The notes under the pieces: generated by a model
What the model saw: the letters and a program-made list of their open reading frames with translations, nothing else
Database searches by the model: none
Told to the model about the DNA's origin: nothing
Translations under genes and position numbers: made by a program
Origin: a virus
Lineage: Duplodnaviria; Caudoviricetes
Virus record (IMG/VR): IMGVR_UViG_3300048576_000582
Location: 1-47,494 of that record
Reading direction: 5' to 3' (one strand)
DNA: 47,494 nucleotides
In this document: positions 1-47,494 of the stretch, in pieces
How the letters are laid out: every line of letters starts with the position of its first letter
How positions within the stretch are numbered: the first letter of the stretch is position 1

Positions 1-213
1 TACTTTTCCGGCCGGGAGGAAACCGGGCTTTTTGGCGTTAACTTGCACCACGCCGGGGAAAATTCGGAGACTGTGGATAAATTCTCAGCAGGTTGCCAAG
101 TTTTTAAACGGCTCGCCGATTTCAACGAGTTTATGGCTCTGGCACGCCAGGCTCGCGACTTATGGGGAGATTCATTTACTTACTCTCTTTTATTGGAGGA
201 GGAGTTAGCGTGA
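1..213 (+). CDS. 3' end of YkuD/L,D-transpeptidase-like putative endolysin (partial; not in ORF track)
   Basis: Frame 1 reads YFSGREETGLFGVNLHHAGENSETVDKFSAGCQVF...LEEELA*; same His...SxGC motif as 44772-45356. Confidence 0.8.
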   Translation, partial: YFSGREETGLFGVNLHHAGENSETVDKFSAGCQVFKRLADFNEFMALARQARDLWGDSFTYSLLLEEELA

Positions 214-455
214 TTAAACAAATTAAGAATTGGCAAACCAGAACGCGAATAAAAGTATTTGTTTTCGCTCAAATTCCGGTTTTAATTTTAGCCGGTATTG
301 TTTTATGGGGATGGTTTCGCGGACTGTCAGATGCTCCGACCATGATGACGGCAATCATGGGTCCGGATGGTATTTGGGGTATTGGGACGGCGTTATCTGT
401 TGCACTTGAAAAGGCGTTAGCAGGTAAATCGTTTAAAAAGTCAGAGGAGGTTTAA
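210..455 (+). CDS. Putative holin
   Basis: GTG at 210 overlaps upstream TGA, with GGAGGAGG RBS; 1-2 TM segments, charged C-terminus, lysis context. Confidence 0.55.
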   Translation: MIKQIKNWQTRTRIKVFVFAQIPVLILAGIVLWGWFRGLSDAPTMMTAIMGPDGIWGIGTALSVALEKALAGKSFKKSEEV

Positions 456-457
456 AA

Positions 458-886
458 GTGTGCATAAAATTTATGTCGGTTTTATTATTGCTCTGCTTAT
501 TGTTATTGCCGGTTTGGGCGTCCAACTACGAAATGACAGAATTACAACGAACCGAAGCGATACAATTATTGCAGACCTTACAAAACAAAATTCAGCTTCA
601 ATTCAAAGAATTGCAGAGTTGCAAAAGCTCTATAACGGAGCTATCAATGAAACTTCAAGAATCAAGGCAGATTATCGAAGACTCGAAGCAAACTATAACG
701 AATCTCGAAAAATCATTGATGGAATCAGAGCAGGATTTAACGGAGTTATTGACGGCCTTAACGAATGCCAAGGAATCGTTGACAGAGTTACAAAAATTAT
801 CATCCAGTTACCAGAGGCAGATCCGTAATCTAAAAATACAAAGGAACTTAGCTGTATTGGTCGCAATTATGGCCGCTTTTTTATAA
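458..886 (+). CDS. Signal peptide + coiled coil + C-terminal hydrophobic anchor (spanin-like, frame A)
   Basis: 142 aa; PVWA cleavage-like site; homologue at 45369-45797. Confidence 0.7.
   Translation: MCIKFMSVLLLLCLLLLPVWASNYEMTELQRTEAIQLLQTLQNKIQLQFKELQSCKSSITELSMKLQESRQIIEDSKQTITNLEKSLMESEQDLTELLTALTNAKESLTELQKLSSSYQRQIRNLKIQRNLAVLVAIMAAFL
460..828 (+). CDS. N-terminal TM + coiled coil (i-spanin-like, frame B, nested in frame A)
   Basis: 122 aa; homologue at 45371-45739. Confidence 0.7.
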   Translation: MHKIYVGFIIALLIVIAGLGVQLRNDRITTNRSDTIIADLTKQNSASIQRIAELQKLYNGAINETSRIKADYRRLEANYNESRKIIDGIRAGFNGVIDGLNECQGIVDRVTKIIIQLPEADP

Positions 887-902
887 GCCCAAATCCTCCT
901 TT

Positions 903-931
903 ACCTCTCCCTCCGGGGGAGGTCTTTTTTT
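903..931 (+). terminator. Rho-independent terminator
   Basis: ACCTCTCC/GGGGAGGT stem followed by T run. Confidence 0.7.
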
Positions 932-1110
932 ATTTTGTGGGAGGAAAGAGGAAATCGGTAAAATTGACTATTGGAAATTATGGACGCGCCTATTAAAATA
1001 TATTTGTAGGATAAATATAATTTATTAGATACGGAGGGAGCAGGAAATGTCAAATATTAAATTCGGGATTATAATCCGATGATAGAAAAAACTTTAACCG
1101 TAAATGTCTT

Positions 1111-1641
1111 ATGCTTTTTTATTATTATTTGTTTTCCAATACAATAATGTATTATCGGCAAGCATTGCCTTTTGAAGAATTAACCGGCCATTGGATACAA
1201 ATTAAAGATGGTGATTTATATGCAATGGAGCTTTTTAAGCGTCATTACTCATATTATCATTATCGTGATGGGCGCATACATAATAGGTTTTGCGGTCCAG
1301 GAGAAAAGATAGTTTTAATTACCAAAGATGGGCGTGCTTTATTCGTATGGAGAAAGTTTAAACCAATGGATAATCAGTCCGGAGTTAATTGTGCAATATT
1401 TAGGAATGAAAGCGACACACTTTCTAGCGAGTTAATTTTAGAAGCCGAAAGGTATGCTTGGGAACGGTGGCCGGGAGAAAGACTTTATACGTATGTTGAT
1501 GCTTATAAAATTAAATCAACAAATCCAGGATATTGTTTTAAATGCTCCGGGTGGCAGGTTTGTGGCATAACTAAAAAAAGAAAATTGATTATTCTAGATA
1601 AAAGAGGCGATTTTTTTGAAAAAGCTTTGGCCTATCCTTAA
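1111..1641 (+). CDS. Phage protein, possible Mom-like GNAT-fold DNA-modification enzyme
   Basis: RHYS...FRNES...LSSELI...LYTYVD...NPGYCFKCSGW resembles the Mom/GNAT C-terminal motif; start may be 1147. Confidence 0.4.
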   Translation: MLFYYYLFSNTIMYYRQALPFEELTGHWIQIKDGDLYAMELFKRHYSYYHYRDGRIHNRFCGPGEKIVLITKDGRALFVWRKFKPMDNQSGVNCAIFRNESDTLSSELILEAERYAWERWPGERLYTYVDAYKIKSTNPGYCFKCSGWQVCGITKKRKLIILDKRGDFFEKALAYP

Positions 1642-2650
1642 GCATTACTTCATCCACATTTTTGCCCTGGTCCTCTGCATTTCGGCCACGTTTCACACAA
1701 TGCTCCAACTTTCGTCTGATCCGCTTTTTAAGATATACGCCGGATCCGGGGCAATCTTCGCCGGACTATTCGCCCAGTACCTCCGGGGCCGGGCGGCGGC
1801 GTATAGGAAGAGAAAATGGAAGTGGGACAGGTGGAAGGCGGTGGGGTTGTGGTTTATCGTTATCATTTATATAGTTATTTTCGAATTCATTTCAGCTTTC
1901 GGTGTGATTGTGTCCAAGGTCGATATGGAGGAGCAAATGTACCAGCAAACTTCCGATATACAAACTAATGTGAACACTGATTTGACCGATATTCGTAATG
2001 ATATTCGGGCAAAGAAAGAACAGAGGAATTTGGAGTTTAAGGACCATGGGCGCGGCAGAAAGTACAACCAGTTTGAGGACGAAATCAAGGCATTGGAGGA
2101 CCAGCGGAAAAAATTAGAGGTCAAGCTAAATGCCGTCTCAAAAACTTCAAAAATTGTTTCAAAAAGCGTATTTGCTGACCTGAATTTTAATACCGGAATT
2201 GAGGCTAAATGGTTTAAAATATCGATGTCATCGGCGCTTTTGTTGCTGATATTTTCGGCTCCACTCATGTTTCCATGGAAGATTTCCTTGGATGGTTTAG
2301 ATTGGGAAGCAAAAAAAAGCACTTCTCCAGATACAACGCAACCCGAAAAAGCGCTTTTAAATGATTCCTTGAGTCGAATAAAAGAGCTTTTGGAATTTAC
2401 AGAAGCGCTTTTTAGTGACTTTTCTGCCAAACTAAACGGGGAGTCAGCAATATCGAAAAAGACGGGAATACCAATAGAACGGTGCTTAGAATATCGGAAG
2501 TATTTAGATGAATTACATATTGGGGATGTTGCCGTAATCAATAAGCGTCAAGGCGGATCTGTTTGTAATTTCTCAAAAGATGAAGTACTGCAATTTCTTA
2601 AAAGCAATTACAGTAAGGGCTTTTTAGATACCCTAACAGGTATCGGGTAA
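1616..2650 (+). CDS. Multi-pass membrane protein with coiled coil and soluble C-terminal domain
   Basis: About 4 hydrophobic segments and heptad-rich middle. Confidence 0.6.
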   Translation: MKKLWPILKHYFIHIFALVLCISATFHTMLQLSSDPLFKIYAGSGAIFAGLFAQYLRGRAAAYRKRKWKWDRWKAVGLWFIVIIYIVIFEFISAFGVIVSKVDMEEQMYQQTSDIQTNVNTDLTDIRNDIRAKKEQRNLEFKDHGRGRKYNQFEDEIKALEDQRKKLEVKLNAVSKTSKIVSKSVFADLNFNTGIEAKWFKISMSSALLLLIFSAPLMFPWKISLDGLDWEAKKSTSPDTTQPEKALLNDSLSRIKELLEFTEALFSDFSAKLNGESAISKKTGIPIERCLEYRKYLDELHIGDVAVINKRQGGSVCNFSKDEVLQFLKSNYSKGFLDTLTGIG

Positions 2651-2793
2651 AAATGCAAAAAGGAATAAATTTACTTATGGTGTTTTAGCAGGTATTTTAA
2701 TTTAGCTTCAGCAGCTCCGCCGGCGACCAGGCCCGCGGTAAAAAGCATCAAAAGGCCAGCTAAAATACCCCTAAACTTTTAAGGAGGATAAAC

Positions 2794-3030
2794 ATGCCGC
2801 GTCAAAAAGGAACAGGGACAAAAGAAAAACTGTCCGTTACAGTCGATAAGGACATAGTTGATAAGCTAGACCGGATGTTCAAGGGGAGCGACCGGGGGGG
2901 AAAGTCGGAATTTGTAAATCGAATATTAAAGGTTGAATTGTTTCCATCTGCTAATGAAATAAAAAGCGCCGGGCCGGACCAATCGATAACGTTTGAGGTC
3001 AGCGCGGCCAGGAAGGAAGTTGAAAAGTGA
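2794..3030 (+). CDS. Ribbon-helix-helix (CopG/Arc-like) DNA-binding protein
   Basis: KEKLSVTVDKDIVDKLD...KSEFVNRIL; AAGGAGG RBS. Confidence 0.7.
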   Translation: MPRQKGTGTKEKLSVTVDKDIVDKLDRMFKGSDRGGKSEFVNRILKVELFPSANEIKSAGPDQSITFEVSAARKEVEK

Positions 3031-3356
3031 TTAATCCAATAAAAGTCACTTGTAGAAATCAAGATTGTATATTCAATGATGACCCGGAAATTACACAATT
3101 TCAAAGTGGAGTTGTTTTAATTTCCGGATGTAAGGCTATCCTGACTATTAGTAGAGAGCCGTTAGATATAGTAATAACTAAAAATGGGCAATGTGAAACA
3201 TTTATATCAAAAGAACCTTTTATGAATAATCACAATAAAACCATCGCGGAACTAAAAGAACTTATAAAAATTGGGTTTTGCGATAAATGCGGACATGGTT
3301 GTGATATAGGCATTCGTTGTGATATTAACAATGCTTTTAAAAGATTAGGAGAGTGA
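3027..3356 (+). CDS. Cys-rich hypothetical protein
   Basis: GTGA coupling; several Cys motifs. Confidence 0.55.
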   Translation: MINPIKVTCRNQDCIFNDDPEITQFQSGVVLISGCKAILTISREPLDIVITKNGQCETFISKEPFMNNHNKTIAELKELIKIGFCDKCGHGCDIGIRCDINNAFKRLGE

Positions 3357-3360
3357 TATT

Positions 3361-3651
3361 ATGGGTGAATGCACTATAACCATCCGAGATGGTAACCAAT
3401 GGCCGACATTTATTCACTCTCCCCACATCGGCTTTGACGATTGGTTCCGGGTAATTGTCAAAGAAGTGCGCTTTTTAGAAAAAGGGAAAAACGACTGGGC
3501 GGTGTGGGAGATAAATCCATTATATTTAGATGATTTGATTGGTTTTGCTAAGGATTGTTATGGAAACGGATTTAAATTGATTAATTTAAAGGAAAATCCG
3601 AAAGAACCAGAAGTTTTTCAAGAGTTTTCGGGGCAATTGGGATTATTTTAG
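3361..3651 (+). CDS. Hypothetical protein with C-terminal beta-clamp-binding-like motif
   Basis: Ends QLGLF; N-terminus MGECTITI resembles 12342 protein. Confidence 0.55.
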   Translation: MGECTITIRDGNQWPTFIHSPHIGFDDWFRVIVKEVRFLEKGKNDWAVWEINPLYLDDLIGFAKDCYGNGFKLINLKENPKEPEVFQEFSGQLGLF

Positions 3652-5352
3652 TTTTTTCCACCGTTCTCCATTCCATATCCTACAGATTTGGGCTTTAGAA
3701 ACATTATATTTTTTACATAACGATGTCAAGCTATCTGACCGATGCTCACGGATATATTGCACCTGTTCTTCCGTGAGCTTTGCATTTCGCCGGTTGTCCG
3801 GGTTAACTTTAGCGGGAAGTGTTGGTCTCCTACCGGACGTTTCTAAGGTTAGGCACGCTCCGCCTCCACCATCTAAATCCAAACCAAATTCACTATCAAT
3901 AAAACCATCTAAGATAGTGACTTTTTTAACATAGCTACTAATTATATTTTTACAGGCCTGAATATTATTCAAAAGGAAACTATTTTTGTCTTTTTCGAGA
4001 TACTTTTGAATCATTGATTCTGTTAATTGGTTTTCGACCTTTTTTATAGAACTATGGATTGTATTAGATAATATTTCTTTCTGTTGCTCTAGTTCCGATA
4101 ATGCATCTTTCATAGATGGATTATACATGCCATCGGATATGGCTTTAATTATATTTTGTATTTTATCCTCAACAACTCTCAATTCATTCCGAGCATATTT
4201 AATCTCAGCTTGTCTTTGCTGCACAATCTCATTGTTTTTTTCTTTAAGCATCTTCACTAGTTGGGTAATTCCTTCATCACTAAAAATAGCCTTTAAAAGC
4301 CATTTTACAACAAAACTTTCAATATATTCTTTGTTAACAGTTTTAGCGTCGCACGTTTTTAAACGTTTTTTATTATTGCATTCATAATAAGCATATATTT
4401 GCTTATTTCGCCCCTGTTTGGCTCGGTTGCCAACCATAACACCGTTGCATTTTCCACAATAAATCAGCCCCGTAAGTAAATATACTTCTTTAGCCTTGGC
4501 AGCTGCCGGGGCCTGTTTGCGTTTTTCCATAATTTTTTGAGCAGCTTCAAATTGTTCAGAAGTTATAATGGCCGGGATAACGCCATCAGCTTTAATTATT
4601 TGTTCGGCGTCTTTTTTAGCATGGTTATTACGTTTACCGTTTTTAGCTGATACAGCTTTATTAAAAATATAGATTCCTGTATATTTTTCATTACGTAAAA
4701 TTTCATAAACTGAAGTCTTCTGAAATTGTTTACCGGTTTTGGTAGTATATCCAGCTTGAGTTAAATGAATAATTATTTTAGGGTAGGATTCACCAGATAA
4801 ATACATATCGAAGATAATTCTTACTGCATCGGCCTCCGATTGATTAATAATCAATTTTTTATCAGGGCCTACGTCATAACCAAGCGGAGGTTTACCACCA
4901 GTGTGAAGTCCTTTATATGCATTTTCACGCATCCCCTTCATGACTTCCCGGGCAAGGTTTTTCGAATAATATTCATTCATAGCTTCAAGCATTGATTCAA
5001 GGATGATTGACTCCGGGGAATCATCCAACGGTTGGGCGACAGCTACTAGACACATATTATGATTAGTTAATTTACGCTTATAAATAGCGGAATCATAGCG
5101 ATTACGAGCAAAACGATCTAATTTGTGGACATAACAAAAATCGGCTTCAATTCTGCCGGACGATATATCCTCAAACATTTGTAAAAACAAAGGCCTATTA
5201 TCGGTAGTTGCCGATCGGGCTTCATCAATATATTCTTTAATTACTATAACACCTTTATTATCCGCATATTCACGAATAGCTCTTAATTGTGCGTCAATAG
5301 ATTCTTCGCGCTGATTATCTGATGAAAATCTAGCATATGCTATGGCTTTCAT
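3643..5352 (-). CDS. int: Large serine integrase, chimeric C-terminus beyond the att core
   Basis: YARFSS catalytic Ser, KLDRFAR, recombinase domain (PPLGY), Zn ribbon (CGKC...YYEC...C), coiled coil; GGGG encoded by att core. Confidence 0.95.
   Translation of the reverse strand: MKAIAYARFSSDNQREESIDAQLRAIREYADNKGVIVIKEYIDEARSATTDNRPLFLQMFEDISSGRIEADFCYVHKLDRFARNRYDSAIYKRKLTNHNMCLVAVAQPLDDSPESIILESMLEAMNEYYSKNLAREVMKGMRENAYKGLHTGGKPPLGYDVGPDKKLIINQSEADAVRIIFDMYLSGESYPKIIIHLTQAGYTTKTGKQFQKTSVYEILRNEKYTGIYIFNKAVSAKNGKRNNHAKKDAEQIIKADGVIPAIITSEQFEAAQKIMEKRKQAPAAAKAKEVYLLTGLIYCGKCNGVMVGNRAKQGRNKQIYAYYECNNKKRLKTCDAKTVNKEYIESFVVKWLLKAIFSDEGITQLVKMLKEKNNEIVQQRQAEIKYARNELRVVEDKIQNIIKAISDGMYNPSMKDALSELEQQKEILSNTIHSSIKKVENQLTESMIQKYLEKDKNSFLLNNIQACKNIISSYVKKVTILDGFIDSEFGLDLDGGGGACLTLETSGRRPTLPAKVNPDNRRNAKLTEEQVQYIREHRSDSLTSLCKKYNVSKAQICRIWNGERWKKLK
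3853..3884 (+). repeat. Left att junction (core plus attP arm)
   Basis: GCACGCTCCGCCTCCACCA 3853-3871 is 18/19 identical to 46209-46227; arm AAATCCAAAC 3875-3884. Confidence 0.9.
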
Positions 5353-5753
5353 GATTTTTCTCCCTTTTTAACATCTGCAATAGTCTGTATATATGTTTTT
5401 ATCAATTCCATCATAGTTTCAAATTCGGCTTGATTTAAATTATCATATGCCATACGCAATAGTCCAATTGCTTTAATGTAATATTCCGGCATTTCCTCTT
5501 CATCGATATAGGTGATATTAAAAGCAAAATCATCTGGTATATATCCGGCTATTTTCATTAATTCTTCATATGAAACACCCATATGTGGAGCGAGTGCCTT
5601 TAAGATAGAAGGAGATACTTTCTTTCTATCACCTGTTTCAATTCGCCATAACTCAACGGTACTTATATTTGCAAGCCTAGCCAATTCTTTTTGGCCGAGA
5701 TCTTTTTCCGTCCGCTTATTTCGTATAAACTCACCTATACTAATATTCTCCAT
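5349..5753 (-). CDS. XRE-family HTH immunity repressor
   Basis: GQKELARLANISTVELWRIETG; divergent from cro-like gene; no S24 peptidase domain. Confidence 0.85.
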   Translation of the reverse strand: MENISIGEFIRNKRTEKDLGQKELARLANISTVELWRIETGDRKKVSPSILKALAPHMGVSYEELMKIAGYIPDDFAFNITYIDEEEMPEYYIKAIGLLRMAYDNLNQAEFETMMELIKTYIQTIADVKKGEKS

Positions 5754-5797
5754 CGAATTATCCTCCTACTAAAAAAACATCGGTTATATTTGTTAAC

Positions 5798-5826
5798 ATT
5801 ATATAAAAAGTATTACCATTTGGCAA
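5798..5826 (-). promoter_or_regulatory. Leftward sigma-A promoter (repressor-integrase)
   Basis: TTGCCA-17 bp-TATAAT on minus strand. Confidence 0.75.
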
Positions 5827-5845
5827 TGCTTTTGCAACATATTTC

Positions 5846-5875
5846 TTGACAAACGGTAATTAAAAATGTTATACT
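5846..5875 (+). promoter_or_regulatory. Rightward lytic promoter
   Basis: TTGACA-18 bp-TATACT with extended -10 TG. Confidence 0.75.
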
Positions 5876-5917
5876 GAATTTGGAATTACCGAACGGAAAT
5901 AGACGTATCGTAAAGAG

Positions 5918-6133
5918 GTGTATATTTTGATTCCGAACAGTGAATATATCCGAGAACTATTATCAAAAAACGAATGGACTCAACATCAACTCGCTATAAA
6001 AGCCGATTTAACGCCTGCTACGATTAGCAGATTGCTATCTGGGAAACGAGGTGGAAGCCCTAAAACCATTGCGGCACTAATGAAAGCATTTCCCGAAGAA
6101 CCAATTGATAAGCTTTTTATTTTATCTGGATGA
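5918..6133 (+). CDS. Cro-like HTH protein
   Basis: WTQHQLAIKADLTPATISRLLSG. Confidence 0.85.
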   Translation: MYILIPNSEYIRELLSKNEWTQHQLAIKADLTPATISRLLSGKRGGSPKTIAALMKAFPEEPIDKLFILSG

Positions 6134-6165
6134 CTTCCGAACGGTAACGAACGTAATGTGAAGGA

Positions 6166-6351
6166 GTGATTGACTTGCCGTATGTACATTCGATCAAAAT
6201 TGACCGTAAAACTGGTGAGATCATCAACTATAAAATAACCAAGTCGGAAGAAAAAATTAACCATAAACCGTTAATCAATCTTTTATACAATCACATGGAA
6301 CGAGAAATAACAGAAAATCAATCGAAAGGAACTGATCCGCATGTGGACTGA
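6166..6351 (+). CDS. Small early protein (possible directionality factor)
   Basis: Position after cro only. Confidence 0.4.
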   Translation: MIDLPYVHSIKIDRKTGEIINYKITKSEEKINHKPLINLLYNHMEREITENQSKGTDPHVD

Positions 6352-6679
6352 ACAAATCATTTTCACGGCCACAAAAGAGGACCCTAAACATGAATATGTT
6401 TTTGAAGATCAGGAATTCAACGAAGTCGGTTGGTCTATGCAGCGAGGTTTTTCATTAATTGGGTTGTCCAGAGTAACAACCCAATTGACTGAAACTAATA
6501 GTTTAATTATTTGTGCATATGTTCGGGAAAGATTACCTGATTGGAAAATTGTCGCCAAAAGTTTTGTTTTTTATGATATTCAAGGAGATGCCACTAAAGT
6601 TGTTTTTTATCGCTATAAACTAGAAAACGGAATACTATCATCCTTTTTCAATTTTAAGCTTGAAAACATGAAAGAATAA
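6341..6679 (+). CDS. Hypothetical protein
   Basis: ORF in early operon with RBS. Confidence 0.55.
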   Translation: MWTEQIIFTATKEDPKHEYVFEDQEFNEVGWSMQRGFSLIGLSRVTTQLTETNSLIICAYVRERLPDWKIVAKSFVFYDIQGDATKVVFYRYKLENGILSSFFNFKLENMKE

Positions 6680-6837
6680 AGAGTTAATGTTGACTTCCTT
6701 AAACTCGAAGAAATTTCACCCCGGCCATTGCCCCCAGTGCGCCTTTATCAGCCGGGACCAAAAAGTATGCAAAGTAAATTGTTCACCCAAAGTTTTCGCT
6801 GGGTTATCCCGGCGCCGATGCCGGTGGTTCAAACCAA

Positions 6838-7119
6838 TTGAAGGAGGCTGAACGAATGTTTGCAAAACGCCACATCAGGAATGTCACCGAACTTACTTTG
6901 GACTTTCGCACCGGATGGCTATACGAAGGACCACCATCCGGACATCAAGTTTTATGTATGCCTATGAAAATAAATATACCGGAAGGGAAACCCGGATGGA
7001 AAGACGCTGTTTGTCCAGTTTGCGGCAGAGAATGTTGGGACAAGCCTATACCGGAAGGTTATAAAGCCTTATCCAGGATGTGTACCGAATGCTGTATTCG
7101 AGTCGTCATTCGTCAGTAA
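6838..7119 (+). CDS. Zn-ribbon protein (paralogue of 7246-7497)
   Basis: CMP...CPVCGRECW...CTEC. Confidence 0.65.
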   Translation: MKEAERMFAKRHIRNVTELTLDFRTGWLYEGPPSGHQVLCMPMKINIPEGKPGWKDAVCPVCGRECWDKPIPEGYKALSRMCTECCIRVVIRQ

Positions 7120-7245
7120 ACTATCGGGAGTTTTATGACTCCCACCCTGGACATCCCTTGTTCGGAAATCCGTGTTTGTCGGGGGAGGCAAACACGAGGG
7201 CGATGTCCAGAGTAGGAACCATAAAATTTAAAAGGGGGTCGGCGC

Positions 7246-7497
7246 ATGAGTGATGCAAAGATGGGGTTCGACAAAGAAACCGGTTTTGTTTTCAAAGATC
7301 TAGACGTAGACGATGGAACCCGTCTTATATGTATGCCTCTACAAAAAAACATCCGTGAAAAATTCGCAGGTGGAAAAGAAGTCCATTGTCCAAATTGTGG
7401 TCAAGCTTGTTGGGAAGTCCCGGTACCGGCAAAGATTTCGGCCGGTAAAACCATTAAAAAATTATGTACGGCTTGTGTGATTAAGTTTCGGGGGTGA
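7246..7497 (+). CDS. Zn-ribbon protein
   Basis: CMP...CPNCGQACW...CTAC. Confidence 0.65.
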   Translation: MSDAKMGFDKETGFVFKDLDVDDGTRLICMPLQKNIREKFAGGKEVHCPNCGQACWEVPVPAKISAGKTIKKLCTACVIKFRG

Positions 7498-7853
7498 AAT
7501 ATTTGACTCCAGTATATCAGGATATTACCAATACCAAAGTGGACCCAGGGAATAGTTTTCGGGCTTGTATTGCATCCGTTATGGACTTGCCCTTTGACAT
7601 GATACCCGAGATTGATTTCGCCAATGATAAATGGCTTGATATAGTCATATCATTTCTAAAGCAAAACGGTTATCAACTCTTTTGGGGTACCGCACGGCCA
7701 ATGCATGTCCAGTACTATTTTCCCCAAGGTTACAATTCTAAGAACATCCGTCATTCGGTAATACATACCTGCGGGGTACTCGTCCACAATCCCGATCCGG
7801 CCGGCGGAAATATCATGGGCGACGAATATTTTTGGATTGAAAAGAGGGGTTGA
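7494..7853 (+). CDS. Papain/C39-like fold protein, apparently inactive
   Basis: GNSFRACIAS...HSV...HNPDP; paralogue of 18343-18699. Confidence 0.5.
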   Translation: MKYLTPVYQDITNTKVDPGNSFRACIASVMDLPFDMIPEIDFANDKWLDIVISFLKQNGYQLFWGTARPMHVQYYFPQGYNSKNIRHSVIHTCGVLVHNPDPAGGNIMGDEYFWIEKRG

Positions 7854-8124
7854 CATGCCGAAGCAGGTGAGCTACGAAGCGCTGGAAGCGTCATTTCAAA
7901 AGAAATGTATGGAGTTTAAGGGGATACTGTTACAAAGCATCAACAAACGCCAGCGCCACCATTTTGATTTGCAAAAAAGTTTTTATACCTCCGCGCTCTG
8001 GGGGATGAAACAGCTTGTTTATGATATCGAATATCTGGATGGCTATCGGTCCCGCTGGCAACAATTCACCGATCATTTGCTGTACGATTTTGAAATGATT
8101 CGATATCCGGATGATGAAATCTAA
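7837..8124 (+). CDS. Hypothetical protein
   Basis: ORF; probable start ATG 7855. Confidence 0.5.
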   Translation: MKRGVDMPKQVSYEALEASFQKKCMEFKGILLQSINKRQRHHFDLQKSFYTSALWGMKQLVYDIEYLDGYRSRWQQFTDHLLYDFEMIRYPDDEI

Positions 8125-8136
8125 AATTTAATACAT

Positions 8137-8203
8137 TGCGGGGCGTGGAGGATTTGGGGAATACAAAAGCCCCAGACCGCCGGTTCGAATCCGGCCCTCG
8201 CGG
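8137..8203 (+). tRNA. tRNA-like element or pseudo-tRNA lacking a D arm
   Basis: Acceptor TGCGGGG/CCTCGCG; perfect T arm GCCGG-TTCGAAT-CCGGC; anticodon-like stem with 10-nt loop. Confidence 0.55.
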
Positions 8204-8313
8204 CTAAAAGAAAGTAGGTTTAGAATGAGTAAAAAAATTCAATTTAATCAAACGGCGCTTTTACGATTTGTGATTCACCAGGGACGACGCCCCTTTTACG
8301 ACGGTATTATCGC

Positions 8314-8751
8314 TTGTTGAAAATTAATGAAGAAGATTTGAAAAAAATCCAAAATGAAGCACCTCAAACGGACCTGATCATTGATCAATTACAAGTAATC
8401 ATTGGTGGATATAAAAGCATTATCGCTTCTCTATCGTCGATTGATCCAAATGATTCATTGATACAAAGTACTTACGATGTAAAGCTATTTGATGAAATTG
8501 ATGAAATGTCCAAACCGGATGATCATGAGAAATCAAAAACAAATATATCCACCCCGGTATCTGTTTTGTCGACGCCGATTGTTTCCGAATCGAAAAAATC
8601 AGAGCCATCAAAACCAAGTTTATCGCCAGTTCCTCCAGACATACAGCATCGAGGTTTGAAGTTTTGTATTGATTGTAAAGCTTATATTGCTTCAAAATAT
8701 TCCAAAGAACATTCTGCGGGTGATCATACCCGGGGATTGGTCAAAAAATAG
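8314..8751 (+). CDS. Hypothetical protein with C-terminal C2H2-like Zn finger
   Basis: CIDC...EHSAGDH. Confidence 0.5.
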   Translation: MLKINEEDLKKIQNEAPQTDLIIDQLQVIIGGYKSIIASLSSIDPNDSLIQSTYDVKLFDEIDEMSKPDDHEKSKTNISTPVSVLSTPIVSESKKSEPSKPSLSPVPPDIQHRGLKFCIDCKAYIASKYSKEHSAGDHTRGLVKK

Positions 8752-8924
8752 ATTGGGATTGTAATGGCGGGGTAACGCGCGATCATGTTTCTCCAAAAAT
8801 ATGATGTATTTTTTCAGGCCAAACTAAAATCCCGCCAGTTGAATTATAAGGAAGGTGATTACCAAAATGACAAACTAGTCCCCAAGCGTATCCCTACAAA
8901 AAACAAATTTTAGGAGGTAAAACA

Positions 8925-9038
8925 ATGACTGATTTTGGAAACGAACCAACCACGCAAGAGGCTCCGGTGGAGCTGACCGAACCGGGAGCCGCGACAACCC
9001 CGGCCAACATTCCGGATCATCCTGATTCCGGGGAGTAA
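8925..9038 (+). CDS. 37-aa acidic Pro-rich peptide (not in ORF track)
   Basis: AGGAGGT RBS; MTDFGNEPTTQEAPVELTEPGAATTPANIPDHPDSGE. Confidence 0.5.
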   Translation: MTDFGNEPTTQEAPVELTEPGAATTPANIPDHPDSGE

Positions 9039-9417
9039 CCATCCCTGAATTTCAACGAATCACCCGGGGGCCCGGCAGGGGGTCTGACCCCCGGGTTTTA
9101 AAATCAGATTGTCCCTTCAAAAAAATGCAACTCAGGTTGATGTATAGATTCGGCCGGATGGGGAAACCGGCCGCAAGTTGGCGGGTGGTGTTTATAGATA
9201 GTTTGCGAAGGTCGAGCGAAAATTATCTTAAAAGCGCCATACGGAATATCGCACTAGGGGGAGGGACCGGTGGGGGCTGCTTGCGATAGCTGAAGGCCCT
9301 GGCCGCCAATTTGAAAATAACCGGCGCAAGCCGTTTAGATATAACTATTGTGGAAGTAAGTGTAAATGATGGAGAACTTGGGAAATTTATTTATTTTGAA
9401 TCATAAGGAGGATAACC

Positions 9418-9570
9418 ATGAAAAAAAGAACCTGTGCTATTTGTAAGCATTCTGCGAAAGAGATTACTGCAAAACCATGCAAAACATGTGATTTAGGGGA
9501 ATATGACGAATTTCAACTTTCTATTTGGCGGTGGATAGTAACACTATTTAAAGCCTGGTTTGCGAAATGA
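9418..9570 (+). CDS. 50-aa Zn-finger protein (not in ORF track)
   Basis: AAGGAGG RBS; CAIC...CKTC; ATGA overlap with next gene. Confidence 0.65.
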   Translation: MKKRTCAICKHSAKEITAKPCKTCDLGEYDEFQLSIWRWIVTLFKAWFAK

Positions 9571-10211
9571 AAGCATTATCATTTTACGAACCATACGCCA
9601 GCTTATTAGCCATCGGCGCTAAGAAAATCGAAACCCGGTCCGGCCAAATCAAATATAAAAATTACCGGGGCCCCATTTTTATTCATACTTCGTCGAAAAC
9701 ACCCAAATGGGCTTTGAATTTATGTCAGGAAAATCCGTATATTAAATCGGATTTGGAAGCGGCGAATATCAAGGAATTCACCTTGGGGGCCATCATCGGG
9801 ATGGTTACAATTTACGATGTGATTTCGCTTGATGGATATAATCCCGGGGTACCCGAAATCCACTTTGGAGATTATTCCCCCGGCCGGATCGGGCTGCTGA
9901 TGAAAAACCCGGTGAGATTTCGCAAACCGATTCCATGGAAAGGTCACCAAGGACTGTGGAATTTTGAACAAATTATATTTGACTCGGTGGGTCATATGAT
10001 ATCCACCAAAAATGAAGATCACCTGCATGAGTTTGCCGGTAAACTCGGATTGAAGCGGGAATGGTACCAGGATAAACAGGAACATCCCCATTATGATCTT
10101 ACCACCCCCAGAGCCCAGGAACGGGCCCGGGAGGCCGGGGCCATCGAAGTCCACCCCATTGATTTACTTTGGATTTTAAAAGCAGTGAACGGGGGAAAAG
10201 TGAATGGCTGA
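9567..10211 (+). CDS. ASCH domain fused to a DUF4031-like domain
   Basis: KALS..EPYASLLAIGAKKIETR (ASCH GxKxxExR); GHM...LHEFAGKLGLKREWYQ...HYDL. Confidence 0.75.
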   Translation: MKALSFYEPYASLLAIGAKKIETRSGQIKYKNYRGPIFIHTSSKTPKWALNLCQENPYIKSDLEAANIKEFTLGAIIGMVTIYDVISLDGYNPGVPEIHFGDYSPGRIGLLMKNPVRFRKPIPWKGHQGLWNFEQIIFDSVGHMISTKNEDHLHEFAGKLGLKREWYQDKQEHPHYDLTTPRAQERAREAGAIEVHPIDLLWILKAVNGGKVNG

Positions 10212-11082
10212 AAATACAACGATATCCTGGACAGACCACACTTGGAATTGGGCTCAAGGATGCCCCAAAAATCCGGATAGTCAGTATTTTGGTTGCTTAA
10301 ACTGCTATATGTATCGGGATAAGAAACGATACGGTCAAGATCCCGTCACCGTGATTCAATCGAAAAATGATACGTTTTATTTTCCCTTGAAATCCAAAAA
10401 TATCAAACCCGGGGATAAGATTTTCACTTTGAGCTGGGGTGACTTTTTTAATGTACAAGCTGATCCTTGGCGCCCGGCCGCCTGGGATATTATTCGCAGA
10501 ACCCCACATTATGTATATTTGATACTCTCAAAATGGCCGGAAAATATTTTGAGCCGGCTTCCTGATGATTGGGGTTCGGGTTGGCCCAATGTTTGGTTGG
10601 GGGTAACCACCGAGAATCAGCAAATGGCTGATAAACGGATTCCTATTTTGTTACAAGTACCATCGGCGATCCGGTTTGTGAGTATTGAACCAATGCTTGG
10701 ACCGGTTAATTTAAGGCATATTCAAACAAGTGAAGTTGAAATCGATTCTTTGACCGGCGATCATGGCGTTATTAGACCACTCCAAGGAAGAAGTGATAAA
10801 AAACTTGATTGGGTAATCGTCGGTGGTGAATCCGGGAACAGAGCCCGGCCAACCCATCCGGATTTGGTCCGGTCAATTCGGGATCAATGCAAGGAATCTG
10901 GAACACCTTTCTTTTTCAAGCAATGGGGCAAATGGTGTCCAGGGGAAAAAGGGGAACTGTACTATAAGGAAACGATTACGTATACCGACGGTCAACCCAT
11001 GGTCAATTGTGGAACTGAGCTGTCAGGAAATTATCTGGATGGTAAGAAATATATGGAGTTTCCGAAGCCATGCCAGTTATAG
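10204..11082 (+). CDS. Phage Gp37/Gp68 (DUF5131) radical-SAM-like protein
   Basis: ISWTDHTWN..GC...GCLNCY; RFVSIEPMLG; WVIVGGESG; FFFKQWG. Confidence 0.88.
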   Translation: MAENTTISWTDHTWNWAQGCPKNPDSQYFGCLNCYMYRDKKRYGQDPVTVIQSKNDTFYFPLKSKNIKPGDKIFTLSWGDFFNVQADPWRPAAWDIIRRTPHYVYLILSKWPENILSRLPDDWGSGWPNVWLGVTTENQQMADKRIPILLQVPSAIRFVSIEPMLGPVNLRHIQTSEVEIDSLTGDHGVIRPLQGRSDKKLDWVIVGGESGNRARPTHPDLVRSIRDQCKESGTPFFFKQWGKWCPGEKGELYYKETITYTDGQPMVNCGTELSGNYLDGKKYMEFPKPCQL

Positions 11083-11947
11083 ATAACCCTATCCTCCGTT
11101 ACCCGGGGTCAAAATGGCGACTTGGGCTATGGTTAAGCGGGTATATTGCCCAAATTAAACACCATACATATTTGAACCCATACTGTGGTTCGTTAGCGGA
11201 TATTTTTTATAAAGACCCATCACCACTTGAAACCGTCAACGATATCGATAAAAATATTGTCAATCTTTTTAAAGTGATCCGCGACCATCCCGACGAACTG
11301 GCCAGGCTGATCGAATTCACTCCCTGGGATCGGTCGGAATACGAGGAAATTTTACCGGAATCTATTACCGCCGATAATACTGAATATTTTATCCGGACAG
11401 GTGAACCTTTGGAAGATGCCCGAAGAATGCTTATCCGATGTTGGATGTCATTTGGCGCGAAAACTGCTGATCGAAGTTCCTGGGCCCATAATATTCAAAA
11501 ACAAAAAAAGGTGGGGTTAACGCTCCACCAAAACGCTGGGATCGGTTACCGGAAATCATTATCAAGGCTGCCGAACGATTGAAACAACTTCAGATTGAAA
11601 ATTTACCCGCGCTAAAGTTGATTTCAAATTACCGGTATCCTGAAGTTTTAATCTATGCTGATCCGCCTTATCCATTGGAAACTCGGAGCCGGAGGCTATA
11701 TAAAAATGAAATGACAAATGCAGAGCATTTAAAATTATTGCGGTCCCTCCAGGAGCATCCGGGTCCGGTGATGATATCCAGTTATGAAAATGTATTGTAT
11801 ACTCAAGAGCTTTCGGGATGGCATTCGGAATACAAGAAAAATCAAACGGAACTTGGAAAAACTCGGATTGAAGTCCTTTGGTTTAATTCAGTGGCCGCCG
11901 TCCAAATTAAAGCACCAACTCAAATCAATTTAGACCTGGGGGTTTAA
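11070..11947 (+). CDS. Dam-like (D12 class) N6-adenine methyltransferase split by a -1 frame change
   Basis: RYPGSK, NPYCGS and NDID in 11070-11582; DPPY in 11579-11947; A_AAA_AAG at 11504-11510. Confidence 0.85.
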
Positions 11948-12336
11948 TGTTAAACGGTAAATATGTTCTCATATTTGACTATGACGGAACGATTGTAAGA
12001 AACCGCTGGCCGGAGCCGGGACCCTTCCGGATCGGAGCCCGGTTTTGGATCAAGTGGTTTAAAAAGCAGGGTCATTATTTAATACTCAATACTTGCCGGA
12101 CTTGCTTAAATAAGCATCCTTGTTTGTTATGCCTGGCTAAACATCAGCTTGAAAAAGCCGGTTTGAAGTTTGATTATTATAACGAAAATCATCCGGATCT
12201 TATCCGTCAATACGGCGTGGACTCCCGGAAGATTTCGGGAGACTGGTACTTTGATGACCTGGCCGGTTTTATGGGCTGGTGGACCGTGCCATTTATCCTT
12301 ATTTGGCTCAAAATAAAAAATCACCGGCGGGGGTGA
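11947..12336 (+). CDS. Capless HAD-family phosphatase-like protein
   Basis: DYDGT motif I; K...YFDD. Confidence 0.75.
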   Translation: MLNGKYVLIFDYDGTIVRNRWPEPGPFRIGARFWIKWFKKQGHYLILNTCRTCLNKHPCLLCLAKHQLEKAGLKFDYYNENHPDLIRQYGVDSRKISGDWYFDDLAGFMGWWTVPFILIWLKIKNHRRG

Positions 12337-12341
12337 TCAAC

Positions 12342-13289
12342 ATGGCAGAATGTCGGATAACAATTAACTCAGCTGATACCCGATTTCGGATCGAGGGCGA
12401 TTATCGACCGGATTTTTATGATCAGCTAAAGCAGCTGGTACCGAAAACAAATCGGGCATATTTTGATGATGAAAAATGTTGGACCATGGACACGGTATAT
12501 TTTAGCCAAATTTTCACCCTGGCGTATGATCATTATTCAAAAATCAGCCTGATTGAAAATGGCCGGGATCCGGAAGAATTTATAACCGGTAAATTTGAAA
12601 CTTCGAAACATTGCCGGATACGGTATGACGATCAAACCGCTTATATCGATTTTGAAACGAAATCCGAAAATTTTTTGTTTTGGTTATATCGCCATTTACC
12701 CCGGGAGCGCTGGACGGCCACCGGAGATGGCGGCCGGTTGGGTGGCATGTTCACCCACCAGGAAGCAGATTATGTATTTGGTATCGCCCAGGGCCAAGGA
12801 CTTGACCCGGACGAAAAAGACCCTGAAAAGCGGGATAAGCAACTAAAAAGCTGGTGTGAAAAAATTGATCTCCGGACGCATCCGCCGGCGGGACCCAGTG
12901 AGCCGATCAGCTCGCCGAATCGATCCGGTCCGGTACCGGAGCCAGCGCCAACACAAAATCATCCGAAATGCCGGATAATTTATGATAATGGCTCCATATC
13001 GCTGGAGTATGAACCAATTGATCCAATTTTTGATTATTGGATAGCCAAAAAAATTAATTCTGATCGGTTGCGCCAGACCGGACGGGGAATCGAATTGGGG
13101 TGTTCCGTCACCATTGGTGAGGTTGATTATATCAAAGAAATTTTAGTCAGGCCCTGGCCGGGGCAAAAATTAGGATGGACGATTGATGAAAAAGTTTTTA
13201 CGGTTACACAATCAGCTCCGGTACCTTTAGAAATACCGGTTAATAAAGAAGTTGATTGGAAGTCCGTTGGCCAAATGAGTTTATTTTAA
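12342..13289 (+). CDS. Protein with three repeated alpha/beta domains and C-terminal QMSLF
   Basis: ECRITI / HCRIRY / KCRIIY repeat starts; clamp-binding-like end. Confidence 0.55.
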   Translation: MAECRITINSADTRFRIEGDYRPDFYDQLKQLVPKTNRAYFDDEKCWTMDTVYFSQIFTLAYDHYSKISLIENGRDPEEFITGKFETSKHCRIRYDDQTAYIDFETKSENFLFWLYRHLPRERWTATGDGGRLGGMFTHQEADYVFGIAQGQGLDPDEKDPEKRDKQLKSWCEKIDLRTHPPAGPSEPISSPNRSGPVPEPAPTQNHPKCRIIYDNGSISLEYEPIDPIFDYWIAKKINSDRLRQTGRGIELGCSVTIGEVDYIKEILVRPWPGQKLGWTIDEKVFTVTQSAPVPLEIPVNKEVDWKSVGQMSLF

Positions 13290-13342
13290 AGATTATTAAA
13301 GGGGACAACCCTTTTAATAAAATAACAAAAGGGGATAAAACA

Positions 13343-13636
13343 GTGGAACAAAATGAACAGTATGTAATTGTGAGGACTTATTCAGCGGGGGTTTTTGCGG
13401 GGGAATTAAAATCCCGTGATGGTCAAGAGGTCGTACTGACTAACGCCAGGAGGCTCTGGTACTGGTCCGGGGCAGCGTCATTATCCCAATTAGCTGTTGA
13501 AGGAACCTCTCGACCGGAAAGTTGTAAATTTCCTGTCGCCGTACCGGAAGTAACTTTGTTACAAGCAATTGAAATTCTATCGGTTACGGATGCAGCTAAA
13601 GCATCCATCGAGAAGGTGACGGCATGGAGAGCTTAG
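13343..13636 (+). CDS. Conserved phage protein (DUF6948-like)
   Basis: YVIVRTYSAGVFAG...NARRLWYWSGAASLSQLA. Confidence 0.75.
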   Translation: MEQNEQYVIVRTYSAGVFAGELKSRDGQEVVLTNARRLWYWSGAASLSQLAVEGTSRPESCKFPVAVPEVTLLQAIEILSVTDAAKASIEKVTAWRA

Positions 13637-13833
13637 AGAAAATTTCCGGTTACGGTTCCGGTTCCGGTGACGGTGACGGTGACGGTTCCGGTTACGGTTC
13701 CGGTGACGGTGACGGTTCCGGTTCCGGTTACGGTGACGGTGACGGTTCCGGTTACGGTTCCGGTGACGGTGACGGTTCCGGTTCCGGTTACGGTGACGGT
13801 GACGGTTCCGGTTACGGTTCCGGTGACGGTTAA
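13624..13833 (+). CDS. Gly-rich (G-D/S/Y)n peptide encoded by hexamer repeats
   Basis: GGTNNC units 13648-13830 with 60-bp higher-order period. Confidence 0.6.
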   Translation: MESLEKISGYGSGSGDGDGDGSGYGSGDGDGSGSGYGDGDGSGYGSGDGDGSGSGYGDGDGSGYGSGDG

Positions 13834-13931
13834 TCAATTATGAAAGATTGGTGATTTCAATGGTTCGCGGTCCTCCGTGTATTTAATACGTACATCCAAA
13901 TAATTAAATCTATTTCAAGGAGTGGACTAAC

Positions 13932-14735
13932 ATGGCTGAATGCCAAATTCAGCAAGAGGGATGGCATTATACCATCGTTGAAAATGCAGTGCTGGACGAT
14001 TTGGAACTAAGCAAAGAAGCTCGGTTATTATACGTTTATCTTAGCCGGTTTGCAAATAGCGCGGATAAAAAATGTTGGCCATCCATTGATACTTTGGCAA
14101 AACTGTCCGGTATAAGTGAACGTAAGGTCCGGTACTGTTTAAAAGAACTAGAAACCCGGGAGTACATACGAAAGGTCTATCGCCGGGAAGGTTCCAAGAA
14201 TTTAAGCAATTTATATATATTGCGATACATTCCACCCAAAGTAACTTTTGATGAATCTTCCACTCAAGAGGTGGTGCACACTGTGCAGGAGGGTACTGCA
14301 CCACATGCACCCGAGGTGGTGCACACTGTGCAGGAGGGTACTGCACCACATGCACCCGAACTAAAGCTATTGAACTATAACCATAAAGAACTAAATTATA
14401 CCCCTGAATTTGATTTTTTTTGGAAAGGATATCCAAAAAAAATTGAAAAGATAAAAGTTTTTAAATGTTGGAATACCCGGATAAAGGACGGCTATACTCC
14501 TGAACAGATGATCACTGCGGCTAAAAAATATTTAACATCACTTCATGAAGGGACCGAACTGCAATACATAAAGAATCCCAGTACATTTATAGGACCAAAC
14601 AAACCATTTTTGGATTACTTAGATGGTTTACCCCCGGAGCCTCCAGATGGAGAAACAATCATAACAGATGTGGATATAGAGCTTGAGTCATATTTAGCGA
14701 GGTGTCGCGGAGATGCAAGGGAATCTGGAAGCTGA
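13932..14735 (+). CDS. Phage replication initiator (N-terminal HTH)
   Basis: CWPSIDTLAKLSGISERKVR; FDFFWKGYPKK...YIKNPSTFI; upstream of helicase. Confidence 0.85.
   Translation: MAECQIQQEGWHYTIVENAVLDDLELSKEARLLYVYLSRFANSADKKCWPSIDTLAKLSGISERKVRYCLKELETREYIRKVYRREGSKNLSNLYILRYIPPKVTFDESSTQEVVHTVQEGTAPHAPEVVHTVQEGTAPHAPELKLLNYNHKELNYTPEFDFFWKGYPKKIEKIKVFKCWNTRIKDGYTPEQMITAAKKYLTSLHEGTELQYIKNPSTFIGPNKPFLDYLDGLPPEPPDGETIITDVDIELESYLARCRGDARESGS
14268..14400 (+). repeat. Putative replication origin: 2 x 45-bp tandem repeat plus AT-rich tract
   Basis: 14268-14312 is identical to 14313-14357; TGCA iterons. Confidence 0.65.
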
Positions 14736-16026
14736 AAATTATTTGATTAGTTCTGTTATGAATTACGGTTTGGAACTCTTTGATGATATCCAAGATCAAG
14801 TTTTGACAGATGATTTTGTCAGACCCCAAAACAAGCTTTTTTGGGATTCGTTTAAAAAATGCTCAGAGGATCGTCAACCAATTGATCCAGTGGGGGTTTT
14901 TGACAGCATACCCCAAAACAAAAAGGATTCGTCTGGGTTAACTCATGCGGTCTGGGCCGAGATGATGAGATACTATCCAGACATCAAACGAGTCCCGGAT
15001 TACATTGGTATTGTTAAAAAACATAGCTTATCTAGGCAAAGCATATTTCAATATCAGCAGCGAATACAGCAGTTACAGAACGGAGCAGATCCCAACGACG
15101 TAGTTTCGCAAGGTATCCTTGAAGACTCTGAACGACTAGATAAAAATTCCAGACAAGAAAAAATACAGATGATTGGTGACGGTATATTGGATTTTGTGGA
15201 TGATTTGGAGGCTAAAATACGGGCTCAAAAATCAATCACTGGATTACGAACAGGGTATGACGCTTTGGATTATATTCTTGGTGGACTGGACCCGGACACC
15301 ATAAATATTTTGGCAGCTCCACCGGGTACCGGAAAGACAACCAAGGTTATCAATATTGCCAGGACTGTCGCCATCAATTTCGGTCCAGTATATTTTGCTT
15401 CACTTGAAATGTCCAAGGAGCAGCTGCAAGGAAAATTTCTTGCTCTCGAAGCCCAGATGGATTCCATGGCATTCCGAAATGTAAATCTTCTGAAACTGGA
15501 AGATATTGATCATTTAACTCAAAAAGCTTCAAAACTAAGCAATTATCCAATTATTATTGACGACTCAACGGAAACCAAGGCATCGGATATTTTAATTCGC
15601 GGCCGTAAATTGAAAAAAAAATATGGAATCAAATTGATAATCATCGATTTTTTTCAATTGATGAAGCCTGAATATGAAATCCATGGTAATTCCAGGGCTG
15701 AATTGAATGGTTCATTACGAGTACTTAAAAAAATTGGCCGTGAATTAAGAATTCCAATTTATCTAATATGTCAACTTAACCGTGATATTTACAAACGGAA
15801 AGACCCCAAACCGGTATTTTCGGATTTGAATGAAACCGGGAATTTAGAGCAAGCAGCAAGTTCAATTCAATTTCTCTACCGGCGTAACGACGACCCGGAA
15901 TGGGTAATCAGGGATAATATAGCTAAAAATCGCTATGGAATCAAGGACAAAGATGTCCTATTCGATTTCTTTCCTGAAAAATCAACTTTTAAACTAGCGG
16001 GTGCAACCAAGACTAAGACCTATTAA
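14713..16026 (+). CDS. dnaB: DnaB-like replicative helicase
   Basis: APPGTGKT, SLEMS, IIDFFQL, QLNR, AKNRYG. Confidence 0.92.
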   Translation: MQGNLEAENYLISSVMNYGLELFDDIQDQVLTDDFVRPQNKLFWDSFKKCSEDRQPIDPVGVFDSIPQNKKDSSGLTHAVWAEMMRYYPDIKRVPDYIGIVKKHSLSRQSIFQYQQRIQQLQNGADPNDVVSQGILEDSERLDKNSRQEKIQMIGDGILDFVDDLEAKIRAQKSITGLRTGYDALDYILGGLDPDTINILAAPPGTGKTTKVINIARTVAINFGPVYFASLEMSKEQLQGKFLALEAQMDSMAFRNVNLLKLEDIDHLTQKASKLSNYPIIIDDSTETKASDILIRGRKLKKKYGIKLIIIDFFQLMKPEYEIHGNSRAELNGSLRVLKKIGRELRIPIYLICQLNRDIYKRKDPKPVFSDLNETGNLEQAASSIQFLYRRNDDPEWVIRDNIAKNRYGIKDKDVLFDFFPEKSTFKLAGATKTKTY

Positions 16027-16203
16027 TAGAAAATAGTAAAACGGTTTAAAACATGGTTATTACTCATTTATAAATTATCTATAAAATGGAGTACATTAAA
16101 TTAAAAAATAGGATGTTTTAGAACCATTGATTTATCAAGGTTTATAAATAATCAATGAATTTAATAGAATCTAAGATATAGATAATTCGATAAAAAAATC
16201 AAG

Positions 16204-16235
16204 TCGTTTTATCAATATTGACAAGTGTTTCAAAA
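16204..16235 (+). repeat. Left 32-bp inverted repeat
   Basis: TCGTTTTATCAATATTGACAAGTGTTTCAAAA; 31/32 match to reverse complement of 17085-17116. Confidence 0.9.
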
Positions 16236-16326
16236 ATTTGATCATTCACGATCCGACAGTACCGACAAAAAGCAACGATTTCCTAATTATTAACAAATTT
16301 ACTAAAATGGAGGATAAATAAAATCT

Positions 16327-16584
16327 ATGGGAAACCAACCAGCAACTCAACCGGAATCCATATTAAGAGATCGACTAGAGAAATCTTGGTCGTCTCTTGG
16401 GGAAGCACTATCCAACATTCGGTCAATTAATGGAAAGCTATTTTCCCCATCGCCATGCAACACAATCCCCGGGGAAAAAATTAGTAGCGTAGACACTTCT
16501 AGTGTTGAGAATTTAGTTTCTTTAATTGAAACAGCCGCTCAACAAATCGAAATGGAATCAAGACAAATAAGCAATAGAATTTAA
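16327..16584 (+). CDS. Small helical hypothetical protein inside the inverted-repeat cassette
   Basis: GGAGG RBS; two amphipathic helices. Confidence 0.6.
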   Translation: MGNQPATQPESILRDRLEKSWSSLGEALSNIRSINGKLFSPSPCNTIPGEKISSVDTSSVENLVSLIETAAQQIEMESRQISNRI

Positions 16585-16599
16585 AGGGGTGTTAGGTTT

Positions 16600-17061
16600 A
16601 TGAGCATAAAAGTTTTAGCTAAAAATCAATTGAATGATTCAATGACCATCGATTTTTGTTGCGGTGATAAAGAATATCGCCTCGAACCTGCTGAAAGTCA
16701 AGAAATCGAAATCCAAGACGGTGACTGCATGTACTTTGATATAGTCGGCAGAATGGCAAGACCAGAAGGCCAAAGAGCCTATCCGATACCAAATGGAGAA
16801 TGGAAGCCCTTCGTATATGTTCAAGATGATAGCGTAACTTTCATCGGCCAGGGCGGTCCCATCAAAGAAATCGGAGTCAATGGATGCCAGATTGATGACC
16901 TTATCGAGTTTGCCCGGGATGTACTGCAAGTATTTAATCAGCGGGTTCCTTGTCGGGAAACTAGCATGATGATCACCAAGCTGGATGAAGCGCTTTTATG
17001 GAGCATGAAACGGAAACAGGAACGGGAAAATCGCCAAGTTGAAGGGACAAGCCAGGTATAA
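16600..17061 (+). CDS. tad1: Tad1/Acb2-family signal-sponge anti-defence protein with N-terminal extension
   Basis: QGGPIKEIGVNG...DDLIEFARDVL...CRETSMMITKLDEALLW...RKQERENRQVEGT matches the Tad1 helical hairpin as I recall it. Confidence 0.75.
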   Translation: MSIKVLAKNQLNDSMTIDFCCGDKEYRLEPAESQEIEIQDGDCMYFDIVGRMARPEGQRAYPIPNGEWKPFVYVQDDSVTFIGQGGPIKEIGVNGCQIDDLIEFARDVLQVFNQRVPCRETSMMITKLDEALLWSMKRKQERENRQVEGTSQV

Positions 17062-17084
17062 TCATCAAATAACTGTTGGATTGA

Positions 17085-17116
17085 TTTTGAAACACTTGTC
17101 AATGTTGATAAAACGA
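17085..17116 (-). repeat. Right 32-bp inverted repeat
   Basis: TTTTGAAACACTTGTCAATGTTGATAAAACGA. Confidence 0.9.
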
Positions 17117-17127
17117 TTAAGGGAGGC

Positions 17128-17397
17128 TTGATTTTGAAAGGGCGGCCATCAATTTCAAAAGAAGAGCATCAAACAAGAATGAAACTGTACAACAAAGGAT
17201 ACAGTGATTTGCAAATCGCATTAAATCGCGGATACTTTACCGCCGGACCTATCCTTGCATGGAGAAAAAAACATGGACTTCCAGCAAACAATGGTCCAAA
17301 GGGCGAAAGCCTTAAAAAGCAAACAAACAAGTTTAATTACTTATTTAACGGCAGAGTACCTAAATATAGGCTATTAAAAGCATATCACGAAAGGTAA
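17128..17397 (+). CDS. HTH DNA-binding protein
   Basis: LYNKGYSDLQIA...WRKKHGLPAN. Confidence 0.6.
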   Translation: MILKGRPSISKEEHQTRMKLYNKGYSDLQIALNRGYFTAGPILAWRKKHGLPANNGPKGESLKKQTNKFNYLFNGRVPKYRLLKAYHER

Positions 17398-17413
17398 AGG
17401 AGGTTTTTAAAAT

Positions 17414-17569
17414 ATGGCCATTTTTGACTTTAATGATGAGCGCGGAAGTAAGCGACATTGCGAAACAGGCTTAGATTTTCCTTTGCTAGAGTACAATTGG
17501 TCTGATTGGTCTGAGTTTGTGGAGGATAGCTATCACGAATATTCAAACAAAATCGATGGGCTGCAATAA
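17414..17569 (+). CDS. 51-aa acidic protein (not in ORF track)
   Basis: AAAGGAGG RBS; MAIFDFNDER resembles start of 18173 protein. Confidence 0.5.
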   Translation: MAIFDFNDERGSKRHCETGLDFPLLEYNWSDWSEFVEDSYHEYSNKIDGLQ

Positions 17570-18092
17570 AAAACGAATCGTTGCAATCTGGACTGACGGA
17601 TCCTGCATATACCGAAACAATGGACACGGCCCGGGCGGTTGGGCCTACTTAATTCAAATTAGAAAAGCCCGGGCTGATAATCAATTAGGCAAAATGACTC
17701 ATCATTACGAGGGTTCCGGCGGTTATAATGTCACAACTATCAACGAAATGGAATTGACTGCAGCAGTTGAAGCGTTACAGTGCATCCGGAACAATCCAAG
17801 AATATCAATTCAGCATCACTACAAAGTTTATTCCGATAGCACGTACTTAGTTGATGGGATGAATGGTATAGGTGAACTAGACGATTTAAACAATCATTGC
17901 CCCGCAAACAATCAGTATTTATGGGACAAGCTTCATGGATTAAGCGATGGACTGAAAATTGAGTGGATTTGGATTAAAGGTCATGCCGGCTGCCATGAAA
18001 ATCAATACCAATTCGCCGGATGGAAATCTTTTAATTGCTGCCATTGGATTGCTGCAATGTCAACCGGGATTTACCAACAAAACTCCGGATGA
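17517..18092 (+). CDS. RNase HI-like protein with aberrant C-terminus
   Basis: WTDGSC, TINEMELTA, YSDSTY, WIKGHAG..EN; final catalytic Asp not seen; start may be 17556. Confidence 0.8.
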   Translation: MWRIAITNIQTKSMGCNKKRIVAIWTDGSCIYRNNGHGPGGWAYLIQIRKARADNQLGKMTHHYEGSGGYNVTTINEMELTAAVEALQCIRNNPRISIQHHYKVYSDSTYLVDGMNGIGELDDLNNHCPANNQYLWDKLHGLSDGLKIEWIWIKGHAGCHENQYQFAGWKSFNCCHWIAAMSTGIYQQNSG

Positions 18093-18172
18093 TATTGTCC
18101 GGGAACTTGCAGAAATGGCGAAAGACTGGACATGTTTTGAGATATACAACCAAACATAAGGAGGTTTTCATC

Positions 18173-18346
18173 ATGGCTGTGTTTCGTTTTGATGATGACC
18201 GGGTTGGTGAAGCGGTTTTCGAAACCATAACTAGTCCGTGTGAAGTTTGCCCGGTTTATCATCAGTGCAAGTATTCGACCGACCAGGGCGGTGATCGGTG
18301 CGTCGAAAAAGTCACCGAATACTATGAAAGGGAATTTAACCGATGA
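18173..18346 (+). CDS. Small Cys-rich protein
   Basis: AAGGAGG RBS before MAVFRFDD; CEVC...C...C. Confidence 0.55.
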   Translation: MAVFRFDDDRVGEAVFETITSPCEVCPVYHQCKYSTDQGGDRCVEKVTEYYEREFNR

Positions 18347-18699
18347 AATACATCAAACAATCCATTCTTGACCCTGAAAACGGCGATTGTTTCCGCGCTT
18401 GCGTTTGTTCCATACTTGAGTTGGACCCCGCCACCGTCCCGAATTTTTGTTCGTATTCAGTGGACCAATGGTGGGGACGATTTATTGACTGGGCAAAATC
18501 ATCGGGTTATGCCTTATACTGGGGAACTTATCCGCCGATGCATGTTGAATATTACATTGTATCTGGTAAATCTCCTAGATATCCGAACCGGTTGCATTCA
18601 GTAGTATGGCATAATTACGAAATGGTGCACGATCCCCATCCGGACGGTACCGGTATTAAGTCAATTACGGATTATATTTGGCTGGAGAAGGTGGGTTAA
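18343..18699 (+). CDS. Papain/C39-like fold protein with intact Cys-His-Asp
   Basis: Q...GDCFRAC...HSVV...HDPHP. Confidence 0.55.
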   Translation: MKYIKQSILDPENGDCFRACVCSILELDPATVPNFCSYSVDQWWGRFIDWAKSSGYALYWGTYPPMHVEYYIVSGKSPRYPNRLHSVVWHNYEMVHDPHPDGTGIKSITDYIWLEKVG

Positions 18700-18971
18700 T
18701 GAAAGTCACAACTCAACAATTCAAAGACCAAGCCTTTGGGGAATCATCCGAGGAAATGGCACTGAATTACCTGATTAATCAGTTTGCCGAGCAGCTACGG
18801 GAAAGGGTCCTGTCAAAATTACGGGAAGGGTACACCGGCTGGGACAATCCGGATGAAGTTTCCACGCGAAGTTTAGAGGTGTTACTTAGAAAAAATTTGA
18901 CTCCTGCATCCATGGATTTTATCGATGTTGGGGTACTGGCCGCCATGATTTGGAATCGAAAAAATGGCTAA
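18678..18971 (+). CDS. Hypothetical phage protein
   Basis: Coupled ORF; probable start 18699. Confidence 0.55.
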   Translation: MAGEGGLMKVTTQQFKDQAFGESSEEMALNYLINQFAEQLRERVLSKLREGYTGWDNPDEVSTRSLEVLLRKNLTPASMDFIDVGVLAAMIWNRKNG

Positions 18972-19164
18972 TCCAAAAAATCCGGATCAGTACGAATACC
19001 ACGGCCATATGATTATACGACTAAAAGATCGATGCCCAAAGTGTAACCAACGACTAAAAAAGTTTGATGAATTCATGATTTACTGCGATTGTAATCAATA
19101 TGCTAAACGGATTGACGATGACCCCGGCGCCGGCTCCGGAATAAAAAATGAGGTGAAACAATGA
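18964..19164 (+). CDS. Zn-ribbon protein
   Basis: CPKC...YCDC. Confidence 0.55.
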   Translation: MANPKNPDQYEYHGHMIIRLKDRCPKCNQRLKKFDEFMIYCDCNQYAKRIDDDPGAGSGIKNEVKQ

Positions 19165-19523
19165 TTGATAAATCGCTTCTCCCTCTCAAAGCGGCAGCGG
19201 CACGACACCGGATTCCGTTCCCGGAATATCTGGATCATATCATCGCGGGTGAATTGTACTGTACCAATTGCCGAAAATTTGAAGCTAAAATCTTTTTTAC
19301 GAACAGCGATGGTGTTATAAAATCAAATCACTGTTTGGCTTTTCGAAAAAATAAACCCATCGTTGTAATTACAAACAAAAAAGAAATGTTAAAACTGGCT
19401 GATGCTTTGGTGTCTGCGATACAATACGATTTAAGCGATGATATTATCGAAAACATTATGGACCGGTTACAAACGGAAATGGAAAAGGTTAAAACCTATT
19501 ACAAAACGGGGGATTCGGGATGA
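19161..19523 (+). CDS. Hypothetical Zn-binding protein
   Basis: YCTNC; ATGA coupling. Confidence 0.5.
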   Translation: MIDKSLLPLKAAAARHRIPFPEYLDHIIAGELYCTNCRKFEAKIFFTNSDGVIKSNHCLAFRKNKPIVVITNKKEMLKLADALVSAIQYDLSDDIIENIMDRLQTEMEKVKTYYKTGDSG

Positions 19524-20131
19524 ATTTTGTACAGCCCATACGGGAGCCGGAGCAGATAGACGCCATCGAGGACCTGTTAAAAAAACTGGGTCAAATGTGG
19601 TATTTGATTTGGTTGGTTGGAATCTATGCCGGCCTCCGATGTGGCGATATCCTCCAGCTCCGGGTGGGTGATGTCCGGGACCAGACCCATATTAAACTCA
19701 AAGAGCAGAAAACCGGAAAAGTCAAAGAATTACTGATACATCCAAAGCTAAAGCAATCATTAAAAGAATACATCAAGGGTAAGCCGGATTGGGAAGTATT
19801 ATTCCCCAGCCGGGAAGGCAAGAATAAACCGCTGACCACTACCCGGGTTTATCAAGTTATCAAAGAAGTTGCTAAGGAGGCCGGAATCCAGGATACGATT
19901 GGTACCCATTCCATGCGGAAAACATTCGGATACTGGTTTTATGACCAATATCGAAGGAGCAATCAAAAAGGTCCGGTCTTCGCCCTGGCGTTCCTGCGGG
20001 AATGGTTCGGTCATACTTCGGAGGCCATCACCGCCAGGTATATTGGATTAAACCGGGACATTTTTGACCAGGCGGTCCGGACGCTTCGGATCGGGACCAA
20101 GAGAGGGAAACGGACGGGTGGCGAAGAATAA
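19520..20131 (+). CDS. Short tyrosine recombinase (catalytic domain only)
   Basis: GLR, K, HSMR, FGH, RY catalytic residues. Confidence 0.9.
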   Translation: MNFVQPIREPEQIDAIEDLLKKLGQMWYLIWLVGIYAGLRCGDILQLRVGDVRDQTHIKLKEQKTGKVKELLIHPKLKQSLKEYIKGKPDWEVLFPSREGKNKPLTTTRVYQVIKEVAKEAGIQDTIGTHSMRKTFGYWFYDQYRRSNQKGPVFALAFLREWFGHTSEAITARYIGLNRDIFDQAVRTLRIGTKRGKRTGGEE

Positions 20132-20169
20132 GATAATTTGGAAAATATGATGGGTGGGGTATTGAAAAG

Positions 20170-20370
20170 ATGAACGGTAAGGATTTCGTAAATTTTCTCG
20201 AAAAGAATCAAGTTACAATTGATCCGATTTTGGCTGTAATGATTAGCCATTGCGAATTTGATTTTAAGTTGGAAGTAACCAATGAAGAATTAGCCAAAAA
20301 CAAAGAGGTCAAGGTGTGGCTTGATGATTGCAAAAACGCAATCGTAAAAGCAGCTCAGGAGGCAAAATAA
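20170..20370 (+). CDS. Hypothetical protein
   Basis: Short ORF. Confidence 0.45.
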   Translation: MNGKDFVNFLEKNQVTIDPILAVMISHCEFDFKLEVTNEELAKNKEVKVWLDDCKNAIVKAAQEAK

Positions 20371-20469
20371 TGGATACATCAGGAATGGACTTTTTAAAAA
20401 GCAATTACAGCATATAACCCGATTATTTAATCAGTAATCAGCAATAACGGCAAAATTTAACCGAATTTA

Positions 20470-20503
20470 GCGAAATCCGAATTTGTATAATTTCGGATTT
20501 CGC
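20470..20503. other. 34-bp lox/dif-like site (13-8-13)
   Basis: GCGAAATCCGAAT-TTGTATAA-TTTCGGATTTCGC. Confidence 0.5.
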
Positions 20504-20511
20504 CCATTATT

Positions 20512-20537
20512 AAAACTGTCTTTCAGGCAGTTTTTTT
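20512..20537 (+). terminator. Rho-independent terminator
   Basis: AAAACTGTCT/AGGCAGTTTT hairpin plus T run. Confidence 0.65.
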
Positions 20538-20566
20538 GTTTTATATAACCTCAAGGAGATGATCAC

Positions 20567-21136
20567 ATGCCGGAACCAATCTATGTACAATCAAGCGCCA
20601 ATGAAAATACCCGAGTCATTCCGATGGCGGATCATTCAACGGCATCGTTAATTTCAGTGGATTTTATCCAGCATAAAATAAACGCCGGCGATCATTTTAT
20701 TGCTCACAGCTATGATACGGACGTTGATACCGCTGGCCCGAAGTATTGGAAAATCATAACACCGGATACCACCAAATGGGCTCACATGATTTTTGCTTAT
20801 TCTTGTTCAGCGGCCGGTTTATGGGAGATATATGAAAATCCCACTTACGGGACAACTCCGGCAGCAGGTACTGCAGTAACCGCATATAACAGCAATCGCA
20901 ATTCTAATACTGCAAGCGGATTGACATTAAAGGTAGACCCGACTCTGGGCAGCGGAGGAGCAGCTGACGCCGGAACATTAATTTGGGCTGAATACATGGC
21001 AGCTGCCGGCAGCTCGGAAAAGTGTAAATTGATTTTAAAACAAAATGAGGATTATATCATCCGATTTACTCCGGATGCGGATAACACCAAAGCGGATTTG
21101 ATGCTAACCTGGTTTGAACATACCAATGAAAGCTAG
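20567..21136 (+). CDS. Beta-rich probable virion accessory protein
   Basis: T/A/G-rich composition; first late-module gene. Confidence 0.4.
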   Translation: MPEPIYVQSSANENTRVIPMADHSTASLISVDFIQHKINAGDHFIAHSYDTDVDTAGPKYWKIITPDTTKWAHMIFAYSCSAAGLWEIYENPTYGTTPAAGTAVTAYNSNRNSNTASGLTLKVDPTLGSGGAADAGTLIWAEYMAAAGSSEKCKLILKQNEDYIIRFTPDADNTKADLMLTWFEHTNES

Positions 21137-21835
21137 GTGTCAGTTATGGCTTGGAAAAATAAGCGACGCCGGCCAGCCAAAAAAGAAGTCGTAAAAAAAC
21201 CAAAAACCGAGACCCAGGCGGCCATCGCCCAGAGAGTCAAAGATTCCAAAGAAAAATTTCTGACTCTTTTCCTTGAGGCTGACGGTAATATTTCCTTGGC
21301 AGTGGCTGAGGCGGGTATCAGCCGGGATACTCATTATGAGTGGATGAAAACAGACCCGGAGTATGCGGCCAAAATCAAGGTATATCAGACAGCACTGGAA
21401 GACCGGGAAAAACAAATGTTTTTGCTAACGCTGTCACAAAATGCTGACCTCAATATTACCAAAGCTGCAAAAATGTTAGATATTGACCGTGGAAAACATT
21501 ATGAATGGTTGAAAGATGAGAAATACGCCCAACAGTTTAAAGAAGTTCAAAATCAGATTGGTACTACTTTGGAAGCGGAAGCATTCCGAAGAGCGGTTAC
21601 CGGGACATTGAAACCAGTTTTTTATCAAGGCGATATAGTGGGACATATTCGGGAATACTCAGACGCCCTATTAATCAGATTGATGGAAGCTCATATGGAC
21701 CAATACAAAAGCGGAAAAGATATTAATATCAATAACAATATGAACATCTCACTTTCCGAAAGTATGGCAGCAGCCAGGGAGAGATGGCAAAATGCCACCA
21801 AACAAGAAAGCTCCAGCCGAATTGGAACTGATTGA
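21137..21835 (+). CDS. terS: Terminase small subunit with tandem HTH
   Basis: Two HTH repeats; EAEAFRRAVTG...EYSDALLI. Confidence 0.8.
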   Translation: MSVMAWKNKRRRPAKKEVVKKPKTETQAAIAQRVKDSKEKFLTLFLEADGNISLAVAEAGISRDTHYEWMKTDPEYAAKIKVYQTALEDREKQMFLLTLSQNADLNITKAAKMLDIDRGKHYEWLKDEKYAQQFKEVQNQIGTTLEAEAFRRAVTGTLKPVFYQGDIVGHIREYSDALLIRLMEAHMDQYKSGKDININNNMNISLSESMAAARERWQNATKQESSSRIGTD

Positions 21836-23339
21836 AGACATCGCAAAATTTACCTTTGACCCATATGGATTTGTCATCTATGCGTTTTCATGGGGTGAAG
21901 GTGAATTAAAAGATTTTAGCGGGCCCGATCAGTGGCAAAAAGAAATTTTAATTGAAATCGGTGATTTGTTAAAAGCCGGCGTAAATTTCAACGAAGCATT
22001 TAATTTGGTTATCCAGGAGGCGGTGGCCAGCGGGAATGGGATCGGAAAATCAACCCTGATCGCCTGGCTAATTCTCTGGGGGATGTCCACTCAAGAAGAC
22101 ACCCGGGGAGTCGTCACCGCCGGAACGGATACCCAGCTTAAAACAAAAACTTGGTCTGAACTAGCAAAATGGCACCGTTTGTGTATATGCGGTTATTGGT
22201 TTAAATATGAGGCTACATCAATTCATTCAGTTGAACCAAAGCACGAAAAAACCTGGCGCATTGATGCAATCCCTTGGAATAAAACCAGGCCGGATGCATT
22301 TGCCGGGCTTCACAATTATGGTAAAAGAATCATGATCCTCTGCGATGAGGCCTCGGCGATTGATGATGTCATTTACGATGATGGCATTAAAGGAGCTCTT
22401 ACAGATAGCAATACGCAAATTATTTTTGTAGCTTTCGGGAATCCGGTTCGAAATTACGGATGGTTCCGGGAATGTTTCAGGAAGCAGCGGCACCGGTGGC
22501 ATATTCGCCAAATCGACAGCCGGTCCGTAAAAATATCCAACAAAACACAAATTGCTCAATGGATTGAAGATTATGGCATAGACAGCGATTTTGTCAAAGC
22601 TCATGTGCGCGGGGAATTTCCCAACGCGTCGGACCTGCAATTCATTTCCGAGGCCATCATTACCCCGGCCAGGGGAAGACATCTTCGTCTGGAGCAATAC
22701 AATTTCGCGGCAAAAATTCTTACGTGCGACCCGGCGTGGACCGGCGGTGATGAAACGGTCATTGGGCTCCGGCAGGGGCTGGCCTTTAAGATTTTAGGAA
22801 AATATGCGCGCAATGATAATGATGCAGTTATTGCCGGTTATTTAATGGGATTTGAGGACCAATATCAAGCGGATGCCGTATTCATCGATTTTGGTTTTGG
22901 TACCGGAATATACAGCTTTGGAAAAGAGTCCGGTCGGCATTGGACTTTAGTCGAGTTTGGCGGGGCCTCGAGTGATCCGGGATATTTGAATAAACGGGCT
23001 GAAATGTGGAAGCTGATGAAGGATTGGTTGCGTGAGGGCGGGGCCATCCCGGATGATCCTCAGCTGGCGGAAGAATTAATGATACCGGAATACCGGGTGA
23101 AAGCCACCGGAAAAGATTCCGGGAAAATCTATCTCGAATCCAAGGAAGACATTCGGGCAAAGGGACTGCCCTCCCCCAACCGGGCGGATGCGTTGGCCAT
23201 ATCGTTTGCTGTCCCAGTGCAACCAAAAAATAATTCAAGAAACAACAGCAAATTAAACTTTGCCAATTCCCAGTATGATGTTTTGAATACGTTTGGCGGA
23301 GTTCAGTCAGATTATGACGTTTTAGACTTAGCAGCTTAA
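21792..23339 (+). CDS. terL: Terminase large subunit
   Basis: SGNGIGKS Walker A, CDEAS, GNP, nuclease DPA...SPNRADAL. Confidence 0.93.
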   Translation: MPPNKKAPAELELIEDIAKFTFDPYGFVIYAFSWGEGELKDFSGPDQWQKEILIEIGDLLKAGVNFNEAFNLVIQEAVASGNGIGKSTLIAWLILWGMSTQEDTRGVVTAGTDTQLKTKTWSELAKWHRLCICGYWFKYEATSIHSVEPKHEKTWRIDAIPWNKTRPDAFAGLHNYGKRIMILCDEASAIDDVIYDDGIKGALTDSNTQIIFVAFGNPVRNYGWFRECFRKQRHRWHIRQIDSRSVKISNKTQIAQWIEDYGIDSDFVKAHVRGEFPNASDLQFISEAIITPARGRHLRLEQYNFAAKILTCDPAWTGGDETVIGLRQGLAFKILGKYARNDNDAVIAGYLMGFEDQYQADAVFIDFGFGTGIYSFGKESGRHWTLVEFGGASSDPGYLNKRAEMWKLMKDWLREGGAIPDDPQLAEELMIPEYRVKATGKDSGKIYLESKEDIRAKGLPSPNRADALAISFAVPVQPKNNSRNNSKLNFANSQYDVLNTFGGVQSDYDVLDLAA

Positions 23340-23351
23340 TAAAAAAATGGG

Positions 23352-23741
23352 GTGATAATTATGGGAAGTGGAGGTGGTTCAGGTGGCGGAGGGGGCGGTG
23401 GATACAGCGGTCCGAATTACAGTAAATCAGATAGTTATAATGCCAATCAATCAAAGCAATCGGGTCCAAGCAGCTCAGTAAATTATGGTCAATACGGTCA
23501 AGGAGGGAATTCGACAAACTCCTTCTTACCAAAAAAGAAAAAAACTCCCGAAGAAGACACCAATATTTTACCGCCTGTATTGCCCACGGACCAAAGTCCG
23601 GAAGTATTAAATGCGGTGGAAGAAAAGCGCCGCAGGGATGCAATGCGATTTGGATACATGTCTACTTTTTTTAATACAGGTGGATACAAAGGCGATACAT
23701 CCTTGGCAAACGTGACAAAAAATATGATTTCAGGCAGGTGA
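23352..23741 (+). CDS. G/S-rich small virion protein
   Basis: Position between terL and portal. Confidence 0.5.
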   Translation: MIIMGSGGGSGGGGGGGYSGPNYSKSDSYNANQSKQSGPSSSVNYGQYGQGGNSTNSFLPKKKKTPEEDTNILPPVLPTDQSPEVLNAVEEKRRRDAMRFGYMSTFFNTGGYKGDTSLANVTKNMISGR

Positions 23742-25417
23742 TCTCTATGATTATACAAGACCGGAAGCCTTACGAACGGCGTTTTAACTCATTGAAACAG
23801 GAATTCGAATCATGGAAATCCGCCTTTCAAAGTATCTCTAAATTCATCAATCCGGCATTGGGTTTTTTTGAGGGGACGCAACCCAATCGAGGGGAAATTT
23901 TAAACCATAAGGAGCTCATTGACTCGACACCAACCAGGGCCTCCAGGATATTTACGTCAGGGATGTATTCCGGGATGACTTCGCCGGCGCGGCCATGGTA
24001 TAAGTTAATTTTACCGGACCCCGATTTAAACAAATATCCTCCCGTTAAAGATTGGCTGAACGTCGTCGTCGAGCGTCAAATGGAAGTGTTTTCTAAAAGC
24101 AATATCTATAATATTTTGTGGTCCGTATATGAGGAATTGGGTGTTTTCAGTGTAGGAGCCGCGCTCATGAAAGAGGATTACGATGATGTTATTCGGGGCC
24201 GGGGCTTTACTGTGGGTGAATACTTTCTGGGTACCGGACCGGATCAGCGGGTGAATGCATTTGCCCGGATTGTTTGGATGACGGCTGTCCAAATGGTTAA
24301 CGAGTTTGGGCTGAATAATGTACGGACTGCCATCCAGGATGCATATAAGCAAAACCGCAATACCGATGAATGGTACCCGGTGTATCACCTTATCGAGGAA
24401 AATGACAGCAGGATTGAATCAAAAAAAGATTTTAAAAACATGAAGTTTCGGTCAATATACTGGGACCCCAGCGATAAAGCCAATACGGTTTTAAAAGTGG
24501 CCGGGTTTAAACGGTTTCCAATATTAGCACCGCGATGGAACCCGAAAGGATCGAATATTTACAGCAAATGCGGCCCGGGTTGGATGGCCCTGGGTGATGC
24601 TAAAACATTGCAAAAAGCTAATTTGGATTTGCTTATTATGTTGGATAAACAAGCCAACCCCCCATTACAGGCCAATGCAAGTATCCGAAATAAAGGCGGA
24701 GTTAATGTGGTACCCGGGGCCGTTACATGGCACGAAGGCTCCACCCCTGATGCGGGGGTTAAAACTGCGTATGAGGTTAATCCCAATATTCAAAGTCAAC
24801 GCGCCAATATTGCGGAAATTCAACAAGCGATTAAAGAGGATTTCTTTGTAGATATCTTTTTAATGATTGCCCAAGCCCCGAACAATGAAAAAACCATGTA
24901 TGAAGTGGCCAAAAAATATGAGGAAAAACTGACAATGCTGGGGGCGGTGTTGGAGCCGGTTGAAAATGAACTATTGGATCCACTGATAGATATTTCGTTT
25001 GACATTATGGTGGAAAATGGATTGTTACCTCCCCCACCTCCGGAGTTGGAAAATATGCCGTTGGGGGTTGAATATGTGTCGATGTTAGCCCAGGCCCAGA
25101 AAATGGTGGGCATAACATCGATTGAACAAACTGCCGGATTCGTCGGGAATTTAGCGGGAGTGTTTCCGGAAGTGAGGGACAAGTTTAATCCGGATGAAGC
25201 GGTGGACGAATACGTGAACATGTTGGGTACCCCATCCAAACTGATTCGCACGAATGATGAAGTTGCCCAAATTCGAAATGACCGGGCAAAGCAGCAACAA
25301 GCAGCCCAGCAGCAGGAAATGATGGCGGCCTCCATCCAGGGAGCAAAGACCCTTTCGGAAACGGATACCGGGAGTAATAACGCGCTGACCGCTTTGTTAG
25401 GAGGTGTTCAGCAATAG
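23738..25417 (+). CDS. Portal (head-tail connector, T7/BPP-1 type)
   Basis: GMTSPARPWY, APRW, EEKLTMLG, EYVSMLAQAQK. Confidence 0.92.
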   Translation: MISMIIQDRKPYERRFNSLKQEFESWKSAFQSISKFINPALGFFEGTQPNRGEILNHKELIDSTPTRASRIFTSGMYSGMTSPARPWYKLILPDPDLNKYPPVKDWLNVVVERQMEVFSKSNIYNILWSVYEELGVFSVGAALMKEDYDDVIRGRGFTVGEYFLGTGPDQRVNAFARIVWMTAVQMVNEFGLNNVRTAIQDAYKQNRNTDEWYPVYHLIEENDSRIESKKDFKNMKFRSIYWDPSDKANTVLKVAGFKRFPILAPRWNPKGSNIYSKCGPGWMALGDAKTLQKANLDLLIMLDKQANPPLQANASIRNKGGVNVVPGAVTWHEGSTPDAGVKTAYEVNPNIQSQRANIAEIQQAIKEDFFVDIFLMIAQAPNNEKTMYEVAKKYEEKLTMLGAVLEPVENELLDPLIDISFDIMVENGLLPPPPPELENMPLGVEYVSMLAQAQKMVGITSIEQTAGFVGNLAGVFPEVRDKFNPDEAVDEYVNMLGTPSKLIRTNDEVAQIRNDRAKQQQAAQQQEMMAASIQGAKTLSETDTGSNNALTALLGGVQQ

Positions 25418-25737
25418 AGCGCTACGATGTTCATGATATAAACGATAAACGCAGGGAACAAGAGCTGGCAGATTTCAAATGGATTATATCAGACCCCCGG
25501 GGGCGTCGGTGTATTTGGCGGTTTATTATGGAGTCCGGGTTTTTCAGCGAAAAGTTCCATGGAAATTCCCGGGATTTGTATGAAAAAGGATTACGGACCG
25601 GTGGGGCGTTTTTTATCCGGGAAATCATGGAGGTCAGCGGGTTTGAAGCGCTTGACCAAATGTATAAGGAATATCAAGATGATTTGAAAGTATTGGAGCA
25701 TGAACAAAATGCTACGAAATCCGATTCAGACCACTGA
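25414..25737 (+). CDS. Bbp19-like protein with probable ATA start
   Basis: Family motif ELADFKWIISDPRGRRCIWRF lies upstream of ATG 25528; AGGAGGTG RBS at 25399-25406. Confidence 0.7.
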   Translation: MERYDVHDINDKRREQELADFKWIISDPRGRRCIWRFIMESGFFSEKFHGNSRDLYEKGLRTGGAFFIREIMEVSGFEALDQMYKEYQDDLKVLEHEQNATKSDSDH

Positions 25738-25770
25738 TAGGATTTTAAATATATCAAAAGGAGGTTAGTC

Positions 25771-26535
25771 ATGGATAATGATATGAAAATCGGTTTCACG
25801 GATAACACCAAGGAAACTGATACGAAGGTTAAATTTGACTTACGGTTTTTTGGTGGGGATCCTCCGGTAGCTCCACCGGCCTCCCCTGCCACTCCGGAAA
25901 CAACATTGATTGATGAACCAACCCCGGATGGTTCCGACCCTCCGGCAGCTCCACCGGCCGGACCGGGTAATCCGGAAAAGACTTTGATTGATGAAGAGCC
26001 TCCAGCGGATCCAGCTGCCGATCCGGTCAAGGATAAAAAACCGGATGAAGTCAAACCGGAAACAGCCGGAGCCCCGGATTCGTATGCGGATTTCACATTT
26101 CCGGAGGGAGTGGCCATTGACACCGCGATTCATGATGAATTTAAGGGGTTAGCCAAAGAGATGAACCTTTCCCAGGAGCAGGCTCAAAAGTTCATTGATT
26201 TGGAATCCAAAGTGATTCAAACACAGATTAAAGGCCAAACCGAACTATTTACCCAAATGAAAAACGGTTGGAAAGATGAAACGATTAAATTACCCAATTA
26301 TAACGTGGAAAAGCCGTTTATTGGCAAGGCAATTAACCAAATTGCTGGTCCGGAGCTAGGTAAAGAATTTCGCACGTTAATGAATGATTCCGGTTTAGGG
26401 AATCATCCGGTCATAAATCAGTTTTTGATTCTGGCCGGAAAAGCCATCGCCGAAGATAATTTTCCGGACGGGAAGCCCAACGGGGCTCCAAAGAGCGATG
26501 GGGAAATTTTTTACCCCAATATGAACAAAAAGTAA
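25771..26535 (+). CDS. Capsid scaffolding protein
   Basis: Pro/acidic N-terminus; LSQEQAQK; GLGNHP; directly before capsid gene. Confidence 0.85.
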   Translation: MDNDMKIGFTDNTKETDTKVKFDLRFFGGDPPVAPPASPATPETTLIDEPTPDGSDPPAAPPAGPGNPEKTLIDEEPPADPAADPVKDKKPDEVKPETAGAPDSYADFTFPEGVAIDTAIHDEFKGLAKEMNLSQEQAQKFIDLESKVIQTQIKGQTELFTQMKNGWKDETIKLPNYNVEKPFIGKAINQIAGPELGKEFRTLMNDSGLGNHPVINQFLILAGKAIAEDNFPDGKPNGAPKSDGEIFYPNMNKK

Positions 26536-26573
26536 TACAAAGTAATAAAAAATTTAAAATGAGGTGAATTATT

Positions 26574-27566
26574 ATGGCAGTACCTACCAATCCGACCCTG
26601 GCCGATTGGGGCAAGGAAACAAGTGACGGAGTTGTAATGAAAATGATTGATATGTACAGCACTGTCAATGAAATGTTAATTGACATGGTTGTAGTTGAAT
26701 CCAATACTACCGTCGGAGAGAAAGCCGTTATTGAAGACGGAATTCCGGAAGTTGCTTGGCGTCAACTCAATCAGGGTGTTGTACCCAGTACGGACGCTAG
26801 TCACCCGATATTGTTTACCCCGGGGATCATGGAAGGCTATGGGCAGGTTGACGAAGAGCTGGTCAACATGTATGAGGACAAAGCCGGATATAGAGTTCGA
26901 AAAAACAGGAAGTTTATCGAGGCCATGTCCCAGGAGGGCGGATCTAAATTAATATATGGTGATCAGAAAGTCAATCCAGAGCAGATTACCGGCCTGGCTG
27001 CGTTTTATTCCGACGCCACCACCGCGGCTTCCAAAGCTAATATCATTAAAGGCGGCGGTTCCGGAGTAAAAAACACTTCCATGTATCTTGTTGTTTGGGG
27101 AGAAGAAAAAATCGCGGGATTTTTCCCGAAAGGTACCAAGGCCGGAATTCAGCACGAAGACAAGGGGCTCCAAAAGGTCACCCAGACCGGAAACAAAATT
27201 CTGTATATGTGGGAAGATCAGTACAAATGGAGACTTGGTTTAGCGGTTTATGACTGGAGGTACGCGTGCAGGATGTGCAATATTGACATAGATGCATTAT
27301 TGACCACTGGGAAAACCACGGATACTTCGGCAAACTTGCTGGATATGATGATTGAATCCTTAAACACGGTCCATGATTTGAACGGAAGGGCGGCGTTTTA
27401 TTGCAACCGTACTGTTAAAACCGCTCTCGACAAAAAAGCGCTCAACAAAGCCACAGCCACGCTTACCATTGATACCCTGGAAAACGGGAAACCGATAACC
27501 AAATTCCTGGGTTACCCGATCCGGCGGGTGGATGCGCTGTTAAATTCCGAAGGAACTGTGGTGTAA
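26574..27566 (+). CDS. Major capsid protein (BPP-1 Bbp17-like)
   Basis: WRQLNQGV, DWRYACR.CNID, FYCNRT, PIRRVDALLN.E. Confidence 0.9.
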   Translation: MAVPTNPTLADWGKETSDGVVMKMIDMYSTVNEMLIDMVVVESNTTVGEKAVIEDGIPEVAWRQLNQGVVPSTDASHPILFTPGIMEGYGQVDEELVNMYEDKAGYRVRKNRKFIEAMSQEGGSKLIYGDQKVNPEQITGLAAFYSDATTAASKANIIKGGGSGVKNTSMYLVVWGEEKIAGFFPKGTKAGIQHEDKGLQKVTQTGNKILYMWEDQYKWRLGLAVYDWRYACRMCNIDIDALLTTGKTTDTSANLLDMMIESLNTVHDLNGRAAFYCNRTVKTALDKKALNKATATLTIDTLENGKPITKFLGYPIRRVDALLNSEGTVV

Positions 27567-27609
27567 TTGGTCAGATAAATTCATTATTTTAACGAAAGGA
27601 GGAATTTCA

Positions 27610-28335
27610 ATGGCTTATAATTTTTTAACTTCGGCAATTAGTGAAATTGGCAAGGTATTGCAAGAGGTATTTAATCCTACCACCGGGCACGATCACGACG
27701 GAGTGAACAGCAAGGCGGTGACAACCGGAACTCCTGCCTCCGGTGCTTTGGCGGCTTCCGCCGGTGGCCGGGCAATCATGGCAGCAGATTATTTTGATGC
27801 GGCAACAGTATTAGCCAAGTTTGCCGCAGATAGTTTTGATAATGCTCAATTAATCAAGGCTATTAAAGACGGCGCTTTTAATGCAGACGCGGCTACCAGA
27901 GCATTGTTTGATGATGGAATATGGCCTCTTGCCAAACTTGCCGCGACCGCCAAGTATCAAACAATTCTTTACAACGTGGAAGATCTGGGTGCCGGTGTTG
28001 ACATCACCGATCGGCCAATTTATTTCGTACCGACCGGATTGGCAACGTCGCTCGTTTCGGCGGACATTATACCACTGGGAAATCCGGCCGGAATAGACGA
28101 TTCCAACAAATGCACCATTAAGCTGACCGATGGTACCAACATCATTGTAGAAAAGGAATTTGATGCTGATCCGGCTTTTCCAAGCGCCGGTACCGTAACC
28201 AATCTTGGGGCCTTGGACGGGACTCACAAAAATTTAGCGGCCGGGGAAAAATTGACTTTATCCGTGACCAACGGCACGACCGCTAACCCTCCCGCCTTTA
28301 CTCTTCAGATTATCTATACCTTGGCGGACGCGTAA
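27610..28335 (+). CDS. Head decoration or fibre-like protein
   Basis: GHDHDG motif; Ala-rich repeats; beta-rich C-terminus. Confidence 0.5.
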   Translation: MAYNFLTSAISEIGKVLQEVFNPTTGHDHDGVNSKAVTTGTPASGALAASAGGRAIMAADYFDAATVLAKFAADSFDNAQLIKAIKDGAFNADAATRALFDDGIWPLAKLAATAKYQTILYNVEDLGAGVDITDRPIYFVPTGLATSLVSADIIPLGNPAGIDDSNKCTIKLTDGTNIIVEKEFDADPAFPSAGTVTNLGALDGTHKNLAAGEKLTLSVTNGTTANPPAFTLQIIYTLADA

Positions 28336-28367
28336 ATAAAATTGTAACAAAATAAAATTGTAACGAG

Positions 28368-28772
28368 GTGAAACAAATGGGTTATCGGGATATAAGCGCC
28401 AATTTTTCAACCAATCAAGCAATAACAGCCATCGGTGATGCCGATAGCACCAACGTTTTGGAGTTTAAGAACGCCGGGGATATGCCGGACATGTATCTGG
28501 AAATTCAAACGTCGGAAGCGGTCGAGTCCACCGGAGATTCCACCATTAATTTCAAACTGCAGACTTCTTCGGACGGGTCCACGTATACCTCACTTTTCGA
28601 GTCCGGCGCCATTGATAAAACCAGTTTGGGGATTAATACGGTACCGGTAAAAGTCAAAGTGCCTATCGGGGTAAAAAAATATTTAAAAGTGGTGTATACC
28701 AATGCGGTTGCTGAAAACACCAAAGGAAAATTTAACGCGTTTTTGACCCCGTCGGTGGAAATGAGGCCCTAA
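28368..28772 (+). CDS. Bbp16-like capsid cement protein
   Basis: FS..QAIT...STNV...F.LQTS.D...KYLKVVYT...GKFNAFL. Confidence 0.8.
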   Translation: MKQMGYRDISANFSTNQAITAIGDADSTNVLEFKNAGDMPDMYLEIQTSEAVESTGDSTINFKLQTSSDGSTYTSLFESGAIDKTSLGINTVPVKVKVPIGVKKYLKVVYTNAVAENTKGKFNAFLTPSVEMRP

Positions 28773-28969
28773 TGGGATTATACATTGTAATTGAAAATAA
28801 TTACGCTTTTATGAAACGGTATTGGAGAAAATCCAATGTGCCTATCGAATTGCCGGACAATCCCAAACCGCCGAAGGAATATTTTAAACGGGTTGATGTC
28901 CAGGCTCCGAAAGCCCACCCGGGTGAAAATCCTCCGAACGAAGATCCCCCGGGTGAAAATCCAAAATAA
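28772..28969 (+). CDS. Small Pro-rich virion-module protein
   Basis: Coupled ORF; PGENP duplication. Confidence 0.55.
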   Translation: MGLYIVIENNYAFMKRYWRKSNVPIELPDNPKPPKEYFKRVDVQAPKAHPGENPPNEDPPGENPK

Positions 28970-29021
28970 ATAAAATCACAGATAGGGCGGTGAATAGCCG
29001 CTCTATCTACAAATTATAAGC

Positions 29022-29627
29022 ATGGAGGTAGGTGCAATCATGTATCAAGTAGATATTTTTAATTTAGCACTCAGCCGGCTTGGTAAAAAAACAGTGGCGT
29101 CGGCCACGGAAAATGATTTTGCCAAGGCGTGTAATAGCATTTACGAACCGCTACGGCAAGCGATTCTTAGAGACCACAATTGGAAATTTTCCACCAAAAT
29201 AATTCCATTGGCGGAATGTGAAGACACTATTCCGGGATGGACTCATATATATTCGTACCCTTCGGATTGCTTATATGCCCGAAAAGTTTTTAATGCTTCA
29301 ACTCCGATTAATACACCTGGAGATGAGTTTGATAAATTACAATCAGGGCTCAGGGACGAAATGATTATTGTTACTAATACCGTATCTGCATACTTGGAAT
29401 ATACCGTAAATGTAATCAATACCAATTTTTTTGATGCGTCGTTTATTGATGCGTTTGGTTGGAAACTGGCCGGTGATTTAGCCATCCCGTTGACCGGCAA
29501 AGCGGATTTGGCATCCGGGGCGGTGCGGATGTACGAATTGGTAATTGCGAATGCAAAAGCAGCAAACTTATCTGAAGGTTATCTGGTGCAAGAGCAAACA
29601 TCATCATATGTTAATGTGAGAGGATAG
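29022..29627 (+). CDS. Tail tubular protein A / adaptor (T7 gp11-like)
   Basis: IFNLALSRLG...LRDHNWKF...YPSDCL...FIDAF..KLA. Confidence 0.85.
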   Translation: MEVGAIMYQVDIFNLALSRLGKKTVASATENDFAKACNSIYEPLRQAILRDHNWKFSTKIIPLAECEDTIPGWTHIYSYPSDCLYARKVFNASTPINTPGDEFDKLQSGLRDEMIIVTNTVSAYLEYTVNVINTNFFDASFIDAFGWKLAGDLAIPLTGKADLASGAVRMYELVIANAKAANLSEGYLVQEQTSSYVNVRG

Positions 29628-29636
29628 TGGTTTATT

Positions 29637-32375
29637 ATGACCATGGATATCAGCCAGACCAGTTTTATCAATGGTGAAACATCGCCGATGATGGAAGGAC
29701 GGACCAATATTGAACAATATTTCACTTCGTGCCGGACGCTTCGGAATATGTTTGTGCATCAACAGGGTCCGGTATCCAACCGGGCCGGTACGTATTATAC
29801 CAACACGGTAAAAACTAGCGCCAATAAAATCATCTTACGGCCATTTAAGTTTGGGACAAGTCAAAATTACGCCATTGAGTTTGGGGATTTATATGCCAGG
29901 TTCTTCAAAGATGGGGGAATTATAACTGTTACCGCCGATAATGTTTTGGACTTTAATCCGATGGCGTCATATGCCATTGATTGGAACTTAAAAGTAGGAA
30001 ATTATTTGATCAACACGTATGCAACAACGAAAAAACTTTCGTTTGCATTACCTTACGGTTTAGCCGATTCCGGGACAATCAAGATTGCAACACAAGCGAA
30101 TACAGCAGATTCGTTATCGGTAACCGCCGCGACCGATACGATAACAATCAAATTCGCCACGACAACCGCGTCAAAAAATTCAGCGCTTTTAATACAAAAT
30201 GCAATCCGGGCAATCGCCGGAGGTGTAGTTAATGGCGTGGATATTACTAAATTCACGGTAACCGCCAACGCTGCTTACGCCGCCGCTCCGGTGCTATCTG
30301 GTACAATAACCGCAACGTTATTGGCAAATGGTGATAAACTTTATAAATCGATTTTGGCCAGCCCCAATGCCGCCAATAATGCGAATTTTTTTCCACCACT
30401 GGAAACAACTTATTGGAGTGAATTAGCTTCCGGAGCAGCGGAAGAAATTTCGACCCCATATACGGAAGCGGATTTGCCATATATCAATTACGTGCAATCG
30501 GCTGATACAATGTTTATTGCATGCCGGGGTTATCAGCCCAGAATATTGGTCAGATACAGTCATTATAACTGGACGATAAGTTTGTATGAGTTTAAAAATG
30601 GACCGTTTATGGCCGTTAATACAAGTGCAATTACAATCGCCTCAACCGCTACCACTGGAAATGTCACCCTTACCGCGTCATCTGCAATTTTTGACGCGGG
30701 TCATGTTGGATCATGGTGGAGAATTGGAGCGGCGGTCAGCGGTGTTTTTGGTGTTGTACAAATTACGGCTGTAACCGATAGCACTCATGCCACAGCCACG
30801 GTAAAACGAACGTTAAGTGGCACTGCGGCAACAACCACATGGGCAGAAGGCGCATGGTCGGATTATCGGGGTTGGCCCAGTTGTGTTTGTTTTTATGCAG
30901 ACAGAATTGGTTTCGCCGGTTCGGAGTCCGAACCCCAAGCCCAATGGTGGAGTGTATCAGGCGATTATACTGATTATAGTCGGTCATCACCGCTCAATGA
31001 TGCGGACGGTATCACGTTAAACCTTAACTCGCGCGCAGTACATAAAATTGAAAGCATATCGAATCTAGGTGACATTTTACCGCTAACGGATGAAGGAGTA
31101 TGGTGGAGTGGCCCGGTCAATTCGGGAGGGTCATTTACACCTACCACTGCAAAACATAAATTTCAAATGCTGGGCGGGAGTTCGTCGATTAACCCGGTGA
31201 TTATTGATAATCAGGCAATATTTGTCCAGAAATCCAATAATGGTTTGCGGGTTGTTGAGTGGAATGAGAATAGCGGGGGTTATGTGGGGGGACCGGTCAC
31301 CTATTTTTCGGGACATTTGTTCGCTGATCATACCATCGTGGAGATGGAGTTTCAATCCGAACCGGAGCCTATTATTTGGATGATTCGGGATGATGGAGTT
31401 TTATTGGGATGCACGTATAATGCAGCCCAAAAAGTGATCGCGTTCCATCACCACGAGACTGATGGCCAATTTGAAAGCATATGCATCTTGCCCGGGGCAC
31501 AATATGATGAAATTTGGTTTGTAGTGAAACGGGGAGATACACGGTTTATTGAACGGATGGCAAACCGGTCAATGACGGCCGATTTATATGACCAATATTT
31601 TGTGGATTGCGGGTTAACATTGGATAGTCCGGTTAATATTACTAAAGTTTCGATTGCGTCCATAACGGTTATCACAGCCGCCGGCCATGGGCTCACCGAT
31701 GGGGACAAAGTGGATATTTCGGATATCGAATGGATCCCCGAGATTGATTTTTTAGGGAATAAAACACAACCGGACCAACTCAACAAAAAACAGTATACGG
31801 TGGCTAATGCCACCACCGACACCCTGACATTGAAAGACGAAGACGGAAATGACGTAAATAGTCTGGCGTTTCTCGCCTATGTATCCGGTGGAAAACTCCG
31901 TAAAGCAGTAACCACTATTGCCGGTCTGGACCATTTGGAAGGAAAAAGCGTGGCGATTTTAGCAAACGGCGCAGTTTATTCGGGAAAAACCGTAATGGAT
32001 GGAACGATTACATTGGATACTCCGGCCTCCAGGGTCCATGTTGGACTGCCATATGTATCGGATTTAGAGACATTAAATATCGAGGCCGTCACCGACCAGG
32101 GGACTTTGCAGTCTAAAGAAGTGATGGTGACGGGCGTAACCTTAAAATTATATGCTCACGGAGGCGGTTTGGTGGGATATGACAACATCCATTTGACCGA
32201 AATCAATACCCGGTCGAATGAACCACTGGGGACTCCGACAGCATTATTCACTGGTGATTATGATGCAGAAATGTCTAGCGGATTCAAGCGGAGCAACCGA
32301 ATTTATATTCGTCAATCCGATCCGTTACCCATAACGATATTGTCAATCATATCAAGGATTGAAGTCGGTGGGTAA
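29637..32375 (+). CDS. Tail tubular protein B / nozzle (T7 gp12-like) with insertions
   Basis: SFINGETSP, GWPS.V.F..DR, AFHHHETDG, VHVGLPY, QSDPLPITILS. Confidence 0.85.
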   Translation: MTMDISQTSFINGETSPMMEGRTNIEQYFTSCRTLRNMFVHQQGPVSNRAGTYYTNTVKTSANKIILRPFKFGTSQNYAIEFGDLYARFFKDGGIITVTADNVLDFNPMASYAIDWNLKVGNYLINTYATTKKLSFALPYGLADSGTIKIATQANTADSLSVTAATDTITIKFATTTASKNSALLIQNAIRAIAGGVVNGVDITKFTVTANAAYAAAPVLSGTITATLLANGDKLYKSILASPNAANNANFFPPLETTYWSELASGAAEEISTPYTEADLPYINYVQSADTMFIACRGYQPRILVRYSHYNWTISLYEFKNGPFMAVNTSAITIASTATTGNVTLTASSAIFDAGHVGSWWRIGAAVSGVFGVVQITAVTDSTHATATVKRTLSGTAATTTWAEGAWSDYRGWPSCVCFYADRIGFAGSESEPQAQWWSVSGDYTDYSRSSPLNDADGITLNLNSRAVHKIESISNLGDILPLTDEGVWWSGPVNSGGSFTPTTAKHKFQMLGGSSSINPVIIDNQAIFVQKSNNGLRVVEWNENSGGYVGGPVTYFSGHLFADHTIVEMEFQSEPEPIIWMIRDDGVLLGCTYNAAQKVIAFHHHETDGQFESICILPGAQYDEIWFVVKRGDTRFIERMANRSMTADLYDQYFVDCGLTLDSPVNITKVSIASITVITAAGHGLTDGDKVDISDIEWIPEIDFLGNKTQPDQLNKKQYTVANATTDTLTLKDEDGNDVNSLAFLAYVSGGKLRKAVTTIAGLDHLEGKSVAILANGAVYSGKTVMDGTITLDTPASRVHVGLPYVSDLETLNIEAVTDQGTLQSKEVMVTGVTLKLYAHGGGLVGYDNIHLTEINTRSNEPLGTPTALFTGDYDAEMSSGFKRSNRIYIRQSDPLPITILSIISRIEVGG

Positions 32376-32853
32376 GATATATTTCCAAAAGGGTGCGCTG
32401 ATATTTCGGGAATCTATTTTAGCTGATGTGGAATCTCTGGCGCCGAATCTCCGGGAGCCAGACCGATTGGAAATTTGGGCCAGCCATCACGCAGACCCGT
32501 ATAAAGCGTTGAAAGATTCATTTGAAAATTCATCTACAAGCATTTCAATGGTGTTGGATGACCAGATTATTTCAATGTTTGGAATCGCCCCGGAATCACT
32601 CGTTAGTGATCGGGCTACAATTTGGTTATTAGGTTCACCGGCAGTGCAAAAAATACGGTTTACTTTTTTTCGGCAAAGCAAGCCATTTATCCAGAGGTTT
32701 CTGGAAGAATATCCGGTTTTGGAAAATTGGGTGGATAATCGATACATTGAGTCCATTCAATGGCTCCAATGGTGTGGAGCGGATATGTACCAACCGGAAC
32801 CATATGGGATGGATCATATGTTGTTTCGATACTTTCGATTCAGGAGGGATTAA
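32359..32853 (+). CDS. GNAT-like protein (T7 gp13-like)
   Basis: NLREPDRLEI...LENWVD..Y..SIQWLQWCG. Confidence 0.75.
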   Translation: MKSVGKIYFQKGALIFRESILADVESLAPNLREPDRLEIWASHHADPYKALKDSFENSSTSISMVLDDQIISMFGIAPESLVSDRATIWLLGSPAVQKIRFTFFRQSKPFIQRFLEEYPVLENWVDNRYIESIQWLQWCGADMYQPEPYGMDHMLFRYFRFRRD

Positions 32854-32856
32854 TAT

Positions 32857-33348
32857 ATGGGCGCGGCGATACCAGCGATTGGATTGGGGCTTCAAATTTT
32901 TGGAACGATAACCGGTGCCAATGCACAACGTCAGCAAGGAGAGGCACAATACCAAGCTAATATGTTTCAAGCGGATCAACTGGAACAGACGGCCAAAAGT
33001 ATGGAGACCCAAAGCAAACTAAAAATTGCCGATTTTCGTAACATGGTCGCCGGAGCTGATGCCACCCAAAAAACTGTCCTTGCTGCTAATGGAATTGATG
33101 CCAGTTCAGTGACTGCCCAGGATATTGCAGAGGATACCGCACTTAAAGGAAAATTAGATGAATTGGCTATTAAATATAACGACGACCTACAAATATGGCA
33201 GACCAGAAAGCAAGCTGAAGCATACCGAATGGCGGGATCCAATGCAGTTACTGCCGCAAATACTGCGGCAAATGCAACTATAATTGGAGGCGCCACCGGA
33301 GTGGCCGACACGTGGGACCGGTGGAGCAAAACCAGTATGGGGAAATAA
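32857..33348 (+). CDS. Small internal virion / ejection protein
   Basis: A/G/Q-rich; synteny. Confidence 0.7.
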   Translation: MGAAIPAIGLGLQIFGTITGANAQRQQGEAQYQANMFQADQLEQTAKSMETQSKLKIADFRNMVAGADATQKTVLAANGIDASSVTAQDIAEDTALKGKLDELAIKYNDDLQIWQTRKQAEAYRMAGSNAVTAANTAANATIIGGATGVADTWDRWSKTSMGK

Positions 33349-33368
33349 GATAAAGGAGGGCCGATCAT

Positions 33369-35216
33369 ATGCCGGTAGTTCCAACCTTTCAACGTCAAGT
33401 ACAAACAAATGTGCAGACTCTAGTCGATATGCCGGCGGGAGCGTTTGGGGAAAATATCGCGGTTGCCAATCAACAGATGGGAAACGCCCTCCAAAACGCC
33501 GGACAGTTGATTAGTCAACGGGCCACCGAACTACAGCAACAAAAGGACACCCAGAAGATCCTGGATACTGAAGTGAAATACCGTCAGGAAATGGATGATC
33601 TACTTTACAACACGGAAACCGGCTTGTTGAACCGGACCTTGGGCAATGCGGAGGGCGCGTATAGCGAATTTCGACAGAAAACCACGGAACTGAAGCAGAA
33701 ATATCAGGGTGAACTGGTATCGGAAAATCAGAAAAGACAGTTTGGCCAGCTGGCGGATAATCATAATTTAGCCGGGGAACAGGCGGTATTACGGCATGAA
33801 GCGGACCAGACCCGGGAAAGTAAAATTCAAACACTGGCAACTAATTTACAGCTAAACGCTTCCGACGCGGCTAAAAGTCCCAGTATCGATAACACCACCC
33901 GGTTGTTATCGGACGGATACGCAAAATTGACTCATGCACTGGGACAGATGGGATATACTCCGGAAGATATTAAAGTGAAGCAGCAAGAATATGCCGGGCA
34001 GCTGGTGGCTGGAGTTTTGGAAAAATCGCTGGCCGCCAATGATGTCGCCGGCGCTAGGAACATTTTAAAACAATTTGGGGATCAGGTTTCTCCTGATGTT
34101 AAATCCAAAGCCGAGTCCATGATTCAGGAAGCCGGCTTTTATTCGGATGGTAATACTATTTGGAATACAGTCCAGGGATTAAAAATGTCGGACGGTCTCC
34201 CGGACCTGGCCAAGATGGAGAAATCAGCCAAGGAGGCATATAAAAAATTAGGTTACACCGACAAAATGATTGAAAAGGGCCTGGATTATATACGCTCAAA
34301 GGCCGGTGAATTGAATACCAATTTAATGAGGCAATGGGACGCAAATGACCGGTCATTTATGAATTCCGTATCTGCAATTCACCAGCAAGGTGGGACCATG
34401 GATGTGGCTTTAAAACAGATCGGAAAATTTGCCCGGGATAGTTATGATAAAGAAATCAAAGAGGATGCTGTCAAACGGTTATGGCTAACAAAACAACAGT
34501 CTGACCCGGGAGTATACATGAGTCTTTGGAAAGGGGTGCTTTATAAGACTACCCCGGAAAAAGACATCGATGAGGCGATGAAAGCCGGTAAACTTACGGT
34601 TCAGGACTGGGAAGAATTGAAAAAATCATATTATCATGGGCAATTGGACGGTGTTAAACAGGATGTAAAATCAAGCTGGGAAAGGATTGAACTGCTGGCT
34701 ACTCAAAAATTCGGCAGCAATAAAGAAAAAAAACAAGAATTTTTATATGAAATGCATCAGTCCGGCAAAGGGAAGTCTCCGGAAGAACTCTTGGCGATTG
34801 CCGATCAGAAATTACAGAAGGTCGGTGGATGGTGGATATTTGGGGGAGAGCAGCAATATAAAAAGGATGTTAAGCAGCGAGATGAAACCAACCGGTCATG
34901 GGGTCAGGTATATAACACCTTTGGTGGGAAAGATGTTACTTTGGAAATCGGTCGGGGTTTGGCGGCCATCAGCGGAAAAAACACTTTCGGCGCTGATGAC
35001 TTGGAGCAGTTTATTAAGCAAGTGGGGGGAAGCGACAAAGTAAAACAAGGAAGTCCGATTTATAACGCTGTCAAGTCAATCATTAAGCTCCGGGAAGCAA
35101 CTTACGATCCGGAGCTGCGGAATCAGCTGATTACCACTCCGGAATTGATTCAACAGATTATACAGCAATTTCCGGATGGCAATGTCCCGGCGTATATCAA
35201 GTTAGCAGTTCAATAA
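33369..35216 (+). CDS. Medium internal virion / ejection protein
   Basis: Helical, MPVVP start; synteny. Confidence 0.7.
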   Translation: MPVVPTFQRQVQTNVQTLVDMPAGAFGENIAVANQQMGNALQNAGQLISQRATELQQQKDTQKILDTEVKYRQEMDDLLYNTETGLLNRTLGNAEGAYSEFRQKTTELKQKYQGELVSENQKRQFGQLADNHNLAGEQAVLRHEADQTRESKIQTLATNLQLNASDAAKSPSIDNTTRLLSDGYAKLTHALGQMGYTPEDIKVKQQEYAGQLVAGVLEKSLAANDVAGARNILKQFGDQVSPDVKSKAESMIQEAGFYSDGNTIWNTVQGLKMSDGLPDLAKMEKSAKEAYKKLGYTDKMIEKGLDYIRSKAGELNTNLMRQWDANDRSFMNSVSAIHQQGGTMDVALKQIGKFARDSYDKEIKEDAVKRLWLTKQQSDPGVYMSLWKGVLYKTTPEKDIDEAMKAGKLTVQDWEELKKSYYHGQLDGVKQDVKSSWERIELLATQKFGSNKEKKQEFLYEMHQSGKGKSPEELLAIADQKLQKVGGWWIFGGEQQYKKDVKQRDETNRSWGQVYNTFGGKDVTLEIGRGLAAISGKNTFGADDLEQFIKQVGGSDKVKQGSPIYNAVKSIIKLREATYDPELRNQLITTPELIQQIIQQFPDGNVPAYIKLAVQ

Positions 35217-35229
35217 GGGGGGCTTTACG

Positions 35230-38200
35230 ATGCCTTTAGTATTTCAAGATGACAGCCAGAATATAGTGGCGAATAACGACCGGTCAATTCTATTTGTCCC
35301 CCGGGTATCGTCAAGGCTTCAAGATACTTTTCAAAGTGTCCAAAATTTTGACCCAATCCGGACGGCGGATGTTATTAATATTGCCCAGAATACCGGTGAG
35401 CCGGAAGAATTTGTGGATAACAACCTCGAGGATTTAAAAAAGATTCAAAAAAATCCTACATTCCAGCAATGGAAGCAGTATGAATCGATGTTTCCGGGTA
35501 CAGCACAATTCCTTTCCGACCCAAAAAATATGGCTACCGCTAAAGATGTTTTGCCGGAGCTGGCCCAGCATGAATCCGCTTTAAAATTTGGATGGAATTT
35601 ACTTCAATTTGATTTTACCAAGCCGTTTACTAAACCGAAACCGGCGCCGACTGGAGCGGAGTTTTCTCAAAACTTTGCCCGGGGGTTGGGTTCCGGAAAT
35701 GAAAATGATCTGGCTTTTCAGGCTGGAGTCCAACTTGGGAAAGGCGAAAAAAGCGGTCAATTAAATGTTTCATACGCTCAACTGAGGTATGAGCAAATGT
35801 TAGAAACATTGCAGACCGGTCGGCGTTCCACCCGCAACGAATCCAAATTGCAACAACTGGAAGCGCAAATGGCGGCATTGGAAAGACCGATCGGTTTTAA
35901 TCCCTGGTATTTCACCGGTGAGCAGTTACCCAATTATGGGCTTATGTCCGAAAAAGCGGGCTTTTGGGCTTCAACCGGCGGAGTATTGGGAGGAGGATTG
36001 GCACTTATCGCGGGGAATGCGGGACCGCAAGCGGCGACACCGGAAGAGGTTGTAACCGTACCGGCGGCGGTGTTGACTGGTATGAAAGTTGGGGCCCAAT
36101 TAGGCGGAAAAATTGGTTTGGCGCAAGCGTCCGCCATATTGGAAGGCGGATCCGCTTACGGTGATTTTATTAAAATTCGGGATAAATACGGTAATCCAAT
36201 TGATCCCCAGGTGGCTGCCCAGGCCGCTTTGGTTGTTGGCGTTCTGAACTCCGGCTTGGAAATGGCCCAGGTTAGTTCGCTGTTGAAGACCATACCCGGC
36301 GGATCGAAAGTATTAGATTTTTTAGGACGGCAGGAAATAAAGAACCTTGCTAAACAATCAGGTGGGAACCTGATCCGGGCCGGTGTTAAAGAATATCTTA
36401 TAAATATGTTGAAGGAGTCTGGCCAGGAGTTTGCCCAGGAGACCGTCACCCAGCTCGGGGGCGAAATGGCAAAAACGATATCCGACCAGGAGTTTGACAA
36501 AAAACCGGTGGCGGATATTTTGGCGCAATCGTCCCAGGTAATCAGCCCCACCATTCAATCACAGCTGATATTTGGAATCCCTGGGTTAGGGTCGCACACA
36601 TACCAGGGTATAAAACAAATTCAAGGCGCTAACCAGGCTGTACAGGTTTATGAGCAGATCGGCAAGGTGGCGGCCGGGTCCCAATACTTGGACCGGATGC
36701 CCGAAAATTATGCCAAGTTTGTGGCGGATCAAGTAAAAAATGGACCCATCGAAAACGTATATGTTGATGCCCATCCATTGGTTTCCTTTTTGCAGTCTGC
36801 AGTTCCGGATATCACTAGAGAGCAGGTTGTCCAAGAAATATCTCAGGTATTCGGTTTGGGGGATGAAATCCAAACGGCGTTGGATACCGGCGGCAGCATT
36901 AAAATTTCATACGCGACCTGGTTGGAGAAGGTCGTAAAAACGCCGTTATATGATGCAGTAAAAAACGATGTGAAATTTTCCGAGGATGGCCTGACATATA
37001 ACCAGGCGGCCGTCGAAGAAAAACGGATCGCCGATATGATTACATTGGAGCAGCAAGCGGCGGAGCCCCAAATCATTCATAACAATATTATAAGGGATAA
37101 TTTTAATCTGATATATCAGGACGTAAAGGAAAAACTGACTGCAGCCGGCCGGCCCAAAAATATTCGGGAACGCGAGTTTGGAACCTGGGTGGATCGAAAT
37201 GCAAAACTCTGGGCTTCCCGGATGATTGCCGAGGCCTCCAGGCGCGGGGTTAATCCCATGGAATTATACCAGGGGATTAATCAGCCGGAGATTGTCCAGG
37301 GCGCCCGGGAAAATGCGGGGGCGTTGAATCAGTCGGCTGATCGGTTCGCCGCCAAAGGAAACCTTAACGGCAAAGCATTGTATTTTAAAGGGGAATTGAT
37401 TTATCCGGACAGTATTTATCAGAAATCAACGGACATTATCAGCCGCGGATTCGATCCTTTCGCAGAGGAAACTGGGGAAGATGCGGGGCATGATGCGTTA
37501 TATATGGCTCAATCCATGCAAGATGGTGATTTTAACTCGATTATTGAAATGTTTAACGAAGAAGGCACCAAATTTATTCCTTATGGTGTCCATATCATTA
37601 AAGGTAACAATAACTTTAGCTTTCGATTAGATCAAGATGGATTTTTGCAAAAAGATGGGTACTTAACCAAAGAACAAATTTTTAATGAATTTTATAACGC
37701 CGCTAAAGCGCTTAAAAATGATGGGTTTACGGGAAAACTGGAGATTCCGGAAATTCACTACAAAGGTACAATTGATAATTTTATAGGGGAAACGTTAAAT
37801 CAATCCGCAGTAGAAACGCCGGAATTTAAAAAATGGTTTAAAAGTTCTAAGGTTGTTGATGAACAAGGGAACCCATTAGTGGTATTTCATTTTGGTGGTA
37901 AAGATATACAGGAATTTGATTTAAATCGAACCAACGACATGTCGAATTATGGTCAAGGTTTTTATTTTATGGTTGGTCCAGATGGTCCCAGCTCCCTTTA
38001 TGAGTTAGCCTCAACTACCGGAATTATGGATGATGAAATCAGAGGTTATCCTACCGAAGAATTAGCCTATCAAAGCTTAAAAGACGATGGTCGTATTGTT
38101 GAAGCATATATCAATATTAAAAACCCAGTTCCACCCGAGAAGATATCTGAATATATGGGGGAAAATGGTTTAAAACAGGCTTATCAAGATGGATATGATG

Positions 38201-41200
38201 GGATCATTAATGTTCAAGAATATCCAAATGGTAAAAAGTATGGAGAAATTGCCGTTTTAAATTCTAATCAAATTAAATCTATTGACAATGTTGGTACTTT
38301 TGACCCATCCAAATCAAATATTTATATGCAAGATAATTCGGAACCACGGGCTCAGGTGAATATCAATCAAGATAAAAGCATTATTGCGTTATTTAATCAC
38401 GCTGATCAATCTAGTTTTATCCATGAATCCGCACACGTTTGGATGGAAGATTCCTTCCGGTTTGTCCGGAGCGGCCAGGCCGATGAAATTTATTTGGCCA
38501 ATTGGAGAACCTTGGCCGATTGGTTGGAAATTACCGATGAACAGGAAACTTTAACCACCGACCAGCAGGAGCAGTTTGCCCGGGGGTTTGAGGCATACCT
38601 TATGGAGGGTAAAGCCCCCAGCGAAGGTCTGCAAAAAGTTTTTGCCTCATTTCGGAGGTGGCTGATACAGATTTACCGGGATATTGCCGGGTTAAAAGTC
38701 GAACTTTCGGATCCGGTTCGGAAGGTGATGGACCGGATGGTGGCCACCGATGATGAAATTACCCAGCGGGAAGCGCTTAATGGTTATATGTTCGATGTGG
38801 TACGGGAAAAAGATGTTTCCCCCACGACCTGGTTGAAGCTCCGGGAACTGAAAGAAAAAGCGCACGAAATGGCGATAAATCAGTTACTCCGGCCACAAAT
38901 GGATGAGCTGAAGCCGGACCGGGAAGAATTTTTAGCCCAGGAAAGGGACCGGCTCCGGAAGGTGATCCGGGAGCAGGTGGCCACCCAACCGATATACCGG
39001 ATCGCAGAACCAATCCGGCAGCAATTTGGGACCCGGAAAAATCCGCTGGAGATTGCCCGAAAATTTTTAGCCGGCGGTGATGGATTGACCCCAACCGGGC
39101 AAAGACTTTTTGAAGCCATCGCGGAGGCTTATGGATATTCTTCCGGCGACGAGCTGGCCCAAAAGATGATCAAAGCGCCGAAATTTAATGATGTCGTCGA
39201 GGAACAACTGGCGGTTGAAATGGCGGGTAGATACGGTGATTTAAATCAGGATACAGCTGCGTTTCAATACGAGGCTGAAGCGGCATTACGGAATGATGAT
39301 CAAATGGATGTGTTGGCGCTCGAAAAGGCAATTTTACAGGACTTAATCCATCAGGAGGAAACCAATCAACTTTCCCGGCAGGTATCATTACAGCGCGCCC
39401 GGTCCTTGGCGGCCAATGCCCGGAAATATGCCAAAAGTGTCCTGGCTGAAAAACCTTACCAAGAAGCGACCGCGGCAACGGCATATTTTACAGCGGAACG
39501 GGTTGCGGCTGTGAGGGAGTCCCAGGAATACGCAAAGGGTAATTTTACGGAAATGCATCGGTTTGCAGAACAAAGGTTATTAAATCACGCTTTGGCGCTG
39601 GAGGCGGTGCAGCTTACCAAAGAGATTGATAAAAGTTTCCGGTATCTCAATAAATTCACCGGCAAAAGCCGGCCGGAAATTGGTCAGGAATTCTCAAACC
39701 AAATCGATAAAATCCTGGCCCGGTTTGAACTGGCCCAGCCGTCTTTGAACGTCCAGGAGGATCCAACTACGTTGACGGATTGGATTAAATCCCGGGAGCA
39801 ATGGGATGACGCCGCCATTCCGGAGACCATCGCCAACGAAACATTTGTAAAAAATTATCAAGATCTGACCCTGGGGGAGCTCCGGGACCTGGTGGATGCA
39901 GTCAAAAATATTGAGACCATCGCCCGGAACGAAAAACGGCAACTCACCGATGAAAAAGAGCGGGATTTTCAGGTTATTGTCAAAGAGATTACTGGCCGGA
40001 TCCGAAGGGAGAACAAAGAACTTTTTCCGAAAAATTATGATCCCAATGTGACCAAATTAGAATCTATCCTGCATTCGGTACGCAGTTTTGTGGCGTCCCA
40101 TCAAAAAGTTGAATACATCGTACGGGCTTTGGATGGGTATAAGGACCAAGGTCCGGTATGGCGGTATGTGATACTGCCCATGATGCGCGCCATGGATAAA
40201 GAGTATACTCTGCGCCGGAATGCCGGGGAAAAATATACCAAATTACTTCGGGATTATCTTGGAAAAGACTTGAGCCATTTGGCTACTAAAAAATTGTATA
40301 TCCCGGGGATGATCCATGCGATATTTCCGAAAGGGGTGACTAAGGAAAACATTTTGATGATGGCCCTTAATTGGGGCGCCACCGACAACCGGAACCGGCT
40401 GATGGATGCGTACTCGGAAACAATACAGTATACCGATGAGGACATCAAAGACATTATGCGGGAAAATCAGGCCGATGTTGATAAACTTGGACCTGGAAAA
40501 GTGATTATGAATGAAAAGCGCAAGGAACTTAAAGCGGCCTTTGAAAGCGTTTTTGACCGGCATATGACCCAAAGTGACTGGAATTTTGTCCAAGGTACCT
40601 GGGATATGATCGAGGAATTTTGGCCAATGATTGCCGAGGTGGAAAAGGCCCGCAAGGGGATCGAACCCAAGAAACGGGAAACCATCGAAGTGGTGACCAA
40701 ATACGGGACATACAAGGGCGGGTATTTTCATATCGAATATGATTCCCGGCTTTCGGAGCAGGCCAGCCGGCAGAGTGAACAAGAAAACCTGAAAGGGCTG
40801 ACCGAAATCACTTATTTAAAACCATCCACCAAAACCGGTTTCACCAAGGAAGTATCGGAGATGGTTGCAAACCGGCCGCTTAATTTGCATTTATCGGTAA
40901 TTGATAAACACCTGGCCGATGTGATCCATATGGTCAGTTTCATCAATGCGCTGCGAGATGTGGACCGATTACTGAACCATCGCGAGGTGATGAGGGTTAT
41001 TAAGGAAACCATGGGCGATGAAGTATACAAGCAGTTTAGGCCCTGGCTGATGAATATTGGCTATGAATACCGCTCCCCCATGACTCCGGTAGAAAATTTA
41101 TTGAGCCGCGCCCGGCAGGGGTCGTCTGTTGTTAACATGGGTTTTAAGTTTACCACCGCATTTTCGCAGTATGCGGGGCTGCCATCCATTATGGAGAAGG

Positions 41201-42198
41201 TCGGAAACAAGCGGACGCTCTCGGCAGTATTGGAGTTTCATAAAGATCTCATAACCGGGCAGGCAATGAAAAAAGCGCAGGAGGTTTTTGAAAAGTCGGA
41301 AATGATGCGGAACCGGATGAAAGACCGGGACCGGGATATCCGGGATACAACCAAAAAGCTTATTAGCACTAGCGCCTATGACAAGATTACTGATACATAT
41401 TTCGCACTGACTGGGCTTTTTGACTTTGCGATTACGGTGCCCGGGTGGATCGCCGCTTATGACAAAAATATTGCCGAGCAGATGAAGGCTGGCGAAGTTG
41501 CTTTGATGAACGGAGTGGACCCAAACGATATACTGAGCCTTAACGAGGAAATGGCGGTCCGTTATGCCGACGGAGTGATCCGGGAGACCCAGGGGTCTGG
41601 TGATGTGGTCAATATGGCAGCTATCCAGCGGGGGACTGAATTACAAAAATTATTGACCCAATTTTACAGTTATTTTTCAGTGTACGCCAACAAACAGATT
41701 GAAGCGGTCCAACGGGCAAAACGCCGCGGTGAATACGGCCAATTGGTATCATTCGCAATTTATTGGTGGTTCGTCCCGGCTCTGGCCAGTGAGTTGTTGG
41801 CCGGAAGGGGCCCTTCTGGAGATGATCCGGATGAAATGAAATGGGCAAAATGGGCCTTGACCAACGTGTTGAAATATCCGGCCAGTGCATTTATCGTAGT
41901 TCGGGATGTAGTTAACGCTCTGGGCGGAAAATTTGGTGGTTACGAGATGACCCCAAGCGCGGCAGCGCTTCAAAAAGGCGTGGAACTTTGGAACGTCACG
42001 GTAAATAAAGCAGTCAATGATGATGAAATCGACTGGGGCAAGGCCGGAAAAGCTGCGTTTGAATTTGGTGGATATTGGCTGAAGTATCCGTCACGACAGA
42101 TCGAAATCACCGTGGGCAATGTCTATGATGCCATCGTCAATGGGGAAGATTTTTATTTGCAGGATGTATTTTTCCCGAAGCCGGCTGAACGGAGATAA
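35230..42198 (+). CDS. Giant polyvalent ejection protein with ART-like and HExxH metallopeptidase domains
   Basis: 2322 aa; FKKWF..SKVVDEQGNPLVVFH...GFYF...GYDGI...QIKS; FIHESAH. Confidence 0.8.
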   Translation: MPLVFQDDSQNIVANNDRSILFVPRVSSRLQDTFQSVQNFDPIRTADVINIAQNTGEPEEFVDNNLEDLKKIQKNPTFQQWKQYESMFPGTAQFLSDPKNMATAKDVLPELAQHESALKFGWNLLQFDFTKPFTKPKPAPTGAEFSQNFARGLGSGNENDLAFQAGVQLGKGEKSGQLNVSYAQLRYEQMLETLQTGRRSTRNESKLQQLEAQMAALERPIGFNPWYFTGEQLPNYGLMSEKAGFWASTGGVLGGGLALIAGNAGPQAATPEEVVTVPAAVLTGMKVGAQLGGKIGLAQASAILEGGSAYGDFIKIRDKYGNPIDPQVAAQAALVVGVLNSGLEMAQVSSLLKTIPGGSKVLDFLGRQEIKNLAKQSGGNLIRAGVKEYLINMLKESGQEFAQETVTQLGGEMAKTISDQEFDKKPVADILAQSSQVISPTIQSQLIFGIPGLGSHTYQGIKQIQGANQAVQVYEQIGKVAAGSQYLDRMPENYAKFVADQVKNGPIENVYVDAHPLVSFLQSAVPDITREQVVQEISQVFGLGDEIQTALDTGGSIKISYATWLEKVVKTPLYDAVKNDVKFSEDGLTYNQAAVEEKRIADMITLEQQAAEPQIIHNNIIRDNFNLIYQDVKEKLTAAGRPKNIREREFGTWVDRNAKLWASRMIAEASRRGVNPMELYQGINQPEIVQGARENAGALNQSADRFAAKGNLNGKALYFKGELIYPDSIYQKSTDIISRGFDPFAEETGEDAGHDALYMAQSMQDGDFNSIIEMFNEEGTKFIPYGVHIIKGNNNFSFRLDQDGFLQKDGYLTKEQIFNEFYNAAKALKNDGFTGKLEIPEIHYKGTIDNFIGETLNQSAVETPEFKKWFKSSKVVDEQGNPLVVFHFGGKDIQEFDLNRTNDMSNYGQGFYFMVGPDGPSSLYELASTTGIMDDEIRGYPTEELAYQSLKDDGRIVEAYINIKNPVPPEKISEYMGENGLKQAYQDGYDGIINVQEYPNGKKYGEIAVLNSNQIKSIDNVGTFDPSKSNIYMQDNSEPRAQVNINQDKSIIALFNHADQSSFIHESAHVWMEDSFRFVRSGQADEIYLANWRTLADWLEITDEQETLTTDQQEQFARGFEAYLMEGKAPSEGLQKVFASFRRWLIQIYRDIAGLKVELSDPVRKVMDRMVATDDEITQREALNGYMFDVVREKDVSPTTWLKLRELKEKAHEMAINQLLRPQMDELKPDREEFLAQERDRLRKVIREQVATQPIYRIAEPIRQQFGTRKNPLEIARKFLAGGDGLTPTGQRLFEAIAEAYGYSSGDELAQKMIKAPKFNDVVEEQLAVEMAGRYGDLNQDTAAFQYEAEAALRNDDQMDVLALEKAILQDLIHQEETNQLSRQVSLQRARSLAANARKYAKSVLAEKPYQEATAATAYFTAERVAAVRESQEYAKGNFTEMHRFAEQRLLNHALALEAVQLTKEIDKSFRYLNKFTGKSRPEIGQEFSNQIDKILARFELAQPSLNVQEDPTTLTDWIKSREQWDDAAIPETIANETFVKNYQDLTLGELRDLVDAVKNIETIARNEKRQLTDEKERDFQVIVKEITGRIRRENKELFPKNYDPNVTKLESILHSVRSFVASHQKVEYIVRALDGYKDQGPVWRYVILPMMRAMDKEYTLRRNAGEKYTKLLRDYLGKDLSHLATKKLYIPGMIHAIFPKGVTKENILMMALNWGATDNRNRLMDAYSETIQYTDEDIKDIMRENQADVDKLGPGKVIMNEKRKELKAAFESVFDRHMTQSDWNFVQGTWDMIEEFWPMIAEVEKARKGIEPKKRETIEVVTKYGTYKGGYFHIEYDSRLSEQASRQSEQENLKGLTEITYLKPSTKTGFTKEVSEMVANRPLNLHLSVIDKHLADVIHMVSFINALRDVDRLLNHREVMRVIKETMGDEVYKQFRPWLMNIGYEYRSPMTPVENLLSRARQGSSVVNMGFKFTTAFSQYAGLPSIMEKVGNKRTLSAVLEFHKDLITGQAMKKAQEVFEKSEMMRNRMKDRDRDIRDTTKKLISTSAYDKITDTYFALTGLFDFAITVPGWIAAYDKNIAEQMKAGEVALMNGVDPNDILSLNEEMAVRYADGVIRETQGSGDVVNMAAIQRGTELQKLLTQFYSYFSVYANKQIEAVQRAKRRGEYGQLVSFAIYWWFVPALASELLAGRGPSGDDPDEMKWAKWALTNVLKYPASAFIVVRDVVNALGGKFGGYEMTPSAAALQKGVELWNVTVNKAVNDDEIDWGKAGKAAFEFGGYWLKYPSRQIEITVGNVYDAIVNGEDFYLQDVFFPKPAERR

Positions 42199-42241
42199 AG
42201 GATGGAAACAGTGTATCAATGTGAGAGGAGGGAAAACAGAC

Positions 42242-42733
42242 ATGTTAGAAATCCATAAGAATCTATATATTGGAAATGAAACCGATTATGAAGAATTAGT
42301 AAAAGACAAACCCGATTGGCATATTGTTCACGCTTGCAAGGAACCATATCACAGGGATCTGCTTGGTTATACTGGCCGAGGAGCTCCAAAAGATCATCCG
42401 GAATATTTTTTTGCAATAAGAGATAACCAGCTGTTTTTAAATATTGTGGACGCAGACAATCCACAATACATTCCCAACATTATTATCGATGAATCTTTGC
42501 GATTTATCGATGCTGCATTAATCAATAATAAAAAATGTTTAGTGCATTGCAATCTTGGGGAAAGCCGGTCTCCATCGATTGGATTGTTATATTTGGCTTT
42601 TAAGGGCGTAATACAAGCAGATTCATTCCTTGAGGCGGAACAAACGTATCGGCATATTTACCCTGATTATAACCCAAATAATGGAATACGAGGTTTTATG
42701 CAATTAAATTGGAGTAAATATACTAAAAAATAA
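42242..42733 (+). CDS. Dual-specificity / PTP-like phosphatase
   Basis: LVHCNLGESRS (CX5R); GAGGAGG RBS before 42242. Confidence 0.85.
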   Translation: MLEIHKNLYIGNETDYEELVKDKPDWHIVHACKEPYHRDLLGYTGRGAPKDHPEYFFAIRDNQLFLNIVDADNPQYIPNIIIDESLRFIDAALINNKKCLVHCNLGESRSPSIGLLYLAFKGVIQADSFLEAEQTYRHIYPDYNPNNGIRGFMQLNWSKYTKK

Positions 42734-42758
42734 GATCGAAATGAAGGAGGTATATTCA

Positions 42759-44069
42759 ATGTCAGTAACGTCTACCAGCAATAAAGCAGGACCATATTTA
42801 GGGAACGGGGTAACTACGCAGTTCAATTATAACTTTCCAATCTTTGCCCTTTCTGATGTTAAAGTGTATATCACAGATTTAGGAGGCAGTACCACTCTTG
42901 TGACATCAGGGTACCAGGTGGTCCCGAATAATCCATTGGATTACAGCACCGGTGGCCATGTTACATATCCGTATCCATCCGGTACTGTTTTGCCGACCGG
43001 ATACAAGTTAACTTTATTACGGGTATTACCGTTAGATCAGCCAAATAATCTACGAAATGTTGGAAATTGGGATGCGAATGTTTTTGAAAATATGTATGAC
43101 CGGCTAACTATGATGATACAGCAAATTAACGAAGTTGTACGTCGAGCCAATGTGGCTGATATTACACAAAATAGTGGGGTATATACTTATCCGGTTCCGG
43201 CTCCTGGAAAGGCTATTTTATGGAATGCAAGTGGAACCGGATTTATAAATCAAGATTTAGAGTCCAGTGCTAACAATTTTAATACTCAAATTATCTCAAA
43301 TGTTGCTACCGGGGTGGCACCAATAAGCGTAACGAGTATCACGGAATGTCCGAACTTGCACGCGGCTACGGCAACAACAGCGCTAGACACAATCACGTTA
43401 GTTGTTAGTAATTGGATCTCGCGCACATCTCCTGAAAATAACGCATGGAGTTCAGTCTGTTGGTCACCGGAGTTAGGATTATTTGTGGCAGTTGCAACCT
43501 CAGGAAGTGGAAATCGAGTCATGACTAGCCCGGATGGTCTTAATTGGACTAGTAGATCATCGGCTGCGGATAACGCATGGAGTTCAGTCTGTTGGTCACC
43601 GGAGTTAGGATTATTTGTGGCAGTTGCGTATACTGGTACGGGAAATCGAGTCATGACTAGCCCGGATGGTCTTAATTGGACTAGTAGATCATCGGCTGCG
43701 GATAACGCATGGCGTTCAGTCTGTTGGTCACCGGAGTTAGGATTATTTGTGGCAGTTGCAACCTCAGGAAGTGGAAATCGAGTCATGACTAGCCCGGATG
43801 GTCTTAATTGGACTAGTAGAGAGATTGATAATAATGCATGGACATCGGTTTTTTGGTCTTCTATGCTAGGAGTGTTTGTCACTGTGGGATATCAAACCGG
43901 TCCTTTTGGTAAAATTGCAATCAGTTACAACGGTCTTAATTGGATCTCGCGCACATCTCCTGAAAATAATCCATGGCGTTCAGTCTGTTGGTCACCGGAG
44001 TTAGGATTATTTGTGGCAGTTGCAGAAGATGGCACCAAAAGGGTCATGACTAGTTTATTTTACAAATGA
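42759..44069 (+). CDS. Tail fibre / receptor-binding protein with Asp-box-like repeats
   Basis: T7-type N-terminal adaptor (GNGVTTQFNYNF); about five 44-aa repeats with SPDGLNW. Confidence 0.8.
   Translation: MSVTSTSNKAGPYLGNGVTTQFNYNFPIFALSDVKVYITDLGGSTTLVTSGYQVVPNNPLDYSTGGHVTYPYPSGTVLPTGYKLTLLRVLPLDQPNNLRNVGNWDANVFENMYDRLTMMIQQINEVVRRANVADITQNSGVYTYPVPAPGKAILWNASGTGFINQDLESSANNFNTQIISNVATGVAPISVTSITECPNLHAATATTALDTITLVVSNWISRTSPENNAWSSVCWSPELGLFVAVATSGSGNRVMTSPDGLNWTSRSSAADNAWSSVCWSPELGLFVAVAYTGTGNRVMTSPDGLNWTSRSSAADNAWRSVCWSPELGLFVAVATSGSGNRVMTSPDGLNWTSREIDNNAWTSVFWSSMLGVFVTVGYQTGPFGKIAISYNGLNWISRTSPENNPWRSVCWSPELGLFVAVAEDGTKRVMTSLFYK
43410..44050 (+). repeat. 132-bp tandem repeats, nearly identical at DNA level
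   Basis: AACGCATGG at 43440, 43572 and 43704. Confidence 0.9.
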
Positions 44070-44462
44070 TCAAATTTTAAATTTAACACCTATTTGAACA
44101 TTGTGAGAAACGAAATAGGTTTCAGTAGCGATGCCAATTATAGTCCACCATTTCTTTATTTTTGGATTGGCATACTTGATAATTAATATATTAGCACTGA
44201 TTGAGGCTAGAAAATACATATCAACTTGTTCTAGTGTGGGATGTCTTCCCAAAATCGGATTAATTTCGTTATAAGTAAAACCTGATTGGTCGAATGTGAT
44301 GCAAGGGTCTGAACGATTTGTGGCGATATCCCTAGTTTGTGCCCAATCTGCGACGCATAGCAAAATCAATACGGTGTCAGTTTCTTCCCATTTATTCTCA
44401 GCCATAACTGGCACCGTAAATAATATTATCAAAATGGTAGTTAAACCAAATATTTTTAACAT
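44070..44462 (-). CDS. Moron: exported or membrane protein
   Basis: Signal peptide, hydrophobic helices, DWAQT and EINPILG motifs. Confidence 0.7.
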   Translation of the reverse strand: MLKIFGLTTILIILFTVPVMAENKWEETDTVLILLCVADWAQTRDIATNRSDPCITFDQSGFTYNEINPILGRHPTLEQVDMYFLASISANILIIKYANPKIKKWWTIIGIATETYFVSHNVQIGVKFKI

Positions 44463-44483
44463 CTTTTACCACTCCTTTGCTTT

Positions 44484-44512
44484 AGAGTAACGCTGATTGT
44501 ATTTTTTGTCAA
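44484..44512 (-). promoter_or_regulatory. Promoter of the moron
   Basis: TTGACA-17 bp-TACTCT, then AAAGGAG RBS. Confidence 0.65.
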
Positions 44513-44555
44513 CATTAAAAATTTTATTTAATTAATTTGAAAGGTGAGGATTATT

Positions 44556-44759
44556 TTGGAAGAATTAATTAAAGTGGCAATCCCTAACGGTATTTTTGCG
44601 GTCCTATTTGTTTTTCTGCTTTGGTGGATTTTGAATGAAAATTCAAAGCGCGAAGGGCGGTATCAGACAACCATCGATAAGTTAGCCGATAAGTTGGATA
44701 TCATAGATCTAATTCAAAAAGATGTGACAGAAATTAAAATTAAAATTGATCAAAAATAG
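44556..44759 (+). CDS. BhlA/UviB-family holin
   Basis: GIFAVLFVFLLWWIL.ENSKRE.RYQ..IDKL. Confidence 0.85.
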   Translation: MEELIKVAIPNGIFAVLFVFLLWWILNENSKREGRYQTTIDKLADKLDIIDLIQKDVTEIKIKIDQK

Positions 44760-44771
44760 GAGGAACAGCAA

Positions 44772-45356
44772 ATGATCCCAAATGCACGACCTCGGCTATC
44801 GTCTGCGGAATTAAATGAGAGAATAAAACAATTTAATGTCGACCAAAAACAATATCCTTTATTTATCGCTGCTATCAGAGGATATTACAAAAACTCCCTG
44901 GGCGAACCGGGGACAAATGATTGGGGTATTTATGACGATGCGGCGTTTATCATATCGCCCGGTTTCTTTGCTCCATATAATTTTAATACAGACCCAAGTA
45001 AACACCGGCCTGGATATGGCACTGGAGAACACAAGGGCATGGGCCAGGTGAAAACGGGTTTATGGTATTACACTTTTGGGATTCACCACGGTTCAAAAAG
45101 CAGTTATCCAGCGCTTATCCCGGCAAGAGAAATGACCGTTATCCGGGATGGAGTCGAAGGGCCATACCAGGATGATGGTTGGTTTGGAGATAACATCCAT
45201 GCCGGTGGCGAGACAACGACCGGATCGGAAGGTTGCCAAACCGTCCCACCAAAACAATGGGATAGTTTTTATGGGGCGATGGTGGGACAAGCAAAACGGT
45301 TATTTGGTGACCAATGGAAAACGGCTGTTATCCCATATATATTAATTGAGGAATAA
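44772..45356 (+). CDS. Putative endolysin, YkuD/L,D-transpeptidase-like Cys enzyme
   Basis: GDNIHAGG...SEGCQ; between holin and spanin-like genes. Confidence 0.65.
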   Translation: MIPNARPRLSSAELNERIKQFNVDQKQYPLFIAAIRGYYKNSLGEPGTNDWGIYDDAAFIISPGFFAPYNFNTDPSKHRPGYGTGEHKGMGQVKTGLWYYTFGIHHGSKSSYPALIPAREMTVIRDGVEGPYQDDGWFGDNIHAGGETTTGSEGCQTVPPKQWDSFYGAMVGQAKRLFGDQWKTAVIPYILIEE

Positions 45357-45368
45357 GGAGGTTTTACA

Positions 45369-45797
45369 ATGTGCATAAGATTTATATCACTATTATTGTT
45401 ATTTTGCTTATCATTATCGCCGGTTTGGGCTATGGATTATACAATGAACGAGGAGACACGGGCCAAAGCGCTCAAGTTAATCAGCGAATTACAAAAAACC
45501 TGGGACAAGCGGACTTCCGAATTAGAGAGCTTGAAAGCCAGCAAGAAATTGACCGACGAACAATTACTGAACTTAGAGACGATCAACGCCGACTTACAGA
45601 AACGAATCTTCGTCTTAGAGAACTTAGCGAACAGCAGGGAAATATCATTGGAGCAATTGAAGCAGGCGAAAGCGGAGATCGAAAAAGACTTGAACGATTA
45701 CAAGCAATTATTGAAGGAATGCCAGCGGCAAATCATTAGCTTAAAATGGCAACGAAATATTGCTGTGTTGGTGGCGATCGCCAGTTTCTTTTTGTGA
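45369..45797 (+). CDS. Spanin-like frame A (signal peptide, coiled coil, C-terminal anchor)
   Basis: 142 aa; homologue of 458-886. Confidence 0.7.
   Translation: MCIRFISLLLLFCLSLSPVWAMDYTMNEETRAKALKLISELQKTWDKRTSELESLKASKKLTDEQLLNLETINADLQKRIFVLENLANSREISLEQLKQAKAEIEKDLNDYKQLLKECQRQIISLKWQRNIAVLVAIASFFL
45371..45739 (+). CDS. Spanin-like frame B (N-terminal TM, coiled coil)
   Basis: 122 aa; homologue of 460-828. Confidence 0.7.
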   Translation: MHKIYITIIVILLIIIAGLGYGLYNERGDTGQSAQVNQRITKNLGQADFRIRELESQQEIDRRTITELRDDQRRLTETNLRLRELSEQQGNIIGAIEAGESGDRKRLERLQAIIEGMPAANH

Positions 45798-45979
45798 AGA
45801 AAGAATAGCCCAACCACAAGTTTACCCATGAACTAAATATAAAAAATGTCCAATAATGTAATATTTAATATTTAAACATGATACTATTATTTTTATAAAA
45901 ACTAAGGATTGAATTAATCTTAATTTACGGTATAATAAAAATGGTGTTTGATTCAAATAAAATCCAGGGGAGGTATATA

Positions 45980-46132
45980 ATGCAATTTATTTTTTGCGAT
46001 TATCTGAATTTATTGGACATTATTTGTTATTCAAACAAACACAGAACATATGTTCTAGTATCAACTAAATTAAAAGATAGAAAAAAAGAATTATTAAAAA
46101 TAGAAAATCATATAATAAAAAAGCTCCGTTAA
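45980..46132 (+). CDS. Possible 50-aa moron peptide
   Basis: TTGAAT-16-TATAAT promoter (45909-45936), GGGGAGGT RBS, downstream terminator. Confidence 0.4.
   Translation: MQFIFCDYLNLLDIICYSNKHRTYVLVSTKLKDRKKELLKIENHIIKKLR
46043..46056. promoter_or_regulatory. Firmicutes-type LexA (Cheo) box
   Basis: AGAAC-ATAT-GTTCT perfect palindrome. Confidence 0.55.
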
Positions 46133-46150
46133 TCTACGGAGCTTTTTTAT
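46115..46150. terminator. Bidirectional terminator
   Basis: ATAAAAAAGCTCCGT-TAATCT-ACGGAGCTTTTTTAT. Confidence 0.85.
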
Positions 46151-46192
46151 AATGAGCCGGTCTATTATTATTATAAGGAACTTTAAAAGGTA

Positions 46193-46227
46193 GTTTGGAT
46201 TTGAAAGTGCACGCCCCGCCTCCACCA
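46193..46227 (+). repeat. Right att site (attP arm plus tmRNA-like 3' end)
   Basis: GTTTGGATTT arm; GCACGCCCCGCCTCCACCA. Confidence 0.9.
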
Positions 46228-46241
46228 AAAATATGTCATCT

Positions 46242-46266
46242 AGCTGGCCTTTTAGGTCAGTTTTTT
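46242..46266 (+). terminator. Terminator left from the original target RNA gene
   Basis: AGCTGGCCT-TTT-AGGTCAGT plus T run, ~15 nt after CCA. Confidence 0.7.
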
Positions 46267-46615
46267 GTTTTGGTACAACTTTTGGTACGTGTCCTTCTCC
46301 AAGTCCAAGCCGAACTTTATATTTTGTCTTTTATTAATAAACTATCTCTGAAATTCATTTAATTACTTATTATCACAAAGGGTTTAAGCTTTGTATATAG
46401 AATTATTTTAATGACAAAATGATGGATAACCGGATAAGGGGTTAATGAATTGTTTAACCATAATAGGTAATTTTGGATTAATTAATGATGAACTTTCAAT
46501 TCCTTACAGGAGGAAATGTGCTCGTTATTCGCTTTCGAATATAAAAACTAAAAGCCTGTAGAGTTTGTGTTTACGTTTGCGAAATATATAGAAGATTTTT
46601 AATTACAATAGGAGC

Positions 46616-47494
46616 TTGTTTGAAATGGTACAGAGAGTTATAAAAGTCGAACAAAACCTTGCGTGGACTAATAAAGCTGATATGTTAGCATGGAGATTAA
46701 ATAAATTAGTCGAAGGAAATCAAGTTACAATAACATTTGAAGGAGGACGTTGGTTAGCACCAATTGATTTGGTTTTATTAGTACTTGCAATTCGGATAGT
46801 CTATGAAAAGACAAAAATAAAAGTTCGACTAGATAAAATTGCACCGAATGTCGATTCATATTTAAAATTAATGTCAACTTATGATTTGATAGATGATATT
46901 TGTATACTTCCAGAAGAATCAAAAGGTTTTAAGCTCTTTTCTAAATCATCCATACCTTCCAATAAGTATGTTGTTTTAACTGAAATGAAAGAACTAGTGG
47001 ATATTGAGCAGTTTATTATTCATTTGAATGAGGTGTTATTACGTAATTATCCAGGAGATGAAATGGCTATGTATAGGGGAAAAGTCAGTACAGTCGTCCT
47101 GGAAGCTTGTTCTAACGGTGTTGAACATAGCCAGGGGCAAACCTATGGTGTAGTTCAGACGTATGACTATGAAAATGCACAAAGGTTGGTACATATTGCT
47201 ATTGGTGACAATGGTATTGGCATACCTGCACATTTGTCTCAACGCTATCCCCACCTAGGGGATGCTGATTATATCTTTATAAAAAGAGCGTTAGATGGGT
47301 TTAGTGGGAGGAAAGGGAAAAGGGGAGGGAATGGTCTTAGACGAATTAGAGAAATTTGTAATGAGCAATCAGGATTGTTTTCCATTAGATCCGGCTGGAT
47401 GACTTTAGCTGTTCTTCCGGAAGAGAGAAAACGTACTAATAATGCTATTTTCCCTGGCACACAACTAAATATTGTATTGTATCCACATAAATAG
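46616..47494 (+). CDS. STAS-like + GHKL (histidine-kinase-like) ATPase protein outside the prophage
   Basis: EACSNGVEHS N box, GDNGIGI G1, GGNGL G2. Confidence 0.75.
   Translation: MFEMVQRVIKVEQNLAWTNKADMLAWRLNKLVEGNQVTITFEGGRWLAPIDLVLLVLAIRIVYEKTKIKVRLDKIAPNVDSYLKLMSTYDLIDDICILPEESKGFKLFSKSSIPSNKYVVLTEMKELVDIEQFIIHLNEVLLRNYPGDEMAMYRGKVSTVVLEACSNGVEHSQGQTYGVVQTYDYENAQRLVHIAIGDNGIGIPAHLSQRYPHLGDADYIFIKRALDGFSGRKGKRGGNGLRRIREICNEQSGLFSIRSGWMTLAVLPEERKRTNNAIFPGTQLNIVLYPHK

Follow-up and report, generated by a model that had tools for sequence, protein, structure and literature searches.

The arrangement of an att site inside an integrase gene, including the tandem case, was already described in 2011 for the tmRNA-targeting DsiB of the Dehalococcoides ssrA islands (McMurdie et al. 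2011, PMC3146451; this and the other papers cited here by PMC number are quoted from the parts of their text available to us). DsiB is a serine integrase of approximately 540 aa that is encoded on the reverse strand beside attL. The 3' end of dsiB always overlaps attL, and a stop codon is reached only in ssrA or in an adjacent tandem island. The authors proposed that DsiB works fully on the circle or when it follows a neighbouring island, and not otherwise (PMC3146451). In the myxophage Mx8, attP lies inside int, and integration gives the gene a new 3' end, by which activity is altered and not abolished (PMC6070905). The Mx8 integrase is listed among the tyrosine recombinases (PMC4383910). The archaeal suicidal integrases of SSV1, pTN3 and pT26-2 also carry the att site within the integrase gene, and chimeras from co-resident elements have been proposed (PMC8371274). 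For the SPbeta integrase SprA, directionality is set at the zinc domain and the coiled coil, near the C-terminus. Its directionality factor flanks F532, which is 13 residues from the end of the 545-aa chain (SPbeta numbering only; PMC11722253). According to the Islander paper of 2015, serine recombinases were not known to target tRNA genes (PMC4383910). In the literature open to us, largely without subscription papers, we found no study in which tail variants of a serine integrase targeting tmRNA were tested. The available parts of PMC13626063, PMC12884075, PMC11795197, PMC11530663 and PMC8270828 likewise hold no test of such tails.

We analysed a window of 47,494 bases, which is a single metagenomic virus record (IMGVR_UViG_3300048576_000582; Duplodnaviria; Caudoviricetes). 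By layout its integrase gene is like dsiB as described in the available text: the frame crosses att at its 3' end and runs into a likely tandem neighbour, or in relatives into an RNA gene. In contrast to the islands, the element here is a complete-looking 42-kb phage, and the borrowed tail is a helix-turn-helix (HTH) with a predicted fold. The six-gene module of the Dehalococcoides islands (DsiB, DsiA, RecF, ParB, Mom and a large protein) is not present beside the integrase. With Mx8 it shares the att site in the integrase gene and a C-terminus that depends on the state of the element, but Mx8 has a tyrosine recombinase with a tested effect, whereas the integrase here is known by its sequence. 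The SSV-type enzymes, as far as described in the text available, are tyrosine recombinases that are split into inactive N- and C-terminal halves. Here the enzyme is of the serine family, and the exchange affects no more than a short tail past the last domain. The SPbeta integrase has the same order of domains; unlike here, its attP lies between sprA and sprB and not inside the gene, and its target is a protein gene (PMC8270828). What this record appears to add is a clean tandem example with a borrowed domain that is predicted to be folded. The circle tail predicted here is confirmed by a natural relative, and the sequences further suggest upkeep of the family's phage tail at the protein level.

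The integrase gene, its att cores and the crossover

The gene is that of a large serine integrase, and its reading frame crosses its own att core. The features of the locus are as follows.

1..3651, plus strand: end of a likely upstream prophage, with lysis-type and accessory genes; the last gene, 3361-3651, converges on the integrase tail
3643..5352, minus strand: large serine integrase gene in its tandem-state form, 569 aa (Pfam, phrog_95, model and structural match)
3643..3858, minus strand: foreign tail of 71 codons (residues 499-569), a 24-codon linker followed by the HTH
3834..3859, plus strand: att arm of the likely upstream prophage (7/25 dyad pairs; no pairing with P')
3860..3871, plus strand: left att core, 12 bp; its minus strand encodes G495-G498
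3872..3886, plus strand: the main phage's own att arm P', within the integrase coding sequence; pairs with the arm before 46216 (15/25)
3860..46215, no strand: main prophage, 42,356 bp between the cores
46115..46150, no strand: hairpin flanked by A and T runs, a predicted two-way terminator that contains the circle-state stop
46134..46215, minus strand: the phage's own 26-codon integrase tail, including att arm P; apart from the gene until excision
46216..46227, plus strand: right att core, 12 bp
46242..46270, plus strand: terminator-like hairpin beyond the right core (z -2.7)

The protein has a catalytic resolvase domain with the N-terminal serine motif, a recombinase domain and a zinc ribbon with a coiled coil. 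The Pfam families Resolvase, Recombinase and Zn_ribbon_recom all score above cut-off, and the ORF matches phrog_95 (integrase). Residues Y6, R8 and S10 and four cysteines are invariant across 40 sequences. Among solved proteins, the SPbeta integrase is the best match by sequence as well as by structure (9dxh; E 2.5e-22 for the model). In the model, the catalytic, recombinase, zinc-ribbon and coiled-coil parts end at approximately residue 490. The sequence-only reading had assigned the core, read on the minus strand, to a run of four glycines at residues 495-498, and the 569-aa ORF (5352-3643) bears this out.

The 12-bp core occurs exactly twice in the 47,494 bases, with 0.001 further copies expected by composition. 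Beyond one mismatch 5' of the core, another 6 bases match between both copies. In the genomes of four relatives, tmRNA ends in the same 12 bases as the right core. A search for tmRNA and tRNA genes in the record found none. The hairpin at 46242-46270 fits, as would be expected, the displaced 3' flank of a host RNA gene, which would be that of tmRNA. The likely target of the main phage's integrase is the host tmRNA gene, at its 3' end; some relatives use tRNA genes. Between the cores are repressor, replication, terminase, portal-type, capsid, tail and holin genes, and the repressor and a Cro-like gene come after the integrase gene.

The site of a serine integrase spans about 50 bp, is roughly symmetric and is cut at its centre. 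In the attP reconstructed in silico, dyad symmetry peaks at 3860-3861, where 15 of 25 positions pair (background 6.4 +/- 2.3; P 0.00065 against random window positions), and the site thus has the dyad symmetry about a predicted 2-bp crossover that an attP of about 50 bp should show. The existing junctions give 7/25 (left) and 10/25 (right). The two bases are the first two of the core and lie in codon 498. We scored nine natural attP-type loci, one further locus being a hybrid and one unscorable; the same centre ranked first in six (one tie) and second in three. By this symmetry, 3860-3861 is the likely crossover dinucleotide. The crossover would then fall inside the integrase frame, and not outside the coding region, the outcome that was to count against a rewritten tail. 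With the centre at this position, the arm that follows the left core is the partner of the arm that precedes the right core, and what lies to the left of 3860 is a foreign arm. This foreign arm (3834-3859) has six core-adjacent bases in common with the right arm of the main phage. Since the frame crosses the core, every recombination would replace all residues after 498.

Joining the cores in silico gives an integrase of 524 aa with its stop at 46136-46134, and the result is the same for the three crossover points tried. The hairpin that contains this stop has 15 pairs (z -6.2 and -7.5 on the two strands). The length, the stop and its place in a terminator are as first read from the sequence alone, and so are all the other numbers of that reading. 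The closest relative (P0002, 79% identical) naturally bears the predicted circle tail, with 21 of 26 tail residues the same, compared to 395 of 498 in the body. The AlphaFold model of this natural phage-type tail has no confident structure (pLDDT 39-50), and the folded enzyme ends at residue 489. The main phage's own tail is divergent and fits the tail profile of the family poorly (14 of 500 shuffles were as good), and the tandem tail with the HTH does not fit it (55 of 500).

Several other features of the record were observed. A 9-base direct repeat lies at 46268-46288, just past the tmRNA-type terminator, in a segment of 34% GC (phage, 43%). The repeat resembles the arm-type sites of tyrosine integrases, and a third element may start here. 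To the right of the prophage (46616-47494) is a 292-aa gene with a histidine-kinase-like ATPase domain. Within the phage, a small ORF holds a long array of 6-base units that encode a Gly/Ser/Asp/Tyr-rich repeat (13647-13833). The replication initiator gene contains an exact 45-base tandem duplication (14268-14357), possibly origin iterons, and the tail-fibre gene contains three 132-base tandem repeats that are 89-95% alike (43426-43820).

Integrase tails in the relatives

Identity to the best integrase matches stops at about residue 498. We binned the tails of the best 120 of 5845 matches into classes. Sixty are RNA-antisense and 38 are phage-type (this bin includes the query, and 2 of the 38 look mis-binned). 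The others are 9 + 7 in another frame or orientation and 6 that are cut or unclear. Twenty-five of 401 genomes provided 26 places, in 18 of which the frame enters a tmRNA (11) or a tRNA (7) on the opposite strand; in the remaining eight it is broken, stops short, is attP-like or has no RNA gene nearby. Two loci (L020 and L021) agree at 490 of 490 residues without a base change, and part directly after the core, where one continues in a phage-type tail and the other in a tmRNA-like one. P0014 and P0015 form another pair with the same integrase and two tails. On the tree the tail classes are interleaved, with 24 changes among 96 rows (counted without a shuffle control), as expected for states and not for lineages.

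Four of the five complete genomes examined have a second core, at a distance of 20-72 kb from the tmRNA. In G043, no att pair was found with the pattern used. Circle frames rebuilt from four complete genomes are open for 17-34 codons, and the family motif described below is clear only in G144. A scan of viral contigs with a 19-base arm and core pattern gave no hit, and a single-protein locus search gave 0 of 13 viral and 1 of 78 genome stretches. On the sequences compared, the layout with the att site inside the integrase gene is a family trait. The record holds no tmRNA or tRNA gene, so the third tail, which the integrase would have next to an RNA gene, is deduced from these relatives. That recombination rewrites the tail of the integrase, as was claimed from the letters alone, agrees with the crossover placed by symmetry in codon 498, with relatives found in both states and with the natural homologue carrying the predicted circle tail.

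Five members of the family (P0040, P0077, L006, L068 and L075) read the core on the RNA gene's own strand, and a proline run replaces the glycine run. Their att site is inverted relative to the gene and at the same place in it; two retain the tail motif. One scaffold (L196, G260:C32, 2417-2615) links, across an N gap, two junctions of one integrase, one with tmRNA and one of attP type, as if the sample contained the integrated form as well as the circle. The deposited integrase of Moorella phage MCACPph1 (OR602863.1, L208) ends in an antisense-tmRNA tail, that is, the integrated form was annotated as the phage protein.

A motif, YR-H/R/P, is found in 21 of 37 phage-type tails and in 0 of 60 RNA-type tails (best 120 of 5845 matches). 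Its distance from the crossover is 38-69 bases, which puts it outside the att arm. Its codons vary synonymously in 12 distinct loci, and it recurs in members with a different frame or orientation of the core. The position beyond the arm, the synonymous changes and the recurrence across frames and orientations argue for selection on the peptide. The family's phage-type tail looks selected as a protein, judging from these alignments. The RNA-type tails range from 4 to 95 residues, so that an independent function for them is unlikely. The tail profile found no counterpart in 18 more distant relatives. We also considered whether the phage tail adds to the zinc domain a third strand that ordinary relatives have too; neither the profile test nor the AlphaFold model supported this.

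The borrowed tail and the probable upstream neighbour

In the tandem state, the frame continues for 71 codons past the core. The model of this tail has three helices at residues 528-568 (pLDDT about 76) behind a disordered linker. There is no in-frame ATG, GTG or TTG in codons 499 to 530. The first in-frame start, GTG, comes at codon 531 within helix 1 and is preceded by no more than a weak ribosome-binding motif. The description of an in-frame HTH tail of 71 aa with no start codon of its own is therefore correct. The tandem-state stop overlaps the converging gene (3361-3651) by 9 bases, and no terminator-like site was found after it.

The tail matches phrog_59 (E 8.9e-6). With tblastn it finds 26 phage records, and most of the annotated ones are endonucleases. 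It aligns with the C-terminal HTH of HNH homing endonucleases, from an N-A/S-K-L-T motif to the final tryptophan. Unlike in those enzymes, no HNH nuclease domain precedes it; it is joined to the att arm instead. Its structure matches are HTH-type proteins, under the bar for naming, and its best match in the feature atlas (0.75) is below the useful bar. Word-index searches, which are of limited sensitivity, found only the query as an integrase with this tail among 6 candidates of 312-996 aa and 7 of 126-2000 aa, and tblastn with the tail in 191 loci found nothing. The HTH is likely a 3' remnant of an HNH endonuclease gene that was turned into the integrase tail of the upstream phage, and its transfer to the main phage's integrase is likely a by-product of tandem insertion. 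The chance of such a remnant being in frame and stop-free across the 24 linker codons is approximately 0.08, so earlier use by the upstream phage's integrase is suggested, not compellingly. The HTH fusion itself is probably incidental.

On the simplest reading, the left 3.8 kb belong to a related prophage that occupies the same site, and are its right end; the junction then consists of the P arm of one phage and the P' arm of the other. The ORF at 458-886 is 39% identical over 142 aa to the main-phage ORF at 45369-45797, and each has an overlapping second ORF; from position and layout we infer that both are lysis (spanin-like) genes. The integrase of the upstream prophage lies outside the 47,494-base record, and either order of insertion of the two prophages gives the same junctions. 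In run X1, ten short pieces lie on both sides of the left junction, eight of them at 99% or more; none of the ten crosses it, and the right end is without read coverage.

One other contig (G402) carries two integrases that are 47% alike and have the same 127-base end, and this end pairs better with one (17/25) than with the other (11/25); the second junction is at the contig end, so this may be an assembly overlap. The proposal that tandem lysogeny shuffles domains between phages stands in part. A tail is handed over in this record and in G402, but the case for a selected process is weak, since the HTH tail is found in no other integrase and resembles the end of an HNH endonuclease gene. Two further genomes (G144 and G270) were considered as intact tandem pairs and rejected, since only arm-like remnants and no integrase lie beyond attR. 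In both (L193 in G144, L192 in G270) the sequence to the right of attR resembles the arm of an earlier integrase of the family, as relics of older insertions would.

Possible roles of the tail exchange

We propose the following course. The free circle would make an integrase with its own 26-residue tail and a terminator. Insertion at the tmRNA gene would restore the last bases of the RNA and swap the tail, and beside the tmRNA the integrase would end in a variable antisense-tmRNA stretch. A second phage in the same site would swap the tail again, as in this record. The catalytic, DNA-binding and coiled-coil parts all precede the switch, and every form of the integrase is thus likely folded. 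We favour, with somewhat more confidence than doubt, a reading in which the phage-type tail is the selected, fully working form of the C-terminus when the phage arrives. Without it, the resident integrase would be damped or retuned, on the precedent of Mx8. This functional reading draws on the conservation of the tail and on the precedents of Mx8 and the SPbeta directionality factor, and by these analogies regulation by tail swap is plausible. Work by Abe et al. in 2021 reportedly dealt with the extreme C-terminus of SprA.

The swap may instead be neutral, attP having drifted into a dispensable linker after the last strand, so that any tail works and the conservation of the tail reflects the att arm and the terminator. 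That all domains end by residue 490 agrees with this, as do the tails of 4 to 95 residues from the glycine run tolerated by integrated forms, the disordered start of both modelled tails and the first 7-8 tail codons, which are the att arm itself. It is nonetheless a reading that we hold to be rather unlikely, because the YRH-type motif lies beyond the arm, varies only synonymously and persists through changes of frame and orientation, and because the circle tail is as conserved against P0002 as the body is. Less probable again is control at the RNA level, in which insertion would separate the gene from its terminator and set its transcript head-on against the tmRNA or the neighbour's gene, with less integrase mRNA as the result and the change of peptide secondary. 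Such control would suit the circle-state stop within a strong hairpin, the tandem-state stop with its 9-base overlap and no terminator after it, and the relatives whose integrase genes overlap tmRNA in antisense; it leaves the conservation of the tail at the protein level unexplained, and the members in opposite orientation (L006, L068 and L075) are not antisense to the RNA gene.

A bolder form of the functional reading seems to us just as doubtful as control through the RNA. In it, the tail would be an interchangeable regulatory module acting on the surface used by the directionality factor, phages at the tmRNA site would reprogram each other by tandem insertion, and the upstream HTH would be a new DNA-binding domain that changes which prophage can excise. 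It is very improbable that the left 3.8 kb are an assembly chimera, with no tandem neighbour and an HTH fusion absent from cells. The record is a single metagenomic one and no contig among the runs searched spans the junction, but the join is exactly at the core, the foreign arm shares its six bases with the family arm, a diverged version of the terminal lysis-type gene of the phage sits at the left end, and there are documented tandem insertions at tmRNA (PMC3146451).

The damping or retuning of the resident enzyme by loss of its phage-type tail, which we favour, would have consequences beyond this phage. If the tails differ in activity, a state switch would be built into serine integrases in addition to the directionality factor, and the DsiB hypothesis of 2011 could be tested with natural pairs of the same enzyme with two tails. 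The family shows serine integrases using tmRNA and tRNA genes, contrary to the statement in the available text of the 2015 database paper (PMC4383910). A sequence of this family that comes from a chromosome has an antisense-tmRNA tail or a borrowed one (RNA-type in 60 of the best 120 of 5845 matches), and integrases mined for genome engineering may therefore be cloned in the wrong form.

What the first reader, a model, noticed from the sequence alone, without database searches (positions are those of the whole stretch)
45369..45797. Fully dual-coded, lipobox-free spanin-like gene pair conserved in two diverged prophages
Seen: one RBS precedes two start codons 2 nt apart (ATGTG at 45369/45371; GTGTG at 458/460). 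Frame A (142 aa) has a cleavable-looking signal peptide ending PVWA, a coiled coil and a C-terminal QRN + hydrophobic tail. Frame B (122 aa) has an N-terminal TM and a coiled coil. Both frames stay open with identical lengths in the two copies although most residues differ, which points to selection on both. Known: lambda Rz/Rz1 spanins are nested, but the outer subunit is a lipoprotein starting internally; u-spanins have a lipobox. Neither frame has a lipobox here. Inference: a distinct two-component membrane-fusion lysis system with shared translation initiation, probably for a diderm Firmicute envelope.
Basis: partly seen in the sequence, partly recalled or inferred. Interest (0 to 1): 0.88.

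Follow-up and report, generated by a model that had tools for sequence, protein, structure and literature searches.

The report
Two-frame, lipid-free phage exit pair
One 430-base stretch at the end of this prophage's cell-bursting genes holds two full-length reading frames that start 2 bases apart and are kept open in about 100 related loci, and the two membrane-anchored rod proteins they would make likely break the outer membrane of two-membraned Firmicutes without the lipid anchor that known phage spanins need.

Summary
Observation confirmed. Frames A (142 aa) and B (122 aa) start 2 nt apart behind one AGGAGG in both copies, with no indel at 51% DNA identity. Frame B stays open over at least 70% of A in 102 of 102 full-length loci (both window copies included), against 0 of 71 control windows. 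B's sequence is itself selected, and one relative carries A and B as separate genes. The pair follows an endolysin or holin in 53 of 71 loci. It occurs in Negativicutes and a second Omp85-positive Bacillota class. No conserved lipobox exists. A's short C-terminal tail scores poorly for inner-membrane insertion, and five relatives have a predicted beta tail there instead. [quoted passage not shown] Expression, binding, location and lysis role are untested. It fails spanin membership (no lipoprotein, no sequence homology). Not found in 10 literature searches. This scan noted the same system earlier on other genomes.

The parts
45369..45797 (+). Frame A, copy 2 (142 aa): signal peptide (residues 1-21, ends VWA), one long helix, short hydrophobic C-terminal tail after QRN; proposed outer component
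   Evidence: AlphaFold helix 28-141, mean pLDDT 95; family of 63 representatives
45371..45739 (+). Frame B, copy 2 (122 aa, -1 frame relative to A): N-terminal transmembrane segment (about residues 4-24) and helical rod; i-spanin-like
   Evidence: 22 of 74 family members match phrog_18860, unknown function
45356..45361 (+). AGGAGG serving both starts; its first A is the last base of the endolysin candidate's TAA stop
   Evidence: sequence; spacing 7 and 9 nt
45750..45794 (+). A-only region: QRN plus the hydrophobic tail, lying beyond B's stop
44772..45356 (+). Endolysin candidate (194 aa); catalytic family not established
   Evidence: phrog_3000, unknown function, E 2.6e-8; a phrog_3000 member at L207 also matches endolysin phrog_33083; no Pfam or PDB match
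44544..44759 (+). BhlA-family holin
   Evidence: PF10960 E 1.1e-16
458..886 (+). Frame A, copy 1 (142 aa)
460..828 (+). Frame B, copy 1 (122 aa)
445..450 (+). AGGAGG serving both starts of copy 1
162..455 (+). Small hydrophobic ORF, holin-like by shape and position (inferred)
   Evidence: no Pfam or PHROG match
1..213 (+). C-terminal fragment of the endolysin candidate of the first element
   Evidence: phrog_3000 E 5.6e-10
3643..5352 (-). Serine integrase that separates the first lysis cassette from the second prophage
   Evidence: Resolvase, Recombinase and Zn ribbon domains; phrog_95

Best explanation
The stretch is a conserved two-frame gene pair at the end of phage lysis cassettes that likely works as a lipoprotein-free two-component spanin: B is predicted to sit in the inner membrane by its N-terminus, and A is predicted to be exported and held in the outer membrane by its C-terminal tail, so that the two rods would zip together and merge the membranes once the endolysin has removed the wall. 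Shown: two selected frames, twin starts, lysis-cassette position, no lipobox, a host range in mostly Omp85-positive Bacillota, and tails that swap between a short hydrophobic stretch and an alternating beta-type pattern. Inferred: translation of both frames, signal-peptidase-I cleavage of A, outer-membrane location of A, A-B binding, and fusion. With B anchored by its N-end and A by its C-end, an antiparallel zipper starting from the free ends would bring both anchors together, as SNARE pairs do (inference). One ribosome-binding site would couple the amounts of the two subunits (inference).
For: Frame B open over at least 70% of A in 102 of 102 full-length loci, the other frame in 0 of 102. 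Four-fold sites are more conserved inside the overlap than in the A-only part: 0.53 vs 0.32, 0.73 vs 0.53 and 0.85 vs 0.74 in three identity bins (pairs are not independent). Real B beats all 200 stop-free synonymous recodings of A against a profile built without the window (33.1 vs best 11.6; 36.7 vs best 20.2), has fewer prolines in 99 of 99 loci and a longer uncharged N-terminal run in 97 of 99. A separated B-then-A pair exists at L195 (profile match 96%, E 2e-9). Endolysin or holin among the two nearest upstream ORFs in 53 of 71 loci, from at least six unrelated enzyme families (counted by hand). 88 of 301 genomes of the Negativicutes class match. In a second class 13 true loci were found in 58 genomes, including the closest relative among its loci (L200: 37% A, 36% B); 5 of 5 carriers tested have Omp85. 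B has i-spanin topology and weak matches to Rz-like PHROGs. A's tail scores +9.7 against -1.3 for B's anchor on a translocon scale, worse in 95 of 95 loci (scale values recalled). Five relatives end in a beta-type tail, three with the full alternating pattern and terminal Phe; L107 (beta) is sister to L034 (helical tail) with 100% support. Negativicutes lack LolA and LolB (PMC5007114, section 14), and LolA was found in 0 of 58 genomes of the second class.
Against: No expression, location, binding or lysis data. A's tail ends in K or R in 82 of 97 loci, which also fits an inner-membrane stop-transfer anchor. The beta tails fold at pLDDT about 40 and match no outer-membrane Pfam family even at E 10, so their barrel nature rests on pattern only. 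One carrier genome (G421, a 4.2-kb contig with the gene cut at its start) has no Omp85, LpxB or TamB match. The phylum sample gives only 3 of 98 against 1 of 302 once the seed genome is left out (about p 0.05 by hand). 18 of 71 loci have no recognised lysis gene among the two nearest ORFs. L191 keeps A without an intact B, beside lpxB. The LolA profile missed several control diderms. Unchecked earlier notes place similar pairs in Halanaerobiia and spirochaetes; Halanaerobiales have LolA (PMC5007114), so lack of Lol cannot be the whole reason for the design. Matches of B to Rz-like PHROGs are at the level that any anchored coiled coil could give.
Confidence: 0.6

Rival explanations
1. A alone spans the envelope as a lipid-free unimolecular spanin analogue (signal segment retained in the inner membrane, tail in the outer membrane), and B is its chaperone or inhibitor that sets timing, like a holin/antiholin dual-start pair.
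For: A has a hydrophobic segment at each end. A persists without intact B at L191. Twin starts suit an effector and regulator pair.
Against: A signal-peptidase-I-like site precedes the rod motif in 68 of 95 loci, and C-S-A is the commonest ending (pattern test only). B has the anchor and rod length of an i-spanin and is kept even when separated. L191 lies among host genes, not in a lysis cassette.
Confidence: 0.15
2. Both proteins are inner-membrane anchored (B N-in, A C-in) and act at the holin or endolysin step, for example timing lysis or guiding the endolysin, not at the outer membrane.
For: A's tail ends in K or R in 82 of 97 loci. One carrier genome lacks outer-membrane markers. Extra membrane lysis regulators are known in mycobacteriophages (PMC13056207, search listing and abstract start only).
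Against: A's uncharged tail is short (median 15 against 21 for B's anchor) and scores poorly for insertion. Beta-type tails replace it in five loci. Most loci already have a holin. Carriers are concentrated in Omp85-positive genomes.
Confidence: 0.15
3. A is an ordinary outer-membrane lipoprotein with an unusual lipobox, so the pair is a normal embedded spanin with an early start.
For: 89 of 102 A proteins have a Cys in residues 11-42, and unusual lipoboxes such as AWAC exist (PMC6139136, section 14).
Against: The residue before the last Cys is G in 0, A in 5 and S in 6 of 89; 13 of 102 have no Cys there. Only 5 of 102 meet a PROSITE-type rule. In the window copies the Cys lies mid-segment after L or F. 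A Cys codon arises whenever B has an xTG codon followed by a pyrimidine. A also has a second anchor that o-spanins lack.
Confidence: 0.06
4. Only A is a gene; B is a shadow frame.
For: Automatic gene calls list one frame or the other. A few unrelated high-GC coiled-coil genes also have 70-100% of this frame open over the matched part.
Against: 102 of 102 loci open, median chance 10^-4.5 per locus; B sequence selected; B exists as a free-standing gene at L195.
Confidence: 0.02

Closest known systems
Two-component spanins, embedded type (lambda Rz/Rz1) and overlapped type (P2 LysB/LysC); survey PMC6139136
   Same: Last genes of a lysis cassette; two frames on shared DNA; one subunit with an N-terminal inner-membrane anchor and a helical rod; embedded and separated layouts both occur.
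   Different: The outer subunit is not a lipoprotein. It is the longer ORF, a long helix with a cleavable-looking signal and a C-terminal tail. The two starts are 2-4 nt apart, whereas about 70% of embedded o-spanins start at 0.4-0.5 of the i-spanin length (section 8). No significant sequence match for A; only weak matches for B.
Unimolecular spanins (T1 gp11)
   Same: One chain with an N-terminal export signal and a C-terminal hydrophobic segment, as in A.
   Different: gp11 has an N-terminal lipobox and an inner-membrane C-terminal helix (PMC6139136 abstract). A has no lipobox, a tail too short for easy inner-membrane insertion, and an overlapping partner.
phrog_18860 (unknown function)
   Same: Matches 22 of 74 B-family members, best E 1e-55.
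   Different: No function and no link to the overlapping frame are recorded in the library; the window's copy-2 B does not match it at E 0.001.
OmpM and trimeric-autotransporter anchors of diderm Firmicutes
   Same: Protein rather than lipid anchoring in the outer membrane (OmpM replaces Braun's lipoprotein, PMC5491611); a coiled stalk followed by beta strands resembles the five beta-tailed A variants.
   Different: No Pfam match of the tails to these anchors; most A proteins have a short hydrophobic tail instead.

Membership tests
Two-component spanin (Rz/Rz1 type) | Inner subunit is a type II membrane protein with a helical periplasmic rod | tested here: met
   B: uncharged N-terminal run median 21, favourable insertion score, prolines depleted in 99 of 99; topology predicted from sequence
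Two-component spanin (Rz/Rz1 type) | Outer subunit is a lipoprotein with a lipobox | tested here: not met
   5 of 102 meet a PROSITE-type rule; residue before the last Cys small in 11 of 89; none in the window copies
Two-component spanin (Rz/Rz1 type) | Located with holin and endolysin genes | tested here: met
   53 of 71 loci; BhlA holin in the window
Two-component spanin (Rz/Rz1 type) | Embedded, overlapped or separated gene layout | tested here: met
   B embedded in A in 102 loci, separated at L195; start position and nesting order differ from the known embedded type
Two-component spanin (Rz/Rz1 type) | Sequence homology to known spanin families | tested here: inconclusive
   Window B: Rz-like PHROGs at E 0.006-0.02; at most 5 of 74 B members per Rz-like family at E 0.001; generic for anchored coiled coils
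Two-component spanin (Rz/Rz1 type) | Host has an outer membrane | tested here: met
   Carriers in Negativicutes and an Omp85/LpxB-positive class; one exception G421; the window's own host is inferred from relatives
Two-component spanin (Rz/Rz1 type) | The two subunits form a complex across the periplasm | not tested
Two-component spanin (Rz/Rz1 type) | Required for outer-membrane disruption by membrane fusion | not testable with these tools
   Needs genetics and microscopy
Unimolecular spanin (T1 gp11 type) | N-terminal lipobox | tested here: not met
Unimolecular spanin (T1 gp11 type) | C-terminal inner-membrane helix | tested here: inconclusive
   Tail of median 15 uncharged residues ending in K or R, but 0 of 95 favourable over 19 residues and 15 of 95 over 15 residues
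Trimeric autotransporter or OmpM-type beta anchor (five variant A proteins) | C-terminal amphipathic strands with terminal aromatic residue forming a barrel | tested here: inconclusive
   Pattern complete in 3 of 5; monomer model pLDDT about 40; no relevant Pfam match

The most novel reading that the evidence does not exclude
This is a third, lipid-free class of phage outer-membrane fusogen: two rods co-initiated from one ribosome-binding site on the same DNA, zipping antiparallel like SNAREs, whose outer subunit inserts in the outer membrane by an interchangeable protein anchor (a short helix or a beta tail). It would be the general exit device of phages and contractile injection systems of diderm Firmicutes, and the helical tail would reveal an undescribed route of protein insertion into their outer membrane.
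Probability: 0.4. Interest if true: 0.9.

Novelty: new variant of a known kind. Interest (0 to 1): 0.78.

Why it matters
All spanins in the main survey depend on an outer-membrane lipoprotein, and that survey says its criteria leave out other anchors (PMC6139136, section 15). Negativicutes lack the Lol pathway (PMC5007114), so how their phages cross the outer membrane is open; a comparative study of their prophages does not contain the word spanin (bioRxiv 10.1101/606087, term search). This pair is a concrete candidate, present in at least 88 of 301 sampled genomes of the class and testable in Veillonella or by lambda complementation. It is also an extreme natural case of dual coding: about 85% overlap, some 120 codons, both frames selected, with natural separated and tail-swapped variants as controls. 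Gene callers list one frame only, so the system is hidden in annotations.

Tried and rejected
Word-seeded protein searches found only the window's own proteins. Pattern scans with the endolysin, the two-sequence alignment or P0045 gave no loci. tblastn against 50,697 phage records found one relative, an unannotated gut phage scaffold. ESM Atlas gave unnamed clusters only; DUF6808 at 0.86 is a lead only. The AlphaFold model of a beta-tailed variant was too uncertain in the tail for a fold search; the A model is a single helix, so no fold search was run. No attachment-site repeat was recognised among the 20 largest direct-repeat families. Rows dropped before counts: 4 duplicates; L088 (378-aa peptidase-type coiled coil, false hit, frame B closed); L099 and L101 (partial, 96 and 49 aa); L199 and L202 (low-complexity repeats). 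Most weak hits in the phylum search were long coiled-coil proteins of about 400 aa or ATP-synthase-b-like proteins (names from recall). 'Lack of Lol explains the design' was kept only as a partial idea. A programmed frameshift joining B's anchor to A's rod was not tested; the separated pair at L195 argues it is not required.

Full report
Observation. B lies in the -1 frame of A and ends 58 nt before A. GGAGG ends 7 nt before the A start and 9 nt before the B start in both copies; in copy 2 the site overlaps the stop of the upstream gene. The copies align without gaps at 217 of 429 bases, 57 of 143 positions in A and 37 of 123 in B, and the third frame is closed. Given A's residues and local codon usage, the chance that B stays open is 10^-4.9 and 10^-6.4; 0 of 71 control windows from 27 other genes of the window are open.

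Setting. The record is viral. Copy 2 ends a podovirus-like prophage that runs from a serine integrase (3643-5352) through terminase, portal, capsid and tail genes to a BhlA holin and a 194-aa endolysin candidate. The endolysin label is inferred: it matches phrog_3000 (unknown function), a relative of which also matches an endolysin family, and it has no Pfam or PDB match. Copy 1 follows a fragment of the same family and a holin-like ORF, upstream of the integrase, so it belongs to another element of which only the end is visible.

Family. A profile of the two A copies found 63 representatives among 1.84 billion proteins; most share a signal segment, a rod and a QRN-plus-hydrophobic tail. A 52-row profile matched 88 of 301 genomes of the class of a MAG titled Negativicutes. 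I examined 90 loci covering 91 of the 119 places listed, 17 loci from other collections and the two window copies: 109 in all, 105 distinct, 102 of 115-200 aa. Frame B is open over at least 70% of A in 102 of 102 (median 85%), the other frame over 50% in 0 of 102. Left out were one false hit with B closed (L088) and two partial genes (L099, L101); L068 and L098 look broken in A but are within the 102. Automatic start picking gave offsets of -4 in 37 and +2 in 15 of 93 loci; the rest vary and the picks are heuristic.

B is selected as a protein. Four-fold degenerate sites of A are more conserved under B than in the A-only part in all three identity bins (0.53 vs 0.32, 0.73 vs 0.53, 0.85 vs 0.74; pairs share ancestry). 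Against a B profile built without the window copies, the real B proteins score 33.1 and 36.7 while the best of 200 stop-free recodings of A score 11.6 and 20.2; prolines are fewer than in the null in 99 of 99 loci and the N-terminal uncharged run is longer in 97 of 99. In a second class of 58 genomes, 15 places matched: 11 overlapped pairs (some partial), 2 false repeats, one locus with B and A as adjacent separate genes (L195; B profile match 96%, E 2e-9; A's start there is uncertain), and one with A alone behind a fused remnant of B (L191). L200 in this class is the closest relative among its loci (37% A, 36% B).

Lysis context. Of 71 diverse loci with upstream ORFs, 53 have an endolysin or holin among the nearest two (counted by hand; the VgrG3-like C-terminal domain in five loci was counted as a wall hydrolase from recall). 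The enzymes belong to unrelated families (Amidase_2, Amidase_3, GH25, GH108, M15, glucosaminidase), so the pair travels with lysis function, not with one enzyme. 18 loci have no recognised lysis neighbour; eight have a 184-206-aa ORF upstream, one matching tail-fibre families and seven unmatched in Pfam and PHROGs. The separated pair ends a locus with eCIS_core, AAA-WHD, nuclease and immunity genes, which suggests release of a contractile injection system (inference).

Hosts. In an even sample of 401 Bacillota genomes, 99 have Omp85. True pairs were found in four Omp85- and LpxB-positive genomes (one is the seed) and in one genome, G421, with no Omp85, LpxB or TamB match, on a 4.2-kb contig. 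Without the seed this is 3 of 98 against 1 of 302, about p 0.05 by hand. The search scored only 9-10 candidates per genome; I examined 39 of 48 A hits (the other nine lie in frames of 388-440 aa) and only part of the weak B hits. The enrichment is therefore suggestive, not firm. Five of five carriers tested in the second class have Omp85, and LolA was found in 0 of 58, though that profile missed several control diderms. The window's host is inferred to be a two-membraned member of Bacillota.

No lipoprotein. A PROSITE-type rule (recalled) is met by 5 of 102 A proteins and the consensus lipobox of PMC6139136 by 5 of 102. Of 89 with a Cys in the signal region, the residue before the last Cys is G in 0, A in 5, S in 6; C-S-A is the commonest ending, which places Cys at -3 of a signal-peptidase-I site. 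No + frame of either window copy holds a lipobox-like pattern.

Where A is anchored. AlphaFold models A as a signal helix plus one helix from 28 to 141. Its tail has a median of 15 uncharged residues against 21 for B's anchor and scores worse for translocon insertion in 95 of 95 loci (recalled scale, rough). Five relatives replace it by a longer tail with alternating hydrophobic residues; three end in the full pattern with terminal Phe that is typical of outer-membrane barrels (rule recalled). L107 (beta type) and L034 (helical type) are sisters with 100% support in a quick tree of the overlapped part and differ sharply only in the tail. This points to an outer-membrane anchor. Against it, the tail ends in K or R in 82 of 97 loci, and the beta tails gave a low-confidence model and no relevant family match.

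Mechanism. Most likely (0.6) the pair works like a two-component spanin. B would sit in the inner membrane, A would be exported and tail-anchored in the outer membrane, and the rods of about 100 residues would meet through their free ends, which include the best-conserved part of B. After wall removal an antiparallel zipper would bring both anchors together and merge the membranes. All of this step is inferred. Rivals: A as sole effector with B as regulator (0.15); both in the inner membrane as lysis regulators (0.15); an odd lipoprotein (0.06); B as shadow frame (0.02).

Comparison with what is known. I read the abstract and sections 6, 8, 11, 14 and 15 of PMC6139136: o-spanins and u-spanins there are lipoproteins, embedded o-spanins mostly start at 0.4-0.5 of the i-spanin, and other anchors were not considered. 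From PMC5007114 and PMC5491611 I read passages on Lol: no LolA or LolB in Negativicutes, LolA present in Halanaerobiales, and no lipid modification detected on Veillonella outer-membrane proteins (called inconclusive by the authors). Passages of bioRxiv 10.1101/606087 and PMC8705779 describe no such pair. Ten searches found no description, judged from listings and abstract starts; subscription journals and supplements were not seen. The pair works like a spanin but is not a member: the lipoprotein test fails and homology is not shown.

Earlier notes of this scan (read after my main tests) report the same kind of pair on other genomes, including Halanaerobiia and spirochaetes. I did not check those claims. 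If right, they widen the range and weaken the idea that lack of Lol alone explains the design.

Verdict. Real, widespread and apparently undescribed dual-coded lysis module; function inferred. New variant of a known kind, interest 0.78.

Noticed in passing
L204:2-8096 (G724:C69): The separated B and A genes close a locus with AHH nuclease, Imm11 immunity, AAA-WHD ATPase and eCIS_core genes, suggesting a contractile injection system that uses the pair for release.
   Followed up: partly
L191:1411-1920: A-type gene with a remnant of B fused in front, among host genes directly before a LmeA-like gene and lpxB; possibly taken over by the host or decaying.
   Followed up: partly
L069, L097, L084, L085, L107 (C-termini of A): Beta-type tails replace the helical tail; an ESM Atlas search with the L085 tail returned unnamed 63-71-aa viral clusters and DUF6808 as a weak lead.
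   Followed up: partly
L051, L058, L060, L072, L081, L083, L086 (upstream ORFs of 184-206 aa): ORFs in the endolysin position with no Pfam or PHROG match; possibly unrecognised endolysin families.
   Followed up: partly
window 44772-45356 and 1-213: phrog_3000 proteins sit in the endolysin position in both elements, with a conserved H...S-x-G-C-Q motif and no Pfam or PDB match.
   Followed up: partly
window 35230-42198: 2322-aa polyvalent protein with LPD22 and ADP-ribosyltransferase (ART-PolyVal) domains, followed by a dual-specificity phosphatase gene (42119-42733).
   Followed up: no
window 13611-13856: Array of 6-nt units (GGTTCC, GGTGAC, GGTTAC) encoding a Gly-Ser/Asp/Tyr repeat.
   Followed up: no
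window 43426-44084: 132-nt repeats, four copies, in the tail-fibre-like gene 42741-44069.
   Followed up: no
window 46115-46150: 15-pair hairpin flanked by A and T runs after the lysis genes, terminator-like in both directions.
   Followed up: no
L014: Locus on a 3.2-kb contig of a MAG titled Phycisphaerales is nearly identical to Negativicutes-class locus L018; probably mis-binned.
   Followed up: no
L109, L192, L193, L194: Near-identical pairs in four genomes of the second class lie behind a small HTH gene, about 2 kb from the amidase and holin in the one case examined (L206).
   Followed up: partly
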